From Myxococcota bacterium (GTDB lineage: Bacteria > Myxococcota_A > UBA9160 > SMWR01), in NCBI GenBank assembly GCA_035541475.1, contig DATKND010000056.1, positions 154 through 64,153 on the forward strand: a stretch of 64,000 bases of DNA. Direction: 5' to 3'. A model generated the notes under the pieces. It saw only the letters and a program-made list of their open reading frames with translations, did not search any database and was not told the DNA's origin. Made by a program: the position numbers and the translations under genes. Positions 1 through 64,000 of the stretch are shown here, in pieces. Within the stretch, counting starts at the first letter, position 1, and every line of letters starts with the position of its first letter.

Positions 1-190
1 CCAGATTGATGTGCATGAAGTTGCGGGCGACCATCACGGCCTTGATGCAGGCGATGCCGAAGGCCGTGAGTAGCGTGACCCATCGGATACCCAGGAAGGG
101 ACCCGCGACGCTGATGATCAGCAGCAGGACCAGGATGAACCAGACGCGGATGTAGTTGATCGGATGGTGCGTGGCGTGTGCGTGGGCCAT
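1..190 (-). CDS. cytochrome c oxidase subunit IV family protein (bacterial aa3-type; 3' end runs off the window)
   Basis: ATG at 190-188 on minus strand, 4 nt after the ctaE stop. Hand translation MAHAHATHHPINYIRVWFILVLLLIISVAGPFLGIRWVTLLTAFGIACIKAVMVARNFMHINL... has two TM helices and the K-A-x-x-V-x-x-x-F-M-H signature of prokaryotic COX4. Absent from the ORF track because it is truncated. Confidence 0.75.
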   Translation of the reverse strand, partial: MAHAHATHHPINYIRVWFILVLLLIISVAGPFLGIRWVTLLTAFGIACIKAVMVARNFMHINL

Positions 191-194
191 TGGG

Positions 195-776
195 TTACTT
201 CGCGATGTAGAGGAGGGGGAAGAGGAAGATCCAGACGATGTCGACGAAGTGCCAGTAGATGCCGATCAGCTCGACGCGGTGGAGCTCGAGGTTCCGCCGC
301 GCATCCGCGGCGACGAACAGCATCAGGATGGCACCCGCGATCACGTGCGAGGCGTGCAGACCCGCGGCGGTGTAGTAGAAGGACCAGAAGGTGCTCGAGG
401 TGATCGTGAATCCCTCGCCGATCTCCCCGCTCCACTCGAAGCCCTTGACCACCAGGAAGGTGAGGGCGCCCGCCACCGTCGCGTAGAGCAGGCGCGCCGC
501 CTTCGGGCCGTCGCCGCGCTCGGCCGCCTGGTGGGCCAGCACGGCCGAGAGGCTCGAGGTGAGCAGCACCATCGTGTTGAAGGCGCCGATCCAGGTGTTG
601 GTGTGCGCGGCCTGCGCCGACCAGGCGTCGTGCGCCAGACGGTGCATGATGTAGGAAGCGAGCAGGCCGCCGAAGATCACGATCTCGGAGGCGATCACCC
701 ACCAGACCGCGAGCTTGCCGGTCGGCATACCGGCGGCGGAGCGCGTGGTGGCGATGGGGCGTGCGGCAGAAGACAT
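195..776 (-). CDS. ctaE: cytochrome c oxidase subunit III
   Basis: 193-aa ORF, multi-TM. C-terminal ...ELIGIYWHFVDIVWIFLFPLLYI is the classic subunit III signature. Sits in the cox operon. Confidence 0.9.
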   Translation of the reverse strand: MSSAARPIATTRSAAGMPTGKLAVWWVIASEIVIFGGLLASYIMHRLAHDAWSAQAAHTNTWIGAFNTMVLLTSSLSAVLAHQAAERGDGPKAARLLYATVAGALTFLVVKGFEWSGEIGEGFTITSSTFWSFYYTAAGLHASHVIAGAILMLFVAADARRNLELHRVELIGIYWHFVDIVWIFLFPLLYIAK

Positions 777-797
777 CGGACTCCTCGAGGCTCCGTG

Positions 798-2501
798 CTA
801 GGCGGGCTCGTTCTGCGGCCAGTAGTCCTGCTTGCGGCCCGGCACGCTGTACTCGTACGGGCCGCGGTAGACGCGCGGCAGCTCGGCCCAGTTGCCGTGC
901 GGCGGCGGCGACTCGGCCGTCCACTCGAGCGTGTTGGCGCGCCACGGATTCTTCGGCGCCTTCTTCCCGGCGATCAGGCTCTTGGCCAGGTTGATGAAGA
1001 ACACGCTCTGGAAGGCCAGCATCGTGCAGACCGCCGCCGCGATCAGGTGGCGCGTGTTCCACATCCACGGCTGCGAGAGGTCCGGGAAGTTGCGGTAGTC
1101 GTAGATCCGGCGGTGCTGCCCGGCGGCGCCGAGTACGAACAGCGGGATGAAGATCATGTTGAAGGGGATGATCGTGCCCCAGAAGTGAATCTTGCCGAGG
1201 CGCTCGTCCATCATCTTTCCGAACATCTTCGGGAACCAGTAGGTGAAGCCGGCGTAGAACCCGATGATCGTGATCGGGAAGAACGTGTAGTGGAAGTGCG
1301 CGAGCACGAAGTAGGTGTCGTGGAAGTAGACGTCCGCGCCCGACGCGCCGAGGAAGATGCCGGTCACGCCGCCGATCAGGAACTCGCCGATGAAGGCGAG
1401 GGCCCACAGCATCGGCGTGGTGAACTGGATCGATCCGCCGTAGAGCGTCGCGATGTAGATGAACATCATCTCTGCGATCGGGATCGAGATCAGGAGCGTC
1501 GTGATCGTGAAGATGTGCGCCATGCGCGGGTCGATGCCGGCGATGAACTGGTGGTGCGCCCAGACGGTGAACGAGAGCACGCCGGTGCCGAAGACCGTGT
1601 AGAGCACGGTGCGATAGGCGAAGAGCTTCTTGCGCGCGAAGGTCGTGATGATCTCCGCCACGATGCCGACCGTCGGCAGCAGCACCACGTACACCTCGGG
1701 ATGGCCGAAGAACCAGAACAGGTGCTGCCACAGGATCGGATCGCCGCCGCGGTCGGGATCGAAGAAGGCTGTGCCGAGGTTCTGGTCCATCAGCAGCATG
1801 ATCGCGCCGGCGATCAGCGGTCCGACCGAGCACATGAAGAGGATGCTCGCGACCACGATCATCCAGATCACCATCGGCACGTCGTACAGGCGCATGCCGG
1901 GCGCGCGCGAGTTCATCGCGGTCGTGATGAAGTTGATGCCGCCGAGCAGGAAGGCCACGAATTCGAGCGCCACCGCGATCAGCCACATGCTCGAGCCGAG
2001 CGGCGTGAGTCCGTACTCGGGCTTGGCCGAGAGCGGCGGGTAGGACGTCCAGGCGCCGGCGAAGCCGCCGCCCGGCACGAAGAACGACGCGACCAGCACG
2101 AGCGCCGACAGCAGGAAGATCTGGTACGAGAGCCGGTTGATCTTCGGGAACACCATGTCGTCGCAGCCGAGCATCAGCGGGATCAGGTAGTTGCCGAAGG
2201 CGGCGAGCAGCACGGGCATCGCCACCCAGAAGATCATGATCGAGCCGTGGTTCGTGACGAGCGCGTTGTACCGCGAGGCCGACACGACGCCGAAGCCCGG
2301 CACGTCCATGCCGGGGAAGGCGAGCTGCATGTTGAATGCGTAGGCGAAGAAGGCGCCGATCAGGCCCATCGCCATGCCCGTGAACATGTACTGCATGGCG
2401 ATGATCTTGTGGTCGGTGGAGAAGAAGTACTTGCGGACGAAGCCCTCGTCGTGATGGGCGGCGTGCTCGTCGTGATGGTGCGGCGCAACGTGCTCGGCCA
2501 T
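798..2501 (-). CDS. ctaD: cytochrome c oxidase subunit I (haem-copper oxidase catalytic subunit)
   Basis: 567-aa ORF with WFFGHPEVY, the HHQF/VWAHH histidine ligand regions and 12+ TM segments. Confidence 0.97.
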   Translation of the reverse strand: MAEHVAPHHHDEHAAHHDEGFVRKYFFSTDHKIIAMQYMFTGMAMGLIGAFFAYAFNMQLAFPGMDVPGFGVVSASRYNALVTNHGSIMIFWVAMPVLLAAFGNYLIPLMLGCDDMVFPKINRLSYQIFLLSALVLVASFFVPGGGFAGAWTSYPPLSAKPEYGLTPLGSSMWLIAVALEFVAFLLGGINFITTAMNSRAPGMRLYDVPMVIWMIVVASILFMCSVGPLIAGAIMLLMDQNLGTAFFDPDRGGDPILWQHLFWFFGHPEVYVVLLPTVGIVAEIITTFARKKLFAYRTVLYTVFGTGVLSFTVWAHHQFIAGIDPRMAHIFTITTLLISIPIAEMMFIYIATLYGGSIQFTTPMLWALAFIGEFLIGGVTGIFLGASGADVYFHDTYFVLAHFHYTFFPITIIGFYAGFTYWFPKMFGKMMDERLGKIHFWGTIIPFNMIFIPLFVLGAAGQHRRIYDYRNFPDLSQPWMWNTRHLIAAAVCTMLAFQSVFFINLAKSLIAGKKAPKNPWRANTLEWTAESPPPHGNWAELPRVYRGPYEYSVPGRKQDYWPQNEPA

Positions 2502-2505
2502 GGCC

Positions 2506-3225
2506 TCACTCCTGCGACGCGTGCGGCGTCGTGGCGGCGATCGCGACCTGCGAATGGCTCGCGATCCAGGCGGCGTGCTCTTCCTTCGTCTCGATCACGG
2601 CCTTCGCCGGCATGAGCCCGTGGCCGATGCCGCAGATCTCGACGCACTGGAGGTCGTAGGTGCCGGTCTGCGTCGGCTTGAACCAGCCCGTGACGACGCG
2701 ACCGGGAACAGCGTCCTGCTTCAGCCGGAAGACCGGGATCGAGAAGCTGTGCAGCACGTCGCGCGACTCGAGCTTGAAATGGTACATCGTGTCGACCTGG
2801 AGGTGCAGCTCGTCCAGGGTCGTGATGTCATCGGCGGTGTCGATCTGCCCGTCGGCGCCGGGCTGCACGAAGGTCCAAGCCCACTGCTGCGCGATCACGC
2901 GCACGGTCTGCTCGGCGGGCGGCAGCTTCTGCTTGATGTCGTACCAGACCTTCACCGCGCCGACGATGATGAAGACGTCGCAGAAGAGGACGAGCAGGTG
3001 CGGGTAGGTGACCCAGCGCTTGATCTTCCACTCGCTGCCGTCGTAGTACTCGGCCGGCTGGCCGTCGCGGCGCCGGAAGCGCCAGCACAGCCAGAAGAAG
3101 GTGAAGAGCGTCGCCAGGAACCAGAAGCCGACCAGCATGAAGATCAGGTCGAAGAGCAGGTCGAGGTCGCGCGCGTAGGTGGAGGCTTCGGGAACCAGTC
3201 GCGCAAGGATGGGCGTCCACGACAT
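2506..3225 (-). CDS. coxB: cytochrome c oxidase subunit II (CuA subunit, no fused cytochrome c)
   Basis: 239-aa ORF. Two N-terminal TM helices and the CuA motif HSFSIP...CVEICGIGHGLM. Lies 4 nt upstream of ctaD. Confidence 0.95.
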   Translation of the reverse strand: MSWTPILARLVPEASTYARDLDLLFDLIFMLVGFWFLATLFTFFWLCWRFRRRDGQPAEYYDGSEWKIKRWVTYPHLLVLFCDVFIIVGAVKVWYDIKQKLPPAEQTVRVIAQQWAWTFVQPGADGQIDTADDITTLDELHLQVDTMYHFKLESRDVLHSFSIPVFRLKQDAVPGRVVTGWFKPTQTGTYDLQCVEICGIGHGLMPAKAVIETKEEHAAWIASHSQVAIAATTPHASQE

Positions 3226-3237
3226 TCGGTTGCGTCC

Positions 3238-3345
3238 TCAGAGGATGACGAAGAAGAAGACGGCGGCGATGAAGGCGGCGATCCCGCCCATCGAAATCAC
3301 GAACGTGCGCCAGGCCAGCTCGTCCGACGACCACTCCTTCGCCAT
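3238..3345 (-). CDS. small single-TM protein (35 aa) inside the cox operon, unannotated in the ORF track
   Basis: Hand translation MAKEWSSDELAWRTFVISMGGIAAFIAAVFFFVIL*. 34 of 35 codons end in G/C, matching the local coding bias. GGAGGAG lies 9 nt upstream of the ATG. Its TGA overlaps a GAGGA Shine-Dalgarno for coxB. Positioned between cytochrome c and coxB. Confidence 0.6.
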   Translation of the reverse strand: MAKEWSSDELAWRTFVISMGGIAAFIAAVFFFVIL

Positions 3346-3364
3346 CGCCCGCGACTCCTCCGCC

Positions 3365-4018
3365 TTACTTGTTCAGGGTGGTGGTGATGTAGGCGACGAC
3401 ATCCTTGATCGCCTGCTCGTCCGCGAGGCTCGCCGCCATGCTCTGCATGACCGGGCCGAGGGGCGGGTTGTTCCCGCGGATGTGCGCCTTGAAGCGCTGG
3501 AGCGCAGAGAAGAGATACCAGTCGTTCGTGTGGCGCAGGCGCGGGGCGCCCATCTGCTGGTTGCCCGCGCCGTCGGCGCCGTGGCAGGCCGCGCAGACGC
3601 CGTTGTAGGTGAGCGCGCCGCGCTGCGGGTCGCCGCCCTCGAGCTCGGGCGTGGGATTCACCGACTGCAGGCTCCCGACGTAGGCCGCAACGAGCTTCAC
3701 GTCCTCGTCGGAGTGGATCGAACGCGACATCGGCCGCATGCGCAGACCGGGCAGGTCCTGCGTGTTGTCGGCGCGCTTGCCGGTCTGGAAGTTCTGGAGC
3801 TGCGTCACGACGTACCAGACGTCCTGGCCCGCGATTGCCGGCGCGAGCGCGAGATGGCTGCCGCTGCCGGTCACGCCGTGACACTGCGTGCAGTTGTTGA
3901 AGAGCTCGCGACCGCGCGTGGAGTCATCCGCCGCCGAGGCGGCGCCCGCGACGGCGCACACGAAGAGCAGCGAGGCGAACGCGGAGGATCCGCGGAGTCT
4001 CGTTCCGATGCGTGACAT
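3365..4018 (-). CDS. dihaem c-type cytochrome (class I, cytochrome c4-like), secreted
   Basis: Two CxxCH motifs (CTQCHG, CAACHG). Start chosen at the internal ATG (4018) giving signal peptide MSRIGTRLRGSSAFASLLFVCAVAGAASA. The longer ORF to 4159 adds a non-signal, Pro/Ala-rich extension. Confidence 0.88.
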   Translation of the reverse strand: MSRIGTRLRGSSAFASLLFVCAVAGAASAADDSTRGRELFNNCTQCHGVTGSGSHLALAPAIAGQDVWYVVTQLQNFQTGKRADNTQDLPGLRMRPMSRSIHSDEDVKLVAAYVGSLQSVNPTPELEGGDPQRGALTYNGVCAACHGADGAGNQQMGAPRLRHTNDWYLFSALQRFKAHIRGNNPPLGPVMQSMAASLADEQAIKDVVAYITTTLNK

Positions 4019-4038
4019 TCCGGTGCGTGCCTTCCGGT

Positions 4039-4054
4039 GGATTTCGGGAAATCC
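4039..4054. promoter_or_regulatory. perfect 7-bp-arm palindrome GGATTTC-GG-GAAATCC upstream of the cytochrome c/cox operon
   Basis: Read directly. AT-rich island in GC-rich DNA, 21-36 nt upstream of the cytochrome c ATG (4018, minus strand). Candidate operator or 5'-UTR stem-loop; function not established. Confidence 0.35.
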
Positions 4055-4192
4055 CGCCGCGGCGAACTGCCGCGCGACGGGCTCTGCGGATGGGGAGTGA
4101 GGCGGCGGCTGGCTCTGCGGGGCCGCGGCGTCCGACGGGAGCGCAGCAGCTCGGCGCACCGTGCCGCGAGGGGTGAGCCGGCGAGGGTGTTA

Positions 4193-4238
4193 GCGAAGTC
4201 GCACGCGATCCACAAGACGGAAAAGCGCTCGACTTCGC
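4193..4238 (-). terminator. 9-bp inverted repeat GCGAAGTCG...CGACTTCGC downstream of the DUF420 gene
   Basis: Arms at 4193-4201 and 4230-4238, loop 28 nt, about 30 nt after the DUF420 stop on the minus strand. The loop contains a TTTT run. The long loop makes terminator function uncertain. Confidence 0.25.
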
Positions 4239-4267
4239 GCCGAATCGCTGCGCCGACGCTGGGGAAT

Positions 4268-4711
4268 TCAGCCTCGCGCGGACGCTGCGGGGTTCAGGTG
4301 GTAGAGCAGCACGTAGATCGCGACGCCGGTCACCGAGACGTACATCCAGATCGGCCAGGCGACGCGGGCAAGGCGCCGATGACGCGCGATGTGACCGCGC
4401 AACCCGAAGGTGATCAGGCTGATCGCGAACAAAGGGACCGTCATCGCGAGCACGACGTGCGAGAAGAGCAGGGCGAGGTAGGCGACCTTCGCCGCGCCGA
4501 CGACGTGGAAGGTCGTGCTCTCGAAGCCCCGCGACGCCTTGTGCAGCACGTAGAGCGCGAGGAACAGGCTCGAGACCGCGAACGCGGCGAGCATGGTGCG
4601 CCGATGTGCGTCGATCCGGCCCCGCCTCGCGAGCGCGCGACCGCGCAGCAGCAGCGCCGCGGCGATCGCGTTGAGCGTCGCGTTGCAGGCGGGCAGAACC
4701 GAGAGGTCCAC
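4268..4711 (-). CDS. DUF420 family membrane protein (cytochrome oxidase-associated, CtaM-like)
   Basis: C-terminal 147 aa of the 444-aa track ORF: four TM helices (...NAIAAALLLRGRALARRGRIDAHRRTMLAAFAVSSLFLALYVLHK...WPIWMYVSVTGVAIYVLLY). GTG start at 4711 shares 1 nt with the upstream TAG. The upstream part of the ORF is Arg/Ala-rich junk overlapping the MFS gene in another frame. Confidence 0.75.
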   Translation of the reverse strand: MDLSVLPACNATLNAIAAALLLRGRALARRGRIDAHRRTMLAAFAVSSLFLALYVLHKASRGFESTTFHVVGAAKVAYLALLFSHVVLAMTVPLFAISLITFGLRGHIARHRRLARVAWPIWMYVSVTGVAIYVLLYHLNPAASARG

Positions 4712-5922
4712 TAGCTCCCCGCGGCCGGCGCGGCGGCCGCCGCGGTCGACTCGCGCGCGGGCAAGGTGCTCGCGAGCAGCGAGAGGGCGACCGCGAGCGC
4801 GCCGGCCAGCCAGAAGGGGGTGGCGAGCGCGTGGTCGTAGAGCCATCCGGCCGCGAAGGGCCCGAACACGCGCGCCAGCGAAGCGGCGGACTGGAACGCG
4901 CCCATCACCGCGCCGCGATCGGAGGGATCCGCGCTCTGCGACGTCAGGCTCAGCAGCGACGGCTGGATCACCGCCCGCCCGATCGCCGAGAGCGCGAGCA
5001 CGACGAGCAGGAGTCCGATCGTGTGGATCTCCGGCACCGCGACGAAGCAGCCGGCCATTGCGAGCGCGCCGACCCACACGAGGCGGCGCTCGGGGAAGCG
5101 GGCCGCGAGCGCCCGCATGCCGCCGCCCTGGACGGTCGCCATCACGGAGGCCATCGCGACCATCAGCAGCGCGACCTGCCAGGCGGCGTAGTGGAAGCGC
5201 TCGATCAAGAAGAGCTGGAAGACGGTCTCGAGCTGCGTCACCGACAAGGCGAAGACCAGGTTCGAGAGGCAGAGCCAGCGCACCGACGGCTCCGCGAGCA
5301 TGCTGCGTCGAGGTCTCGCGGCAAGGCTCTTGTGGCGCTGCGTCTCCGGCAGCCTCACGGCGGCGTGCCCCCAGTTGAGCGCGGCGAGCCCCGCCGCGAC
5401 GAAGAGCGGCACGCGGTAGCCGAGCGGAGAGAGCCCGCCCGCGAGCGCGGGTCCGAGCAGGAAGCCGATGCCGAAGGCCGCGCCGATCAACCCCATCCAG
5501 CGCGTGCGCTCCGACTCGTCGGTCGCGTCCGCGATGTAGGCCGACGCGACGCTCACGTTCGCGGCGAACGCTCCCGCGAGGACGCGCGTCGCGAGGAGCC
5601 ACCCGAGCGATCCGCCGAGAGCGAAGAGGAAGAGCGAGAACGCGGTGCCCGCGATCGTGCAGAGCATGACGCGCCGTCGCCCGACGCGATCCGAGAGTCG
5701 CCCCCAGAGCGGCGCGAAGAGGAACTGCGCCGCCGCATAACCCGAGAGCAGCAGGCCGACCCAGATGCCGCTCGAATCGCCGGCGCCCCGCTCCTTCACC
5801 ATGAAGGGCAGGATCGGCATCACGATGCCGAAGCCGATCAGGTCGACGACGACCACTCCGAGCACGACGCGCAGCGCGGCTCGCGGTGTCGCCCGCTGCG
5901 CCGTGGAGCCGGAGGACGTCAC
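4711..5922 (-). CDS. MFS transporter (Tet/DHA1-like)
   Basis: 403 aa from the GTG at 5922 (GTGA overlap with the ctaB stop). 12 TM pattern with the MFS motif A-like GRLSDRVGRRRVM. The upstream part of the 588-aa ORF overlaps ctaB and is rejected. Confidence 0.85.
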   Translation of the reverse strand: MTSSGSTAQRATPRAALRVVLGVVVVDLIGFGIVMPILPFMVKERGAGDSSGIWVGLLLSGYAAAQFLFAPLWGRLSDRVGRRRVMLCTIAGTAFSLFLFALGGSLGWLLATRVLAGAFAANVSVASAYIADATDESERTRWMGLIGAAFGIGFLLGPALAGGLSPLGYRVPLFVAAGLAALNWGHAAVRLPETQRHKSLAARPRRSMLAEPSVRWLCLSNLVFALSVTQLETVFQLFLIERFHYAAWQVALLMVAMASVMATVQGGGMRALAARFPERRLVWVGALAMAGCFVAVPEIHTIGLLLVVLALSAIGRAVIQPSLLSLTSQSADPSDRGAVMGAFQSAASLARVFGPFAAGWLYDHALATPFWLAGALAVALSLLASTLPARESTAAAAAPAAGS

Positions 5923-6800
5923 GAGACCTTCAGCAGGAGCTCCACGTTCATGGCGAGGAAGAGCGAGAAGAGGTAGGCGAGCGACACGTGGAAGACGCGG
6001 CGCGCGGCGGTGTCGTCGCGCTCGCGTAGCAGCCGCACGACCGACGCGACGAACCAGGCGTTCATGCCGATCGCGACCGCGAGGTAGAACGGACCGAGAA
6101 GTCCGAGCGCGACCGGAGCCAGGGTCACCGGCACGAGCCCGAGCGTGTACCAGAGCATGCGGCGGCGCGTCGGCTGGTCGCCGATCACCGACGGCAGCAT
6201 CGGGATGCCGGCGGCCTCGTAGTCGCGCTTGCGGTAGAGCGCGATCGCCCAGACGTGCGGCGGCTGCCAGAAGAAGACGATCGCGAAGAGCGCGAGTCCG
6301 GCGACGCCGACCCGGCCGTTGACCGCGGCGTCGGCGATGATCGGGGCCGCTGCGCCCGCCGCGCCTCCGATCACGGCGTTCCAGGCCGAGCGCGGCTTCA
6401 GCCAGACGGTGTAGACGAAGACGTAGAAGAGGATGGACGCGACACCGAGTGCGGCCGCGACGCCGCCGCCGACCCACCCGAGCAGCGCCGTCGACGCGAC
6501 GCCGAGCGCGAGGCCGAAGCGCAGCGCGGCGCGCGGCGAGATCAGCCCCATCGGGAGCGGACGGGTGCGCGTCCGCTCCATGCGCGCGTCGACGTCGCGC
6601 TCGATATAGGCGTTGAGGGTATTCGCCGACGCCGCGGCGAGCGCGATCCCGAGCAAGGTCAGCATCGCGAAGCCGGTGCCCGGCCAGCCGCCGGCCGCCA
6701 GCCCGAAGACCGGAAGCCCGGTGAACAGCACCATCGGCAGGAGCCGCGGCTTGGTCAGGTCGGCCCAGGTCCGAAGCGCCGCTGCGGTCGCTCGCGCCAA
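5919..6800 (-). CDS. ctaB: protohaem IX farnesyltransferase (haem O synthase)
   Basis: 293 aa, UbiA-family polyprenyltransferase motif NTLNAYIERDVDARMERTRTRPLP, multi-TM, next to cox genes. Confidence 0.93.
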   Translation of the reverse strand: MARATAAALRTWADLTKPRLLPMVLFTGLPVFGLAAGGWPGTGFAMLTLLGIALAAASANTLNAYIERDVDARMERTRTRPLPMGLISPRAALRFGLALGVASTALLGWVGGGVAAALGVASILFYVFVYTVWLKPRSAWNAVIGGAAGAAAPIIADAAVNGRVGVAGLALFAIVFFWQPPHVWAIALYRKRDYEAAGIPMLPSVIGDQPTRRRMLWYTLGLVPVTLAPVALGLLGPFYLAVAIGMNAWFVASVVRLLRERDDTAARRVFHVSLAYLFSLFLAMNVELLLKVS

Positions 6801-7020
6801 AGCTCGACCTCGCTCACTCGCTGGCCGCCCGGCGGCCGGGGCTCGACTCGGTTGGGGAATGTGTCGAGACGGGGCATCGGACTTCGCTCGAGAGAGCGCT
6901 AGGCCCGGTCGACGATGCGCGAATGGGTACCACAGGGGGCGCCCGCAGGACCAGTCGCCGACTCCGCTCGCCTAGGGCTCGCTGCCGCGCGCGCGGGCGT
7001 CCCGGTACTCTGCCCCCCGC

Positions 7021-7899
7021 TTGACGCCGCTCGAGCTCGCGCTGGTCCTCGCGTCGGCGCTGCTCCACGCGCTGTGGAGCGCGTCGATCAAGCAGAGCGG
7101 CGATCCGCTGCTCTTCAACGTGCTCCAGCTTCCGCTGGTGGTGCTGCTGTTCGCGGCGCTCGTCCCGTTCGTCTCCCCGGCGGATATTCCGAGAGCGCTC
7201 TTCTGGCTGCTGCCCGCGACCGCCGTTGCGCACGCCGCGTACGTCTACTGGATGTGCCGCGCCTTCGAGCACGGCGACCTCTCGCTCGTCTATCCGATCG
7301 CGCGCTCGACGCCGGCCTTCCTTCCGTTCCTGGCCGTCCCGCTGCTCGGCGAGCACATCTCGTGGGGCGGCGCGTTCGGCATCGCGGTGGTGGTGTCGGG
7401 CATCTGGCTGGTGCACGGCGCGAACCGCTGGACCTTGCGCGAGCTGTCGCAGCCGGCCGCCCGCTTCGCCTTCATGACGCTCGGCGCGACGGTCGTCTAC
7501 TCGCTGGTTGACAAGACGGCGATGGCCGAGCTCGGTCGCGCACCCTGGAGCGCGCCGTTCCCGGCCGCGCTCTTCTACTTCGCGGCGCTCTCGCTCGGCT
7601 ATGGGTTGATCTTCGTGCCGCTGGTGCTGTGGCGCCGCGGTGTCGCGGCGCTCCGGCGCGCGGTGGCACCGAGCTTGTCCGTCGCGACGCTCGCCTCGCT
7701 GATCAGCGTGGTGAGCTACACGCTGGTGCTCCAGGCGCTCCGGACCGCCAACGTGAGCTACGCGGTCGCGGTGCGGCAGACGAGCGTGCTGTTCGTGGTC
7801 GCGATCTCGACCTGGTTCCTCGGCGAGCGGCCCGGCGCGTCGCGCGTGGCGGGCGCGCTGGCGACGGTGGTCGGGGTGGCGCTGATCGCGTCGCTCTAG
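7021..7899 (+). CDS. EamA/DMT-family transporter
   Basis: 292 aa, 10 TM pattern in two EamA-like halves. TTG start as given by the track, so the start is uncertain. Confidence 0.75.
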   Translation: MTPLELALVLASALLHALWSASIKQSGDPLLFNVLQLPLVVLLFAALVPFVSPADIPRALFWLLPATAVAHAAYVYWMCRAFEHGDLSLVYPIARSTPAFLPFLAVPLLGEHISWGGAFGIAVVVSGIWLVHGANRWTLRELSQPAARFAFMTLGATVVYSLVDKTAMAELGRAPWSAPFPAALFYFAALSLGYGLIFVPLVLWRRGVAALRRAVAPSLSVATLASLISVVSYTLVLQALRTANVSYAVAVRQTSVLFVVAISTWFLGERPGASRVAGALATVVGVALIASL

Positions 7900-10304
7900 C
7901 GGGTCGCGCCCTCGACGACCTGGCGCAGCCAGGGGCCGATGTCCGGGTGGTCGAGCAACCCGGCGGCGCGCAGGCGCGCCGCGCCGATCGCGTGCACTTC
8001 GTCGGCGCTCCCCGCCGCGCGGGCCGCGCGCGCGTCGGCCTCGGCGTCGCCGTAGTCGAGCCCGTGCACGATCTCCTTCACGACCGGCACCGCCGCGGGC
8101 GCGCTCGAGAGCTCCTGGATGCCGAGGCCGATCAGGATCGGCACGGCGATCGGGTTGCTCGCGAGCTCGCCGCAGAGCGACACCGGGATGCCGGCGCGCG
8201 CCGCCGCGCGCACGCTGCGCTCGATCAGGGTCAGCACGGCCGGATGCAGCGGATCGTAGAGGTGCGCGACCCGCTCGTTGCCGCGGTCGACCGCGAGCGT
8301 GTACTGCGTGAGGTCGTTCGTTCCGATGCTGAAGAAGTCGCACTCGCGCGCGAGCACGTCGGCCGTCAGCGCGGCCGCAGGGACCTCGATCATGACGCCG
8401 ACGGGGATCCCGTCGTCGAAGGGCGTCCCGGCCGCGCGCAGCTCGGACTTCGCCTCCTCGATCAGCTCGCGCGCGCGGCGCAGCTCCTCGACCGAGCTGA
8501 TCATCGGCAGCAGCAGGCGCACGTTGCCCTTCGCGCTCGCCCGCAGCACGGCGCGTAGCTGCGCGCGGAAGGCGTCGAGGTGGAGCAACGAGAGCCGGAT
8601 CGAGCGACAGCCGAGCTGCGGATTCTCCTCGGGCTCGGTGCCGAGGCTCGGCATCTCCTTGTCGCCGCCGAGATCGAGCGTGCGGAAGGTCACGGGGCGC
8701 GGCGCCAGGAAGCCGGCGACGCGCTCGTAGAGCTGCTCCTGCTCCTCCTCTTCCGGGAAGCCGCGGTGCGCGAACGCGAGCATCTCCGTGCGGAAGAGCC
8801 CGATGCCGTCGGCGCCGTGCTGCTCGACGAGCTTCAGGTCGCCGACGAGCCCGCAGTTCGCCGACAGCGCGATGCGTCGTCCGTCGCGGGTCTCGGCCGG
8901 GCGGTCGCGCAGCGCGTCGAGGTGCGAGGTGGCGATCTCGAGGCGCTGGCGCGCGCGCTCGTACTCGGCGATCAGGCGCTCGTCCGGCCCGAGGAAGACG
9001 GTGCCTTCGCCGCCGTCGACGATCGCGGTCTCGCCCGGCTGCACCGTCGCGAGCAGCCTCGCCACGCCCGTCACGGCCGGGATCTCGAGCGTGCGCGCGA
9101 GGATCGCGCCGTGCGAGGTGGGGCCGCCGTGCTCGGACACGATCGCCGCCACCTTGTCGAGATCGAGCCGCGCGAAGTGGCTCGGCAGGATGTTGTCGGT
9201 GACGACGATCGCGCCGTCCTCGAGCGCGGTCGCGTGGTCTCGCTCGCCGAGGAGCTGCTCCATCACGCGGCGCCCGACGTCCTCGACGTCGGCCATGCGG
9301 TCGCGGAAGTAGGGGTCCTCGATGCGGGCGAAGGTGCGGCGGTAGGCGTCGAGCACGTTGCGGAGTGCCACGTGCGCGCTGCCGGTCTCACGCACCTCGT
9401 CGCGCAGCTTCGCGACGAAGCCCTTGTCCTCGAGGATCTGGATGTGCGTGTGGAAGACGGCGGAGAAGTCGGGGCCGAACTGGTCGCCGACCTCTTCCCG
9501 CGTCGCGTCGAGCGCGCGGCGCGCGTCGTGGATCGCGCGCATCAGGTCCTGCTCCTCGCGAGCGCGGTCGGCGCTCGGCCGGTAGTCGAGCGCGGCGAGG
9601 TCGAGCGGGTTCTCGAGCCGGTGTACGCGCCCGATCGCGATGCCGCGCGACGTGCCGAGTCCGCGCAGCGCGATCGAGCGCTGGGCGCGCGTCGGCTGCC
9701 CGCTCACGCGGATCCCGTGCAGCGCGAGCTCGGCGGCGCTGCGCGCGGCGTCCTCCTCGGTCTCGCCGACCAGCGACAGCAGCCGCGCGTTGATCACGAC
9801 CGGCGCGATCAGCTGCGCGCAGGTCTGGAACGTCGTGACCTCGTGCGCGTCGAAGAGCCGCGGCTCGCGCGTCTGCACGACCAGCACGCCGATCGTCACC
9901 CCGCGCACGATCAGCGGCGCGGCCATCAGCGAGGAGAAGCGCTCCTCGCCGGTCTCCGGGAAGTATTTGTAGCGGGGATGGCTCTCGGCTCTCTCCACCA
10001 CGACGGGCGCGCGCTGCTCGGCGGCGAGTCCGACGAGGCCCTCGCCGACGGGGAGCTGTACGCGCCCCACGGCCTCGCGGTACAGGCCGATCGTGGCCGA
10101 GAGCGTGAGCCGCGTGAGATCGGCTTCGACCAGGTAGACCGAACACACATCGGCGTCGAGGCGCTTGGCGACGAGCTCGACCACATTCTGCAGCGTCTCG
10201 TCGAGATCGTGCGAGCGCGCGACGACCTCGGCGACGTCGGCAAGGAGGCTGACCCGATCCGAAATGGTCGGTTCTCCGGTGTCGCGATCCGGTACGAGCC
10301 GCAA
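7896..10304 (-). CDS. ptsP: phosphoenolpyruvate-protein phosphotransferase PtsP (EI-Ntr, GAF + Enzyme I)
   Basis: 802 aa. N-terminal GAF domain, phosphohistidine region GGPTSHGAILARTLEIPAV, C-terminal PEP-utilising TIM barrel (FFSIGTNDLTQY). TTG start, uncertain. Confidence 0.93.
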   Translation of the reverse strand: MRLVPDRDTGEPTISDRVSLLADVAEVVARSHDLDETLQNVVELVAKRLDADVCSVYLVEADLTRLTLSATIGLYREAVGRVQLPVGEGLVGLAAEQRAPVVVERAESHPRYKYFPETGEERFSSLMAAPLIVRGVTIGVLVVQTREPRLFDAHEVTTFQTCAQLIAPVVINARLLSLVGETEEDAARSAAELALHGIRVSGQPTRAQRSIALRGLGTSRGIAIGRVHRLENPLDLAALDYRPSADRAREEQDLMRAIHDARRALDATREEVGDQFGPDFSAVFHTHIQILEDKGFVAKLRDEVRETGSAHVALRNVLDAYRRTFARIEDPYFRDRMADVEDVGRRVMEQLLGERDHATALEDGAIVVTDNILPSHFARLDLDKVAAIVSEHGGPTSHGAILARTLEIPAVTGVARLLATVQPGETAIVDGGEGTVFLGPDERLIAEYERARQRLEIATSHLDALRDRPAETRDGRRIALSANCGLVGDLKLVEQHGADGIGLFRTEMLAFAHRGFPEEEEQEQLYERVAGFLAPRPVTFRTLDLGGDKEMPSLGTEPEENPQLGCRSIRLSLLHLDAFRAQLRAVLRASAKGNVRLLLPMISSVEELRRARELIEEAKSELRAAGTPFDDGIPVGVMIEVPAAALTADVLARECDFFSIGTNDLTQYTLAVDRGNERVAHLYDPLHPAVLTLIERSVRAAARAGIPVSLCGELASNPIAVPILIGLGIQELSSAPAAVPVVKEIVHGLDYGDAEADARAARAAGSADEVHAIGAARLRAAGLLDHPDIGPWLRQVVEGATR

Positions 10305-10366
10305 GACCGGCCGAGCAGCGCGTTAGGCGGTCGCGGAACGCGCCGAATGTAACGAATCGCCGCCCG

Positions 10367-10385
10367 CGCTCTCCGTCGGAGAGCG
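10367..10385 (-). terminator. 8-bp stem / 3-nt loop hairpin after the XRE gene
   Basis: CGCTCTCC-GTC-GGAGAGCG read directly, beginning 11 nt downstream of the XRE stop (10396-10398) on the minus strand. No U-tract, as expected in high-GC DNA. Confidence 0.35.
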
Positions 10386-10395
10386 AGCGCGTGGA

Positions 10396-10665
10396 TCAGA
10401 ACACCGGCGACTGCTCGCCGCCGTGCATCGGCTCGAGGGCCGTCGTCGGCGGGAACACGTGATCCTTGTCTTCGAAGCGCATGCCGAGCGCGAGCAGGAT
10501 CTTGCGCTTCGTATCCATGCGGCAGTTCATGCCCTTCTCGACGCTGTGGATCGTGCGCAGAGCGACCTTGGCCTTCCGCGCGAGTTGTGCCTGGGTCATG
10601 AGTCGGTTCTCGCGCAGCTCGCGCACGCGATTCCGGCGAATCGAGGTCGATCGATTATGATCCAT
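10396..10665 (-). CDS. XRE-family helix-turn-helix transcriptional regulator (89 aa)
   Basis: Internal ATG at 10665 gives MDHNRSTSIRRNRVRELRENRLMTQAQLARKAKVALRTIHSVEKGMN..., a Cro/C1-type HTH. The upstream 91 codons of the track ORF are non-protein-like. Confidence 0.75.
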   Translation of the reverse strand: MDHNRSTSIRRNRVRELRENRLMTQAQLARKAKVALRTIHSVEKGMNCRMDTKRKILLALGMRFEDKDHVFPPTTALEPMHGGEQSPVF

Positions 10666-10823
10666 TCCGTCGCACTCCCTGAACCACGCCAGACGCCGCC
10701 ATGCGGCACCCCTCGGCTTGGAGTGCCGTTTCGACCGCAGGCGGGATTTCTTTAGGGAAAATGAGAGCTTGGCGGCGTGACGGGGGGAGTGAGCCCCGAG
10801 GCAGGAACCGCTGCGGGGACCCG

Positions 10824-10859
10824 CACATCGCCCCCACGGGTGCGCGTGTGGGCGATGTG
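10824..10859. repeat. 10-bp perfect inverted repeat CACATCGCCC-N16-GGGCGATGTG in a divergent intergenic region
   Basis: Read directly. The loop contains a further CACG/CGTG pair. Located 72 nt upstream of the asmA-like start and 159 nt upstream of the XRE start. Confidence 0.5.
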
Positions 10860-10930
10860 AATGAACCCAAGGTAGGGATCGCCGATCCGCAGCGTGCGGT
10901 TGGAGCGCGCTCCCCGCAGGATTCCCAACC

Positions 10931-13807
10931 TTGAGCAACGGCTCGGGCGAGAAGGCGTCGGGGTCGCGCGGCCTGCGCAGGCTGCTGGTGCTGGTCCTGG
11001 TGCTGGGACTGCTGGGGGGTCTGGGTGTCGCCGCCTACCAGGCGACCCGAGCCCTCGCGCCCGATCAGCTGCGCGCGGAAGTGGAGGCACTGCTCGCGCG
11101 GGCCACCCACGGGCCGGTCGAGATCATGGACCTGCGCCCGATCTGGAAGATGCCACCCGGGCTCGAGGCAGACGGGCTGTGGCTCTACGACGGCGCCCTC
11201 ACCGTCGAGCACGCGCGCGCCCGACTCGACCCGGTCTCGCTGCTGTTGGGACGTCCGCACCTGACGCGCCTCGATCTCGACGGCGCGGAGCTGCGCTTCA
11301 CCCAGGACAAGGACGAGAGCTGGAAGCCGGATTTCGGCGACCGCGACGAGCCGCCGCCTGTCAGCGAGGCCTCGCTCGCGCCGATGCGCGTCGCGTCGGG
11401 GGTGGCGCGCTTCCTGCTCACGCGGCCGGAGCTCGCGGACGACGTCGTCGTCGCGAATGGCCGGCTCTCCTTCAAGGGATCGGGGCCGCATGCGGCGTCG
11501 ATCCAGCTCGTCGATCTCGCCGGCGAGCTCGCGCACAGCCGCCTGCTCGGAAAGGCGAGCCTCGATCTCCAGGCGCGCTGGGTCGAAGGTCGCTCGGAGC
11601 GAGGCGTGCTCGCGTGGAAGGGCAGCCGCAGCCTCGGGGGTCGCATCGACCTGACCCTCAGCGCGAGCGGCCTCGAGCTCTCGGCGCTCCAGCAGGAGCT
11701 CCGCGCGCTCGTGCCGGAGCTGACTTTGCGCGGACGCCTCGACGGAGTCGCTCAGTTCGAGGGCATCGCGCCGGGCAACGATCGCTACGCCCTGTCGCTC
11801 ACGGCCAGGGAGCTCGAGGCGCGCGCCGGCGCCAGCGCCGACGCGACCTGGCTGCGCGTTCCGAACCTCACGGCAGACGCGCGCCTCGCCCTCGATTCGA
11901 AGCGGCTGACCTTGTCCGACGGCCACGTCGGGGCCGGCGAGTGGAAACTCTCCCTCGATGGCGAAATGGGCCGCCCCTTCGGGCCAGCCTCGCAGACGCG
12001 AGGCCGCATCGCGGTCGAGAACCTCTCGCTCGATCCCGAGGCCGCGCAGTCGCTGGTCGGCTGGCTGCCGGCGTCGGTGCGCGAGTCCGCGCGCGATGTG
12101 GTCGGCCGCGTGCGCGAGGGGCGCCTCGTTCGCGGCGAGCTCTCGGCGGACGCCCCGCTCGAGCAGTGGAGCCGCGCACTCGCGGGAAAGCTCGATGCCA
12201 TGCTGCCCGCGCTCACGCTCTCCGCGGACCTCGACGGCGTGCGCGTCGCGCTCCAGCCGACGCGCGAGCTCTCGCAGCTCTCGGGCGGGCTCAGCTGGAG
12301 CGACGGCGTGCTCGAGGTGGAGAAGGCGCGCGCGCTGCTCGACGGCCAGCCGCTGCCCACGCTCGATGTGCGCTTCCGTGGGCTGGCGCGCGTGCTCGCC
12401 TCGGCCGAGTCGGAGCGTGCCATGGGCGCGTCCGCCGTGTCTCTTCCGGGTGTCACACCGCTCCACGCGGTCTTCCAGTCGGCGCCGGACGAAACCTCGC
12501 CGCCGCCGCCCATCATCACGCTCGACCTCGACCGCTTCCAGCACCCGACCCTGCTCTGGCCTCTGCGCCAGGTGCACGCAGAAGTGTCGCCGCGCGCGGA
12601 CGGGCTCTTCGTGGCGATCCGCAGCGCGCGCTGGGCGGGTGTTCCGATCGAGGGCGAGATCGATTGGACGCTCGAGCCCGAGCGCCGCCTCGCCGTGCGC
12701 CTCGAGGCGCCCGAGGCGACTCCGGCGCCGGCGCCTGCATCGACCCCGGATGAGCCGGCGCAGCTCGCGGGATCGCCCGCGCCTCCCGAGCCCGCCGGCG
12801 CCGACGATGGCGCCTGGGCCACCGGACACATTACGATCGGCGCGACACAAGGCAGTTTCCGACAGCGCACCACCATGGCGCGCTTGCGCGCGATCGGCGC
12901 GAGGGTGAGCTTCGACGACGTCCACTGCGCGCTCGACCCGAGCGGCGAGATCACGGGCTCGCTCGAGCTCGACCTCTCGCGCAGCGACGCGGTGCCCTAC
13001 TCGCTCGACGCGAAGCTCGAATCCGGCGACCTCGCGGCGCTGCTCGCGCAGCGCGGCGTGAAGGGCGAGCCGATGTCCGGAACGCTCGAGATCCTCGGCC
13101 CGCTCTCCGGCACGCTCGTGCCGGGTCAGCCGCTGCTCCACGACGCGAACGGCGCGCTCGGCTTCAGCTTGCGCGACGGCACGATCCCGAAGACGGTGCC
13201 GCCGGTCCTTGCGCTCGCGCTCGCGAGCGACTCGCTCAACCCGTTCTCGTCGCGCGATCGGATCCGCTACGACCACATCGACGCGGATCTCCACTTTGCG
13301 AACGGCACGGTCTCGACGCAGGCGCTCGATGTCGACGGCCCCGACCTGCGGCTGTTCGCGGCGGGCGAGATCGGTCTCGCCGAGACGCCGAATCCGCTGC
13401 GCGCGGAGCTCGCTCTCTTCCTGTTCCGACAGCTCGACTGGGCGCTCGTCAAGATCCCGATCCTGAACGAGCTGCTGCTCGGCGAGAACAAGAACCTGGT
13501 TGCGGCCTACTTCAAGATCGTGGGAACCTGGCAGGACCCGGTCGCGCACGCGCAGCCGCTGCTCACCATGAAGGACACCGCCGGAGGCGACATTCTCGAG
13601 GGGATCCCGCGCGTGGTGGTCCAGGGCGTGAAGGCGATCGGCGGGCTGCTGGCGCCGGCCGCGCGCCCGCCCGCGCAGAGTGCGCCCGCTCCGACACCGG
13701 GCGGATCCTCCGCGCAGACCGCGCCCGCGCCGACCGCCGAGCCTTCCGCGCAGGGCGCGCCGCCTCCGACGCCGCCCCGCGCGGGCGAGGCGCCGGCGGG
13801 CTCGTGA
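10931..13807 (+). CDS. AsmA-family protein (large envelope protein)
   Basis: 958 aa. N-terminal TM anchor ([22 protein letters not shown]), AsmA-like N- and C-terminal regions (...[33 protein letters not shown]...), Pro/Ala-rich tail. TTG start. Confidence 0.75.
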
Positions 13808-14298
13808 CGGCGCGACCGCGCAGCGCGCGCGGCAAGCTGCTCTCGCGCCGCACCGCGCGCGCGGCGCTGCAGCAGGCCCGGCGGCGCGGCGAGCGCGTCG
13901 TCTTTACCAACGGCTGCTTCGATCTCCTCCACGTCGGTCACGTGCGCAGCCTCGAGCGCGCGCGCCGCTGCGGGGATCGGCTGATCGTCGCGGTCAACGG
14001 CGACGCCTCCGTGCGGCGCCTGAAGGGACGCGGCCGCCCGATCGTGCCGGCTAGGCGGCGCGCCGAGATCGTCGCGGCGCTCGAGTGCGTGGACTGGGTG
14101 GTAGTCTTCGCCGAGAACACGCCCCTCGCACTGATCCGCAGCTTGCGTCCGGACGTGCTCGCGAAGGGCGGCGACTGGCGGCTCGAGGAGATCGTGGGAC
14201 GCGCGGAGGTCGAGAGCTGGGGCGGTCGCGTGGTGCGCATCCCGGTCGTGCCGGGCGCCCGCACGACCGCGCTCGTGGCTCGGATCCGCGGCGCGTGA
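13804..14298 (+). CDS. D-glycero-beta-D-manno-heptose 1-phosphate adenylyltransferase (RfaE domain II, cytidylyltransferase fold)
   Basis: 164 aa with [19 protein letters not shown] (HxGH nucleotidyltransferase motif). GTGA overlap with the asmA-like stop. Confidence 0.85.
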
Positions 14299-14385
14299 TC
14301 ATGCCGGGCCCTCGCGCTCGCTGTTCGCTCGCGCTCGGGCTACCGGCCTTCGCTCGGCAAGCCTTTGCGATCTCCGCTCGGCTGC

Positions 14386-14422
14386 GCCTCGCTGCGCGCC
14401 GGACGGCTTGCCTCGCTGCGCG
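14386..14422. repeat. 13-nt direct repeat GCCTCGCTGCGCG x2 (14386-14398, 14410-14422) in the rfaE-moxR spacer
   Basis: Read directly, with 24-nt periodicity. Part of a 155-nt non-coding spacer rich in CGCTCG units. Confidence 0.5.
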
Positions 14423-14424
14423 TC

Positions 14425-14444
14425 GGCCGACCTGTGGGTCGGCC
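14425..14444 (+). promoter_or_regulatory. 8-bp perfect hairpin GGCCGACC-TGTG-GGTCGGCC 10 nt upstream of the moxR start
   Basis: Read directly. It ends 9 nt before the ATG at 14454, so it would occlude or abut the ribosome-binding region. Could equally be the rfaE terminator. Confidence 0.35.
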
Positions 14445-14453
14445 TCCTAGCCG

Positions 14454-15455
14454 ATGGAGCCGGTCCGCACGCTTCCGGCGAGCGCTCCCGGTCGGACGCT
14501 CCAGCGGCTCGCCGACGAGATCGGCCGCGTCGTCGTCGGACAGCGCGCGCTGGTCGAAGGCCTGCTCGTCGCGCTCCTCTCGAGCGGGCATGCGCTCGTC
14601 GAAGGCGTTCCCGGCCTCGCCAAGACCACCGCGATCCGCACGCTCGCGCACGCGCTCGGACTCGGCTTCGGGCGCATCCAGTTCACGCCGGACCTGCTGC
14701 CGGGCGATCTGCTCGGGACGCCCGTCTACGAGGCCGCGCGCGGGGCCTTCGTGGTGCGGCGCGGTCCGATCTTCGCGCCGGTGCTGCTCGCCGACGAAAT
14801 CAACCGCGCGCCGGCCAAGGTGCAGTCGGCGCTGCTCGAGGCGATGGAGGAGCGGCAGGTCTCGATCGGCGACGAGACGCACCCGCTGCCCGAACCCTTC
14901 TTCGTGATGGCCACACAGAATCCGGTCGAGCTCGAGGGAACCTATCCGCTGCCCGAGGCGCAGATCGATCGCTTCCTGGTGAAGCTGCAGGTCCCGTATC
15001 CCGAGAGCGACGAGGAGCGCGACATCGTGCTGCGCGATGCCGAGGGCCCGGTGCATGTGGCGCAGGTGGCCGACGCGGCGGAGCTCGCGGGCCTGCGGCG
15101 CGCCGCGGCGTCCGTGCACGTGGCGCCCGCGCTCGTCGACTACGCGGTGCGGCTCGCGCGCGCGACCCGGGATCCGGCGGCCGCTGGCGCGCGCATCGCC
15201 GACGCCTCGGGCGCGCCCGCGCCCGCGCACTGCGTCGCACTCGGCGCGTCGCCGCGCGGCTCGATCTACCTGGTGCGAGCCGCGCGCGCCCGAGCGCTGC
15301 TCGACGGACGCGACTACGTGACGCCGCACGACATGAAGCGGGTCGCACCCGACGTGCTGCGACACCGCGTGGTGACGAGCTACGAGGCGGAGGCCGCCGG
15401 CATCACGGCCGAAGGCGTGGTGCGCGCCGTACTGGCGGCGGTCGAGACCGCGTAG
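14454..15455 (+). CDS. MoxR-family AAA+ ATPase
   Basis: 333 aa. Walker A GVPGLAKT, Walker B LLADEINRA, typical MoxR length. First gene of the Bat-type operon. Confidence 0.93.
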   Translation: MEPVRTLPASAPGRTLQRLADEIGRVVVGQRALVEGLLVALLSSGHALVEGVPGLAKTTAIRTLAHALGLGFGRIQFTPDLLPGDLLGTPVYEAARGAFVVRRGPIFAPVLLADEINRAPAKVQSALLEAMEERQVSIGDETHPLPEPFFVMATQNPVELEGTYPLPEAQIDRFLVKLQVPYPESDEERDIVLRDAEGPVHVAQVADAAELAGLRRAAASVHVAPALVDYAVRLARATRDPAAAGARIADASGAPAPAHCVALGASPRGSIYLVRAARARALLDGRDYVTPHDMKRVAPDVLRHRVVTSYEAEAAGITAEGVVRAVLAAVETA

Positions 15456-15462
15456 GCCTGCG

Positions 15463-16416
15463 GTGCCTCGTGCCGCCCGCGCCGAGCCGCCGCGCAGCGA
15501 AGACCTCGCCCGCGCGGCCCGGCTGTTGGTGGTGCGGAGCCGGCGAGAAGCGACGGGCCTGTTCGCGGGCAACTACGCGAGCGCCTTCCGCGGCGGCGGT
15601 CTCGAGTTCGAGGAGTCGCGACCCTACGTGCCAGGCGACGACGTGCGCACGATCGACTGGAACGCGACCGCCCGTCACGGCGAGACCTACGTGAAGCGCT
15701 TCCGCGAGGAGCGCGACCAGACGCTGCTCTTCGCCTTCGACTGCTCGGCCTCGATGCGCTCCGGAAGCGGCAGCTCCTCGCGCGCCGGCACCGCCGCGCA
15801 CGCGCTCGCGCTGCTGGCCGCGTCGGCGGGCCGGGCCGGCGATCGCGTCGGCCTCGTCGCCTTCGACGACCGGGTGCGCGCGTGGATCCCGCCCGCGCGC
15901 GGTGTCGCGCACGGACGCCGCGTGGTGGAGACCGCGCTCGCCTGTGCCGCGGCGGCGCGCGGCGGTACGCAGATCGGCGCCGGGCTGCGCGCGCTGCGGC
16001 CCGAGGCGCGCCGGAGCTGCGTGCTGGTGCTGCTGTCGGACTTCCGCGACGAGCGGCTGCTCCCGGACTCCGGGAGCCCCGCGGCGCTGCGCGCGCTGAT
16101 GGCGGAGCAAGGCCCTCGCCACGACCTCGTCGCGGGCGCCGTGCTCGACCCGACCGAGCTCGCGCTGCAAGCCGTGGGCTCCGTCCGGATGGCGGACCCC
16201 GAGCGCCCCGGCGCCACCTGGATCCTCGACACTGGAAGGCGACGCGTGCGCGAGGCCTGGCTCGCGGCCTGCGCGGCGCGGCGCGAGCGCGTCGCCGCGG
16301 CCCTGCGCCGCGCCGGCGGGGACCTCTTCTGGCTGCGCACCGACCGGAGCCCGCTCCACGCTCTCGGCCGCTTCTTCCAGGAGCGCGCGGCGAGGCGCCA
16401 GCGCGTGTCGCGATGA
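15463..16416 (+). CDS. DUF58 domain protein (vWA-like partner of MoxR)
   Basis: 317 aa with the hallmark YVPGDDVRTIDWNATAR. Confidence 0.9.
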   Translation: MPRAARAEPPRSEDLARAARLLVVRSRREATGLFAGNYASAFRGGGLEFEESRPYVPGDDVRTIDWNATARHGETYVKRFREERDQTLLFAFDCSASMRSGSGSSSRAGTAAHALALLAASAGRAGDRVGLVAFDDRVRAWIPPARGVAHGRRVVETALACAAAARGGTQIGAGLRALRPEARRSCVLVLLSDFRDERLLPDSGSPAALRALMAEQGPRHDLVAGAVLDPTELALQAVGSVRMADPERPGATWILDTGRRRVREAWLAACAARRERVAAALRRAGGDLFWLRTDRSPLHALGRFFQERAARRQRVSR

Positions 16417-17378
16417 GCGCGCGCAGTCGGCCGCATCTCGCGGGCGCGGCGCTCGCCGCCGCGCTCGCGCTCGCCTGCTCGAAGGAAGCTCCGCGCTACG
16501 GCGCGCCCGCAGAGGAGCGCGCGGCCCTCGTGCTCGAGCCGCCGCAGGTCGCGCTCGGCGACGTGGCGGACGTGCTGCTGTCGGTGGTGACGCGCCCGGG
16601 CGCGCGCATCGCGCCGGTCGACCCGCCGAGCGCGATCCCCGGCTTCTGGTTCGTCGAGCGCGAGGAGCTTCCTGTGCAGAAGGAGCCCGCGCGCTGGATC
16701 CATCGCACGCGCCTCCGCATCCGCGCAGTCGAGGTCGGCCACTTCGAGTTTCCGGGCGGCGAGGTTCACGGCGAGAACGAGGAGGGAGCGGCGCTCGAGG
16801 TCCGCTACGAGCCGCTCGCGCTCGAGGTGCTCTCGAGCCTCTCAGACGGACCCGAGCGACGGACGCCCTTCGGTGTGCGGCGTCTGCCGGCGCCGCCCGT
16901 CGGCGGCGCGAGCGCGGCGGTGGCCTTCGGAGCGGGCGCGGTCGTGGCGCTCGGCGCGGTCGGCGTGGTGTCGCTGGCGAGGCGGCGACTCGCGCTCCGC
17001 CCGGTCGTCGCTCGGCCGACGACCGCTCCGTCCGCGCCCGCCTGGGTGATCGCGACGTCGGCGCTCGCCGACGCGCAGGCGCTCCGCGAGTCCGACCCGC
17101 GCGGCGCCCTCGACGCCGCCGCGCGCGCGCTGCGCCGCTATGCGGAGGCGCGCTTCGGCGCCGACGCTCCCGCGCGCAGCGTCGAGGAGCTGCTCGCCGC
17201 GACGCCGCCCTTCCTGATGACGACGCGCTGGAGCGCGTTCGTGTCGCTGCTCGCATCGCTCGACGCTGCGCGTTTCGCGCCGCGTCCCGACGCGGAGCGC
17301 GCGGCGCACGCCGAGCCGCTGCTGCGCGCGGCGCGCGACTTCGTCGACGAGACGACGCCGCCGGAGTCGCGCCGGTGA
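16413..17378 (+). CDS. membrane protein with BatD-like ectodomain and DUF4381-like C-terminal half
   Basis: ATGA overlap with the DUF58 stop. MSARSRPHLAGAALAAALALAC lipoprotein-type signal, Ig-like ectodomain, TM (AVAFGAGAVVALGAVGVVSL), then a helical tail ending ...LLASLDAARFAP, typical of the protein found between DUF58 and BatA. Only the last 321 codons of the 498-aa track ORF are used. Confidence 0.6.
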   Translation: MSARSRPHLAGAALAAALALACSKEAPRYGAPAEERAALVLEPPQVALGDVADVLLSVVTRPGARIAPVDPPSAIPGFWFVEREELPVQKEPARWIHRTRLRIRAVEVGHFEFPGGEVHGENEEGAALEVRYEPLALEVLSSLSDGPERRTPFGVRRLPAPPVGGASAAVAFGAGAVVALGAVGVVSLARRRLALRPVVARPTTAPSAPAWVIATSALADAQALRESDPRGALDAAARALRRYAEARFGADAPARSVEELLAATPPFLMTTRWSAFVSLLASLDAARFAPRPDAERAAHAEPLLRAARDFVDETTPPESRR

Positions 17379-18418
17379 TCGGCGCGGCCTGGCTCGGCGT
17401 CGACGGCTTCGCGCAGCCGCTCGTCTTCTTCGCGTGCGCCGCCGCGGTCGCCGCCTCGTGGCTCGCGACCCGGCGAGCGCCGCCCGCCGCCTTCGAGTGG
17501 TCGGGGCTCGAGGAGGCGCGCCGCGCCGGTGCGAGGCGCCGCGATCCGCTGCGCGCCACGGCGCGCGCGCTGCGGATCGGGGCGCTGATCGCGCTCGCGG
17601 GCCTGCTCGCCGGTCCGGAGGGCGTCCACCGCGCGCCGCCCGAGCCGGGCCTCGGGCTCGATCTCACGCTCGTGCTCGACGCATCGGGCAGCATGCGCGC
17701 GCTCGACACGCAGGCGGGCGACACCCAGCGGAGTCGCATCGATCTCGCGCGCGACGTGGTCGCGCGCTTCGCGGGCAAGCGCGCCGGCGAGGGCGATCGC
17801 GTGGCGCTCGTCGTCTTCGGCGACAGCGCCTTCACGCTCTGCCCGCTCTCTTCCGACGGCGCGCTGCTCGCGCGCGCGCTCGAGCGCGTGACGCCCGGCA
17901 TCGCGGGAGAGGCGACCGCGCTCGGCCAGGCGCTCGCGCTCGCGGTCAAGCGCGCGAGCGGCGGATCCGACGCCGCGCCGAGCGTCGCTCCCGGCGTGGG
18001 CCGCGCCGTCGTGCTGCTGACGGACGGGCGCCACAACACCGGGTCGCCCTCGCCCGAGATCGCGACCGAGCTCGCGGTCGCCGCCGGCGTGCGCGTCCAC
18101 GCGGTCGGCATCGGCACGGCGGGCGAGGAGGTGCCCGTGCCGGGTGCCGGCGGCGCGCTCCACTTCGAGCGCCAGGACGTCGACGCGCCAGCGCTCGAGG
18201 CGATCGCGAAGGCGACCGGCGGCCGCTATTTCGCGGCGCGACGCCCGTCCGATCTCGAAGCGGTGTACGACGAGATCGACCGGCTCGAGCGCGCGGAGCA
18301 CCCGCGTCCGGCGCGCGTCCGCAAGAGCGAGCGCCCCGAGCCGCTGCTCGCGGCGGCGGCTGGATTGCTCTTTGCCGAGATCGCTCTCGTGCGGGTCTGG
18401 CGCAGGCGGCTCCCGTGA
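17375..18418 (+). CDS. vWA domain protein (BatA-like)
   Basis: 347 aa. N-terminal TM pair, MIDAS DLTLVLDASGSM, C-terminal TM. GTGA overlap upstream. Confidence 0.88.
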   Translation: MIGAAWLGVDGFAQPLVFFACAAAVAASWLATRRAPPAAFEWSGLEEARRAGARRRDPLRATARALRIGALIALAGLLAGPEGVHRAPPEPGLGLDLTLVLDASGSMRALDTQAGDTQRSRIDLARDVVARFAGKRAGEGDRVALVVFGDSAFTLCPLSSDGALLARALERVTPGIAGEATALGQALALAVKRASGGSDAAPSVAPGVGRAVVLLTDGRHNTGSPSPEIATELAVAAGVRVHAVGIGTAGEEVPVPGAGGALHFERQDVDAPALEAIAKATGGRYFAARRPSDLEAVYDEIDRLERAEHPRPARVRKSERPEPLLAAAAGLLFAEIALVRVWRRRLP

Positions 18419-20043
18419 CCGCGGCGCTCTATGCGCATCCGGAATGGCTGGCGCCGCTGGCGGCGGCGGTCGCGGCGGCGGCGCTCGGGCTCGCGCTCGC
18501 GCGCGCGGCGTCGCGGCGCCGGCGCGCTCGACTCGGCGCGGGCCTCGCGCTCTGCGGCGGCTCGCGCGGCAGCGATCTCGCGCTGCTCGTCGCGTTCGCC
18601 GCGCTGGCGCTCGCGCTGGCCGGACCGCGCATCGGATCGCGCACCGAGCGCGTCTCGGCATCCGGGGTCGACGTCGTCTTCGTGCTCGACGTCTCGCGCA
18701 GCATGGAAGCGCGCGACGTGCCGCCCTCGCGCCTCGAGCGCGCGCGCCGCGTGGTGCAGTCGCTGCTGGAGCGGCTCGAGCCAGCGGATCGCGCCGCGCT
18801 GGTGGCCTTCGCGGGCCGCGGCCTGCTGCTGACGCCGCTGACACCGGACCGCGACGCGCTGGCCGAGCTGCTCGCCGGCATCGACACGGGGCTCGTGGCG
18901 CCGAGCAGCTCCCATCTCGACGAGGGGCTGCGCGCGGCGCTGTCGGCCTTCGAGGCCGGCTCGGAGCGGCCGCGGGTCGTGTGGCTGCTCGGCGACGGCG
19001 AGGATCCCGAGCACCGCGGCGATCCGGGCTCCGCGGAGCTCGCGCGCGCCGACGTGCGCGTACTCGCGGCCGGCTTCGGCACCGAGGTCGGCAGCACGCT
19101 CGACGATCACGGCACGCCGCTGCTCGACGCGTCGGGGCGGACCGTCGTCACGCGGCGCGATCTCCCTCGCCTCGAGCGACTGACGGAGGCGACGGACGGG
19201 CAGCTCTTCGCGGCGGACGCCTGGGGCGAGATCGATCTCACCGCGGCGGACGCGGCGACGCATCGCGACGCGGGCACGAATGGCGCACCCGGCGAGCGGG
19301 TGCTGCGTCGCGTGCGCGCCGTGCCGGTCGTGCCGCTCGGCGCGCTGGCCTTCGGCCTGCTGCTCGCGGAGGCGTGGCTCGAGGGCGCGCGCTTCGCGCT
19401 GCGGCGCCGCACGTGCCTCGCGTTCGCCGGCGCCGCGGGCGTGCTCGTCGTGGCGTTGCCGGCGCCGGCCGGCGACGGCGCGCTCGCGCCGCTAGCGAGC
19501 TTCGAGCGCGAGGCGCGCCTTCATCGCGGCGATCCGCACGCGTTGATCGAGCTCGGCGCCGCGCGCCTCGAGCGCGGACAGCGAGACGCCGCCTCTCGCG
19601 CGTTCCTGGCCGCGGCGCTCTCGACCTCCGACGCGCAGGCCGCCGGCGTCGCGTACTTCGACCTCGGCGTCGCCGCGCTCGAGAGTGGCGACTACGCGGC
19701 CGCGCGCGCGGCCTTTCTCGACGCGCTCGCGCTCTCGCCGCGCGACGAGCGCGCGCGCTTCAACCTCGAGTGGACTTTGCAGGCGCTGAAGCAGCAGGCG
19801 CCGGTCGCGAGCCCGGAGCCGCCCGAGAAGAAGGAGCCCGAGCGCGCGCCGGCCCCGCCGCCGCCGCAGCCGGAAGAGACGAGCGAGGATTCGCAGCAGC
19901 AGTCGGCGCCGCCTCCGGCGCTCTCGCCCGAGGAGCAGCAGCGTTGGCTCGCGCGCGTCCATGACGATCCAGGCCGCGCGCTGCGCGCCGCGGCCCGGGG
20001 AGAGTCGCCGGGCGCGCGGCGCGAGCCGGGTCCCGCCTGGTGA
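18415..20043 (+). CDS. vWA + TPR protein (BatB/BatC-like fusion)
   Basis: 542 aa from the GTG at 18415 (GTGA overlap). MIDAS DVVFVLDVSRSM, TM, TPR-like repeats, Pro/Glu-rich tail. The N-terminal 327 codons of the track ORF overlap the previous gene and are rejected. Confidence 0.85.
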   Translation: MTAALYAHPEWLAPLAAAVAAAALGLALARAASRRRRARLGAGLALCGGSRGSDLALLVAFAALALALAGPRIGSRTERVSASGVDVVFVLDVSRSMEARDVPPSRLERARRVVQSLLERLEPADRAALVAFAGRGLLLTPLTPDRDALAELLAGIDTGLVAPSSSHLDEGLRAALSAFEAGSERPRVVWLLGDGEDPEHRGDPGSAELARADVRVLAAGFGTEVGSTLDDHGTPLLDASGRTVVTRRDLPRLERLTEATDGQLFAADAWGEIDLTAADAATHRDAGTNGAPGERVLRRVRAVPVVPLGALAFGLLLAEAWLEGARFALRRRTCLAFAGAAGVLVVALPAPAGDGALAPLASFEREARLHRGDPHALIELGAARLERGQRDAASRAFLAAALSTSDAQAAGVAYFDLGVAALESGDYAAARAAFLDALALSPRDERARFNLEWTLQALKQQAPVASPEPPEKKEPERAPAPPPPQPEETSEDSQQQSAPPPALSPEEQQRWLARVHDDPGRALRAAARGESPGARREPGPAW

Positions 20044-21734
20044 GGGCCGCGCTCTCCATTCTCTGCGGGCTCGCGCTCGCGAGCGGCGCGCGCGCGGACG
20101 CGCCCGCCTGCCGCGCGCAGGCGCGGATCGAGCCGGAGCGCGCGGTCGTCGGACAGCAGGTCCTCTACCGCGTGCACGTGCTGCGACGCGACGACGTGTC
20201 GGAAGTGGAGTGGGAGGAGCCGCCCGCGTTCCCGAACGCGCGCGCGGAGGCGCTGCCGCCCGAGCCGGACGCGGACGTGCCCGACGAGGGCTTCCTCTAC
20301 CACGCACAGGACGAGCTGCGCGCGGTCTTTCCCGAGCGCGAGGGGCGCCTCGCCCTCGGCGTCGGCGTGCTGCGCTGCCGCACGTCCGGCGGCGGCACGC
20401 AGCCAGTGCGCGTGGCGCCCGCCTCACTCGACGTGCGTCCCTTTCCAGCGCAGGGGCGTCCGGCCGATTTCAGCGGGCTCGTCGGTCCGGTGCTGCTCAG
20501 CCTGACTGTGACTCCGGAACGTGTCGCGCTCGGCGGGTCGGTGCGCGTGGCGCTAATGGCGCGCGGGCCCGGCAACCTGTGGCAACTCGACGATTCGCCG
20601 CTGCGCCGGGCGCTCGGCGAGGTCGAGGTCTTCGCGCGCCCCTCGGAGCTCGCGCTCGAACCCGGTCGCGGCCTCTTCGTGAGCCAGCACTTCGCGCTCG
20701 ACGCCGTGCCGCGCGCGACCGGGCGGCTCCTCGTGGCGCCGCTGCGCGTGCCCTACTTCGATCCCGAGGCGGGCGTCTACCGTGTGGCCACGACGGAGGA
20801 GGTGCCGGTGGTGGTGGAGGAGCGCGCCGTGGAGGCGCCGATGCCTGGGGAGCGCGCCGAGGCGCGAAGCGAACTGACGCCTCCCGGTGTCGCTGCGCCG
20901 CGCGCCGGCTGGATCCCGTGGGTCGCCGCGGCCTGCGCGCTCGCCGGCGGAGCCGGTGCGCTGCGCCTGCGGCGCCGCCCGGCGGACGCGGCGGGCGAGG
21001 CGCTCGCGCAAGCCGCGAGGGCTCGCGCGTCCGGCGATCGCGCGGGTGAGCTCGCCGCGCAGGCCCGCGCGCTCCGCGCGGCGCTCGCGCGCGATCTACC
21101 CGGCGCCGGCGCGCTCGCCGTCGAGGAGCTCGAGGCGCGCGCCGAGCGTCCCGCAGCGCGAAAGGCGGCCGCCCTGCTCGCCGCGCTCGAGCGTGCGCGC
21201 TTCGCGCAGGGCGCCGCGCCGCCCGCGGCCGACGAGATCGGGCGCGCCGTGCGCGCGCTCGGCGCCGGACGCGCCGCGCGCGCGGTGCTGCTGCTCTTCG
21301 CGCTCGGCGTCGTCCTCGGGACCGGCTGCGCGAGCGGCCTGCACCGAGGCGACCCGATGACACCGGCTCGCCTCGAAGCCACTCTGCGAGCGAAGGCTGG
21401 AGACTTCGAGAACGTCGAAGGGCAGCTCCGCTTCACCTTCGGCGGTGTCCGCATGGTGTGCGTCTACGACCTGCACGCGGACCGCATGCGCATCATTGCC
21501 TCCGTGACCGACGAGTCCACCCTCACGGAGGAGAGCGAGCGAATCCTGCTCCGCGCGAACTTCACCAAGACCTTCGACGCCCGCTACGCCCTCTACGACG
21601 GCATTCTCTATGCCGTGTACCTGCACCCGCTCTCGACGCTCGACCCGCGCGAGCTCGAGGATGCGCTGCCACAGGTGGCGCGGCTCGTCCGGAACTACGG
21701 CACCACCTACTCGGCGGGCAAGGAGAAGCGCTAG
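20040..21734 (+). CDS. BatD-like protein fused in frame to a C-terminal CesT/YbjN-like domain
   Basis: 564 aa. Signal peptide MRAALSILCGLALASGARADA, BatD ectodomain, TM, helical ...ALERARFA tail, second hydrophobic segment (AVLLLFALGVVLGTGC), then a 135-aa alpha/beta domain. GTGA overlap upstream. Confidence 0.8.
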   Translation: MRAALSILCGLALASGARADAPACRAQARIEPERAVVGQQVLYRVHVLRRDDVSEVEWEEPPAFPNARAEALPPEPDADVPDEGFLYHAQDELRAVFPEREGRLALGVGVLRCRTSGGGTQPVRVAPASLDVRPFPAQGRPADFSGLVGPVLLSLTVTPERVALGGSVRVALMARGPGNLWQLDDSPLRRALGEVEVFARPSELALEPGRGLFVSQHFALDAVPRATGRLLVAPLRVPYFDPEAGVYRVATTEEVPVVVEERAVEAPMPGERAEARSELTPPGVAAPRAGWIPWVAAACALAGGAGALRLRRRPADAAGEALAQAARARASGDRAGELAAQARALRAALARDLPGAGALAVEELEARAERPAARKAAALLAALERARFAQGAAPPAADEIGRAVRALGAGRAARAVLLLFALGVVLGTGCASGLHRGDPMTPARLEATLRAKAGDFENVEGQLRFTFGGVRMVCVYDLHADRMRIIASVTDESTLTEESERILLRANFTKTFDARYALYDGILYAVYLHPLSTLDPRELEDALPQVARLVRNYGTTYSAGKEKR

Positions 21735-22342
21735 CGCTTGCCCGCGGCGAGCAGCGCCTGCGCGCGCGCGAGGTCGTCGGGCGTGTTGACGTTCCAGAGC
21801 GCGTGACCCTCGGGGTCGAGCGCTGACTGCACGTCCGCGGGCAGCACGCAGGTCTCGAGCTCGGCGAGGAGATTGCGTAGCGCGAGGCGCGATCCGTCCG
21901 CGAGCAGACGCCGCGCCGGGGCGAGCGCGCGCTCGCGCCGGTAGACGGCGCAGAGCGGCTGCGGACCCTCGGCGTCGCGCGCGAGCACCGCGTCCGCCTC
22001 CGGCCAGGCGCAGAGTCCGAGCAGCAGCGCTTCGTGGACGAGCGGCAGATCCGTCGCGACGACGAGCACGCGCTCGGCGCGCGCCGCCGAGAGCGCACCG
22101 ACGAGACCGCGCAGCGCGCAGCGCGGGCCCGGCGGATCCGGCACGCGTCGCCCCGGCGCGCCGGCGGGCGGGTTGCCGCCGACGAGCAGCACCTTCTCGC
22201 AGAGCGAGGCCAGCCGCCGAGCCAGCCGCGTCGCGGCCGGCTCACCTTCGAAGTCGAGCGCGGCCTTGTCCCGGCCCATGCGCGAGGAGGCGCCGCCGAC
22301 GAGCAGCGCCGCGTCGATGTTCCCGAGCCGGCCCTCCGTCAC
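21731..22342 (-). CDS. mobA: molybdenum cofactor guanylyltransferase
   Basis: 203 aa from the GTG at 22342 (GTGA overlap with the moeA stop). Motif LLVGGASSRMGRDKA. Confidence 0.85.
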   Translation of the reverse strand: MTEGRLGNIDAALLVGGASSRMGRDKAALDFEGEPAATRLARRLASLCEKVLLVGGNPPAGAPGRRVPDPPGPRCALRGLVGALSAARAERVLVVATDLPLVHEALLLGLCAWPEADAVLARDAEGPQPLCAVYRRERALAPARRLLADGSRLALRNLLAELETCVLPADVQSALDPEGHALWNVNTPDDLARAQALLAAGKR

Positions 22343-23595
22343 TCGAAGCCGGGACCGTCGGCGGCGAGAAAGTCCTCGTCGAGCACTTGAACCGTCACGG
22401 TGTCGCCGGTGCGGAGCTCGCGCGCTTGTGCCGGGAAGATCAGCAGGCCCTGCGCCTCGCAGAGCGAGCGCAGCACGCCGGAGCTCTGATTGCCCGTGCT
22501 GCGCGCGACGATGCGGCCGCCCTCGCGCGCGAGGCGCACGCGCACGAAGTGGAGCCGCCCGGGCGACTTCCGGAGCGGCTCGCCGAGCGTCGCCTCGACC
22601 TGAGGCCGAAACCAGCGCGTGTGACCCGCCATGCGCCGGAGCGCCGGCCGCACGAACTGCTCGAAGGTCACGACCGCCGATACCGGGTTCCCGGGCAGCG
22701 CGAACACCAGCGGCCCGCGGCCCTCGAAGCTGCCGAAGGCCAGCGGGTAGCCGGGCTTGATCTCGACGCCCCAGAAGAGCAGCCGGCAGCCGAGCTTCTC
22801 GAAGACGCCGCGCGCGTAGTCGCGATCTCCGACCGAGACACCGGCCGACGACACGATCGCGTCGGAGGCGAGACCCGCGCGCAGCCTTCGCTCGATCGCC
22901 TCCGGATGATCGGGTGCGATCCCGAGATAGACGGGCAGGGCGCCGAGCTCGCGGCAGAGCGCGGCGATCGACCACGAGTTCGAGCTGACGATGCGGCCGC
23001 CCGCCACGTCGCCGTCCGGCTCGACCAGCTCGTCGCCGCCCGAGAGGATCGCGACGCGCGGACGCTGGTGGACCGCCACGAAGCCGCGGCCGAGCGAGGT
23101 CAGCATGCCGACGTGCGACGCCGAGAGCCGGGTCCCGGGCTCGAGCACGCACTCGCCGGGCCGGACGTCCTCCCCCGCTCGGCGCACGTGGTCGCCGGGT
23201 TTCGGCGCGATGCGGATCAGGGCCCGCTCGCCCTGGCGCTCCGTATCTTCCTGACGCACGACGCTGTCGGCGCCCGGCGGAATGGGCGCGCCGGTGAAGA
23301 TGCGGACGACCGCCCCGGCGGGCAGCGGGCGCGTGCCCGGATCGCCGGCCGGCACCTCGAAGGCGATCGGGAGCACGGCCGGGCGCGCGGCGGAAGCAGT
23401 CCGCGCGTCGTCCGCGCGCAGCGCATAGCCGTCCATCGCGGAGTTGTCCGCGGGCGGGAGGAGGCGCGACGAGACCACCGCCTCGCAGAGCACCCGGCCG
23501 ACCGCCTCGGAAATCGCGACCGTCTCGGCGCCGAGCGGCCGCACCTCACCCTGGATGATGCGGAGCGCCTCCGCGGCGGAGATCCCGGTTCGCAC
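22339..23595 (-). CDS. moeA: molybdopterin molybdenumtransferase
   Basis: 418 aa with the MoeA N/linker/MPT-binding/C-terminal layout, SSAGVSVGDRDY and LPGNPVSA motifs. Confidence 0.92.
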   Translation of the reverse strand: MRTGISAAEALRIIQGEVRPLGAETVAISEAVGRVLCEAVVSSRLLPPADNSAMDGYALRADDARTASAARPAVLPIAFEVPAGDPGTRPLPAGAVVRIFTGAPIPPGADSVVRQEDTERQGERALIRIAPKPGDHVRRAGEDVRPGECVLEPGTRLSASHVGMLTSLGRGFVAVHQRPRVAILSGGDELVEPDGDVAGGRIVSSNSWSIAALCRELGALPVYLGIAPDHPEAIERRLRAGLASDAIVSSAGVSVGDRDYARGVFEKLGCRLLFWGVEIKPGYPLAFGSFEGRGPLVFALPGNPVSAVVTFEQFVRPALRRMAGHTRWFRPQVEATLGEPLRKSPGRLHFVRVRLAREGGRIVARSTGNQSSGVLRSLCEAQGLLIFPAQARELRTGDTVTVQVLDEDFLAADGPGFE

Positions 23596-23667
23596 GCGCC
23601 CACCTTAACCCGATCGACCCGGAGCCGCGTCGACGCTCCAGAGGTCGGCGGCTAGGATGCCCAATCA

Positions 23668-24756
23668 TTGAGCAGCGAGACCGTCCGTGTCGCGCCCGAC
23701 CTCCCGCCTCCCACCGACTCGACCGCCCCCCGGAGTTCCCTCGTGTACCCCGACGTCCGTCCCCAGCTGGTCCGGCCGATCGCGATCCGCGGCCGCATGC
23801 TCGAGAACAACCTCGCGCTCGCGCCGATGGCAGGCGTCTCGAACCTCCCCTTCCGGCTGATCGCGCGGCAGGCCGGCGCGGCCCTCGTGTTCACCGAGAC
23901 GGTCAGCGCGCGCGGCCTCGTGATGGAGGGCCGCAAGACCCGGGCGCTGCTCCGCACGTCGCCGCGCGAGTCGCCGTGCGCCTTCCAGCTCTTCGGCTCG
24001 GAGCCCGAGATCCTCGGCGAGGCGTGCCGGCGTCTCGAGGGCGAGGGCGCGGTCTGGATCGATCTCAACGTCGGCTGTCCGGTCAAGAAGTTCATTCGCA
24101 ACTGCGCGGGCTCGGCGCTGCTGCGCGACCTGCCGCGCGCCGGCGAGATCGTGCGCGCGATGCGGAGAGCCTTCCGCGGCACGCTCTCGGTCAAGATGCG
24201 GACCGGCTGGGACGAGCGCTCGATCGTCGCCCCCGAGCTCGCCCGCATCGCGGCGTCCGAAGGCGCGGAGCTCGTCTCGGTGCACGGCCGCACGCGCGCA
24301 CAGTTCTACAGCGGCCACGCCGACCGCGGCGTGATCCGCGCGGTGGTCGAGGCGGTGCCGGATCTCCCCGTGCTCGCGAACGGCGACGTGACGTCCGCGG
24401 CCGAGGCCTTCGCGATGCTCGCCGAGACGGGCGCCGCCGGCGTGATGATCGGCCGCGGCGCGATGGGCAATCCCTGGATCTTCCGCCAGGTGCTCGCGCT
24501 CGCGTCGCGGCGCGAGGCCGCGGAGCCGAGCCACGCGGAGCGGCTCGCGACGATCGAGCGCCACATCGACCTCATGTCCGGCTGCTTCGAGGACGCGGAC
24601 GTCCTCGCCAACAATCTCAAGAAATACGTGGCCGCGTACTCGAAGGGGCTGCCCGGCAGCGCGGCCTTCCGCCAGCAGGCGCTCGAGTCGCCGGACCTCC
24701 CGAGCCTGCTCTCGCACACGCGCCGCTTCTTCGGCGATCTGGCGGAGGCCGCCTAG
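23668..24756 (+). CDS. dusB: tRNA-dihydrouridine synthase (DusB/NifR3 family)
   Basis: LAPMAGVSNLPFR, DLNVGCPVKK (catalytic Cys), IGRGAMGNPWIF. TTG start from the track. The true start may be the GTG near 23743. Confidence 0.88.
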   Translation: MSSETVRVAPDLPPPTDSTAPRSSLVYPDVRPQLVRPIAIRGRMLENNLALAPMAGVSNLPFRLIARQAGAALVFTETVSARGLVMEGRKTRALLRTSPRESPCAFQLFGSEPEILGEACRRLEGEGAVWIDLNVGCPVKKFIRNCAGSALLRDLPRAGEIVRAMRRAFRGTLSVKMRTGWDERSIVAPELARIAASEGAELVSVHGRTRAQFYSGHADRGVIRAVVEAVPDLPVLANGDVTSAAEAFAMLAETGAAGVMIGRGAMGNPWIFRQVLALASRREAAEPSHAERLATIERHIDLMSGCFEDADVLANNLKKYVAAYSKGLPGSAAFRQQALESPDLPSLLSHTRRFFGDLAEAA

Positions 24757-24757
24757 C

Positions 24758-25845
24758 ATGGCGCGCGAGCCCCGCGGCGTGCTCGACGCGCTGCTCGACG
24801 GACTCGTCGTGCTCGACCCCGAGCTGCGGATCGAGATGCTGAACGCCGAGGCCTGCCGCGTGCTTGGCGTCTCGTCGGAGCTCGCCACCGGCCAGCCGTT
24901 GGCGCGCGCCGGCGCGGGCGCGGAGTTCCTCCGCATCGCTGGCGCGGTGCTCGAGTCCGGCGGCACGCAGGTCGAGAGCGAGCTGCGGGTGCACCGCCGC
25001 TTCGCGGAGGACCTGGTGGTCGACGTCGCGGCCTCGCCTCTCTTCGAAGACGAGTCGGGAGGACCTTCCGGCGTCGTGGTCGTGCTGCGCGACCGCACGA
25101 TCCAGCGAAACCTGCAGGAGTGGGTCAGCGAGCGCGAGCGCCTCGACGCCTTCGGCGAGATCGCCGCCGGCATCGCGCACGAGGTGCGCAACCCGCTCGG
25201 CGGCATCCGCGGCGCGGCGGAGATCCTGTCGGCGCGCGCGGGCGACGCGCGCTCGCGCGACGCGGCCGCGCTGATCGTGCGCGAGGTCGATCGCATCGCC
25301 ACGTTGGTCGACGATCTCATGATCTTCAAGCAGGGCGGCGCGCTGTCGCTCGCGCCGCTCAACATCCACCGCGTCCTCGACGACGTGCTCGACCTGCTCT
25401 CGATGGATCCCCTCGGCGCGGGCGTGAAGCTGACGCGCGAGTTCGATCCGTCGATCCCGGAGATCCTCGGCGACGCCGATCGCCTGGTGCAGGTCTTCCT
25501 GAACCTCGGGCGCAACGCGCTCCAGGCGCTCGACGGCGAGGGTCGCCTGCTGATCGAGACGCGCACGACGCTCGACCACCGGCTCGGCACCGCGACCGGA
25601 CCGCACCTGCCGGGCGTCGTGGTGACGGTCGAGGACGACGGGCCCGGCATTCCGCCCGAACTGCGCGCGAAGGTGACGACGCCTTTCTTCACGACACGCC
25701 GCGGTGGCACTGGGCTCGGCCTCGCGGTCGCGGGACACTGGGTCGCGCGCCACGGCGGGACGCTTCGCATCGGCGACGCGCCGGGCGGCGGCACGCGCGT
25801 GCGCGTGTCGCTGCCGCTGCGCCGGCCCGAGCCGGAGGCGGCCGC

Positions 25846-25849
<4 letters not shown>
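24758..25849 (+). CDS. ntrB: PAS-domain sensor histidine kinase (NtrB-like)
   Basis: 363 aa. PAS, H-box GIAHEVRNPLGGI, HATPase N/G boxes (DDGPGIP, GGTGLGL). Starts 1 nt after the dusB stop, the classic nifR3-ntrB-ntrC arrangement. Confidence 0.85.
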
Positions 25850-27270
<1,421 letters not shown>

Positions 27271-27301
27271 CAACCCACCCCCCGCGCTGGAGATCGCAAC
27301 G

Positions 27302-27952
27302 GTGGACGACCAGCGCCTGTGGGGCCTCCACGTGCTCGCGGACGACGACCCCCGCTGGCGCCGCGATCCGGCGGCGCAGGCCGACGCGGCCTGCGCGGGC
27401 GGCGCCGCGGTGGTGCAGCTGCGCGCCAAGCGCGCGACCGACCGCGAGGCGCTCGCCTGGGCGCGCGCGATCCGGAAACGCACGCACGCGGCGGGCGTGC
27501 TCTTCTTCGTGAACGACCGCTTCGACCTGGCGCTCCTCGCGGAGGCCGACGGCGTGCACCTCGGACAGGGCGACCTGCCGCCGGACCGGCTGCCGGCGGA
27601 CGCGCGCGCGCGGCTGCGGGTCGGGCGCTCGACCCACACGCTCGAGCAGGCGCGCGCCGCGCGCGACGAGCGCGTGGACTACGCGGCCTTCGGCCCCGTG
27701 TTCGGCACGAGCTCGAAGCTGGCGGAGCATTCGCCGCGCGGGCTCACCGCGCTGGCGGAGGTCGCAAAGCTGCTGGCGCCGCTGCCGCTCGTCGCGATCG
27801 GCGGTATCGACGCCGCGCGCGCGGCCGCGTGTCGCGAGGCCGGCGCGGCGGGCGTCGCGGTGATCGGCGCGGTGGCCGGAGCCGACGATCCCGTCGCGGC
27901 CACGCGCGCGCTGGTCGCGGCGCTGCGATCCGGAGCCGTGTCGGCCGCGTGA
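27302..27952 (+). CDS. thiE: thiamine-phosphate synthase
   Basis: 216 aa. VVQLRAK, DGVHLGQGD, AIGGI motifs of ThiE. GTG start. Confidence 0.85.
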   Translation: MDDQRLWGLHVLADDDPRWRRDPAAQADAACAGGAAVVQLRAKRATDREALAWARAIRKRTHAAGVLFFVNDRFDLALLAEADGVHLGQGDLPPDRLPADARARLRVGRSTHTLEQARAARDERVDYAAFGPVFGTSSKLAEHSPRGLTALAEVAKLLAPLPLVAIGGIDAARAAACREAGAAGVAVIGAVAGADDPVAATRALVAALRSGAVSAA

Positions 27953-29178
27953 GCAACGCCGGCGCGCGCGCGGTCTCGGCGGCGGGCTTCGCCGTGCTGC
28001 TGCTCCTCTCGTGGGCGCTCTCGTCCGATCGGCGCCACGTGCCCTGGCGCGTGCTCTTCTGGGGCGTCGCGATCCAGCTCGCTCTCGGGGCGCTGCTCCT
28101 GCTGACCCCCGTCGGCACCGGCTTCTTCGCCGCCATGGACGGGCTGGTCGACGGGCTCTCGCGCGTCACTGAGGCCGGCGTGCGCTTCGTGTTCGGCTCG
28201 CTCGCGGACGCGGGCTTCTCCTTCGCTGTGCACGTGCTGCCCATCATCGTGGTGATGGGGAGCCTCTTCGCCGTCCTCTATCACCTCGGCATCATGCAGC
28301 GCCTCGTCGACTGGATCGGCATCGCGCTAGCGCGCACCATGGGCACCTCGGGCGCGGAGAGCCTGTCCGCGGTGGCCAACGTGCTCCTCGGCATGGTCGA
28401 GTCGGCGCTCGTGGTGCGGCCGTATCTCGAGCGCATGACGCGTTCGGAGCTCTTCTGCGTGATGACGGTCGGGATGGCCGGCGCGGCGGGCTCGGTGCTC
28501 GTCGCCTACGCCGCGATGCTCGGGCCGGGCTACGCGGGCCACCTCGCCACCGCGAGCCTGCTCTCCACGCCGGCCGGCATCCTGGTGGCGAAGATGATGG
28601 TGCCCGAGCGCGAGCGCCCCGTGACCACGGGCGGCGGACACGCGCAGATCGAGCGACTGGGGATCAACGTCTTCGACGCAGCGGCGCAAGGCGCTGCCGA
28701 GGGAATGCGGCTCGCCGCCTACGTCGGCGCGATGCTGGTGGCCTTCGTCGCCCTGATCGAGCTGCTCAACGCCGGCCTCGGCGCCATCGGCGCGCCGCTC
28801 GGCATCGAGGGTCTTTCGCTTCAGCGTGTCTTCGGCGTTCTCTTCGCGCCGTTCGCGTTCCTGATGGGGATCCCGTGGTCGGAGTCGCTCGCGGTCGGCG
28901 GACTCCTCGGCGTGAAGACCGTGCTGAACGAGTTCATCGCCTATCAGGAGCTGGCTGCGCTGTCGCAGCAGGGCGCGCTCACGCCGCGCTCGGTCGCGAT
29001 CACCTCCTACGCGCTGTGCGGCTTTGCGAACTTCGGCTCGCTCGCGATCCTGCTCGGCGGACTCGGCGGGCTCGTCCCCAGCCGACGCGAGGAGGTCGCG
29101 CGCTTCGGATTGCGCAGCATCGCGTCGGGAACTCTCGCATCGTTCATGACCGCTTGCGTGGCGGGAATGCTCCTGTGA
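27949..29178 (+). CDS. NupC/NupG-family (CNT) nucleoside transporter
   Basis: 409 aa from the GTG at 27949 (GTGA overlap). Multi-TM, with C-terminal ...YALCGFANFGSLAILLGGLG typical of CNT carriers. Confidence 0.85.
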   Translation: MSNAGARAVSAAGFAVLLLLSWALSSDRRHVPWRVLFWGVAIQLALGALLLLTPVGTGFFAAMDGLVDGLSRVTEAGVRFVFGSLADAGFSFAVHVLPIIVVMGSLFAVLYHLGIMQRLVDWIGIALARTMGTSGAESLSAVANVLLGMVESALVVRPYLERMTRSELFCVMTVGMAGAAGSVLVAYAAMLGPGYAGHLATASLLSTPAGILVAKMMVPERERPVTTGGGHAQIERLGINVFDAAAQGAAEGMRLAAYVGAMLVAFVALIELLNAGLGAIGAPLGIEGLSLQRVFGVLFAPFAFLMGIPWSESLAVGGLLGVKTVLNEFIAYQELAALSQQGALTPRSVAITSYALCGFANFGSLAILLGGLGGLVPSRREEVARFGLRSIASGTLASFMTACVAGMLL

Positions 29179-29235
29179 TGCGCAAAAGTTGCCGATGAGT
29201 GAAGGCCTCGTGAGCTGTCCTGGTGCGAATCGATC

Positions 29236-31194
29236 GTGGTAGAAAGCACACGAACTGAACGATCGAGCCGAGCGGTCGCGCTGCGACGGCTGCTCCTCGC
29301 TACGTCGCTCTGCGCGTGCGCGGTCGGCGCGCAGCGGGCGTCCGCGCAGTCGCAGCGCTTCGAAGGCGAGACCTATCCGGTGAGCTCCTTTCGCATCGAG
29401 TACGCGCTCGACGCCCCGGGCCAGCCCGATCCCGCGGAGCTGCTCGCCACCGAGATCGAGATGCGCGTTGCGGCGGGCGGCTTGCTGCCGCCGAACCCGG
29501 CTGCGCAGAGCGCGCACTTCCGACTCGACGCGGTACCGCCCGGTTCGCGCTTCTACCCGGCCGGCCTGCGCTACGTGAACCGGATGCTGCTCGCCGAGTT
29601 CACGAAGCGCGGCATCGGCGGTGTGCTGATCACCTTGCCCGAGCTCGACGAGTCGAAGGGCGCCGACCACCGCAAGCCGGGCGACACGTCGCTGCTCGTC
29701 CGTATCTGGACCGGACGCGTCGAGGAGGTCTCGACAGTGGCCGACGGCTCGCGCTACGGCGACGAGTCGATCGCGGAGCGCACGAACCGCGAGGATCAGG
29801 CCTGGATCCGCGACGGCTCGCCGGTGACCGCGGGCGGCGATCGCGCGCTGCTCCGCCCCGAGGACATCGAGGACTACGCGGCGCAGCTATCGCGCCAGCC
29901 CGGTCGTCTCGTCAGCCCCGTGTTGCGGCCCGGCGCGATGGAGGGCGCGACGCGCCTCGAGTATCACGTCGCGGAGCAGAAGCCCTGGCTGGTGTATGCC
30001 GAGGCCTCGAACACGGGCACGCCGGCGACGAGCGACTGGCGCGAGCGCTTCGGCTTCAGCGACACGCAGCTCACCGGTCACGACGACGTGGCGCGCTTCG
30101 AGTACACGACCGACTTCCAGAGCGTGCACGCGATCTGGGGCGAGTACGGGGGACCGGTGTGGCACGTGCCGCGCCTGCGCTGGCGCGTCGACGGCACGTG
30201 GAGCAAGTACGACTCGTCGGAGGTCGGCATCTCCGACATCGATTTCAACGGCGACGAATGGTCGACGAGCGGGCGACTCGACCTCAACGTGTTCCAGCAC
30301 CACGACATCTTCGTGGATCTCTTCGCAGACGCGCGCTGGGAGCGGATCGGGGTCGACAACGGCGCATCGGACCCGAGCCACGTGGAAAGCGACTTCTTCC
30401 TGCCGGGCGCCGGTATCAGCGCGTCGCGCGTCGGCGAGGCCTGGTCCTTCGACGCCGAGGCCGGCGTCTCGCACAACCTCGCCGACTTCGCCGACACGAA
30501 GAGCGGAGCGTCCCTCGCGGCGCTCGGCCGCGAGGATGCCGACCGGAATTTCACGCTCTTCACCTGGCACGCCGAGACCGCCTTCTATCCGCTGACCTTG
30601 CTGCGGCGCGCGAGCTGGCGGCAGGAGTCGGAGCTCGGCGCCTACGACTTCGTGCAGGAGCTCGGCTTCGAGTTCTTCGGCCAGCACTCGTTCGGCGACC
30701 GCCTCGTGCCGCAGCTCCAGCAGGTCGCGGGCGGGCTCTACACCGTGCGGGGATACCAGCAGTCGGTCACGGCCGGCGACACCGTCGCGATCGTGCGCGC
30801 CGAGTACCGCCTGCACCTGCCGCGATTGCTCGAGCCGTCGGCGGACGCTCCCGCCGTGCCGCTGCTTGGCACGTTCCGCGTGCGCCCCGAGAGCGCATTC
30901 GGTCTCCCCGACTGGGACCTGATCGCGCGCGCCTTCGTCGACACCGCGCAGGTCGTTCAATACAAGAGCCCCCACAACACCTGCAGTCCTCCGACGGCGC
31001 TGCAGCCGGGTCGATGCAATCAGCTGAACGAGCCCAACGAGACGCTCCACTCGTTCGGCTTCGGTGGTGAGCTGCGCATCCTCCGGTACTTCTCGGCGCG
31101 CCTCGATCTCGCCTGGCCGCAGCGGCGTCTGGAGAACAACAACCCCGAGCTCGAGAAGCCCATGCTCCAAGGCTCCATCAGCGTGCTCTACTAG
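29236..31194 (+). CDS. two-partner secretion transporter, ShlB/FhaC/HecB (Omp85/TpsB) family, copy 1
   Basis: 652 aa. Signal peptide ...CAVGAQRASA, POTRA-like N-terminal region, beta-barrel with L6 motif TVRGYQQ (30745-30756) and FVDTA strand motif, terminal ...GSISVLY aromatic. GTG start. Confidence 0.85.
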   Translation: MVESTRTERSSRAVALRRLLLATSLCACAVGAQRASAQSQRFEGETYPVSSFRIEYALDAPGQPDPAELLATEIEMRVAAGGLLPPNPAAQSAHFRLDAVPPGSRFYPAGLRYVNRMLLAEFTKRGIGGVLITLPELDESKGADHRKPGDTSLLVRIWTGRVEEVSTVADGSRYGDESIAERTNREDQAWIRDGSPVTAGGDRALLRPEDIEDYAAQLSRQPGRLVSPVLRPGAMEGATRLEYHVAEQKPWLVYAEASNTGTPATSDWRERFGFSDTQLTGHDDVARFEYTTDFQSVHAIWGEYGGPVWHVPRLRWRVDGTWSKYDSSEVGISDIDFNGDEWSTSGRLDLNVFQHHDIFVDLFADARWERIGVDNGASDPSHVESDFFLPGAGISASRVGEAWSFDAEAGVSHNLADFADTKSGASLAALGREDADRNFTLFTWHAETAFYPLTLLRRASWRQESELGAYDFVQELGFEFFGQHSFGDRLVPQLQQVAGGLYTVRGYQQSVTAGDTVAIVRAEYRLHLPRLLEPSADAPAVPLLGTFRVRPESAFGLPDWDLIARAFVDTAQVVQYKSPHNTCSPPTALQPGRCNQLNEPNETLHSFGFGGELRILRYFSARLDLAWPQRRLENNNPELEKPMLQGSISVLY

Positions 31195-31212
31195 AAGGAC
31201 GTGGAGGACCCG

Positions 31213-34200
31213 ATGTCGCAACGCACCCGGATGCTCCGCTCGTCCGCCGCGCGCGGGCTCGCCGCCTGGCTGCTCGCCGGGCTCGTCGTCGCGCCGCCGG
31301 GGCTGCCCGCGGCTCTCGCCGCGCCGAAAGGCGAGAAGGTCGTGCGCGGCAAGGCGACCTTCGTCCGCGACGGCGATCTCACGGTCATCCGTCCGAGCAA
31401 CGGCGCGATCATCGAGTACACCGGCTTCGACATCCTGCAGAACGAGGCGGTGCGCTTCGAGCAGCCGAGCGCGAAGTCGCGCGTGCTGAACCGCGTGTCG
31501 GGTCCCGTGAGCCTGATCGAGGGCAAGCTCTCCTCCAACGGCATCGTCTACATCCTGAACCCCGCCGGTGTCTTCTTCGGCCGCACCGCAGTGGTCGACG
31601 TGAAGGGCCTGATGGCCGCGGGCGGCGATCTCACCAACCGCGACTTCGCGCGCGGCGTCGATCGCTTCGATCTCACGGGCCCGGTCGAGAACCAGGGAAC
31701 CTTGCGCGCCGCCGCCGTGGAGCTCCTCGGCAGGAGCGTGACGAATGGCGGCGAGATCGTGACGCCGAACGGCGTCATCGCGCTCGTGGCCGGCGATCAC
31801 GTCTTGCTGACGAAGCTCGAGGGCGGCATCTCGATCGAGGTCGAGGGTCCGCCCGAGGGCGCGCAGACCGGCATCGAGCAGAGCGGCGTCGTCGACGCGG
31901 GCGCGGGCAGCGCGAATTTCGCGGTCGGCGACCACTACTCGCTCGCGATCAACCACTCCGGCATGACCCGCGCGCGCGACATCGAGCTGACGGGCGGCGA
32001 CGGCGGGCTCGTGCGCGTGGCGGGCACGCTCGACGCCTCGGACGCGACGGCCGGCGCGAAGGGCGGCAGGGTCCGCGCGACCGGCGATCTCGTCTCGCTC
32101 GAGGGCGCGACGCTCGACGCCTCGGGCGCGGCCGGCGGCGGCGAGATCCGCGTCGGCGGAGACGTCCACGGCGCGGGCCCGATGCCGAACGCGCGGCGCA
32201 CCTTCGTCGACGCGCAGAGCACGCTCCGCGCCGACGCGCTCGACTCGGGCGACGGCGGCAGCGCGGTCGTGTACGGCACCGAGGCGACGGGCTTCCTCGG
32301 GACGATCTCCGCGCGCGGCGGCGCCGCCGGCGGCAACGGCGGCTTCGCCGAGCTCTCGAGCGGCGGGCGCCTCGTCGATCAGGGCCACGCCGATCTCGGC
32401 GCGCCGCACGGGTCCGCCGGCACGCTCCTCTACGACCCGCAGGACATCGTGATCGTCGGCGGCACGCAGGACGGCAGCGACCAACCCAACACCGCGTCGG
32501 ATCAGCTCGCGCAGACGACCGCCGGCCAGATCCTCTACGCCGACGTCGGCAGCAGCGGCGAGCCCTTCCAGATCTTCGAGTCGGAGATAGAGGGCACGAA
32601 CGCGAACATCGTGCTCCAGGCTCGCAACAGCATCACGGCGAGCGGGACCTTCGATCACGACGCGGGCGGCGAGGGCGCCGGCGTCGTGGTGCTGAAGTCG
32701 GGCAACGATCTGACGCTCAGCACGCGCAACAACGGCGCCACGTCGACGGATCCGGGAGACGCGGCCGGCTCCACGATGGCGCCGGGCATCGATCTCACCG
32801 GCTCGACGCACGGCGCGAACCTCGAGTTCCGCACGACGGGCGACGGCGTCATCACGATGAATACCGGCAACGGCACGGTCGCCGGCCCCGAGGCGCCGAT
32901 CGTCGTCGGCGTGCTGACGACCGACGGACGCGGCGTGGGACTCATCACCAGGGATGGCGGCATCACCGTCAACCACGTCAGCACCGCGGGCGCGAGCGGC
33001 GCGACCGGCGCCAATGGCGGGAACATCGTGCTCGACGCGAGCGACAAGGACGGCAGCGGCGACTCCAACATTCTCGTGACCGGCGACCTCGTGACGCGCG
33101 GCGGTGACGGCACGACCGGCTCGGGAGGGCGCGGCGGCGTGATCAGCCTGGCGGTGCGCGCGAATCCACCGCCCGATGCGATGACGCCACCCGTCGGCGG
33201 CGGCACGATCACGGTGAACGGAAACATCGATACGCGCGGTGGCAGCACGACCGGCACGAGCGACACGAGCTTCGGCGGGAACGGCGGCGGCGTCAGCATC
33301 CAGGCCACCAACGGCGACATCGTCCTCCACGACATCGATGCGTCCGGCGGCACGACCGCGGGCGGGAAGGAGGCGTCCGGCGGTGGCTCCGGGGGCTTCG
33401 TGGGCATGGAGGCCCAGAACCAGGGCGGGATCACCGTCGGCAAGATCACGAGCCGTGGCGGCGATGCGATCTCGACGAACGCCAGCGACGGCGGCGTCGG
33501 CGGCAGCGTCAGCCTGGTGACACAACACGGCGACGTCGATGTGGGCGCCGTCGACACGAGCGGCGGCGCGACCGACGGCAATCAGCTGGATCCGACGGAT
33601 CCGACCCAGCCGGGCGAGTTCGGCGGCACCGGGGGCGACATCCAGGTCCTCGCGGGCTCGCAGTTCGATCAATCGGGCAGCATCCATCTGAACGGAAACC
33701 TCGTGCTGCTCGGCGGCAGCAAGGGCGCCGCTCCGAATGGCGCCGAAGGCCTCGGCGGCGTCGCCGAGCTGCGCGCGCACGACTCGATCGAGACCGCCGG
33801 ACAGGCGGGGCCAAACATCACGACGCAGGCCAACGTGGTCCTGAACGCGGCCAACGTCGGCGCGGTGTCGCCGATCCTCGTGAGCGGGCAGCGCCCCGGC
33901 GGCGAAGCCTCGCCGAAGGGTCTGCTCGGCCTCGGCGCCGACGAGGTCGCGCGCGTGGTGATCGACGAGGGCACGTTCGACGACATCGAGGTCGTCACGT
34001 TCAGCGGGACCGCAGACATGCAGGTCGTCGAGGGCGCCTCGCCGATCGTGCAGATCCAGAACGCGCAGCTCGTGCTGGCCGACTCGACAGCGCATCACGC
34101 GGATCTCGTGGTCGGCAGGCAGGACCGGCTCGACGGCGCCGCCAACACCCCGAATGCCGACATCAAGAACGACGGCCCGCTGCTCCCCTTCACGATCCAG

Positions 34201-36387
34201 ACGGGCAGCATCAACGCGGGCGGCAACGTGCGCGTCACCTCCGAGGGCGACATCATCGTCGGGACCACTCCGGGGACGGTGGCGACGATGCACGCGCTGC
34301 CGCCCGATCCGGCGCATCCGTCCGACCCCAGCGTCTCGGGCGTCCTGATCCTCGACGCCGATTCCGACCGCGATGGGATCGATAAGAACCCGGACGGGTC
34401 GTTCAAGAATCCGCTTGGCGGCGCGATCATCATGGCCCCCGGTGCATCGCTCGATCTCTTCGGCGGCGCCAGCAAGGCCGGCGGACTCGGCGGTTTCGCC
34501 TCGAGCGGCATCGGCACACCGGCCAATCCGGTCGTGACGGTGGGCGGCGGCCCCGTCGGACTCACGAACCTGGCGGAGAACGGCGTCTATCTCCGCAACG
34601 ACGGCAGCGGCGACCTGCACGTCGCGGACGTCGCAATCCTCGGCGACCCGAACAATCCCAACGACGACATCCGCGTGGTCGGCGTCAGCACGCAGGGTGG
34701 CGACGGCGAGATCGTGGTCGAGAACACCGCCGGCAATCTCGTGCTCGAGCGGAGCGTGCAGACCTCCGGCGCGAAGCAGATCACTGGACCGAACACGGGC
34801 GGAGACATCACGCTGCGCGTGCCGTCGGGCTCTCGCATCGTGTTGAACTCGCCGCCGGCCATCTTCGACGCGGACGCCAACGGCAACCTGACGATCGACG
34901 GCGATGTCACCTTGATGCAAGACGCGCGCGTGCGCAGTCAGCAGGGGAACGTCGTCTTCAACGGCACCATCGACACCGACAGCGACCCGACGCTCGAGAA
35001 CCGCGTGCGCTCGCTCGGCGTGGTCGCGTGCGACACCGCCGAGAAGTGCACGCGGACTCCGGGCACGGCGGGCGACATCGACGTGACCGGCGACATCGGC
35101 GCGACCAAGGATCTGCGCGGTCTGATCTTCGACGGCAACGTCGTGCTCTCGGGCGGCGCGCGCCTCGTGAAGACGACGAACCTGCTGAGCTTCCTCGGCG
35201 ACGTCACCGCCGACGCGCAGGACAGCGCGTCGCTCGACATCGTGGCCGGGCCGAGCGTCTCGTTCATGGGCAACGTCGGAGGCGCCGATCCGACCGATCC
35301 CAGCCATCGCCTCGCCGGATTCTCGATCGCGCACAACGACGATCCACCCTTCGATCCGTCGCTGAACGTGACCCTGCCGCAGCCGGTCGTCATCTTCGGC
35401 GGCGACACCGCGCAGACGGTGCAGACCGGAGCGGGCGGCATCGCCTTCACACCGGATGGCCTGCCGGAAATTCCCAACCGCGCGCAGGTCTCGAAGCGCG
35501 GCGGCGACCTGACCCTCTCGAGCGCAGGCGGCACGATCGACTTCGGGCAGAACCAGAAGCTCTCGGTGCAGGGCCAGGCGGCGATCACGGCCGACCAGGT
35601 TCTGCTCGGCGACGTCAATGCGCTCGGTCTGAACGTCACGTCACCGGACGCGCGCATCCGCGCGCGCGACCCGGGACAGGTGCTCCTCAAGTCGGGCGCG
35701 ACGGTCGAGGACCACGGCGCCGACATCATTGCCAACACCGTCACGTTCTCGTCGGACGTCACCGTCGAGGGCACGGGACCCGCGCCGCGCATCGCGACGC
35801 AGAGCGGGAGCGCGGCGGGCGCGGGCGCGCTCGATGTGCAGACCCTGCCGAATCCCGTGCAGAACAGCGATCTCGAGCGCGGCCGCGGCACCTTGCTCGA
35901 CCTGACCTTCCTGCCGACCGAGCTGCCGAACGAGACGCCGCAGCGCGGCCAGATCGTCGAGGAGATCGTGCCGCTGCGCCGCGCCGATCAGACCGCAGCG
36001 GGCAGCGCGCTCGCCCCGGGCGCCGAGGCGACGCTCGCCTATCTCCGCTGCACGGCCGAGCAGCGCAGCGACTGCGCGGTGGCGCCGGGCTCGCCGCTCG
36101 ATTCGCCGCGCGGCAAGCAGCTGGCCGCGGACTCGGCGCGCCTGCTCGGCGACTCGCCCGAGGCGCACAACCTGCGCGCCGCGCTCGCGCGGCTCGATCC
36201 GGCCGCGCTGCGCGAGCTCGCCGTCTTTCTGACCGAGATGCGGCTGCTCGGACTGAGCGACTCCGAGTACCAGTCGGTACGCGACTCGCTCTATCGCGAG
36301 ATCCTCGCCGACCGCGGTCCGGACGCCCCCGACGCGCGCGCCTTCGCGCAGGCGGTGGAGAGCCAGGCTCGTGGAGTGCCGCTCTGA
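31213..36387 (+). CDS. TpsA-type exoprotein 1 (filamentous haemagglutinin N-terminal/TPS domain protein, 1724 aa)
   Basis: ATG at 31213 preceded by GGAGGA (the track start GTG 31201 lacks an RBS). Signal peptide, then TPS domain GKATFVRDGDLTVIRPS...EAVRFEQPSAKSRVLNRVSG...SSNGIVYILNPAGVFFG. Long Gly-rich beta-helix-like repeats and a distinct C-terminal module. Confidence 0.9.
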   Translation: MSQRTRMLRSSAARGLAAWLLAGLVVAPPGLPAALAAPKGEKVVRGKATFVRDGDLTVIRPSNGAIIEYTGFDILQNEAVRFEQPSAKSRVLNRVSGPVSLIEGKLSSNGIVYILNPAGVFFGRTAVVDVKGLMAAGGDLTNRDFARGVDRFDLTGPVENQGTLRAAAVELLGRSVTNGGEIVTPNGVIALVAGDHVLLTKLEGGISIEVEGPPEGAQTGIEQSGVVDAGAGSANFAVGDHYSLAINHSGMTRARDIELTGGDGGLVRVAGTLDASDATAGAKGGRVRATGDLVSLEGATLDASGAAGGGEIRVGGDVHGAGPMPNARRTFVDAQSTLRADALDSGDGGSAVVYGTEATGFLGTISARGGAAGGNGGFAELSSGGRLVDQGHADLGAPHGSAGTLLYDPQDIVIVGGTQDGSDQPNTASDQLAQTTAGQILYADVGSSGEPFQIFESEIEGTNANIVLQARNSITASGTFDHDAGGEGAGVVVLKSGNDLTLSTRNNGATSTDPGDAAGSTMAPGIDLTGSTHGANLEFRTTGDGVITMNTGNGTVAGPEAPIVVGVLTTDGRGVGLITRDGGITVNHVSTAGASGATGANGGNIVLDASDKDGSGDSNILVTGDLVTRGGDGTTGSGGRGGVISLAVRANPPPDAMTPPVGGGTITVNGNIDTRGGSTTGTSDTSFGGNGGGVSIQATNGDIVLHDIDASGGTTAGGKEASGGGSGGFVGMEAQNQGGITVGKITSRGGDAISTNASDGGVGGSVSLVTQHGDVDVGAVDTSGGATDGNQLDPTDPTQPGEFGGTGGDIQVLAGSQFDQSGSIHLNGNLVLLGGSKGAAPNGAEGLGGVAELRAHDSIETAGQAGPNITTQANVVLNAANVGAVSPILVSGQRPGGEASPKGLLGLGADEVARVVIDEGTFDDIEVVTFSGTADMQVVEGASPIVQIQNAQLVLADSTAHHADLVVGRQDRLDGAANTPNADIKNDGPLLPFTIQTGSINAGGNVRVTSEGDIIVGTTPGTVATMHALPPDPAHPSDPSVSGVLILDADSDRDGIDKNPDGSFKNPLGGAIIMAPGASLDLFGGASKAGGLGGFASSGIGTPANPVVTVGGGPVGLTNLAENGVYLRNDGSGDLHVADVAILGDPNNPNDDIRVVGVSTQGGDGEIVVENTAGNLVLERSVQTSGAKQITGPNTGGDITLRVPSGSRIVLNSPPAIFDADANGNLTIDGDVTLMQDARVRSQQGNVVFNGTIDTDSDPTLENRVRSLGVVACDTAEKCTRTPGTAGDIDVTGDIGATKDLRGLIFDGNVVLSGGARLVKTTNLLSFLGDVTADAQDSASLDIVAGPSVSFMGNVGGADPTDPSHRLAGFSIAHNDDPPFDPSLNVTLPQPVVIFGGDTAQTVQTGAGGIAFTPDGLPEIPNRAQVSKRGGDLTLSSAGGTIDFGQNQKLSVQGQAAITADQVLLGDVNALGLNVTSPDARIRARDPGQVLLKSGATVEDHGADIIANTVTFSSDVTVEGTGPAPRIATQSGSAAGAGALDVQTLPNPVQNSDLERGRGTLLDLTFLPTELPNETPQRGQIVEEIVPLRRADQTAAGSALAPGAEATLAYLRCTAEQRSDCAVAPGSPLDSPRGKQLAADSARLLGDSPEAHNLRAALARLDPAALRELAVFLTEMRLLGLSDSEYQSVRDSLYREILADRGPDAPDARAFAQAVESQARGVPL

Positions 36388-36467
36388 GCTTCGCGCGAGG
36401 CGCAGCCGAGCGGAGTCGATGAGACTAGAATGCCGGCCACCGACGCCCCCGCCTCGGTGCCGTTCCA

Positions 36468-38375
36468 ATGCGCCAGACGAACGAGCCTTCGCACTCGGTG
36501 CGCCGCGCGCGGCGCAGCGCGGTGCACTTGGCGATCGCGTGCATCGCGTTCGCCGCAGCGTCCGCGCGCGCGATCGTGACGCCGCAGGGCCCTGCCTACC
36601 CGGTGTCGCAGTTCGTGGTCGAGTACGCGATCGGCCACCCGCATCACATCCCGGAGTACGAGATCCTGAACCTCGAGGTCGGGCTCGCCGGTCAGCCGGG
36701 GCTGCTCACCGCGCCGCGCCCGGTCGACCGCACCATGCGCATGCGCCTCGACGCGCCGCCGCAGGGCATGCTCTTCACGGCCGAGGCGATCCAGCACATC
36801 AACCGCTACATCGTCTCGACCTTCAACCGCCGCGGCTACAACGGCGTGATCGTGTCCGTGCCCGACATCGAGGAGGGCACCGGCCGCGACCTGCGCCCGC
36901 CGGGTGACACGACGCTCCGGCTCCGCATCTGGACCGGCCGCATCACGCGCCTCACCACCTTCGCGGACGACGAGCGCTTCGGCGGGCTCAGCGTCGACGA
37001 GCGCACGAACCTGCCGGCGCACGAGTGGATCCGCGACCGCGCGCCGGTCCAGCCGGGCGGCGTGCGCGCGATCCTCGACGTGGTGGCGCTCGAGGACTAC
37101 GCGGACTGGCTCTCGCGCCATCCGGGACGCCGCGTCGACGTCGAGGTCAGCCCCGGCCCGCATCCGGGCAGCTCGGACGTGAATCTGCGGATCGCCGAGC
37201 AGAAGCCCTGGCGCGTCTTCGCGGAGTACTCGAACACCGGCACTGCCGCCACCACGAAGAACCGCGAGCGCTTCGGCTTCGTCGACACGCAGCTCACCTC
37301 GCGCGACGACACCCTCGACCTCACCTACTCGACCGGCGACTTCGACACCGTGCAGGCGGTCTACGGCGGCTACGAGGCTCCCTTCAGCTTGAACTACCCG
37401 ACCTTGCGCGGCCGCGTGCGCGGGCTCTGGGACAAGTACGACTCGAGCGACGTCGGCTTCGACACGCTCGGCTTCAAGGGCGAGGAGTGGCTCACCGAGG
37501 GCTCGCTCGTCTGGCAGGCCTATCAGGACCACAAGCTCTTCGTCGATCTCGTGGGCGGCGTCCGCTACCACGACATCTCCTCCGACGGCGGCCAGTTCAA
37601 CCAAGGCGCGGCCGGCTGCAAGTCGAACGGCAACGGCCATGCCGACTTCGTCGTGCCTCATTTCGGTGTCGAGAGCGAGCGCGACACGGGCTGGACCAGC
37701 ATGCGCAGCAGCATGGGGTTCGACGTCGGCGTGACCGGCGCGGACTCCTGCGATCTCGACAACCTCGGCAACCTCGACGCCTCGGATCACTTCGTCGTGT
37801 TCAACTGGAGCAGCGCGCTCTCGTTCTTCCTCGAACCGCTGCTGAATCCGCAGGGCTGGGAGGATCCGACCAACCACGCGGACTCGACGCTCGCGCACGA
37901 GATCCAGCTCGACTTCTCGGGCCAGTACGCGTTCGAGCGGCTGGTGCCGCAGTACCAGGCGATCGCCGGCGGACTCGACACCGTGCGCGGCGCCAAGCAG
38001 GCCCAGGTCGCGGGCGACGACCTGGTGCTCGGCCGCGCCGAGTACCGCCTGCACGTGCCGCGCCTCTTCAAGCCCGACGCGACGCCGACCACCTTGCCGG
38101 TCTTCGGCGATTTCCGCACGCGGCCCGCGCACGTCTTCGGCCTGCCGGACTGGGACTTCGTCGTCAGCCTCTTCAGCGACGTCGGCTGGGTCGGCTACCA
38201 CGACCAGAACCCGACCGAGCACGAGGCGACGCTCTGGAGCATCGGCACCGGCTTCGAGCTGCAGGTGCTGCGCAACTTCGTGATCGGCGTGGACGTCGGA
38301 TACATGATCCAGGGCGCGGAAGAGAGTCGGGACGGCACCACCGAGACCAACGTCCTGGCCACGATCCTCTACTAG
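36468..38375 (+). CDS. two-partner secretion transporter, ShlB/FhaC (TpsB) family, copy 2
   Basis: 635 aa, collinear paralogue of copy 1 (YPVSQFVVEYA..., LRIWTGRI, AEQKPWRVFAEYSNTGT, NRERFGFVDTQLT). L6 motif is TVRGAKQ, with FSDVG strand motif and terminal ...LATILY. Confidence 0.85.
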   Translation: MRQTNEPSHSVRRARRSAVHLAIACIAFAAASARAIVTPQGPAYPVSQFVVEYAIGHPHHIPEYEILNLEVGLAGQPGLLTAPRPVDRTMRMRLDAPPQGMLFTAEAIQHINRYIVSTFNRRGYNGVIVSVPDIEEGTGRDLRPPGDTTLRLRIWTGRITRLTTFADDERFGGLSVDERTNLPAHEWIRDRAPVQPGGVRAILDVVALEDYADWLSRHPGRRVDVEVSPGPHPGSSDVNLRIAEQKPWRVFAEYSNTGTAATTKNRERFGFVDTQLTSRDDTLDLTYSTGDFDTVQAVYGGYEAPFSLNYPTLRGRVRGLWDKYDSSDVGFDTLGFKGEEWLTEGSLVWQAYQDHKLFVDLVGGVRYHDISSDGGQFNQGAAGCKSNGNGHADFVVPHFGVESERDTGWTSMRSSMGFDVGVTGADSCDLDNLGNLDASDHFVVFNWSSALSFFLEPLLNPQGWEDPTNHADSTLAHEIQLDFSGQYAFERLVPQYQAIAGGLDTVRGAKQAQVAGDDLVLGRAEYRLHVPRLFKPDATPTTLPVFGDFRTRPAHVFGLPDWDFVVSLFSDVGWVGYHDQNPTEHEATLWSIGTGFELQVLRNFVIGVDVGYMIQGAEESRDGTTETNVLATILY

Positions 38376-38383
38376 GAGCGCGC

Positions 38384-41300
38384 ATGCGAAAGGCATGGGA
38401 GCGGAGCGAAGCGCGGACGTCGCGGGCGCGGCGCGCGACCGCCTGGAGCGTGCTCGGCGCCTTCCTCGGCACCTTGCCCGGCGCGCCCGCCGCGATCGCC
38501 GCGCCGCAGGGCGAGCGCGTCGTGAAGGGCAAGGCGACCTTCGAGCGCGACGGCGCGGACACGCACATCACGACGCAGACGAAGGAGACGATCGTCGACT
38601 ACGACCGCTTCGACGTCGGCTCCGGCGAGAGCGTGCGCATCGACCAGCCGACCTCGCGCTCGCGCATCCTGAACCGCGTCCCGCGCGGCGACGAGAGCCG
38701 CATCGACGGCTCGCTCTCCTCGAACGGCATCGTCTACATCCTGAACCCGGCCGGCGTGTTCCTCGGCGACCACGCGGTGGTGAGCGTCGGCGGGCTCGTG
38801 GCGGGCGCGGGCTCGCTCTCGAACAAGGACTTCTCGCGCGGCGTCGACCGCATCACCGACGTGCAGGGCGATGTCGGCGTGGCCGAGGGCGCGCGCGTGC
38901 AGTCCACCGGCGACGTGCTGCTCGCCGGGCGCCACGTCGAGAACCTCGGCGAGATCGCGAGCGAGCGCGGCATGATCGCGCTCGTCGCCGGCCAGAACGT
39001 GATGCTGACGCGCCACGGCAGCCACCTGCTCCTCGATGTCGACGCGCCGGCGGAGTCCGCCGGCGATCCGAACTTTGCGCTCACCCAGGCCGGCACGCTC
39101 GAGGCCAAGAGCGTCACCTTGTCCGCGGGCGACAGCTACTCGCTCGCGATGAACCACACCGGCATCACGCGCGCCGGCGAGATCGACGTCCAGGCCGGGC
39201 GCGAGGCCGAGGTCGAGCTCGCGGGCACGCTCGACGCCTCGAACGCGGCGGTCGGCAAGACCGGCGGGAGCATCCACGTCGAGGGCGGGAAGATCGACGT
39301 GCAGGACGCGACGCTCGACGCCTCGGGCGCCGCGGGCGGCGGCGAGATCCTCGTCGGCGGCGATCTGCACGGCGGCGGGACCATGCCGGTCGCGCACGAC
39401 GTGGAGGTCGGCGCGGACGCGACACTCCGCGCGGACGCCACGGCCGCCGGCAACGGCGGGAAGATCATCGTCTACGCGGACGAGCAGACGCGCTTCTACG
39501 GGGCCGTCTCCGCGCGCGGCGGTCCGCAGGGCGGCGACGGCGGCTTCGCCGAGATCTCGGGGATGGTGCTCACGGCCGCGGGCCACGTCGATCTCGGCGC
39601 CGCGCAGGGCCAGAGCGGAACGGTGCTCTACGACCCGGACAAGATCGTGATCGTCGGCGGCAGCGGCACCGACACGAACGATCCGACGGTGAGCCAGATG
39701 TACGAGTCGAGCCTCGAGAGCACGAATGCGGACGTCGTGATCTCGGCGACGAACCGGATCGAGACCGCGGGCACTTTCACGAACCAGGCCGCCGGCGAGG
39801 GCCCGGGCATCGTCGTGATCATGCCGGGCCACAGCCTGACCTTGCGGACCACGGCCACCTCGGCGCCGCTGAGCGCCGGCCCCGACGACTTCGGCATCGA
39901 TCTCACGAAGAGCTCGGAGGGCGACACGCTCACCTGGCGCGTAAGCCAGGGCGGGAACATCACGATCCAGACCGCGTTCGACACCGTGGACCCGGCGCCC
40001 TCGTTTCAGCCGCCCATCAAGGTCGGCAAGCTCGAGTCGAACAGCGCGGCCTTCCAGACCACTACGACGGCGAGCGTCGACACGCCCGTGTCGGCGGACC
40101 GGACCATCACGATCTCCGCCAAGCGCGGCGACATTTCCGTGCGTCAGATCACCGCGAACGGCGACGACGCGACGCCGGCGCAGCCCGCCGAGGGGAACAA
40201 TCCGGCGAGAGCGGCCCGTAGCGCCAGCGGAGCCGCGAGCATCACGGTCACGAGCTCGGAGGGCAACGTCACGATCGGCAACGGATCGGACGCCTTCGCG
40301 ATCCAGGCGCATGGCGGCAGCGGCACGCCGAGCGCCCACTCACTCGGTGCGAAGGGCGCCTCGGTCACGATCGGCACCGAGGGCGGGAATCTGGACGTGC
40401 TCGGCGCGATCGACGCCCACGGCGGCGACGGCGTCGGCTCCTTCACGATCACGAATCCAACCACGGGGCAGTCGGGCCAGGCCTCGGGCGGCGGCGCCGG
40501 CGGCGCGATCGCGCTCGCCGCGACCACGAGCTCGACCGATCCCGCCGTCGACCAGGGTCACCTCCGAGTGATGGCGGACCTCGATGCTCGCGGCGGCAAC
40601 GGCCACGCGGTGCGCAACGACGACGGAACAGTGGAGGACGCGACCGGCAACTTCGGCGGCGCGATCGCGCTCTCCGCGACGCGGACCATCGATGTCGGGG
40701 CAGCGGGCGCGCGCGTCACCTTCGACGCGTCGGGCGGCGACGGCACTTCGTCGGGCGGCAGCGCGCGCGGCAGCAACGCCAGTCTGACCCCCGATGTGCC
40801 GGGGGCCGCCCTGACCGAGGCCTTCCGCATCTCGGGTCCGGTCGCCGACAACGGATCGGTCGGGGTCACCGAGGACGACGTCACGATCCACGCGGACCTG
40901 ATCGCACGAGGCGGCAACGCGCGAAGCGGGGCTCTCGCCGAGGACGGCATCGCGTTCTCGGAGCTTGCGGGCGGGGACGGCGGCCACGGCGGCGACGCCA
41001 GCGTGCAGGCGCACAGTTTCCTCGCGAGCGACATGCTGCTCGACATGAGCGGGGGCGCAGGGAGCGCCGCCCCGGTGCGAGGCGGCGTCGATCCGCCGCG
41101 CGGCGCGGATGGCAAGGCGCTCCTGCTCGGCGGAAACGGCGGCACGCTCTCGATCGGCGCCGAGGCGACGATCGAGCTCGGCGGCACCGCATCCGATCCG
41201 GAGGCCTGCTGCGGCGTGATCTCGCGGGGCGGCGACGCCACGAACGGCGGCGCCGGAGACGGCGGCATCGTCACGGCCACGGGCGGCGACGTTGCGCCGA

Positions 41301-44300
41301 CCGGAGCGCCCGATCCGACGCATTGGATCATCGCCGGCGACATGGACGTGTCGGGCGGCAACGCGTCGCTCGAGAACCCGACCAGCAAGGTGCCGCTCGA
41401 CGGCGGTGCCGGCGGCAGCATCACGCTCACCTCGAACGAGGAGGACGTCGGCCGCGTGCTGCTGCGCGGGCGGCTCGGCGGCGAGGGCGGCACGGGCATC
41501 GACACGGATGGCAACACCACGCACGGACAGGGTGCCACCGTGACCCTGACCGCGGTGTCGGCCATTCAGGTCGATGGCTCGGTGCTGAACCCCGATGGCA
41601 GCGTCCCGGCAGGTGTCGTCGTCGGGGGAGGCAACCTGACGCTCGGCGCGAAGTACATCGGAACCGGAACGAACGACGACGGCACGCCGACGGGCGTGGA
41701 CGCGCCGATCCCGATCGCCGGCACGGCCGTCACGGGCGCCGAGGGCTCCGACCTCGCGACGATCACGGGCAACGCCCCGGACACCACCGCCAATGCCGGG
41801 CGGATCGCCGTGGAGCTCCGACGCGAGAACGGGCTCCCGACGAACGGGACCGACGCCGCGGGCCAGGAGGGCCTCGAGACCCTCGTGGTCGTGATGCACG
41901 ACCCGGCGAGCACGGCGCTGGTGACGCGCGACGACTCGGGTGGCGACACCATGGTGCTCCAATCGGTCGGGGCTACCGCCACGACGCCCCACACGCTCGA
42001 GAGTCTCCAGACGAACGACGGGGATCCGTTCGTCGAATATCGCCTCGACGTCAGCGTCGACACCACCACCGGTGCGACGCAGCCCGACCTCGCGATCGCG
42101 CGCGATGCGATCGACGTGGGCATCGTGGGGGCGCGGGTCGCGAACGGCGGCACCAACCCCGACGCGACCACCGGCGTCGCGCCGAATCGCGGCGCGATCG
42201 TGGCGGTCGGCGCCGGCACGGATCCGCACGCCACCACCGCCGGCACCCTGAACTTCGAGGGCTCGTCGATCGGGACGGCGACGGATCCGATCGAAGTGGC
42301 CGGTGTCACGCACGACCAGCCCGGCGCGACGAACCCGATCCGACCGATCCTGCGCTTCGACGCGCAGGGCGAGATCCAGGCGAAGGTCGCTCAGAGCACG
42401 CCCGTCTCCGACCTCGAGATCGTGCAGTTCGACGCGGGATCCGGCGCGCACGTCGACCTCGGCGGAGGCGACGGTATCCAGATCGACTCGGCCAGCGCCG
42501 ACTCGAGGGTTCCGATCAGCCGCATCACGAGCGCGGTCACGACCGCGTCGGGCACCGGCTTCAGCTATCGGCTCGAGGCGAAGGCTCCCGACAAGTCGGT
42601 GAATGAGGCAGCCCTCCAGGTGGACCACGTCGACCTCGGCGGCACCGGCCTGCTGAGCGCCCCGGGCGACGTGCTGCTGCGCGACACCGGCAGCGGCTCG
42701 CCCGCGATCCAGACGAACGGCCACGCGCTTTCGATCTCGAGCACGAGCGGCGGCATCCAGCAGGAAGGCACCGGGATCTCGATCGACATGAGCGGCGGCA
42801 CGGGCACGGAGCGCGATCTCGTGCTGACCACCAACGGCGACATCGGCACCGTCGGCACCAACGGCGCCCCCGATCAGCCGATCCGCACGCGCGGGGTCCA
42901 TCGCCTCGCGGGCCAGGCGGCGCTCGGCGACCTCGTGCTCGTGAACGACTCCGCGGGCACCGACGGGCTCCGGATCGAGCAGCTCACGCCGCAGGATCCC
43001 GCGCTCCAGGATTCCGGCTCGAGCGGCTCTTCCGTCAACGGGCTCCTCGCGAGCGGATCGAACGGGAGCGGCAACGTCCGCATCGAGAACGACGACTCGC
43101 GCATCGTGCTCGGCAACGTGGGCGCCGGTGGCGAGTTCAGCGTCGCGCAGATCACCGCGGCCGCGGGCGTGATGTTGAAGGCGCAGTCGATCGAGATCGA
43201 GAACGCGCGTTACCTGAAGGTCGCGACGCCGCTCGGCCCGGTGTTCGTACCGCTGAACGACGCGCGCATCGCGGCGGGCAAGGACGTGGTGCTCGACGGG
43301 CCGGTGCAGACCTCGCTCGGCTCGGTCGCCTCGAGCACGGACCCGGCCGCGCCGGCCCCCCAGTTCGTGAACGGCAAGCTGAAGATCGAGTCGAAGGGCA
43401 CGACGCACTTCACCGGCGACGTCGGCGGCGACGGCAGCGACGACCAGAACGAGCTCGCGCTGCTCGACACGACCGATGCGGCCGCCGAGGGCGCCGGCAC
43501 GCGCACCTTCCGCGTCGGCGACGCGCACTTCCGCGGCACGCTCGACGGCCCGGCGGGCGTGCAGGTGATCGCGCACGACCTCAGCACGTCGGCGCCGGAC
43601 CACGTGGCCGGCGCGACCTTCGACGGAAACATCGGCGGTCACACGCCGCTCGCAAGCTTCGACGTGCAGGCCGAGCAGCTCCGCTTCACGACAGCGAACC
43701 AGATCGTCGCGACGGGCGACATCACCCTCGACGGCAATCCGACGAACACCCCGCAGACGGTCGCGACGATCGCCGACACCACCGGCGGTCTCAGCATCCG
43801 CTCGCAGAACGGCACGTTCCGCACCGGCGAGCAGCCCGTTCCGGGTGCCGTCACGAACGAGAAGCTCTCGGTGCAGGGGCCGCTCGAGATCTCCGCTCAG
43901 CACGTCTCGGTCGAGGACGTCAACGCCGCGCAGCACCTCCAGATCAACTCGCCCGACATCCAGATCCGCGCGCGCGATCCCGGTACGCTGCTGCTCAAGA
44001 ACGGCCAGACGACGACCGACGGCGGCACCGACCTCGTCGCCGACTCGATCTCCTTCTCGACGCTCCCGACGATCGATCACGGCGCGAGCACCGCGCCCGT
44101 GCTCCTCGGCGTGGGCGGCGGCGGCGTCTCCGCGCCGGGCAACTTGAGCGACTTCGAGGTTAGGCGCTTCACGCCGAGCGTGGACCGCGTCGTGCCGGGC
44201 GACATGACGGGTCCGAGCGGCGTGGTGCTCGACCTGACCGCGACCGGCAACAGCATCGTCGGCGATCCGAGCGAGGACGTGCCGCGGCAGCGCCCGCTGA

Positions 44301-44863
44301 CCGACCCGTACCTGCCGCCGCGCTTCAGCAAGCAGCAGCCGGGGCCCGCTCCGGTCGTCGACGCGGAGCAGGTGCTCGCATATCTGCGCTGCGGCGACGC
44401 AGGCGGCGTCGGCGCGGGCTGCGACGTGGCGGACAGCGAGGAGCTCGCCGGCGTGCACGACTGGCAGAACTCCGCGCTTGCGACACCGCGCGCGGATCAG
44501 CTCGCGCAGAGCTACCGCGCGATGCGCGCGCACAAGCTCTCCGCGGTCTTCGACCGGGCCGGCACGGGCTTCCGCCAGGCGCAGGGCTTCGGCGAGTTCG
44601 ATTCGGCGGCCTTCGCCCGCTACCTCGAGAGCGGCGCGCAGCCCGAGGCGCGCACGGCGATCCACCAGCTCGCGTACCTGCTGGTCGAGGTCGATCTCCT
44701 CGGCCTCGCGCCCGCCGACGAGATGCACGTGCGCCGCGAGCTCGCCTCGCAGCTCGCGACCGAGGCCGACCTCGAGGGCTTCGACACGGACGCCGCGCTG
44801 CAAGCCGTCGCGGCGACGTCGATCGAGCTGCCGCAGCGGGCCGCGAACGAGACGCGGCGCTAG
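38384..44863 (+). CDS. TpsA-type exoprotein 2 (TPS domain protein, 2159 aa)
   Basis: ATG at 38384 with AGGAG 5 nt upstream, 8 nt after the tpsB2 stop. TPS domain GKATFERDGADTHITTQ...ESVRIDQPTSRSRILNRV...SSNGIVYILNPAGVFLG. Gly-rich repeats and a C-terminal module shared with exoprotein 1. The upstream 453 codons of the track ORF overlap tpsB2 and are rejected. Confidence 0.9.
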   Translation: MRKAWERSEARTSRARRATAWSVLGAFLGTLPGAPAAIAAPQGERVVKGKATFERDGADTHITTQTKETIVDYDRFDVGSGESVRIDQPTSRSRILNRVPRGDESRIDGSLSSNGIVYILNPAGVFLGDHAVVSVGGLVAGAGSLSNKDFSRGVDRITDVQGDVGVAEGARVQSTGDVLLAGRHVENLGEIASERGMIALVAGQNVMLTRHGSHLLLDVDAPAESAGDPNFALTQAGTLEAKSVTLSAGDSYSLAMNHTGITRAGEIDVQAGREAEVELAGTLDASNAAVGKTGGSIHVEGGKIDVQDATLDASGAAGGGEILVGGDLHGGGTMPVAHDVEVGADATLRADATAAGNGGKIIVYADEQTRFYGAVSARGGPQGGDGGFAEISGMVLTAAGHVDLGAAQGQSGTVLYDPDKIVIVGGSGTDTNDPTVSQMYESSLESTNADVVISATNRIETAGTFTNQAAGEGPGIVVIMPGHSLTLRTTATSAPLSAGPDDFGIDLTKSSEGDTLTWRVSQGGNITIQTAFDTVDPAPSFQPPIKVGKLESNSAAFQTTTTASVDTPVSADRTITISAKRGDISVRQITANGDDATPAQPAEGNNPARAARSASGAASITVTSSEGNVTIGNGSDAFAIQAHGGSGTPSAHSLGAKGASVTIGTEGGNLDVLGAIDAHGGDGVGSFTITNPTTGQSGQASGGGAGGAIALAATTSSTDPAVDQGHLRVMADLDARGGNGHAVRNDDGTVEDATGNFGGAIALSATRTIDVGAAGARVTFDASGGDGTSSGGSARGSNASLTPDVPGAALTEAFRISGPVADNGSVGVTEDDVTIHADLIARGGNARSGALAEDGIAFSELAGGDGGHGGDASVQAHSFLASDMLLDMSGGAGSAAPVRGGVDPPRGADGKALLLGGNGGTLSIGAEATIELGGTASDPEACCGVISRGGDATNGGAGDGGIVTATGGDVAPTGAPDPTHWIIAGDMDVSGGNASLENPTSKVPLDGGAGGSITLTSNEEDVGRVLLRGRLGGEGGTGIDTDGNTTHGQGATVTLTAVSAIQVDGSVLNPDGSVPAGVVVGGGNLTLGAKYIGTGTNDDGTPTGVDAPIPIAGTAVTGAEGSDLATITGNAPDTTANAGRIAVELRRENGLPTNGTDAAGQEGLETLVVVMHDPASTALVTRDDSGGDTMVLQSVGATATTPHTLESLQTNDGDPFVEYRLDVSVDTTTGATQPDLAIARDAIDVGIVGARVANGGTNPDATTGVAPNRGAIVAVGAGTDPHATTAGTLNFEGSSIGTATDPIEVAGVTHDQPGATNPIRPILRFDAQGEIQAKVAQSTPVSDLEIVQFDAGSGAHVDLGGGDGIQIDSASADSRVPISRITSAVTTASGTGFSYRLEAKAPDKSVNEAALQVDHVDLGGTGLLSAPGDVLLRDTGSGSPAIQTNGHALSISSTSGGIQQEGTGISIDMSGGTGTERDLVLTTNGDIGTVGTNGAPDQPIRTRGVHRLAGQAALGDLVLVNDSAGTDGLRIEQLTPQDPALQDSGSSGSSVNGLLASGSNGSGNVRIENDDSRIVLGNVGAGGEFSVAQITAAAGVMLKAQSIEIENARYLKVATPLGPVFVPLNDARIAAGKDVVLDGPVQTSLGSVASSTDPAAPAPQFVNGKLKIESKGTTHFTGDVGGDGSDDQNELALLDTTDAAAEGAGTRTFRVGDAHFRGTLDGPAGVQVIAHDLSTSAPDHVAGATFDGNIGGHTPLASFDVQAEQLRFTTANQIVATGDITLDGNPTNTPQTVATIADTTGGLSIRSQNGTFRTGEQPVPGAVTNEKLSVQGPLEISAQHVSVEDVNAAQHLQINSPDIQIRARDPGTLLLKNGQTTTDGGTDLVADSISFSTLPTIDHGASTAPVLLGVGGGGVSAPGNLSDFEVRRFTPSVDRVVPGDMTGPSGVVLDLTATGNSIVGDPSEDVPRQRPLTDPYLPPRFSKQQPGPAPVVDAEQVLAYLRCGDAGGVGAGCDVADSEELAGVHDWQNSALATPRADQLAQSYRAMRAHKLSAVFDRAGTGFRQAQGFGEFDSAAFARYLESGAQPEARTAIHQLAYLLVEVDLLGLAPADEMHVRRELASQLATEADLEGFDTDAALQAVAATSIELPQRAANETRR

Positions 44864-45738
44864 TGCACCGCGCCGCGCTTCGCGCGCAGCGCGTCGCGCT
44901 TCGCGCGGAGCGCCGCGGCGTCGGGGTGGCCGGGCAGGAGCTCCAGCGCGCGGTCGAGATCCGCGGCGGCCGCCGAGTGCAGCGACATGCCCTCGTACAC
45001 GAGCGCGCGGTCGCGTAGCTCGGTCGGCGAATCGGGAAGCAGCATCAGGATGCGATCGCAGCAGCCGAGTGTGCGCTCGAGGTCGCCGCGGTCCGCGTAG
45101 ATGCGCTTCAGGTTGCCGAGCAGGCGCCCCAGGATCTCGCGCGGCGGCGCGGCGCGCAGGTGCACGGCCGGCTCGAGCAGCGCGGGCATCGGCAACGCCG
45201 CGTCGAGGCGACGCTGACACGCGTCGCGGTCGAGGATCGCGCGCTCGAAGGCGTCAACCACCAGGAGCCCGTCCGGCACCGCGCAGCGGAGCAGGAAGTG
45301 ACCGGGGAACGACACGCCCTCGAAGCCCAGTCCGAGGCGGTGGCCGACGGCCTGCATCACGAGCGCGAGCGTGATCGGGATGCCGAGCCGGCGCTCCAGC
45401 ACCTCGTTCAGGAAGCTGTTGCGCGGGTCGTAGTAGTCCTGCGTGTTGCCGCGGAAGCCCTGCGCGCGGAAGAAGTCGACCAGGGTCGCGATCCGCTCGA
45501 CCGCGTCGCCGCCCTGCGCGATCTCCGGCGCGGCCGCGTCGGCGAGTGAATCGAGGCGCGCGAGGTAGCGCGCGACGTCGAGATCCGCGTACTCCTCGGC
45601 CGCGATCCAGAGCGCCGCCTCGGCGAGGTCGATCGCCGCGTCGGACCCCGTGGCGATCTCGCCGAAACGCTCCCGCGGATTCGCGCCCGCTACGCCCAGA
45701 AGGCGTCCACCGCGTACTGGTCGAGCGCCGTCGACCAC
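44860..45738 (-). CDS. SirB1-like protein (transglutaminase-like N-terminal region + TPR, UPF0162-type)
   Basis: C-terminal about 290 aa of the 422-aa track ORF: ...DLAEAALWIAAEEYADLDVARYLARLDSLA...RGNTQDYYDPRNSFLNEVLERRLGIPITLALV...FPGHFLLR... plus TPR. The start is uncertain: the nearest in-frame canonical start is the GTG at 45738, which overlaps the upstream gene by 49 nt. Confidence 0.6.
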   Translation of the reverse strand: MVDGARPVRGGRLLGVAGANPRERFGEIATGSDAAIDLAEAALWIAAEEYADLDVARYLARLDSLADAAAPEIAQGGDAVERIATLVDFFRAQGFRGNTQDYYDPRNSFLNEVLERRLGIPITLALVMQAVGHRLGLGFEGVSFPGHFLLRCAVPDGLLVVDAFERAILDRDACQRRLDAALPMPALLEPAVHLRAAPPREILGRLLGNLKRIYADRGDLERTLGCCDRILMLLPDSPTELRDRALVYEGMSLHSAAAADLDRALELLPGHPDAAALRAKRDALRAKRGAVH

Positions 45739-46088
45739 ACCTCGGCGAGTCGTCCGTTCTCGAGCCGGACCAGGATGAGGTAGGTCGCCTCGAGCGTGCG
45801 GCCCTCGCGACGACCGCTCGCTCGCATCAGGAACGCGAGCCGATCGTCGCCGACGAGCACGTCCTCGAGCGAGGCCTCGAAGCGCTCGGCCGCCTCGCCG
45901 ACGCTCGCGAGGTAGGCGAGCACCGCCTCGCGGCCGCGGTGGTCGCCGGCGCGCGGCCCGCGGCCCGACACGTGCCAGACGATGTCGTCGTTGTAGATCC
46001 TCTCGAGCGCCGAGACGTCGCCGCTCGACACCGCCTGCCAGGCGCGCGTCGCGAGCGCGCGCGCCCGCTTCGGGTCGAGCTTCGTCAT
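45690..46088 (-). CDS. SnoaL-like / NTF2-fold protein
   Basis: 132 aa. Pattern ...SGDVSALERIYNDDIVWHVSG...LVRLENGRLAEVW is typical of SnoaL/ketosteroid-isomerase-like small proteins. Confidence 0.6.
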   Translation of the reverse strand: MTKLDPKRARALATRAWQAVSSGDVSALERIYNDDIVWHVSGRGPRAGDHRGREAVLAYLASVGEAAERFEASLEDVLVGDDRLAFLMRASGRREGRTLEATYLILVRLENGRLAEVWSTALDQYAVDAFWA

Positions 46089-46175
46089 GCCGCAGCATCA
46101 TAATCGGCGGCCGCCGCGCCGTGCGCACGAAAACTCGCGGGTCTTCGCGGTCGCGAGCGCCGCTAAGCTGGCCCC

Positions 46176-48125
<1,950 letters not shown>

Positions 48126-48142
48126 CGCGCTACGCGCTCGCG

Positions 48143-49030
48143 GTGCACGGCGGCGCCGGCGGTCTCGCGGGCGTGCGCGAGCGCGCGACCGCCGAGGCGC
48201 TGCGCGCGAGCCTCGCCGAGGCGCTCGCGGCGGGCGCCGCGCTGCTCGCGCGCGGAGGGTCGGCGCAGGATGCCGTCGTCGCCGCCGTCGACGTGCTCGA
48301 GGACTGTCCGCACTTCAACGCGGGCACGGGCTCCGTGCTGAACGCGGCCGGCGAGGTCGAGATGGATGCGGCGCTGATGGAAGGCGCGAAGCGGCGCGCC
48401 GGTGCGGTGGCCGGCGTGCGGCGACTCGCGCACCCGATCGAGGCCGCGCGCGCCGTGCTGCGCGACGGCCGCCACGTGCTGCTCTTCGGCTCGGAGGCCG
48501 AGCGCCTCGGCCGCGCGGCGGGCGTCGCGGAGATCGCGCCCGAGGCGCTGATCGTGCCCGCGCGCCGCGCCCAACACGTCCGTGTCAGGGGCGGCGAAGG
48601 CGGCTGGCCGCGCGGCACCGTCGGCGCGGTCGCGCGCGACGCGTCCGGTCATCTCGCCGCCGCGACCTCGACCGGCGGCCTCAGCGGCAAGCTGCCGGGC
48701 CGCATCTCCGACAGCGCGCAGATCGGAGCCGGCACCTGGGCCGACGACGCGACCTGCGCCGTCTCGGCCACCGGCAACGGCGAGCTCTTCATCCGCACCG
48801 CCTTCGCGCGCAACGTCGACGCGCTGCTCCGCCACGCGCGGCTCCCGCTCGAGGATGCCTGCCGCCGCGCGCTCGACGAGGTCGCCGCCATTGGCGGTCA
48901 CGGCGGCTGCATCGCGATCGACCGCGAGGGCCGCATCGCGATGCCCTTCGACACGCCGGCGATGCCGCGGGGTTTCGTGCGGGAGGACGAGTCGCCGCGG
49001 ATCTCGCTCACTCAGAACGACGAAAAGTAG
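48143..49030 (+). CDS. isoaspartyl peptidase / L-asparaginase (Ntn hydrolase)
   Basis: HGGAGG start region, FNAGTGSVL, autoprocessing site GTVGAVARD, STGG. Start uncertain: GTG 48143 would trim the first strand (ALAVHGGAG). The only upstream in-frame option is CTG 48122, which overlaps the AACS TGA. Confidence 0.82.
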   Translation: MHGGAGGLAGVRERATAEALRASLAEALAAGAALLARGGSAQDAVVAAVDVLEDCPHFNAGTGSVLNAAGEVEMDAALMEGAKRRAGAVAGVRRLAHPIEAARAVLRDGRHVLLFGSEAERLGRAAGVAEIAPEALIVPARRAQHVRVRGGEGGWPRGTVGAVARDASGHLAAATSTGGLSGKLPGRISDSAQIGAGTWADDATCAVSATGNGELFIRTAFARNVDALLRHARLPLEDACRRALDEVAAIGGHGGCIAIDREGRIAMPFDTPAMPRGFVREDESPRISLTQNDEK

Positions 49031-49778
49031 AGGGGGGCGGCGGCTCGTCGGAGTCCGGTGCGAGTCGCACGGCGAGCAGGGTCGCGTAGGGCTCGAACCC
49101 CAGGCGTAGCGCGATCGCGATCGCGGGCGCGTTCGACAGGAGCGTCTGGTAGAGGACGAGCTGACGTGCCGAGAGAGCCTGCTTCGCCAGTGCGCTCACG
49201 ACGCGCGATGCGTGCCCTCGCCCTCGATGCTGCGGGTGTGTGATGACACAGGGATCCACCGCGCCATCGAAGTGGACCCGGAGTTGTCCGAGAGCGACGA
49301 CTCGAGCTCCCTCGAACGCGGCCCAGATCTCGGCGCCTGCGGACTCGATGCCGCCGTGCTCCCATTCCTCCTGTGAGCACGAAGACTGGACGGCTCGGAT
49401 GGAATCCGCGCCGGAGTCCGAAAGAGGTCGAACATCGTCGGCAGAGAGCGGCTGGAAGCGATCGTGCGGGAGCCAGCCCTGGAAGGAAGGTCCGACGATC
49501 GTTCCTGCGGAAGGCTCCAGCGCGCGAGTCACGTAGGAACGCGACAGCAGCTCTTCTGCGGCGGCCGAGGCGCAATGCCGGGAGAGACGCGCGACCCATC
49601 CGGCCGGGGCCGAAACGACCGCAGAGCGACCGCGAACGAAGAACCAGACGCCACGATAATCGCCGAGTCGCTCGTGCGCGGTGACCCGCACGCCGGCATC
49701 CCGCAGCGCCGAAGGAGGAACGCCGAGAAACTGCGACCAGTGCGCGTCGATTCGTTCCGTGGTGGTAGTCGGCTGCAT
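49008..49778 (-). CDS. GNAT-family N-acetyltransferase (two-domain)
   Basis: 256 aa. C-terminal acetyl-CoA motif ITHPQHRGRGHASRVVSAL. 23-nt convergent overlap with the peptidase gene. Visibly lower GC than its neighbours. Confidence 0.7.
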   Translation of the reverse strand: MQPTTTTERIDAHWSQFLGVPPSALRDAGVRVTAHERLGDYRGVWFFVRGRSAVVSAPAGWVARLSRHCASAAAEELLSRSYVTRALEPSAGTIVGPSFQGWLPHDRFQPLSADDVRPLSDSGADSIRAVQSSCSQEEWEHGGIESAGAEIWAAFEGARVVALGQLRVHFDGAVDPCVITHPQHRGRGHASRVVSALAKQALSARQLVLYQTLLSNAPAIAIALRLGFEPYATLLAVRLAPDSDEPPPPSTFRRSE

Positions 49779-49793
49779 CGCGCCTGTGAGACG

Positions 49794-51683
49794 CTACTTC
49801 GCGAACCCCCGCTCGCGCAGCAGCGCGCGGATCTCGTCGAGGATCGCGGGGTCGTCGATCGTGGCGGGAACCTTGTACGGATCCGAGTCGGCCATGCGGC
49901 GGAGCGTCCCGCGCAGCACCTTGCCCGAGCGCGTCTTCGGCAGCCGCGGCACGACGAGTGCCTGCTTGAAGGCGGCGACCGGGCCGATGCGCTCGCGCAC
50001 GAGCGCGACGAGCTCGGCCTCGATCTCGGCGTGCGCGCGCGCGACGCCGGCGTTCAGCACCGCGAAGCCGAGCGGCACCTGACCCTTCAGCGCGTCTGCG
50101 ATGCCGGTGACCGCGCACTCTGCGACGTCGGGGTGCGACGCGAGCACCTCCTCCATCGCACCCGTCGAGAGCCGGTGGCCCGCGACGTTGATCACGTCGT
50201 CGGTGCGCGACATCACGTAGACGTAGCCGTCCTCGTCGATCCAGCCGGCGTCGGCGGTCTGGTAGAAGCCAGGGAAGCGCGAGAGGTAGGCGTCGCGGTA
50301 GCCGGCGTCGTTCTGCCAGAGCGTCGTGAGGCAGCCGGGCGGGAGCGGCAGCTTCAGCGCCAGGTGCCCCGACTCGCCCGGCGGGAGCTCCGCGCCGCGG
50401 TCGTCGAGCACGCGCAGGTCGAAGCCCGGCACGGCGCAGGTCGGCGAGCCGCGCTTCACCGGCAGCGGCTCGATCCCCATGCAGTTGGCCGCGACCGGCC
50501 AGCCCGTCTCGGTCTGCCACCAGTGGTCGATCACCGGCACGCCGAGCGCGCGCTCGCACCACGCAATGGTGTCGGGATCGGCGCGCTCGCCGGCGAGGAA
50601 GAGAGTGCGCAGGCTCGCCAGGTCGTGCCGCGCCGGCCGCTTCGCCTCGGGATCCTCGCGCTTGATCGCGCGTAGCGCCGTCGGCGCCGCGAAGAGCGCG
50701 TTCACGCGATGTCGCTCCACCACGCGCCAGAAGGCCGACGCGTCCGGCGTGCCGACCGGCTTGCCCTCGTAGAGCAAGGTCGTGCAGCCCGAGAGCAGCG
50801 GCGCGTACACGATGTAGGAATGACCGACGACCCAGCCGATGTCCGAAGCGGCCCAGAAGACCTCGCCCGGCTGCATGCCGTAGACGTGGCGGAGGCTCCA
50901 TGCGAGCGCGACCGCGTGGCCGCCATGGTCGCGCACGACGCCTTTCGGTACGCCGGTCGTGCCCGATGTGTAGAGGATGTAGAGCGGGTGCTCCGCCGCG
51001 ACGGGCACGCAGTCCGCGGGCCCCGCATGCGCGCGCCACGTCTCCCAGTCGACGTCGCGCGGCCCGAGCGACGCGCGCGCCTGCTCGCGCTGCAGCACGA
51101 CACAGCGCTCGGGCGGATTCGCGACGCGCGCGATCGCGTCGTCGAGCAGCGGCTTGTACGGGACCACGCGGCCGGGCTCGATCCCGCACGACGCCGTCAG
51201 CACCACCTTCGGCTGCGCGTGCTCGATCCGCTGCGCGAGCTCGGCGGGGGCGAAGCCGCCGAACACCACCGAGTGGATCGCGCCGAGGCGCGCGCAGGCG
51301 AGCATCGCGAAGACTGCTTCGGGCACCATCGGCATGTAGAGGAGCACGCGGTCGCCCATCGCGACGCCGGACCCGGCGAGCGCGCCCGCGGTGCGCGCGA
51401 CCTCGCGCTGGAGCTCCGCATAGCTGACGCGGCGCGACGTCGCCGTCACGGGGCTCTCGTAGACGAGCGCCGTGCGCTCGCCGTGTCCCGCCGCGACGTG
51501 GCGGTCGACCGCGTTGTGGCAGGTGTTGAGCACGCCGCCCTCGAACCAGGTCGGGCGCAGCGGAGCGCCCGCGAGCGCGCGGCGCGGCGGCGTCACCCAC
51601 TCGATTGCCTCGGCTGCGCGCAGCCAGAAGTCGTCGGGACCTTCGAGCGCGGCGCGCTGGAGATCGGCGAGACGGCTCGTCAC
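49794..51683 (-). CDS. prpE: propionyl-CoA synthetase-like acyl-CoA synthetase
   Basis: 629 aa from the GTG at 51683 (GTGA overlap). WFEGGVLNTCHNAVDRH, YTSGTTGVPKGV, PKTRSGKVLR, with the length and N-terminus typical of PrpE. The rest of the 1423-aa track ORF is read-through into other genes' alternative frames. Confidence 0.82.
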   Translation of the reverse strand: MTSRLADLQRAALEGPDDFWLRAAEAIEWVTPPRRALAGAPLRPTWFEGGVLNTCHNAVDRHVAAGHGERTALVYESPVTATSRRVSYAELQREVARTAGALAGSGVAMGDRVLLYMPMVPEAVFAMLACARLGAIHSVVFGGFAPAELAQRIEHAQPKVVLTASCGIEPGRVVPYKPLLDDAIARVANPPERCVVLQREQARASLGPRDVDWETWRAHAGPADCVPVAAEHPLYILYTSGTTGVPKGVVRDHGGHAVALAWSLRHVYGMQPGEVFWAASDIGWVVGHSYIVYAPLLSGCTTLLYEGKPVGTPDASAFWRVVERHRVNALFAAPTALRAIKREDPEAKRPARHDLASLRTLFLAGERADPDTIAWCERALGVPVIDHWWQTETGWPVAANCMGIEPLPVKRGSPTCAVPGFDLRVLDDRGAELPPGESGHLALKLPLPPGCLTTLWQNDAGYRDAYLSRFPGFYQTADAGWIDEDGYVYVMSRTDDVINVAGHRLSTGAMEEVLASHPDVAECAVTGIADALKGQVPLGFAVLNAGVARAHAEIEAELVALVRERIGPVAAFKQALVVPRLPKTRSGKVLRGTLRRMADSDPYKVPATIDDPAILDEIRALLRERGFAK

Positions 51684-53356
51684 GACGGAGGAGTAGCGCG
51701 GCTGAGGGCGGCGGTGCAGCGCGCCACGCCCTCGGCGAAGCGCTGCGCGTCCGCGCCGCGGCTGCCGCGCGCGAGCGTCGCGTAGATCGGCAGCGCGTCC
51801 TCGCAGCGCGACATCCGCTCGAGCGCCGCGGCGTAGCAGGCGTGGAAGCCGGGCTCGCTCCATACCTCGGCGCGCCCGAGCGCGTGTGGCGGATAGCGCC
51901 GCAAGGTGTCGGCGTCGGCGCCGGCCTGCTCGTTCACGATGCACACGAGCTCGCGTAGATTCGACTCGAGCAGGTAGCTGTGCCAGCCCTCCGCGTCGGG
52001 GCGCTGCGAGGCGAGCACGTCGACCTGCTGCTTCGCCTCGGCGATCCGGCCGCTCTCGGCCAGCGCGACGATCCAGTTGACGCGGCCCTCGCGGTGGCGC
52101 GGGTCGTCCGTCACGTCGCGCGAGAAGAGCGCCTCGGTCGAGCGCCAGTCCGGCGAGCGCGCCCATGTGCGCTGCGAGAGCGCGAGCACGGCGAGGAGAC
52201 CGAGCGCCACGACCGCGGCGCGCGGCGCGCGCGTGCGCGCGAGCGCGATCGCGACGAGGAGCGCCGCACCGAAGATCGAGAGGAAGAGATTGCGCTCGGC
52301 TCGCGCCTGGAGGAGCGGCGTCAGCCCCGAGGTCGGCAGGAAGCCGATCCAGATCCAGGCGATCGCGGCGGCCGCGAGCGCATGGCCGCGCCACGCGAGA
52401 AGGACGCAGGCGGCGGCCGATCCGAGCGCGATCGCGAGACCCGCGAGCACGGCCGGATCGCCCCACGAGGTCACCACGCGCACCGCGTCGCTCGTGTTCG
52501 AGTGGAGCGGCGCGAAGAGCCAGAGCAGCTGCGACGGCCACTGCGCGATGCTCGTCTGCCACTGCGTGACGAGGCTGCCGCCGATCGGCGGGGCGCCCGT
52601 CAGCGTGTGGCCGAGCACGGCGGGGCGCAGCACGAAGAGATGGATCGCGACGAGGGCGAGCTGCGCCGCGACGAGGAACGCGAGCGCCGGCAGGCGCGGT
52701 CCCGGCTCGTCCCCTGCGCGCGCCCTCAGCCAGGACGCGAGGCCGAGCGCGGCGAGCAGCGCGGGCGTCACCGCGGCGTTCTCCTTCGAGAGGAGCGCGA
52801 GGGCGAGGGCCGCGAGCGACGCCCCTGCGAAGTTCCAGCGGGCGCGCGCGGGGCCCGCGCGCAGCGAACGCAATCCGGTGTCGAGACTCGCGAGCAGGAA
52901 GAGTCCCATCAGCGCGGCGGAGAGTCCCGCGACCCAGACGTAGATCTCGAGCAGGCCCGGATGCGCCGCGAAGAGCAGGCCGGCCAGCAGCGCCGCGGCC
53001 GGCTCGCGAAGCCACGCGAGCGCGAGCAGGCCGAACAGCGCGGCCGTCGCCGCGCCGAGCGCCAGCGAGAGCGCGTGGAAGGCCCGCGCCGATCTCCCGA
53101 CCTCGGCGGCGAGCGCACTCGCGGTGGCGACCTGCAGCGGGCGGTAGTAGGGCTGCGAGAGCACGGCGGTCGCGAAGCCCTCGGCGCGCTGGAGCGGCTC
53201 GCCGAAGGCCGCGAGGATGTGGCCCGGAGGCCGCAGGATCGTGCCGGCGACGATCTCGGCCCGATCGACCCACACGAAGTCGTAGCCGAGCGCGCGGCCG
53301 TGCAGCGCCAGGAAGAGGAGGGCAGGCAGGCACCACACGGCGACACGGGCGCGCAT
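51680..53356 (-). CDS. TMTC-like GT-C membrane protein with C-terminal TPR region (putative protein O-mannosyltransferase family)
   Basis: 558 aa from the ATG at 53356. About 10 TM helices with YDFVWVDRAEIV and YYRPLQ motifs near the N-terminus, then a soluble helical-repeat C-terminus. Family assignment is by pattern only. Confidence 0.55.
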   Translation of the reverse strand: MRARVAVWCLPALLFLALHGRALGYDFVWVDRAEIVAGTILRPPGHILAAFGEPLQRAEGFATAVLSQPYYRPLQVATASALAAEVGRSARAFHALSLALGAATAALFGLLALAWLREPAAALLAGLLFAAHPGLLEIYVWVAGLSAALMGLFLLASLDTGLRSLRAGPARARWNFAGASLAALALALLSKENAAVTPALLAALGLASWLRARAGDEPGPRLPALAFLVAAQLALVAIHLFVLRPAVLGHTLTGAPPIGGSLVTQWQTSIAQWPSQLLWLFAPLHSNTSDAVRVVTSWGDPAVLAGLAIALGSAAACVLLAWRGHALAAAAIAWIWIGFLPTSGLTPLLQARAERNLFLSIFGAALLVAIALARTRAPRAAVVALGLLAVLALSQRTWARSPDWRSTEALFSRDVTDDPRHREGRVNWIVALAESGRIAEAKQQVDVLASQRPDAEGWHSYLLESNLRELVCIVNEQAGADADTLRRYPPHALGRAEVWSEPGFHACYAAALERMSRCEDALPIYATLARGSRGADAQRFAEGVARCTAALSRATPPS

Positions 53357-53423
53357 CGGGGCCGGAGGATAGGCGGCGACGCAGGTAGAATGCCGCGTCG
53401 CGCGCTCGCGCCGAGGGAACGGG

Positions 53424-54086
53424 TTGGATGCCACGATCGGACTGACGGCGCTGTGGCTCGCCTTCGCGGCCACGCACATGGGCATGTCGAGCCTGCGAGC
53501 GCGACCACGGCTCGTCGGCGCGCTCGGCGAACGCGCCTTCCAGGGCGTGTACTCGCTCGTCGCGCTCGCGGTCTTCGTGCCGCTGGTCGCGCTCTACTTC
53601 CACCACAAGCACCAGGGCGCGCCGCTCTGGTACCTCGGCGCACTGCCGGGACTCCGATACGCGATGTACGCGGGCATGGCCGTCGTCTTCGTCCTGCTGG
53701 TGGGCGGAATCGCGCGGCCGAGCCCGACCTCGATGCAGGCGGGCCGCACCGACGTGCGTGGCATGCTGCGCGTGACGCGCCATCCGGTCTTCATGGCCAC
53801 GGGCCTCTTCGGGCTGCTCCACCTCTTCGTGGTGTCGGTCTGGAGCAGCGACCTCGCATTCTTCGGCGGCTTCCCGCTCTTCGCGTTGATCGGCTCGCGC
53901 CATCAGGACGCCCGCAAGCTGGCGACGGGCACGGAGGACTTCCGGCGCTTCCACGCCGCGACCTCGCTGCTCCCCGACCCGCGCGGCCTCGCCGCAGCGG
54001 TGCGCGACGACCCGGTGCCCGCCGCGATCGGCGTCGCCGCGACGATCGCGCTCCGGATGTTCCATCCGACATTATTCGGACCTTGA
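53424..54086 (+). CDS. NnrU-family membrane protein
   Basis: 220 aa, 5-6 TM, RVTRHPVF motif characteristic of NnrU. TTG start. Confidence 0.6.
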   Translation: MDATIGLTALWLAFAATHMGMSSLRARPRLVGALGERAFQGVYSLVALAVFVPLVALYFHHKHQGAPLWYLGALPGLRYAMYAGMAVVFVLLVGGIARPSPTSMQAGRTDVRGMLRVTRHPVFMATGLFGLLHLFVVSVWSSDLAFFGGFPLFALIGSRHQDARKLATGTEDFRRFHAATSLLPDPRGLAAAVRDDPVPAAIGVAATIALRMFHPTLFGP

Positions 54087-54123
54087 GCCTCCGCTACCCT
54101 CGCTCGATCGAAATGGAGTCCCC

Positions 54124-54495
54124 ATGCGTGTCAAGCAGATCAATCACGTGTCCTTCACCGTGCGCGATCTCGCGCGCTCACGCGAGTTCTACGAGGGCGT
54201 CCTCGGCCTCCCCACGGTCGAGCGACCCAACATCGGGATCGCGGGAGTGTGGTACGGCGCCGGCGACGGCCAGATCCACCTGATCCAGATTCCGCCCGGC
54301 GCGGCGGTTGGCGCGGCGCAAGGTCGGCTGACCCCGCTCGCGAACCACTGCGCCTTCGAGATCGACGACTACGAGAAGTTCGTCGCGCACCTGAAGCAGC
54401 GCGGGCTGCCGGTGATGGAGACGAACCGCGAGCTCGGACAGTTGTTCGTTCAGGATCCGGATGGCAACGTGATCGAGTTGATCCGGCCGCGCTGA
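54124..54495 (+). CDS. VOC-family (glyoxalase/bleomycin-resistance/dioxygenase fold) protein
   Basis: 123 aa: INHVSFTVRDLARSREFYEGVLGL...HCAFEIDD...DPDGNVIEL. Confidence 0.85.
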   Translation: MRVKQINHVSFTVRDLARSREFYEGVLGLPTVERPNIGIAGVWYGAGDGQIHLIQIPPGAAVGAAQGRLTPLANHCAFEIDDYEKFVAHLKQRGLPVMETNRELGQLFVQDPDGNVIELIRPR

Positions 54496-54527
54496 GCGAG
54501 GCGCGGCTGGCGAGAAGGGGGTGAGCG

Positions 54528-55655
54528 ATGGTTTCGACGCCGAAGACTCGCGCGCTGCGGCGGCTCGCGGGCGCGCTGCTGTTCGCCGCGGGCGGGCTCG
54601 CGCTCGCGTGCGGACCGAGTGAAGAGAAGAAGAGCGCGCAGGGCACAGCGCCGACCGCAGCCGCCGAGAGCAAGACGGCCGCGCCGGCGCTCGACGTCGC
54701 GGCGCTGCGCTCGAAGGCGAAGGGCATCTTCGGCGTGCTCCCGGCCGAGGCGCCGAATCCCGCCAATCCAATCACACCGGAGAAGGTCACGCTCGGGCGC
54801 ATGCTCTTCTACGAGCCGCGCATCACCTTGTCGCGAAAGCTCTCGTGCAGCTCGTGCCACGGGCTCGACACCTACGGCGTCGACAATCAGCCGACCTCGG
54901 TCGGCCACGAAGGTCAGCGCGGCGAGCGCAACTCGCCCACGGTCTACAACGCCGCCCTCGAGTTCGCGCAGTTCTGGGACGGGCGCGCCCCCGACGTCGA
55001 GGAGCAGGCGAAGGGTCCCGTGTTGAACCCGGTCGAGATGGCGATGCCGTCGGCGCCGGAGGTGGTGAGCCGGCTGAAGGCGATCCCGGGCTACGGGCCG
55101 CTCTTCGCGGCGGCCTTCCCGGGCGAGGCGGATCCGATCACGTTCGACAACGCGGCGAAGGCAGTCGCCGCCTTCGAGCGCAAGCTGATGACGCCGGGTC
55201 CGTTCGACGACTTCATGAACGGCAACGACCAGGCGATGACACCCGAGCAGCTCGCGGGGCTCCAGACGTTCATGGACACGGGCTGCATCACGTGTCACAA
55301 CGGTGCGACGGTCGGCGGCCGCATGTTCCAGAAGCTCGGGCTCGTCGAGCCGTACCCGACGAAGGACGTCGGCCGCGAGAAGGTGACCGGCAACGAGGGC
55401 GACCGGTACTTCTTCAAGGTGCCGATGCTGCGGAACGTCGCGAAGACCGGCCCGTGGTTCCACGACGGCTCGATCCAGAACCTCGACGACGCGATCCGGC
55501 TGATGGCGCGCCACCAGCTCGGCAAGCAGCTCGGCACGAGCGAGATCGCGTCGATCCGCGCGTTCCTCGAGTCGCTGACGGGTCGCATCGACGCGGCGTT
55601 CGTCGCGCGTCCCGAGCTGCCGCCCGACGAGAACGCTCCGGCTCCGAAGGCCTAG
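54528..55655 (+). CDS. dihaem cytochrome c peroxidase (CCP/MauG family)
   Basis: 375 aa. Signal/lipoprotein-like N-terminus (LALAC), haem motifs CSSCHG and CITCHNG, plus FWDGRA, PMLRNV and PWFHDGS motifs. Confidence 0.92.
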   Translation: MVSTPKTRALRRLAGALLFAAGGLALACGPSEEKKSAQGTAPTAAAESKTAAPALDVAALRSKAKGIFGVLPAEAPNPANPITPEKVTLGRMLFYEPRITLSRKLSCSSCHGLDTYGVDNQPTSVGHEGQRGERNSPTVYNAALEFAQFWDGRAPDVEEQAKGPVLNPVEMAMPSAPEVVSRLKAIPGYGPLFAAAFPGEADPITFDNAAKAVAAFERKLMTPGPFDDFMNGNDQAMTPEQLAGLQTFMDTGCITCHNGATVGGRMFQKLGLVEPYPTKDVGREKVTGNEGDRYFFKVPMLRNVAKTGPWFHDGSIQNLDDAIRLMARHQLGKQLGTSEIASIRAFLESLTGRIDAAFVARPELPPDENAPAPKA

Positions 55656-55702
55656 GCGGGGCTGCTATAACTCGAGCCCCGCGCCTGCGCAGGAGACCCC
55701 CG

Positions 55703-56797
<1,095 letters not shown>

Positions 56798-56888
56798 TCT
56801 CGGGTGATCTCGCGACCGCCCACGCGTTCGGCAGGCCTCGCATACCGGGTCCGTCTTCTGAGCGTCGCTCGCCTTCGGCTCGCTGTGC

Positions 56889-56907
56889 GCAACCGCTTCG
56901 CGGTTGC
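56889..56907. terminator. 7-bp stem hairpin GCAACCG-CTTCG-CGGTTGC between convergent genes
   Basis: Read directly. Lies in the 110-nt gap between apbC (stop 56797) and the minus-strand gene (stop 56908-56910), immediately abutting the latter. Confidence 0.4.
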
Positions 56908-57705
56908 TTACTCTTCGTGCTTCCCGTGTAACAAGTCGGCGTATAGCACGGGAACCGCGCCGACCGGACCCTCTTCGACGCTGCGCTTGAGGTACTGCTC
57001 GAGCTCCATCTTCTCGAGCTCGATCCCGGGCTCCGGCTCGAAGAAGCTATCGGGAATGGCGAGCGCGCTCTGCCAGTTGACGTAATCGGTGACGCGCGTG
57101 CCGGTGGTCTGGCGGTCGTAGATCTGGAGCCGCAGCGGCAGCTTCTTCTCGTCCTGCGTGACCCAGACCTCGCGCTTCCCGTGCGTGTCGGTGACGCGGT
57201 AGATGCCGACCGGGCGCCCGAAGGCGTTGTCCTCGCCGACCTGCTCGGCGCCCTGCTTAACCAGGATCTCGTACTCGCGTCCGAAGGGGCGCCGCTGCGG
57301 GGAGTCCTGAGCCTCGGCCTTCGGATCGCGCCGGATCGCGAGCCCGCGCTTCGTGAGGCCGTCGTAGGCGTAGTACCAGTCGCCCTTGACGATGTTCACG
57401 ACCTTGTGACCGGCGACGACCGTCTCGGCGCGCAGCCATGGACCCTTCGACCAGAAGTGCGTGACGTTGAGGCCCGCCGCGCCGCGCGCGAGCGCCTGCG
57501 CGTACCAGGTGTGGTCGGCGTTCTCCTCCGGCTTGCCGGCCGCGGGCTTGCCGGCCGCCTTGGATGGCGTCGCGGCCTTGTCGGGCGCGGGCGCGCTCTG
57601 CTCCGCCTGCGGTGTCGGGGCCGGGGGCGAGGAGTCCTTGGCGAGCGCGGCTGCCGCGGCAAGCCACACGGCAGCGGAGAAGGCGAGGGCCGGGCGGCGC
57701 GCCAT
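56908..57705 (-). CDS. hypothetical secreted protein (possible LolA-like fold)
   Basis: 265 aa from the ATG at 57705. Signal peptide MARRPALAFSAAVWLAAAAALA, Pro/Ala/Lys-rich linker, then a beta-rich domain (...VWVTQDEKKLPLRLQIYD...). Lower GC (62-65% in two hand-counted lines). The rest of the 1362-aa track ORF is artefactual. Confidence 0.6.
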   Translation of the reverse strand: MARRPALAFSAAVWLAAAAALAKDSSPPAPTPQAEQSAPAPDKAATPSKAAGKPAAGKPEENADHTWYAQALARGAAGLNVTHFWSKGPWLRAETVVAGHKVVNIVKGDWYYAYDGLTKRGLAIRRDPKAEAQDSPQRRPFGREYEILVKQGAEQVGEDNAFGRPVGIYRVTDTHGKREVWVTQDEKKLPLRLQIYDRQTTGTRVTDYVNWQSALAIPDSFFEPEPGIELEKMELEQYLKRSVEEGPVGAVPVLYADLLHGKHEE

Positions 57706-57765
57706 GTCGGGGGCGGAGCTTAGCGGGGCGCTCGCAGCTCGCGGCACCTCGATTACTCTCCGCGC

Positions 57766-58560
57766 GTGCGCGTCGCGCTCAGCATCGCGGGCTCCGATCC
57801 GACCGGCGGCGGCGGACTCCAGACCGATCTCCAGGTGTTCCGCGCGCTCGGCGTGCACGGCGCCGGCGTGGTCACCGCGCTGACCGTGCAGGACACCGAG
57901 AAGGTCCACGAGGTGCTGCCGGTGTTCCCGAACGTCGTGCTCGCGCAGCTCCGCGTGCTGCTGCGCGACGTCCAGCCCGACGCCGTGAAGCTCGGCATGC
58001 TGGCCACCGACGACGTCGCCCGCAGCGTCGAGCTCGGCCTGCGCGAGCTCGACGTGTCGCGCCACGTTCCGATCGTGATCGACCCGGTGCTCGCCGCGTC
58101 CGACGGCACGCCGCTGCTCGAGCGCCGCGCCTTCGGCACGCTCCAGGACCTCGTGTCGCGCTGCACGCTCGTCACGCCGAACCTGCCGGAGGCCGCGCTG
58201 CTGACGGGCTGCGACGTCTCCACCGAGGAGGGAGTCGAGGCGGCGGCGTCGGCGCTCGTCACGGGCCTCGGCGCGAATGCCGCGCTCGTGAAGGGCGGTC
58301 ACCGCGAAGGCCCGCCCGACGACCTGCTCGCGCTGCGCCAGGGCGGGAGCGCGAGCTTCAGTTGGCTGCGCGGCGAGCGCATCGACGCGGGCCCCGTGCG
58401 CGGAACCGGCTGCGCGCTCGCCTCGGCGATCGCGGCGCACCTCGCGCGCGGTGCCGCGCTCGAGAGCGCGATCGCCATGTCGAGGGAGTTCCTGCGCGAC
58501 GCGCTGCGGAAAGCGAAGAGCCGTGGCCGGCGCGCGCGATTTCTGGGTTATGGCCTTTGA
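57766..58560 (+). CDS. thiD: hydroxymethylpyrimidine/phosphomethylpyrimidine kinase
   Basis: 264 aa: VALSIAGSDPTGGGGLQTDL, KLGML, VIDPVL, TPNLPEA, GTGCALASAIAA. Confidence 0.9.
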   Translation: MRVALSIAGSDPTGGGGLQTDLQVFRALGVHGAGVVTALTVQDTEKVHEVLPVFPNVVLAQLRVLLRDVQPDAVKLGMLATDDVARSVELGLRELDVSRHVPIVIDPVLAASDGTPLLERRAFGTLQDLVSRCTLVTPNLPEAALLTGCDVSTEEGVEAAASALVTGLGANAALVKGGHREGPPDDLLALRQGGSASFSWLRGERIDAGPVRGTGCALASAIAAHLARGAALESAIAMSREFLRDALRKAKSRGRRARFLGYGL

Positions 58561-59642
58561 TCCGATTGGGCGAAGTCGGCCAGCCGCACGGGAAGCCGGC
58601 GCGCGCCCCAGCGACCGGGCGGGCCGTCGAAGACGCCCGGCAGCGGCGTCGCGCAGGCCGTGCAGCGGCCCTTCTCGTCGAGCCGCCAGGCGCCGAGCTC
58701 GTAGCCGTCGCGCTCGATCACGCAGGCTCCGCACGCGTGGCAATAGCTGCTCTGGCCGCGCGGATCGTGCACGTTGCCCGTGTAGACGTGGCGCATGCCG
58801 TGGCCGCGCGCGATCTCTCGCGCGCGCGTCAAGGTCGAGGCCGGCGTGCGCGGGCGGTCGAGCATCTTGTAGTCCGGGTGGAAGGCGCTGAAGTGCCAGG
58901 GCACGTCGGGGCCGAGGTGCGTCACCATCCACTCGCTCATCGCGTGGAGCGTCGCGTCGGCGTCGTTCGCGCCGGAGATGAGCAGGGTCGTCACCTCGAG
59001 CCAGACCCGCGTCTCGCGCACGAGGTATTCGAGCGTCTCCAGCACCGACGCGAGCCGCGCGCCGCAGACCTTCTCGTAGAAGCTCTCGTCGAAGCCCTTC
59101 AGGTCGACGTTCGCGGCGTCCATCTCGGCGAAGAGCTCCGCGCGCGGCTCCGGGCACACGTAGCCCGCCGTGACCGCGACGGCGCGCACGCCGCGCGCGT
59201 GACAGGCGCGCGCGGTCTCCGTCGCGTACTCCAGGAAGATCACGGGGTCGTTGTAGGTGAAGGCCACGCTGCGGCAGCCGAGCTGCGCGGCCGCGCGCGC
59301 GATCGCGTCCGGCGGCGCGGCGTCGGCGAGCGTGTCGACGTCGCGCGACTTGCTGATGTCCCAGTTCTGGCAGAAGCGGCACGTCAGGTTGCAGCCGGCG
59401 GTCCCGAAGGAGAGGACGGGCGTGCCCGGCAGGAAGTGCGCGAGTGGCTTCTTCTCGATCGGATCGATGCAGTAGCCGCTCGAGCGGCCGAAGGTGGTGA
59501 GCACCACCGCGTCCTGCTCTCGCGCGCGCACGAAGCAGAGCCCTCGCTGCCCCTCGGAGAGCTGGCAGTGGCGCGGGCAGACGTCGCACTGGAGCTTGCC
59601 GTCCGCGAGCGCGTGCCAGTGGCGGGTCGGATGCCCCTGCAT
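58548..59642 (-). CDS. amrS: AmmeMemoRadiSam system radical SAM enzyme
   Basis: 364 aa from the ATG at 59642. N-terminal CDVCPRHC auxiliary Cys motif, radical SAM CNLTCRFCQNW, divergent from the MEMO/AMMECR1 pair. 13-nt tail overlap with thiD. Confidence 0.85.
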   Translation of the reverse strand: MQGHPTRHWHALADGKLQCDVCPRHCQLSEGQRGLCFVRAREQDAVVLTTFGRSSGYCIDPIEKKPLAHFLPGTPVLSFGTAGCNLTCRFCQNWDISKSRDVDTLADAAPPDAIARAAAQLGCRSVAFTYNDPVIFLEYATETARACHARGVRAVAVTAGYVCPEPRAELFAEMDAANVDLKGFDESFYEKVCGARLASVLETLEYLVRETRVWLEVTTLLISGANDADATLHAMSEWMVTHLGPDVPWHFSAFHPDYKMLDRPRTPASTLTRAREIARGHGMRHVYTGNVHDPRGQSSYCHACGACVIERDGYELGAWRLDEKGRCTACATPLPGVFDGPPGRWGARRLPVRLADFAQSDQRP

Positions 59643-59712
59643 GGCGACGGAACCTAACGTCCGGCGGCATGCCTGCCCAACGCGCGGCGCGTCCGCCCGA
59701 TACACTGGCCCC

Positions 59713-60516
59713 ATGGCTCGATTTCGCGCGGTCCGGCCCCCTGCCTTCGCGGGCACGTTCTATCCCGGCGTGCCCGCGGCGCTCGAGGAGGCGGTGGAGC
59801 GCTACCTGGCCGCGGCGCCCGCGGGCGCGGCGCACGAGCCCGTCGCGAAGGCGCTGATCGCGCCGCACGCGGGCTACGTCTACTCGGGCCCCGTCGCGGC
59901 CAGCGCCTATGCGCGCGTGGCGTCGCGCCGCGGCGCCATCACGCGCGTCGTGCTGATCGGCCCCTCCCACCGCGTCTTCCTGCGCGGTCTCGCGGCCCCC
60001 GACTCCGACGCCTTCGCGACACCGCTCGGCGACGTCCCGATCGACCGCGCCTGGCTGGCGCGCGCTCTGGCGCTGCCGCAGGTGCAGGTGCTGGACCGCG
60101 CGCACGCCTCCGAGCACAGCCTCGAGGTGCACCTGCCGTTCCTCCAGGTGGCGCTCGGGCACTTCGCGCTGGTGCCGCTCGTCGCCGGTGACGCGTCGCC
60201 CGAGGAGGTCGCGCAGGTGCTCGACGCGCTCTGGGGCGGTGACGAGACGCTCGTCGTGGTGAGCTCGGATCTCTCGCACTACGAGCCCTACGAGACCGCA
60301 CGGCGCCTCGATCACGCGACCGCGCGCGCGATCGAGTCGCTGCGCGAGGATGCGATCGGAGAGGACGACGCCTGCGGGCGCGTGCCGATCCGCGGGCTGC
60401 TGGTCGCGGCACGCGCGCGCGGGCTCTCGGTGCGCGCGCTCGACCTGCGGAACTCCGGCGATACGGCCGGTCCGCGCGACCGCGTGGTGGGGTATGGGTC
60501 CTTCGCAGTCGCTTGA
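59713..60516 (+). CDS. amrB: AmmeMemoRadiSam system protein B (MEMO1 family)
   Basis: 267 aa from the ATG at 59713: PAFAGTFYP, PHAGYVYSGPVAA, EHSLEVHLPFLQ, SSDLSHY. Confidence 0.85.
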   Translation: MARFRAVRPPAFAGTFYPGVPAALEEAVERYLAAAPAGAAHEPVAKALIAPHAGYVYSGPVAASAYARVASRRGAITRVVLIGPSHRVFLRGLAAPDSDAFATPLGDVPIDRAWLARALALPQVQVLDRAHASEHSLEVHLPFLQVALGHFALVPLVAGDASPEEVAQVLDALWGGDETLVVVSSDLSHYEPYETARRLDHATARAIESLREDAIGEDDACGRVPIRGLLVAARARGLSVRALDLRNSGDTAGPRDRVVGYGSFAVA

Positions 60517-61066
60517 GCTCTTCGAAGGCGAGCGCGCCGCGTTGCGCGCGGTCGCGCTGCGAGCCGTCGAGAGCGCCGCGCACGGCGCACCGCTCCTCGA
60601 AATCGATCCCGACGAGCACGCGCCGCGCCTGCGCGCGCCGGGCGCGTCGTTCGTCACCTTGCGGCTCGAGGGCGAGCTGCGCGGCTGCGTCGGACGGCTC
60701 GAGGCGGTCGACCCGCTGGTGCGCGACGTCGCGCGCAGCGCGCACCGTGCCGCGTGCGCGGACACGCGCTTCGAGCGCGTGCTGCCGCACGAGCTCGCTG
60801 GACTCGAGCTGAAGATCTCCGTGCTCTCGCCGCTCGAGCCGCTGCGCGTCGCGAGCGAGGCGGAGCTCCTCGCCGCACTCCGCCCTGGCGTCGACGGCCT
60901 CGTGCTGCGAGAGAGCGTGCGCGGCGCGACCTTCCTGCCGGCGGTGTGGGAGTCGCTGCCCGCGCCGGAAGAGTTCCTGCGCGAGCTGCTGCGCAAAGCG
61001 GGGCTGCCGGGGCGCTACTGGTCCGACACCCTGCGCTTCGAGCGCTACACGTCGTTCGAGTTCTAG
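60494..61066 (+). CDS. amrA: AmmeMemoRadiSam system protein A (AMMECR1 domain)
   Basis: 190 aa from the ATG at 60494 (23-nt overlap with amrB). Hallmark LRGCVG plus RF..V region. The start could also be further downstream. Confidence 0.8.
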   Translation: MGPSQSLELFEGERAALRAVALRAVESAAHGAPLLEIDPDEHAPRLRAPGASFVTLRLEGELRGCVGRLEAVDPLVRDVARSAHRAACADTRFERVLPHELAGLELKISVLSPLEPLRVASEAELLAALRPGVDGLVLRESVRGATFLPAVWESLPAPEEFLRELLRKAGLPGRYWSDTLRFERYTSFEF

Positions 61067-61076
61067 CGAGCAAGCA

Positions 61077-61094
61077 GGCCGACGAATGTCGGCC
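61077..61094. terminator. 7-bp stem hairpin GGCCGAC-GAAT-GTCGGCC between convergent amrA and mpl
   Basis: Read directly, centred in the 38-nt gap (amrA stop 61066, mpl stop 61105). Confidence 0.4.
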
Positions 61095-61104
61095 CGGCAA
61101 GGCC

Positions 61105-62541
61105 CTAGCTGTCCGCTGCGAGGCGCTCGAGCAGCCGACCCCAGATGCCGCCGAAGTCGCCGTTGCTCATCACGAGCACGACGTCGCCGGGGCGCGCGCG
61201 GCGGGCGATCTCCGCGACGAGGTCGTCGACCGACTCGCGCGACAGCGCTTCCTTGCCGCGCCGCGAAAGCGCCTCGGCGATCGCTTCGGCCGAGAGCCGG
61301 TCGCGCACCTCGCCGAAGGCGCTGTAGATGGGGCCGTCCGGCACGCGGCGCACGAACACGAGATCGGCCTCTGCGAGCGCGTCGGCGTACTCGGACTGGA
61401 AGACCGCACGCCGACTGGTGTTGCTGCGCGGCTCGAAGACCGCGACCACGCGGCGTCCCGGGTAACGCGCGCGCGCCGCGCCGATCGAGGCGGCGACCGC
61501 CGTCGGGTGGTGCGCGAAGTCGTCGAGCACCGTTACGCCGCCCGCGCTCCCGCGCTCCTCCATGCGGCGCTTGACGCCCTGGAAGCGCGGCAGCGCCGCC
61601 GCGGCCTCGGCGAAGGGCACGCCGAGCGCTTCGACGCATGCGAGCGCGCCGAGGCTGTTCTCGACGTTGAAGGTGCCGTGGAGCGGCGTCGCGGCCGAGC
61701 CGATCCGCGCGCCGCCGCGCCAGACTTCGAAGCGCGTGCCGCCGGTCTCGGGCACGAGCGCGCGCGCGTGCCACTCGCCCGGCGCGCGGATCGCGTCGGC
61801 GGCGTAGCCGACCACGCGACAGGGCGCGTCGCGCAGCACGTCGCGCACGCCCGCGTGCGCGGTCGCCGCGACGATCGTGCCGTCCGGCGGCATGCCCGAC
61901 ACCAACGTGCGAAAGGCCTGCTTCACGTGCTCGAGGTCGCGGTAGATGTCGGCGTGATCGAACTCGACGGAGGTCAGCAGCAAGGTGCGCGGGTGGTAGT
62001 GCAGGAACTTCGGCGTCTTGTCGAAGAAGGCCGTGTCGTACTCGTCGCCTTCGACGACGAAGTGCGCGCCCTCGCCCTCGCGGAAGCTGCCGTCGAAGTC
62101 GAGCGTAACGCCGCCGACGAGCAGCGACGGGTCGCGGCCGGTCGCCTTCAAGAGGTAGGCGACGAGCGAGGTGGTGGTGGTCTTGCCGTGCGTGCCGGCC
62201 ACGACGACCGAGTGGCGCCCCGCCATCGCGAGCTCGTAGAGGGCGTCGGGGAAGGAGCGATAGGTGAAGCCCTCGTCGATCGCGGCGCGTGCCTCCGCGT
62301 TGTCGGCACGCACCGCGTTGCCGATCACGACGAGGTCCGGATCCGCCTCGAGCACGTGCTCGGCGCGGAAGCCCTCGCGCACGGGGATCCCCCAGCCCGC
62401 GAGCATGGTGCTCATCGGCGGATAGAGCTTCTCGTCCGAGCCCGTCACGCGGAGCCCGCGCGCGTGCAGGAGGCCCGCGAGCGAGCCCATGCCCGTGCCG
62501 CCGATCGCGACGAAGTGCACACTGCGCGGGGACTTCGTCAC
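61105..62541 (-). CDS. mpl: UDP-N-acetylmuramate:L-alanyl-gamma-D-glutamyl-meso-diaminopimelate ligase
   Basis: 478 aa from the GTG at 62541 (GTGA overlap): HFVAIGGTGMGSLAGLL, AGTHGKTTTTS, EGDEYDTAFFDK, which is Mpl-specific rather than MurC. Confidence 0.88.
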   Translation of the reverse strand: MTKSPRSVHFVAIGGTGMGSLAGLLHARGLRVTGSDEKLYPPMSTMLAGWGIPVREGFRAEHVLEADPDLVVIGNAVRADNAEARAAIDEGFTYRSFPDALYELAMAGRHSVVVAGTHGKTTTTSLVAYLLKATGRDPSLLVGGVTLDFDGSFREGEGAHFVVEGDEYDTAFFDKTPKFLHYHPRTLLLTSVEFDHADIYRDLEHVKQAFRTLVSGMPPDGTIVAATAHAGVRDVLRDAPCRVVGYAADAIRAPGEWHARALVPETGGTRFEVWRGGARIGSAATPLHGTFNVENSLGALACVEALGVPFAEAAAALPRFQGVKRRMEERGSAGGVTVLDDFAHHPTAVAASIGAARARYPGRRVVAVFEPRSNTSRRAVFQSEYADALAEADLVFVRRVPDGPIYSAFGEVRDRLSAEAIAEALSRRGKEALSRESVDDLVAEIARRARPGDVVLVMSNGDFGGIWGRLLERLAADS

Positions 62542-63701
62542 GTCGCGGCTCCGGCGTCGAACGCCTCGCGGATCAGATCGTGCACGATCGGCCGCAGCTC
62601 GAACTTGCTGCGCTTGGCGACCTGGTGGACGCGGTTCGTCAGCATCACGACGACGCACTCGCGCTCGAGATCGATCCAGAGCGACGTGCCGGTGAAGCCG
62701 AGGTGCCCGATCGACGTGGCGCTGAAGTAGCGCCCCGACGACGACGCGCCCGGGGTCGGCGTGTCCCAGCCGAGCGCCCAGTCCGACTTCTCGGGCAGGC
62801 GCTGTCGCGTCGCGAAGGCGCGCAGCAGCTCGCGCGGCAGCGCGTCGCTGCGCCCGTGCCAGACGTCGAGCACGGTCCAGGCGAAGCGCATCACGTCGTC
62901 GGCCGAGGCGAAGAGGCCCGCGTGCCCGGCGACGCCGCCCATCGCCCAGGCGTTCGGGTCGTGCACCTCGCCCCACAGGATCCGCTCGCGCCAGGGACAG
63001 TTCTCGGTGGCCGCGGTGCGGCGGCGCAGCGCGTCCGGCATGCCGCCGCCAACGCCTTGCGGCACGAAGAAGGTCTCGGCGAGGCCGAGCGGGCCGGTGA
63101 CGCGCTCGCGCGTGAAGTCGTCGAGCCGGCGCTGCGACACCGCCTCGACCAGCGCGCCGAGCGCGATGAAGTCGAGATCGCCGTAGACGGCCGCGGCGCC
63201 GGGCTCGTGCACGAGTCCGGAGCGCAGCACGCGCCCGACGATGAGCTCGCGCCCGGCGGGCGTCCCCAGCCAGCGCTCGCCGGTCTTGCGCTCCTTCTCG
63301 AGCAGCAGCTCGTGGAAGGGGCGCCAGGGCTTGAGCCCCGAGGAGTGCGTCAGCAGGTGGCGCACCGTCACGCGCTCCTTCTCGCGCTCGGCGAACTCCG
63401 GCAGGTACTTCGCGACCGGCGAGTCGAGCTCGACGGCGCCGTCGTGTGTCAGCCAGAGGAGCGACGTCGTCGTCGCGATCGGCTTGGTCAGCGAGGCCAG
63501 ATCGAAGAGCGTCTCGCGCGTCATCGGCAGGCTCTCGGGACGCACGACCGACTGGCCGCGCACGGAGCAGTGCTCGAAGGGCTCGCCCTCGTGCCGCATA
63601 CGCGCCAGCACGACGGCGCCCGGGATCTCGGAGGCTTCGATCGCCTTGTCGATCGCGCGATCGACGCGGGCGAGCTTGCGCCGGACGAGACTCCACTTCA
63701 C
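62538..63701 (-). CDS. beta-lactamase-fold serine hydrolase (class C / PBP4*-AmpH-like)
   Basis: 387 aa. SxxK motif ASLTKPI, YGD (YxN-like) region, HLGFTG (KTG-like). GTG start. Confidence 0.8.
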   Translation of the reverse strand: MKWSLVRRKLARVDRAIDKAIEASEIPGAVVLARMRHEGEPFEHCSVRGQSVVRPESLPMTRETLFDLASLTKPIATTTSLLWLTHDGAVELDSPVAKYLPEFAEREKERVTVRHLLTHSSGLKPWRPFHELLLEKERKTGERWLGTPAGRELIVGRVLRSGLVHEPGAAAVYGDLDFIALGALVEAVSQRRLDDFTRERVTGPLGLAETFFVPQGVGGGMPDALRRRTAATENCPWRERILWGEVHDPNAWAMGGVAGHAGLFASADDVMRFAWTVLDVWHGRSDALPRELLRAFATRQRLPEKSDWALGWDTPTPGASSSGRYFSATSIGHLGFTGTSLWIDLERECVVVMLTNRVHQVAKRSKFELRPIVHDLIREAFDAGAAT

Positions 63702-63711
63702 GACGCGCTTC

Positions 63712-64000
63712 TCACCCCCTCGCCACCCCCGCCTCGACGATCCGCACCTCGCCGCGACGGGCGTCGATCGTAGCGCGCGCTCCGAAGGGCCACGCGCGGT
63801 TCGCGAGCCCGTGTCCGAAGGGCAGGTCGAGCACCACCGGCACGCGCAACGGCCGCAGGACGTCGAGCAGCACCTGCTCCACGTCGGGCTGCGGATACTT
63901 CACGTCCGTGCAGGTCGAGAAGTCGCCGACGCCGACGCCGGCCAGATCCGCGAGCTTTCCCGCCCCGCGCAGCTGCTGGAGCATGCGGTCGATGCGGTAG
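63712..64000 (-). CDS. ldcA: LD-carboxypeptidase (muramoyltetrapeptide carboxypeptidase), C-terminal part only
   Basis: In-frame to the window edge: ...YRIDRMLQQLRGAGKLADLAGVGVGDFS...VPVVLDLPFGHGLANRAWPFG. The S66 peptidase C-terminal domain carries the catalytic His in FGH. The 5' end lies beyond 64000. Confidence 0.8.
   Translation of the reverse strand, partial: YRIDRMLQQLRGAGKLADLAGVGVGDFSTCTDVKYPQPDVEQVLLDVLRPLRVPVVLDLPFGHGLANRAWPFGARATIDARRGEVRIVEAGVARG

Follow-up and report, generated by a model that had tools for sequence, protein, structure and literature searches.

The window, a 64,000-nt stretch of contig DATKND010000056.1 from an uncultured Myxococcota bacterium, contains four intact, co-directional open reading frames on the forward strand: tpsB1 (29236-31194), tpsA1 (31213-36387), tpsB2 (36468-38375) and tpsA2 (38384-44863). 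The B genes encode Omp85/TpsB transporters of 652 and 635 residues and the A genes TpsA exoproteins of 1724 and 2159 residues; tpsB1 and tpsA1 form the type-1 pair, tpsB2 and tpsA2 the type-2 pair. Together they are tandem paralogous type Vb (two-partner) secretion systems on the native chromosome. Positions, lengths, the B-then-A order and the intergenic gaps of 18, 80 and 8 nt given by a first-pass annotation were right, the same values being obtained on re-reading the reading frames, and an independent gene caller predicts the same four products on a near-identical ENA contig. A Shine-Dalgarno-like GGAGGA lies 6 nt before the tpsA1 ATG, while an AGGAG just before the tpsA2 ATG overlaps the tpsB2 stop codon; these sequences and the translational-coupling-type spacing support a link between each B gene and its A gene. 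The 80-nt spacer between tpsA1 and tpsB2 (36388-36467) holds neither an open reading frame nor a terminator-like site.

Both flanks of the cassette are native housekeeping genes and lie outside the system. Upstream is a NupC-type nucleoside transporter gene (27949-29178, forward strand; Pfam Nucleos_tra2_N, Gate and Nucleos_tra2_C). Downstream, a convergent gene (44860-45738, reverse strand) encodes a SirB1/YchA-like protein with transglutaminase-core2 (Pfam Transglut_core2, 7.6e-40) and TPR_9 matches; the stop-stop overlap described earlier is real, with the tpsA2 TAG at 44861-44863 and the stop of the convergent gene at 44860-44862. The transglutaminase-like protein (PF13369) lacks a signal peptide and probably resides in the cytoplasm. 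GC content (0.69-0.73) and GC3 (0.90-0.95) agree with those of the rest of the window, in line with the native composition first proposed. A search for a target, a regulator and a promoter of the tps genes identified none.

The ShlB/FhaC-type assignment of the B proteins holds. Both match Pfam ShlB above its cut-off of 22.7 bits, B1 with 31.4 bits (1.7e-7) and B2 with 40.8 bits (2.4e-10), and they share 40% identity across 597 residues; B2 has more than 314 homologues, named ShlB, FhaC or HecB. Each TpsB is predicted to form an Omp85 barrel of 16 strands, with an alpha/beta region in the periplasm. The AlphaFold2 model of B2 (pLDDT 87.4, pTM 0.79) shows all 16 strands of the barrel, and its L6 loop (residues 489-517) includes the invariant Arg507-Gly508; in B1, an L6-type motif (YTVRGYQQ) is present and the chain ends in SVLY. 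The best Foldseek matches of the B2 model are CdiB (6wim, E 3.9e-24, TM 0.59/0.68), with which the locus shares the type Vb logic, and then FhaC (4ql0/4qky). No Pfam POTRA model matches B1 or B2 even at E ≤ 10, and an FhaC-type H1 helix following the signal peptide is not evident in the B2 model.

Both A proteins have a signal-peptide-like N-terminus (PAALA/APKGE in A1) and a TPS domain of the HMW1/EtpA/HxuA class. The best stretch of Pfam PF05860 covers residues 64-260 of A1 (31402-31992, forward strand; 7.6e-20, 72.3 bits), containing SSNGIVYILNPAGVFFG, and residues 40-285 of A2 (38501-39238, forward strand; 1.7e-24, 87.5 bits), against a cut-off of 33.5 bits; TIGR01901 also matches each (5.7e-16 and 1.1e-16), and, as claimed before, the motif SSNGIVYILNPAGVF(F/L)G occurs in A1 and A2 alike. 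The N-terminal ~470 residues are nearest to EtpA, HMW1 and HxuA: in a PDB sequence search, residues 11 to 454-476 of A2 align with residues 40-508 of EtpA (E 1e-39 to 1e-40), an alignment that takes in NG.V..(L/V)NP.GV..G and the GNGG...GG.GG..E.S block, and A2 also matches HMW1 (2odl, 5e-27) and HxuA (4i84/4rm6, ~1e-17 to 8e-18). The same five matches were returned for full-length A2 at E ≤ 0.01 and for its N-terminal 600 residues at E ≤ 0.001. A2 is identical to ENA protein P0004 apart from T1159A, and the 90% cluster of P0004 includes NCBI HVN38111.1.

The A proteins had been called collinear paralogues, which holds for their N-terminal ~570 residues (46% identity) and C-terminal ~330-400 residues (29-30%), but not for the central ~800-1200 residues, which do not align. 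This shaft is rich in Gly, Ala, Thr and Asp and has diverged between the paralogues; A1 contains 15.8% Gly and four Cys residues. A near-identical nucleotide run had also been noted around the TPS core; it exists, as 22 identical nucleotides, with its register shifted by 2 nt (31541-31562 equals 38727-38748, rather than 38725 onwards).

The C-termini of A1 and A2 are homologous and share a conserved pair of cysteines, a feature absent from the first-pass annotation. Residues ~1342-1724 of A1 (35236-36384, forward strand) align to residues 1739-2150 of A2 with 29% identity (E about 7e-25 to 2e-26). The AlphaFold2 model of the A2 C-terminus (overall pLDDT 86.8) runs from beta-helix rungs through a disordered linker to a helical bundle. 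The last rungs (residues 1800-1930, 43781-44173; model residues 1-130) contain short beta strands throughout, with a pLDDT of about 90, and show the conserved rung motif EKLSV.G.L.I...VGDLSA..I.I.SP.I....R.PG. The Pro-rich, mostly unstructured linker (residues ~1931-1993, 44174-44362) lacks regular secondary structure, its pLDDT falling below 50 at model residues 161-176, and has the conserved pattern DP..E.PR..P.V.P. The bundle and Cys loop (residues 1994-2143, 44363-44812; model residues 195-344) comprise seven helices with a pLDDT of 90-97; Cys2003 (44390-44392) and Cys2013 (44420-44422) close the loop between helices 195-204 and 216-223. The equivalent pair in A1, LAYLRC-x7-C, is formed by Cys1613 (36049-36051) and Cys1621 (36073-36075), again on the forward strand. 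Each TpsA ends in a module of last beta-helix rungs, Pro-rich linker, Cys-x(6-13)-Cys loop and helical bundle of ~150 residues.

Of the 146 cluster representatives that match a profile of the module, 75 do so at E ≤ 1e-10; in every case the module sits at the very C-terminal end of a protein with a TPS domain. Both cysteines are invariant in 26 of 26 aligned family members. Among the ~31 full-length members with strong matches, 26-27 have the pair (P0053 and P0057 are two strong members that lack it); among all 56 full-length hits, the majority of which align to the last rungs alone, 28 have it. Behind the Cys loop, 105-160 more residues form the helical bundle, and the family shares the terminal motif AV.AS.IGLP. 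The bundle and Cys loop have no match in Pfam, in PDB sequences or in a Foldseek search of the PDB; with the C-terminal profile, nothing was found among PDB sequences at E ≤ 0.1, and up to E = 1 only two unrelated L27-type domains. The helical domain is previously undescribed.

Among solved structures, the best relative of A2 is EtpA of enterotoxigenic E. coli. The EtpBAC system resembles the locus in its B-then-A order and in its large, Gly-rich, beta-helical exoproteins, a beta-helical shaft being likely here too, but an EtpC/HMW1C-type glycosyltransferase gene is absent within 10 kb on either side and among the window reading frames scanned, and the shaft and C-terminus of EtpA are unrelated in sequence to those of A1 and A2. 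HMW1/HMW1B and HxuA/HxuB of Haemophilus influenzae have the same TPS-domain class; unlike in the HMW1 system, HMW1C is missing here and N-x-S/T sequons are few (9 and 15 in the A proteins). The HMW1 anchor is reportedly only ~20 residues long. That of HxuA has 66 residues (PMC5422565); both are short compared with the ~150-residue domain of A1 and A2, which has no detected sequence similarity to either. EtpA is reported to be secreted and to bind flagellin. The C-termini of HMW1 and HxuA remain periplasmic, a disulfide-containing anchor domain locking the TpsA in the TpsB pore (PMC5422565); the Cys loop suggests that the same principle may apply here. Functionally, the nearest model for such tethering is CdrA/CdrB of Pseudomonas aeruginosa, in which a cysteine hook at the C-terminus of the fibrillar CdrA keeps it in the CdrB pore, its adhesive N-terminus lying at the distal tip (PMC7616799). 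CdrA differs in having MBG2-type repeats and in being released by the periplasmic protease LapG; LapG and LapD genes are absent here, the transglutaminase-like neighbour belonging to another family.

By analogy with HMW1, HxuA and CdrA, we infer that the C-terminal module is a periplasmic stopper holding each fibre to its TpsB. Each TpsA would be exported by Sec, the cognate TpsB encoded next to it would recognise its TPS domain through its own periplasmic domains, and the chain would thread through the barrel and, once outside, fold into a beta-helical fibre measuring a few tens of nm. Folding of the C-terminal bundle would take place in the periplasm; the bundle would there and be locked by its disulfide, and so be unable to pass the TpsB pore; with the bundle held there and the Pro-rich linker still threaded through TpsB, the fibre would be displayed on the surface with its C-terminus as the tether and the conserved ~570 residues of its N-terminus at the distal tip. 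The function had been left open in the first-pass annotation; it can be narrowed towards surface tethering, because the TPS-domain class and the Cys-loop module both point that way, and the fibres probably serve to adhere to surfaces or to bind matrix, not to deliver a toxin. Taken as a whole, two tandem type Vb systems displaying tethered fibres with an adhesive role by this mechanism is the explanation we favour, with some confidence.

The fibres might instead be released, the C-terminal module acting as an FhaB-like prodomain that is periplasmic during secretion, controls folding or its timing and is then degraded, so that the adhesin or matrix protein ends up soluble or only loosely bound to the cell. 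In the FhaB prodomain, a Pro-rich region precedes a conserved extreme C-terminus, an architecture the module resembles; the terminal motif could serve as a protease recognition tail and the disordered linker is a plausible cleavage site. However, the PDB search that placed the TPS domain in the HMW1/EtpA/HxuA class gave no FHA-type chain at E ≤ 0.01, no gene for a SphB1-, CtpA- or LapG-like maturation protease is present in the locus or its conserved neighbourhood, and a near-invariant disulfide loop of this kind is the hallmark of the retained class. We regard release as possible, at perhaps one chance in a few.

A contact-dependent effector system appears unlikely. A non-polymorphic C-terminal effector, directed perhaps at prey or at eukaryotic cells, would stay periplasmic until a target is bound and then be exported as in CdiA, with no need for an immunity gene since the producer would lack the target. 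Myxococcota include many predators, some activity of the C-terminal domain is possible since no known fold matches it, and in one related locus an additional 139-residue reading frame follows A2. Against this, the domain is conserved in the family and between the paralogues rather than polymorphic, and is highly charged, with neither a hydrophobic hairpin nor a match to a catalytic family. As the first-pass annotation held, A1 and A2 contain no VENN/ELYN or other pretoxin junction, and there is no immunity-like reading frame in the window: none lies in the A1-B2 spacer and none follows A2. Pfam likewise finds no Fil_haemagg or FHA-1/FHA-2 repeats in the A proteins, so the locus departs from CdiB/CdiA in these respects as well as in lacking a polymorphic CT and cdiI. 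Cytolysins of the ShlA/HpmA/ExlA type, activated by ShlB-type partners during secretion, are very improbable: the gene order and the Pfam label of the B family ('haemolysin secretion/activation protein') would fit, but EtpBAC has the same order, full-length A2 retrieves only EtpA, HMW1 and HxuA from the PDB at E ≤ 0.01 and no haemolysin-type TPS chain, and no pore-forming C-terminal domain is matched.

The B1-A1-B2-A2 cassette is found on six further metagenomic contigs (L002, L008, L009, L010, L011 and JGI 3300041966), usually at the same chromosomal site: the transglutaminase-core2 and TPR neighbour is syntenic in most related loci, and the NupC-type neighbour also occurs at L007, L009 and JGI 3300041966. 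Identity matrices separate two orthologous groups, B1/A1 and B2/A2. B1 proteins are 48-64% and B2 proteins 50-66% identical, as against 39-46% between B1 and B2; the B1 orthologues in L002, L008 and L009, for example, share 48% identity with B1 and the B2-type proteins 39%. A C-termini are 36-57% and 33-64% identical within the two types and 25-34% between them. The old duplication held in tandem that had been proposed is borne out, and predates the split of at least seven sampled populations, with B1 kept beside A1 and B2 beside A2. In L008 the cassette has a different neighbourhood, and ~1.6 kb downstream of it is a gene resembling Y1 transposases. This might suggest a duplication produced in assembly or, recently, by a mobile element, a reading that is refuted by the divergence of the paralogues (only 40-46% identical), the same arrangement in independent ENA, JGI and NCBI assemblies, the pair-wise orthology and the native composition.

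It is common for TPS systems to occur in tandem or in multiple copies, and the genes described here already carry generic NCBI names. This locus stands out in two respects only: its doubled cassette is old and has been conserved, and at the end of both fibres is a helical domain, not described before, that is predicted to be disulfide-locked and probably anchors them to the cell. The two conserved pairs probably provide the organism with two fibres that are not redundant, each served by a transporter of its own.

The four genes form a compact, co-directional cassette on the + strand, in which tpsB1 (29236-31194, 652 aa), tpsA1 (31213-36387, 1724 aa), tpsB2 (36468-38375, 635 aa) and tpsA2 (38384-44863, 2159 aa) are all intact open reading frames; an alternative GTG start for tpsA1 is present at 31201. 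The transporter and exoprotein genes of each pair are separated by 18 and 8 nt, respectively, and tpsA1 and tpsB2 by 80 nt. The ATG codons of the exoprotein genes are closely preceded by GGAGGA (tpsA1) and AGGAG (tpsA2), the latter overlapping the tpsB2 stop codon. GC content in the window ranges from 65 to 78% over 64 kb, and the many long antisense open reading frames are the usual shadows of high-GC DNA. The ENA metagenome contig ERZ27256510 (73.9 kb) is nearly identical and carries the same four genes, for which an independent gene caller gave the product lengths found here. The A2 copy from ENA (P0004) differs from the window protein by a single residue, T1159A (codon at 41858-41860), indicating that the two assemblies sample nearly identical populations. 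The tandem two-partner secretion locus proposed in the first-pass annotation is real, with its reading frames, lengths and spacers reproduced and the Pfam and TIGRFAM models passed. The near-identical nucleotide run reported between the two exoprotein genes also exists, but its register was off by 2 nt: 31541-31562 equals 38727-38748. A tandem-repeat scan for phase-variation tracts yielded only short two-copy coding repeats, none of which stood out. Scanning 27-46.5 kb for sigma70 promoters and terminators gave nothing above shuffled controls, and the window contains no match to Rfam and no tRNA gene found by scanning.

B1 and B2 are 40% identical over about 600 aa and match the Pfam ShlB family (PF03865) with 31.4 and 40.8 bits, compared with a curated cut-off of 22.7. 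The same family is the precomputed annotation for 120 of the 120 B homologues listed; more than 314 homologues were found, also in metagenome-assembled genomes (MAGs) labelled Gemmatimonas, Eiseniibacteriota, Acidobacteriota and Phycisphaera. The AlphaFold (AF2) model of B2, calculated from a 52-sequence alignment (pLDDT 87.4, pTM 0.79), contains 16 long barrel strands (aa 248-634) and a periplasmic alpha/beta region of about 200 aa. A long L6 loop (aa 489-517) between strands 11 and 12 holds the Omp85 L6 motif (V/I)RG(Y/F), which reads TVRGY in B1 and TVRGA in B2; R507-G508 are invariant in the 52 B sequences. In a Foldseek search of the PDB, the best match of the model was CdiB (6wim, 3.9e-24), followed by FhaC (4ql0/4qky) and a second CdiB, and then by BamA and TamA. 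The alignments with CdiB and FhaC span 613-660 columns and thus cover the periplasmic part of B2.

This periplasmic part, encoded at 36468-37202 (B2 aa 1-245) and at 29236-29979 (B1), gave no match to the Pfam POTRA families in either N-terminal region, even at E<=10. In the B2 model it is made up of alpha/beta modules at aa 43-95, 100-167 and 170-244, so that there may be three modules where two POTRA domains are canonical. The sole N-terminal helix of the model (aa 9-33) falls on the signal-peptide-like sequence RRARRSAVHLAIACIAFAAASARA, which leaves no evident H1 plug of the FhaC type. Judging from the model, the periplasmic region without a Pfam POTRA match and the lack of an evident H1 plug appear to be atypical details of B2.

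At their amino-termini, A1 and A2 have sequences that, judged by eye, look like Sec signal peptides, followed by a TPS domain (PF05860; 72.3 and 87.5 bits, cut-off 33.5) that also matches TIGR01901 (58.2 and 60.4 bits, cut-off 29.1), with an NPAG motif at aa 116 of A1 and aa 121 of A2. In a search of PDB sequences, the N-terminal ~470 residues of A2 proved homologous to EtpA of enterotoxigenic E. coli (1e-40), HMW1 of H. influenzae (5e-27) and HxuA (~1e-17), EtpA and HMW1 being the best matches, while no FHA-, HpmA- or CdiA-type chain reached E<=0.01; this places the TPS domain in the HMW1/EtpA/HxuA class. The two exoproteins can be aligned at their ends only, where 46% of residues are identical in the first ~570 aa and 29-30% in the last ~330-400 aa. 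Their central 800-1200 aa, not alignable between the paralogues, are rich in Gly, Ala, Thr and Asp (Gly 15-16%) and contain loose (S/R)GG(D/N)...GG.GG.I.L repeats. When 600-aa slices of both shafts and the C-termini were compared with Pfam at E<=10, a chance match to PSD3 (E 0.3) was the only result, and the central region belongs to no Pfam family by this comparison.

The homology of the A1 and A2 C-termini had been missed in the first-pass annotation. A word-indexed protein search with the C-terminus returned 3 fragments only; the family becomes visible through an exhaustive HMMER search with a C-terminal profile, which matched 146 cluster representatives and, at E<=1e-10, still 75. Members at the latter threshold that were traced to their source all come from metagenomes or MAGs. 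In full-length proteins (1500-2250 aa) matching into the helical part, the match always reaches the extreme C-terminus, and nearly all of those with an intact N-terminus have a signal-like start and an NP.G(V/I) TPS motif. We considered whether the helical domain also occurs on its own and rejected this, as the short profile matches are TpsA gene fragments on short contigs. Together, these proteins, about 75 representatives, form a coherent subfamily of TpsA that had not been described before, combining an HMW1/EtpA-type secretion domain with a C-terminal domain that is specific to the family and absent from the domain libraries.

The AlphaFold model of A2 aa 1800-2159 (pLDDT 86.8) consists of three parts. 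About 130 aa of short beta strands, corresponding to the last rungs of the shaft, lead into a Pro-rich linker without regular structure (pLDDT <50 at model residues 161-176), and a seven-helix bundle follows (model residues 195-344, pLDDT 90-97). In the model, a cysteine pair closes a loop between two helices; these residues, C2003 and C2013, are invariant in 26 of 26 aligned C-termini. Among full-length members, 26-27 of the ~31 with a strong match have a C-x(6-13)-C loop, as do half of all full-length matches (28 of 56); two strong family members lack it. Pfam gave no match for 26 family C-termini, the profile matched PDB sequences only by two chance L27-type matches (E 0.12-0.16), and Foldseek gave no PDB match for the model (best E 0.57).

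Scanning GTDB species representatives revealed four related loci, the two closest in Myxococcota MAGs, and six further contigs carry the complete B-A-B-A cassette. The B1, A1, B2 and A2 products measure 642/1555/641/2092 aa in L002, 632/1803/650/2102 aa in L008, 629/1514/620/2077 aa in L009, 639/2131/660/1938 aa in L010, 633/1839/625/2056 aa in L011 and 631/1874/618/1746 aa in the JGI 3300041966 contig. Locus L007 has one type-2 pair (B2 and A2) only, at the same chromosomal site, and L001, which shares its downstream synteny with the window, ends at a contig edge. The B proteins are 48-64% identical within type 1, 50-66% within type 2 and 39-46% between types; for the A C-termini these values are 36-57%, 33-64% and 25-34%. 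The identity matrices thus split cleanly into a type-1 pair (B1 and A1) and a type-2 pair, indicating that the duplication is older than the divergence of the sampled populations and that each B stayed with its own A. The idea of an old duplication kept in tandem is borne out by the six further contigs and the two orthologous pair types. In the Phycisphaerales MAG JADLGW010000056.1 (L003, ~9900-21185), a TPS-domain match starts at 10001, just downstream of a 758-aa + strand open reading frame (7578-9854). Among the frames listed downstream of the match, none on the + strand is both closed and 300 aa or longer, so the TpsA-like frame probably overruns the locus end and would then exceed 3700 aa.

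Most loci have kept the flanks of the cassette, which comprise a PAS histidine kinase, a sigma54 response regulator, TMP-TENI and NupC upstream, and a convergent SirB1-like transglutaminase/TPR gene, SnoaL, an ACS-like gene and asparaginase downstream. The rest of the window is of housekeeping type (COX1, heme O synthase, PtsP, YhdP-like, MoxR, MoeA and Dus), and the GC3 of the cassette genes (0.90-0.95) is like that of other window genes. With its conserved flanks and housekeeping surroundings, the locus is native to the chromosome and not an island, in agreement with the composition-based reading made at first pass. L008 is the one cassette outside the conserved site, with Y1 transposase-like and DUF6508 genes ~1.6 kb downstream (17927-19106), a hint that the cassette has occasionally moved. 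Three open reading frames in the window have coding-type GC3 and no Pfam match: 18226-19491 (-, 421 aa), 19965-21734 (+, 589 aa) and 51680-53593 (-, 637 aa); the first two sit in its GC maximum (0.77-0.78 at 16-20 kb).

At a distance of two genes upstream from tpsB1, the frame for a sigma54 response regulator of NtrC type adjoins the frame at 24449-25849 (+; joint span 24449-27270), which occupies the position of the PAS histidine kinase gene in L007, where the kinase-regulator pair is in the same place. Because of this regulator, the motif TGGCAC-N5-TTGC was searched for with up to two mismatches, giving 27 matches where 43 were expected, with the region upstream of tpsB1 free of them; a regulatory link to the cassette is thus unsupported. 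On the other side, the transglutaminase-like gene (Transglut_core2 + TPR_9, 44860-45738, -, 292 aa) converges on tpsA2, the two stop codons overlapping. Its position is kept in nearly all syntenic loci (L001, L007, L009, L010, L011), in L010 even with other neighbours differing. It was considered as a LapG-like periplasmic release protease and rejected, since its family is SirB1/YchA (PF13369 + TPR_9), it lacks a signal peptide, and the non-syntenic cassette L008 does not have it. In the JGI 3300041966 locus, an extra 139-aa same-strand frame without Pfam match (15391-15810) lies between tpsA2 and the transglutaminase-like gene; it is found at that locus only and has no counterpart in the window.

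Resemblance to the CdiA/CdiB system lies in the structural match of the B2 model to CdiB (6wim), whereas the CdiA-CT junction, FHA repeats and immunity gene are absent. A regular-expression search of five A proteins for VENN, ELYN, [VIL][DE]NN, NEALV, LYVT and DAMV found none, and FHA-1/FHA-2 repeats (PF05594, PF13332) were not detected in whole A proteins or 600-aa segments, even at E<=10. There is no immunity gene after A1, where the spacer is 80 nt, or after A2, where the stop overlaps the convergent 292-aa gene, and the A C-terminus is conserved across the family, not polymorphic. These four observations exclude contact-dependent inhibition as the family assignment and uphold the earlier statement that pretoxin motif and immunity frame are lacking. 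The three-gene HMW1/EtpA systems share the class of TPS domain, but their linked HMW1C/EtpC glycosyltransferase gene is absent here: no glycosyltransferase was found among the genes around the cassette or the other window frames scanned. N-x-S/T sequons in the A proteins are few.

The locus encodes two TpsB transporters, each with its cognate TpsA of the HMW1/EtpA class, and both exoproteins carry the conserved C-terminal module. In type Vb secretion, the TpsA is exported by Sec, the POTRA domains of its TpsB recognise the TPS domain, and the protein crosses the barrel unfolded before folding into a beta-helix outside (PMC5422565). The C-termini of HMW1 and HxuA remain periplasmic, and a disulfide-containing anchor domain locks TpsA in its partner's pore (PMC5422565); in the case of CdrA, a "cysteine hook" keeps the protein in CdrB, and the adhesive N-terminus is at the distal tip (PMC7616799). 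The module described here has the layout expected of such anchors, on a larger scale. It has an outer beta-helix end, a conserved, unstructured Pro-rich segment long enough to span a barrel, and a helical domain, presumably clamped by a disulfide, that might fold in the oxidising periplasm and would then be unable to pass the pore. As this layout fits the retention device of HMW1, HxuA and CdrA, we give about even chances to A1 and A2 being displayed as C-terminally tethered fibres. Taken as a whole, we somewhat favour a picture of tethered fibres with the conserved N-terminal ~570 aa as distal tip and a role in adhesion or matrix binding.

The main competing explanation, that the module is an FhaB-like prodomain, degraded so that the fibre is released, appears rather unlikely. 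That the conserved, non-polymorphic C-terminus is itself an effector is less probable still, and we give hardly any credence to the A proteins being cytolysins. Beyond simple tethering, we consider it conceivable, if doubtful, that the module represents a new and much larger class of periplasmic TpsA domain that does more than plug the pore. It might, for example, bind specifically to the POTRA region of the partner TpsB, and such docking would account for the strict co-conservation of B1 with A1 and of B2 with A2; or it might act as a switch for regulated release or for signalling. In that case, the product of the ancient dual cassette would be two fibres that depend on each other functionally, in a Myxococcota clade from the environment.

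The first-pass interpretation was essentially right, and the locus is a variation on a well-known theme. The A2 cluster holds NCBI HVN38111.1, a [quoted passage not shown], so the genes were already generically annotated; the existing automatic annotation lists filamentous-haemagglutinin-N-terminal-domain and ShlB/FhaC/HecB proteins, and no new kind of biology is opened. Novelty lies in the ancient conservation of the double cassette and in a C-terminal domain family that carries no annotation. As a strictly paired, anciently duplicated cassette, the locus offers a natural system in which to study TpsA-TpsB specificity. If the retention model is right, the principle of the cysteine hook or disulfide anchor would reach well beyond Haemophilus and Pseudomonas, into environmental phyla, and the anchor could be a full folded domain.

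Follow-up and report, generated by a model that had tools for sequence, protein, structure and literature searches.

Two TpsA exoproteins of a Myxococcota bacterium share a three-part C-terminal tail that may act as a retention module

Both TpsA exoproteins encoded in a 64,000-nucleotide stretch of Myxococcota DNA (the whole stretch that was analysed, hereafter the window) end in a common, previously undescribed three-part tail, comprising the end of the beta-helical shaft, a Pro-rich spacer, and an acidic helical domain with a conserved Cys pair. By analogy with the HMW1/HxuA type of C-terminal anchor, of which it would be an enlarged relative in kind, the tail may be the periplasmic retention (stopper or anchor) module of a two-partner-secretion adhesin, a reading to which we assign a probability of roughly one half. 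Whether a TpsA is released or tethered decides between a soluble factor and a cell-bound adhesin, and to our knowledge the only characterised TpsA tether is the very short disulfide tail of HMW1/HxuA. The tail family described here appears to be a larger, domain-sized tether with a ruler-like spacer, distributed from Myxococcota to Planctomycetota, and its natural variants with and without a disulfide-type Cys pair provide a ready comparison for what halts translocation through the TpsB pore. It is also an unannotated domain family and a candidate for a Pfam or NCBIfam entry, which would sharpen the annotation of proteins labelled only [quoted passage not shown].

Locus layout and gene calls

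Each of the two TpsA proteins carries an N-terminal TPS domain (PF05860) and is preceded by an adjoining TpsB gene, both of which are recognised by PF03865. Positions are those of the window.

29236..31194, + strand: TpsB1, outer-membrane transporter gene upstream of TpsA1 (Pfam ShlB PF03865, E=1.7e-7)
31213..36387, + strand: TpsA1 CDS, 1724 aa, exact match to GenBank HVN38109.1 from a Myxococcota MAG (Pfam TPS PF05860, E=7.6e-20)
36468..38375, + strand: TpsB2, transporter gene for TpsA2 (Pfam ShlB PF03865, E=2.4e-10)
38384..44863, + strand: TpsA2 CDS, 2159 aa, exact match to HVN38111.1 (Pfam TPS PF05860, E=1.7e-24)

TpsA1 starts 18 nt after the end of TpsB1, and a gap of 80 nt separates the TpsA1 stop from the TpsB2 start. 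The true start of TpsA2 lies at 38384 (MRKAWERS...), the upstream GTG at 37025 used by the mechanical open reading frame being a wrong start; downstream of TpsA2 is a convergent transglutaminase/TPR gene. Over the tails, GC3 in the + frame is 0.91-0.95, which confirms the coding frame and rules out a gene on the opposite strand beneath them. A phmmer search of the PDB with TpsB1 gave no match.

Anatomy of the tail

Aligned over their full length, the A1 and A2 tails (248 and 304 aa) are 29% identical, with a BLASTP E of 7e-18, a similarity far beyond chance that bears out the proposal, made in a preliminary description of this DNA, that the two proteins share a C-terminal module. The peptides and coordinates quoted there are all correct, from the opening SPDARIRARDPGQVLLKSG at 35641 (A1) and SPDIQIRARDPGTLLLKNG at 43949 (A2) to the four Cys codons (TGC) given below. 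Its boundaries need redrawing, as they lumped together the shaft end and the true tail: the module does not open at the SPD box, conservation across the family beginning about 30 residues earlier, at NQKLSVQG (35551) in A1 and NEKLSVQG (43856) in A2, and pairwise similarity reaching some 135 aa upstream of the box (E=5e-25). We therefore delimit the parts as follows.

35551..35907, + strand: A1 conserved terminal beta-helix segment, NQKLSVQG to LLDLT (predicted beta strands, block pLDDT 61-95)
35641-35676, + strand: A1 SPDxxIRARDPG box, inside the terminal beta-helix segment
35908..36021, + strand: A1 Pro-rich linker (FLPTELPNETPQ...), predicted to be disordered (pLDDT 23-49)
36022..36384, + strand: A1 acidic six-helix C-terminal domain (domain-only AF2 model), with C1613 and C1621 encoded at 36049-51 and 36073-75
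43856..44239, + strand: A2 conserved terminal beta-helix segment, NEKLSVQG to VLDLT (aligned with the A1 segment)
43949-43984, + strand: A2 SPD box, inside the terminal beta-helix segment
44240..44362, + strand: A2 Pro-rich linker (ATGNSIVGDPSEDVPRQ...), aligned with the A1 linker and of the same length class as the family
44363..44860, + strand: A2 helical C-terminal domain (from alignments), with C2003 and C2013 encoded at 44390-92 and 44420-22

The order predicted by AF2 for A1 runs from beta-helix through a low-confidence Pro-rich linker to a confident helical domain. Since the predicted beta-helix continues through the SPD box and for about 85 residues more, the earlier view that the module is unlike the shaft fails from the box to LLDLT, where beta strands are predicted with pLDDT up to ~95, and holds for the linker and helical domain, the last 160-210 aa, which alone make up the non-beta portion. 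The terminal beta-helix segment is kept as far as the Planctomycetota homologues (NEKLT...LGDLN...LDL), and its final rungs and conserved LDL motif sit immediately before the linker and helical tail. Along the whole protein, the TPS region ranks first in conservation and the tail second.

The linker has a median length of 41 aa across the family (10th-90th percentile 38-46.5) and is about 21% Pro. Its sequence is variable despite this tightly kept length, with DPxxExP and P-x-R as semi-conserved motifs, as would be expected for a spacer bridging a fixed distance. The helical domain that follows spans 120-165 aa and is acidic, with a median pI of 4.8 in the family. Modelled alone, that of A1 is all-alpha, with six helices, a pLDDT of 86.6 and a pTM of 0.80, and bears the motifs SPLDSPRG and LLGL and a GVPL end. 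The A2 domain contains an extra helix region, FARYLESGAQPEAR, common to the Planctomycetota homologues, against whose tails the hhalign alignment covers the insert. Many members end in an apolar G-V/L/M-P-L/I, whereas A2-type tails lack such an end and carry extensions. On reading the sequence of the helical domain, we saw no hydrophobic hairpins suggestive of pore formation.

The two Cys are spaced C-x7-C in A1 and C-x9-C in A2, at 104-157 aa from the C-terminus. Each of 21 diverse tails keeps the pair, with a hypervariable loop of 4-14 aa between the two residues, and the pair constitutes the only two Cys of the protein (~1,800 aa) in 21 of 39 near-complete members; the helical domain is devoid of Cys in 19 of the 61 near-complete family members.

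The tail belongs to no known family in the collections searched, as the preliminary description had supposed. When the two complete proteins, their tails and eight distant tails were scanned against Pfam and NCBIfam, only TPS hits and sub-threshold noise came back; three tail profiles (A3, A5 and A6) produced only chance-level hits against PDB sequences, and the A1 helical domain model found no match among PDB folds with Foldseek. Neither of the two outcomes named beforehand as speaking against a new shared module, a match to a known domain and a lack of pairwise similarity, was found. We also considered, and set aside, a sorting signal such as PEP-CTERM, T9SS or LPXTG at the C-terminus: there is no NCBIfam hit, and no transmembrane segment on reading the sequence.

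Family size and distribution

Does the module travel with TpsA proteins, or also with others? An exhaustive profile search recovered 121 clusters of tail homologues, and all members that are complete enough to judge are TpsA proteins whose extreme C-terminus is this tail. (The first homologue search, which was word-indexed, gave 10 close fragments only and badly underestimated the family.) A TPS region is present in 53 of the 60 hits of at least 900 aa, the remaining 7 being N-terminally truncated. The same helical domain occurs in 127 of the 137 retrieved sequences, truncation, a frameshift or high divergence accounting for the rest, and none of the 137 bears a different cassette at the C-terminus. 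Short hits that might have indicated a stand-alone small protein all proved to be fragments or internal-start miscalls.

The carriers are MAGs of Myxococcota, in which the Cys pair is invariant, and of Planctomycetota, which make up a Cys-less clade. Scanning genome contigs with a Planctomycetota-type profile located four Planctomycetota MAG loci; the same scan with a Myxococcota-type profile found nothing, and tblastn of the linker and helical domain against plasmids gave no match. The TpsB-TpsA(-TpsB-TpsA) context is kept at homologous loci (L003-L005).

A candidate retention module

The TPS regions of TpsA1 and TpsA2 are of the HMW1/HxuA rather than the FHA/ShlA type, matching at E<=0.01 no PDB sequences other than EtpA, the HMW1 pro-piece (2odl) and HxuA. 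EtpA of ETEC, the closest solved relative of the TPS region, is similar over its N-terminal 440 aa (E=2e-44) but this released protein ends in repeats (...GNSEVYWQ), lacking a linker, a Cys pair and a helical domain. Members of the HMW subfamily, HMW1 and HxuA among them, are defined by anchoring through a C-terminal disulfide, their tail lying in the periplasm (PMC4873976; PMC5422565; PMC8151025). In HxuA, the Cys are C855 and C861, the last 69 residues are disordered, and the tail is proposed to lie within the HxuB barrel and the periplasm (PMC4873976). The tails described here resemble those of HMW1/HxuA in their location at the C-terminus of a TpsA with a TPS domain of the HMW1/HxuA/EtpA type, in two closely spaced Cys that are the sole, or nearly the sole, Cys of a very large protein, and in a flexible or disordered stretch ahead of the pair. 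They differ in that the Cys loop of HMW1/HxuA is followed by 25 residues or fewer, whereas 100-150 aa of conserved helical domain follow it here, in that the spacer here is of conserved length, and in that a whole clade lacks the Cys pair; anchoring is here a proposed role. The 884-aa HxuA chain was not hit by the A3, A5 and A6 tail profiles even at E<=10.

We envisage that each TpsA threads N-to-C through its own TpsB and that its chain, as far as the LDL motif, forms the beta-helix on the outside. By then the all-helical acidic domain would already be folded in the periplasm, closed in the Myxococcota forms by a short disulfide loop that the Dsb system introduces, and would be unable to pass the pore. 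The ~41-residue Pro-rich linker would be left lying across the TpsB channel and POTRA region. With the helical domain stuck in the periplasm and the linker spanning TpsB, the filament would remain tethered to the cell, and its release, if any, would require cleavage of the linker. The anatomy and its conservation, the confinement to TpsA C-termini, the TPS subgroup and the lack of toxin or immunity features are observations; the disulfide, the periplasmic location and the tethering are things that we infer.

Several lines of observation lead us to this reading. The tail occurs only at the C-terminus of TpsA proteins, without alternative cassettes, and these proteins have adjoining TpsB partners and TPS regions like those of HMW1, HxuA and EtpA. 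It is second in conservation only to the TPS region, the part that contacts TpsB. The Cys pair, often the sole Cys, is held invariant while its loop is hypervariable, and the layout of beta-helix, linker and helical domain comes with a fixed linker length. The TpsB-TpsA context is conserved and free of immunity-like ORFs, neither protein has a VENN-type motif, and the released EtpA has no tail of this sort.

Alternative explanations

The preliminary description had likened the module to the FhaB prodomain. Of that analogy, periplasmic retention survives as the better supported guess, and the HMW1/HxuA C-terminal disulfide anchor is the closer precedent, because the TPS domains group with EtpA, HMW1 and HxuA, the Myxococcota-type clade has the Cys pair without exception, and neither an FHA-2 domain nor a large prodomain is present. 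A prodomain in the full FhaB sense would stay in the periplasm transiently, control the timing or conformation of secretion, and then be degraded by periplasmic proteases to release the mature filament, which strikes us as improbable for these proteins. The layout is admittedly that of Bordetella FhaB, whose C-terminus has a small globular domain behind an unstructured Pro-rich region, the two together remaining periplasmic during surface display (bioRxiv 10.1101/2025.06.17.660209). The DPxxExP and P-x-R motifs of the linker could moreover be a protease site. The apolar terminus of many members is of the kind recognised by C-terminal processing proteases; A2-type tails, however, do not have it, and no protease gene is conserved near the homologous loci L003-L005. 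Pfam and NCBIfam detect only the TPS domain, which is of the HMW/EtpA and not the FHA subgroup, and no FHA-2 or Fil_haemagg repeat. Whereas the FhaB prodomain, with its FHA-2-like domain, extends over ~1,200 aa, the linker here is ~41 aa and the non-beta tail 160-210 aa; and whereas FhaB-CT is an electropositive alpha/beta domain that binds microtubules, the domain here is acidic and all-alpha, with no PDB fold or sequence match to indicate homology to FhaB-CT. Another role would be to cap the C-terminal end of the beta-helix or to help it fold, without any part in topology, and beta-helices do usually require capping; the LDL motif and the last rungs come right before the tail. However, ~41 residues of Pro-rich chain, modelled with low confidence, lie between the last rung and the helical domain, EtpA manages without such a tail, and it is the N-terminal TPS domain that templates the folding of a TpsA; we hold a mere cap to be very improbable.

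In a further reading the helical domain is instead exported, being pushed out after a CdiA/FhaB-like secretion arrest and acting as cargo or a functional tip outside or inside a target cell such as prey. We consider this unlikely, and somewhat more doubtful still its specific form, in which the tail would be the cargo of an arrest-and-release system in Myxococcota and Planctomycetota: the spacer would keep the domain periplasmic and, once the filament has bound its target, the domain would be sent out to act on another cell or inside it. A domain without known fold or family might possess an activity, the carriers are MAGs of these two phyla, and predation is known in Myxococcota. As in CdiA-CT, a distinct non-beta C-terminal domain is attached to a TpsB-exported TpsA. 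CdiA-CT, however, is polymorphic, and the domain here is conserved over two phyla and never exchanged. None of the motifs VENN, ELYN, NEALV, LYVN and DAMV is present in TpsA1 or TpsA2, nor is there a PT-VENN Pfam hit, and the gaps between the TpsB and TpsA genes are too small for an immunity-like ORF, the convergent transglutaminase/TPR gene following TpsA2, with the same outcome at loci L003-L005. Pfam detects no membrane-penetrating domain of the FHA-2-like kind, the sequence reads as free of pore-type hydrophobic hairpins, and an acidic all-alpha domain, once folded, would probably be a poor substrate for the TpsB pore. The suggestion in the preliminary description that the module could equally be a new functional tip is accordingly disfavoured by a tail that is strongly conserved, never cassette-swapped, and all-alpha behind a spacer of fixed length.

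A conserved tail in tandem TpsA proteins

The window has a G+C content of 72%, matches a Myxococcota metagenome-assembled genome and carries two giant secreted filament proteins, TpsA1 (A1; HVN38109.1) and TpsA2 (A2; HVN38111.1), whose sole annotation is [quoted passage not shown]. Each follows its outer-membrane transporter:

29236-31194, TpsB1
31213-36387, TpsA1, 1724 aa
36468-38375, TpsB2
38384-44863, TpsA2, 2159 aa
44860-46128 (-), transglutaminase-like/TPR gene, convergent, after TpsA2

Intergenic gaps within the TpsB1-TpsA1-TpsB2-TpsA2 array are 18, 80 and 8 nt, too short to accommodate an immunity-type ORF. The true A2 start lies at 38384 (MRKAWERS), and GC3 values of 0.91-0.95 confirm the reading frame of the tails. 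A GTG-started ORF at 37025-38383 (+) was rejected as an A2 extension, being Arg/Pro-rich, out-of-frame over TpsB2 and a typical high-GC artefact. The upstream flank (25120-29178) encodes a sigma-54 response regulator, a TMP-TENI protein and a nucleoside transporter; in several related contigs (L001, L002, L003) the TPS tandem is syntenic together with its flanking genes on both sides, and the sigma-54 activator may regulate the locus.

The peptides and Cys codons that the preliminary description quoted from both tails are located exactly where it placed them, and the two tails are indeed alike, aligning end to end with 29% identity (BLASTP E=7e-18). The similarity reaches ~135 aa upstream of the SPDxxIRARDPG motif (SPD box; E=5e-25). 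Thus, the proposed single C-terminal module stands as a conserved tail but not in its boundaries, as the tail consists of three pieces:

35551-35907 (A1) and 43856-44239 (A2), conserved terminal shaft piece
35908-36021 (A1) and 44240-44362 (A2), Pro-rich linker
36022-36384 (A1) and 44363-44860 (A2), helical domain

The last 381 aa of A1 were modelled with AlphaFold2 from a 12-sequence alignment. In this model, β strands span the SPD box and ~70 residues after it (block pLDDT up to 95), confidence falls to pLDDT 23-49 past the conserved LLDLT motif, and the helical domain forms the last part. A separate model of the last 132 aa has six predicted helices (pLDDT 86.6, pTM 0.80), the first ending in LAYLRC and the second Cys lying in the next loop. 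Across the family, the linker between LDL and the domain has a median length of 41 aa (10th-90th percentile 38-46.5), with ~21% Pro and a variable sequence, and the helical domain is acidic (median pI 4.8). A1 ends in ARGVPL (36367-36384), and in the last columns of the tail family alignment many members finish precisely with G-(V/L/M)-(P/A/T)-(L/I), an apolar terminus similar to the ends recognised by PDZ domains or C-terminal proteases; A2-type tails have short extensions in its place.

A previously unannotated domain family

As the preliminary description had supposed, the tail matches no known domain. In A1 and A2, the TPS domain is the only one recognised by Pfam and NCBIfam, eight distant tails find no match in the family libraries, profile searches of PDB sequences with the tail give chance-level matches only, and Foldseek against the PDB returns a best E of 0.52 (TM ~0.3) for the helical domain and nothing better for the whole 381-aa model. 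The helical domain defines a C-terminal domain family of TpsAs, unannotated until now and found in at least two phyla. An indexed homologue search yielded only 10 close fragments; an exhaustive profile search of 1.84 billion representatives yielded 121 clusters at E<=1e-3, 67 of them at E<=1e-10. A TPS-type N-terminus is present in 53 of the 60 matches of at least 900 aa, the other 7 beginning inside the shaft and therefore being truncated, and the short matches represent either fragments or genes called from an internal start. Without exception, the tail occupies the extreme C-terminus, a median of 3 residues following the domain, and no member has an alternative C-terminal cassette in its place after the shaft end. 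A locally iterated HMM recovered the helical domain in 127/137 retrieved sequences; the remaining 10 are truncated, frameshifted or highly divergent.

A second clade comprises TpsAs of roughly 1,100-1,400 aa from Planctomycetota metagenome-assembled genomes, one in a TpsB-TpsA pair on contig L006. These matched the shaft end alone in the first search, and profile-profile comparison shows that the homology extends as far as their C-terminus (hhalign probability 99.5%, E=4e-23, 269 columns).

Several homologues (L001 3923-10903, L002 7113-16669, P0010, P0028, P0049, P0122), drawn from ENA sample ERZ25039602 and other sources, are split or run on out of frame into Arg-rich sequence; frameshift errors in assembly seem to account for them, and they do not look like real short proteins.

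Against eight orthologues, A1 shows 55-65% identity in the TPS region (residues 61-480), 20-39% in the shaft and 35-51% in the last 280 residues. Both domain cysteines are invariant in 21 diverse Cys-type tails, the loop between them varying in sequence and length (4-14 residues, with few exceptions). Exactly two domain cysteines occur in 39/61 near-complete members, one in 3 and none in 19; in 21 of the 39 two-Cys members the pair is the only Cys in ~1,800 aa. In the Planctomycetota clade the helical domain is Cys-less, which implies that this domain rather than a disulfide would be the core element. Beyond the domain pair, the only cysteines of A1 and A2 form one tight shaft pair each: C1273/C1279 in A1 (VVACDTAEKCT, 35029-35049) and C942-C943 in A2 (ACCGV, 41207-41212).

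A putative retention module

From anatomy, conservation and precedent, we propose, with a probability of about one half, that the tail is a retention module tethering the adhesin. The helical domain would fold in the periplasm and be unable to pass the TpsB pore, in Myxococcota additionally stapled by a short disulfide loop, and the fixed-length Pro-rich spacer would remain threaded through the transporter; with the folded domain blocked and the spacer threaded, the adhesin would stay tethered.

Solved structures matching both TPS regions at E<=0.01 are EtpA, the HMW1 pro-piece and HxuA only. The closest, EtpA, is a released protein and ends in repeats, without such a tail. TpsAs are divided into FHA and HMW subfamilies, and the HxuA tail is proposed to lie within the HxuB barrel and the periplasm, Cys-to-Ser variants being released more efficiently (PMC4873976; PMC5422565; PMC8151025). 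Our tail would work like this HMW1/HxuA anchor, to which it is not demonstrably homologous; a ruler-like linker and a true domain set it apart, and it is best regarded as a variation on the known C-terminal anchor principle.

FhaB, in which an unstructured Pro-rich region precedes a small C-terminal domain kept in the periplasm (bioRxiv 10.1101/2025.06.17.660209), offers a second precedent of similar layout. The FhaB domain, however, is an electropositive α/β fold behind an FHA-2-like region (bioRxiv 10.1101/2025.06.17.660209), and neither is seen in A1 or A2; a FhaB-like prodomain, transient and then degraded, is quite unlikely here. The 2025 preprint further describes later delivery of the FhaB domain into host cells (bioRxiv 10.1101/2025.06.17.660209), and exported cargo or a functional tip is an unlikely but real contender for our tail; the CdiA-type features looked for (pretoxin motif, immunity gene, polymorphic C-terminal domain) were all missing. 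A β-helix cap seems very improbable, and explanations beyond these keep a small share. The earlier suggestion of a secretion-control prodomain or functional tip is partly supported overall.

Genomic context of relatives

The TpsB-TpsA-TpsB-TpsA tandem is kept in related contigs L003 and L004, where both TpsAs belong to the tail family; the duplication is therefore an old one, and neither copy has been lost:

Window 29236-44863, tandem paralogous TpsB-TpsA systems
L003 6083-19903, the same
L004 6096-21520, the same

A1-type tails have C-x7-C and a GVPL end; an additional helix region and C-x9-C mark A2-type tails. The locus in the window shares synteny with L001 and L002, although both are riddled with frameshifts, and L005, from a Myxococcota member further removed, holds just one TpsB-TpsA pair. 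Among the loci compared, the system has no conserved third gene beside it. In L005 (1-5340) the pair adjoins type VI secretion genes (TssF, gp25-like, VipA/VipB) and a Ser/Thr kinase/PP2C/FHA cluster. In L006 (7994-9706), the 3′ neighbor of the Cys-less Planctomycetota TpsA encodes a thioredoxin/AhpC-like TPR-repeat protein, probably by coincidence and of note only given the disulfide question.
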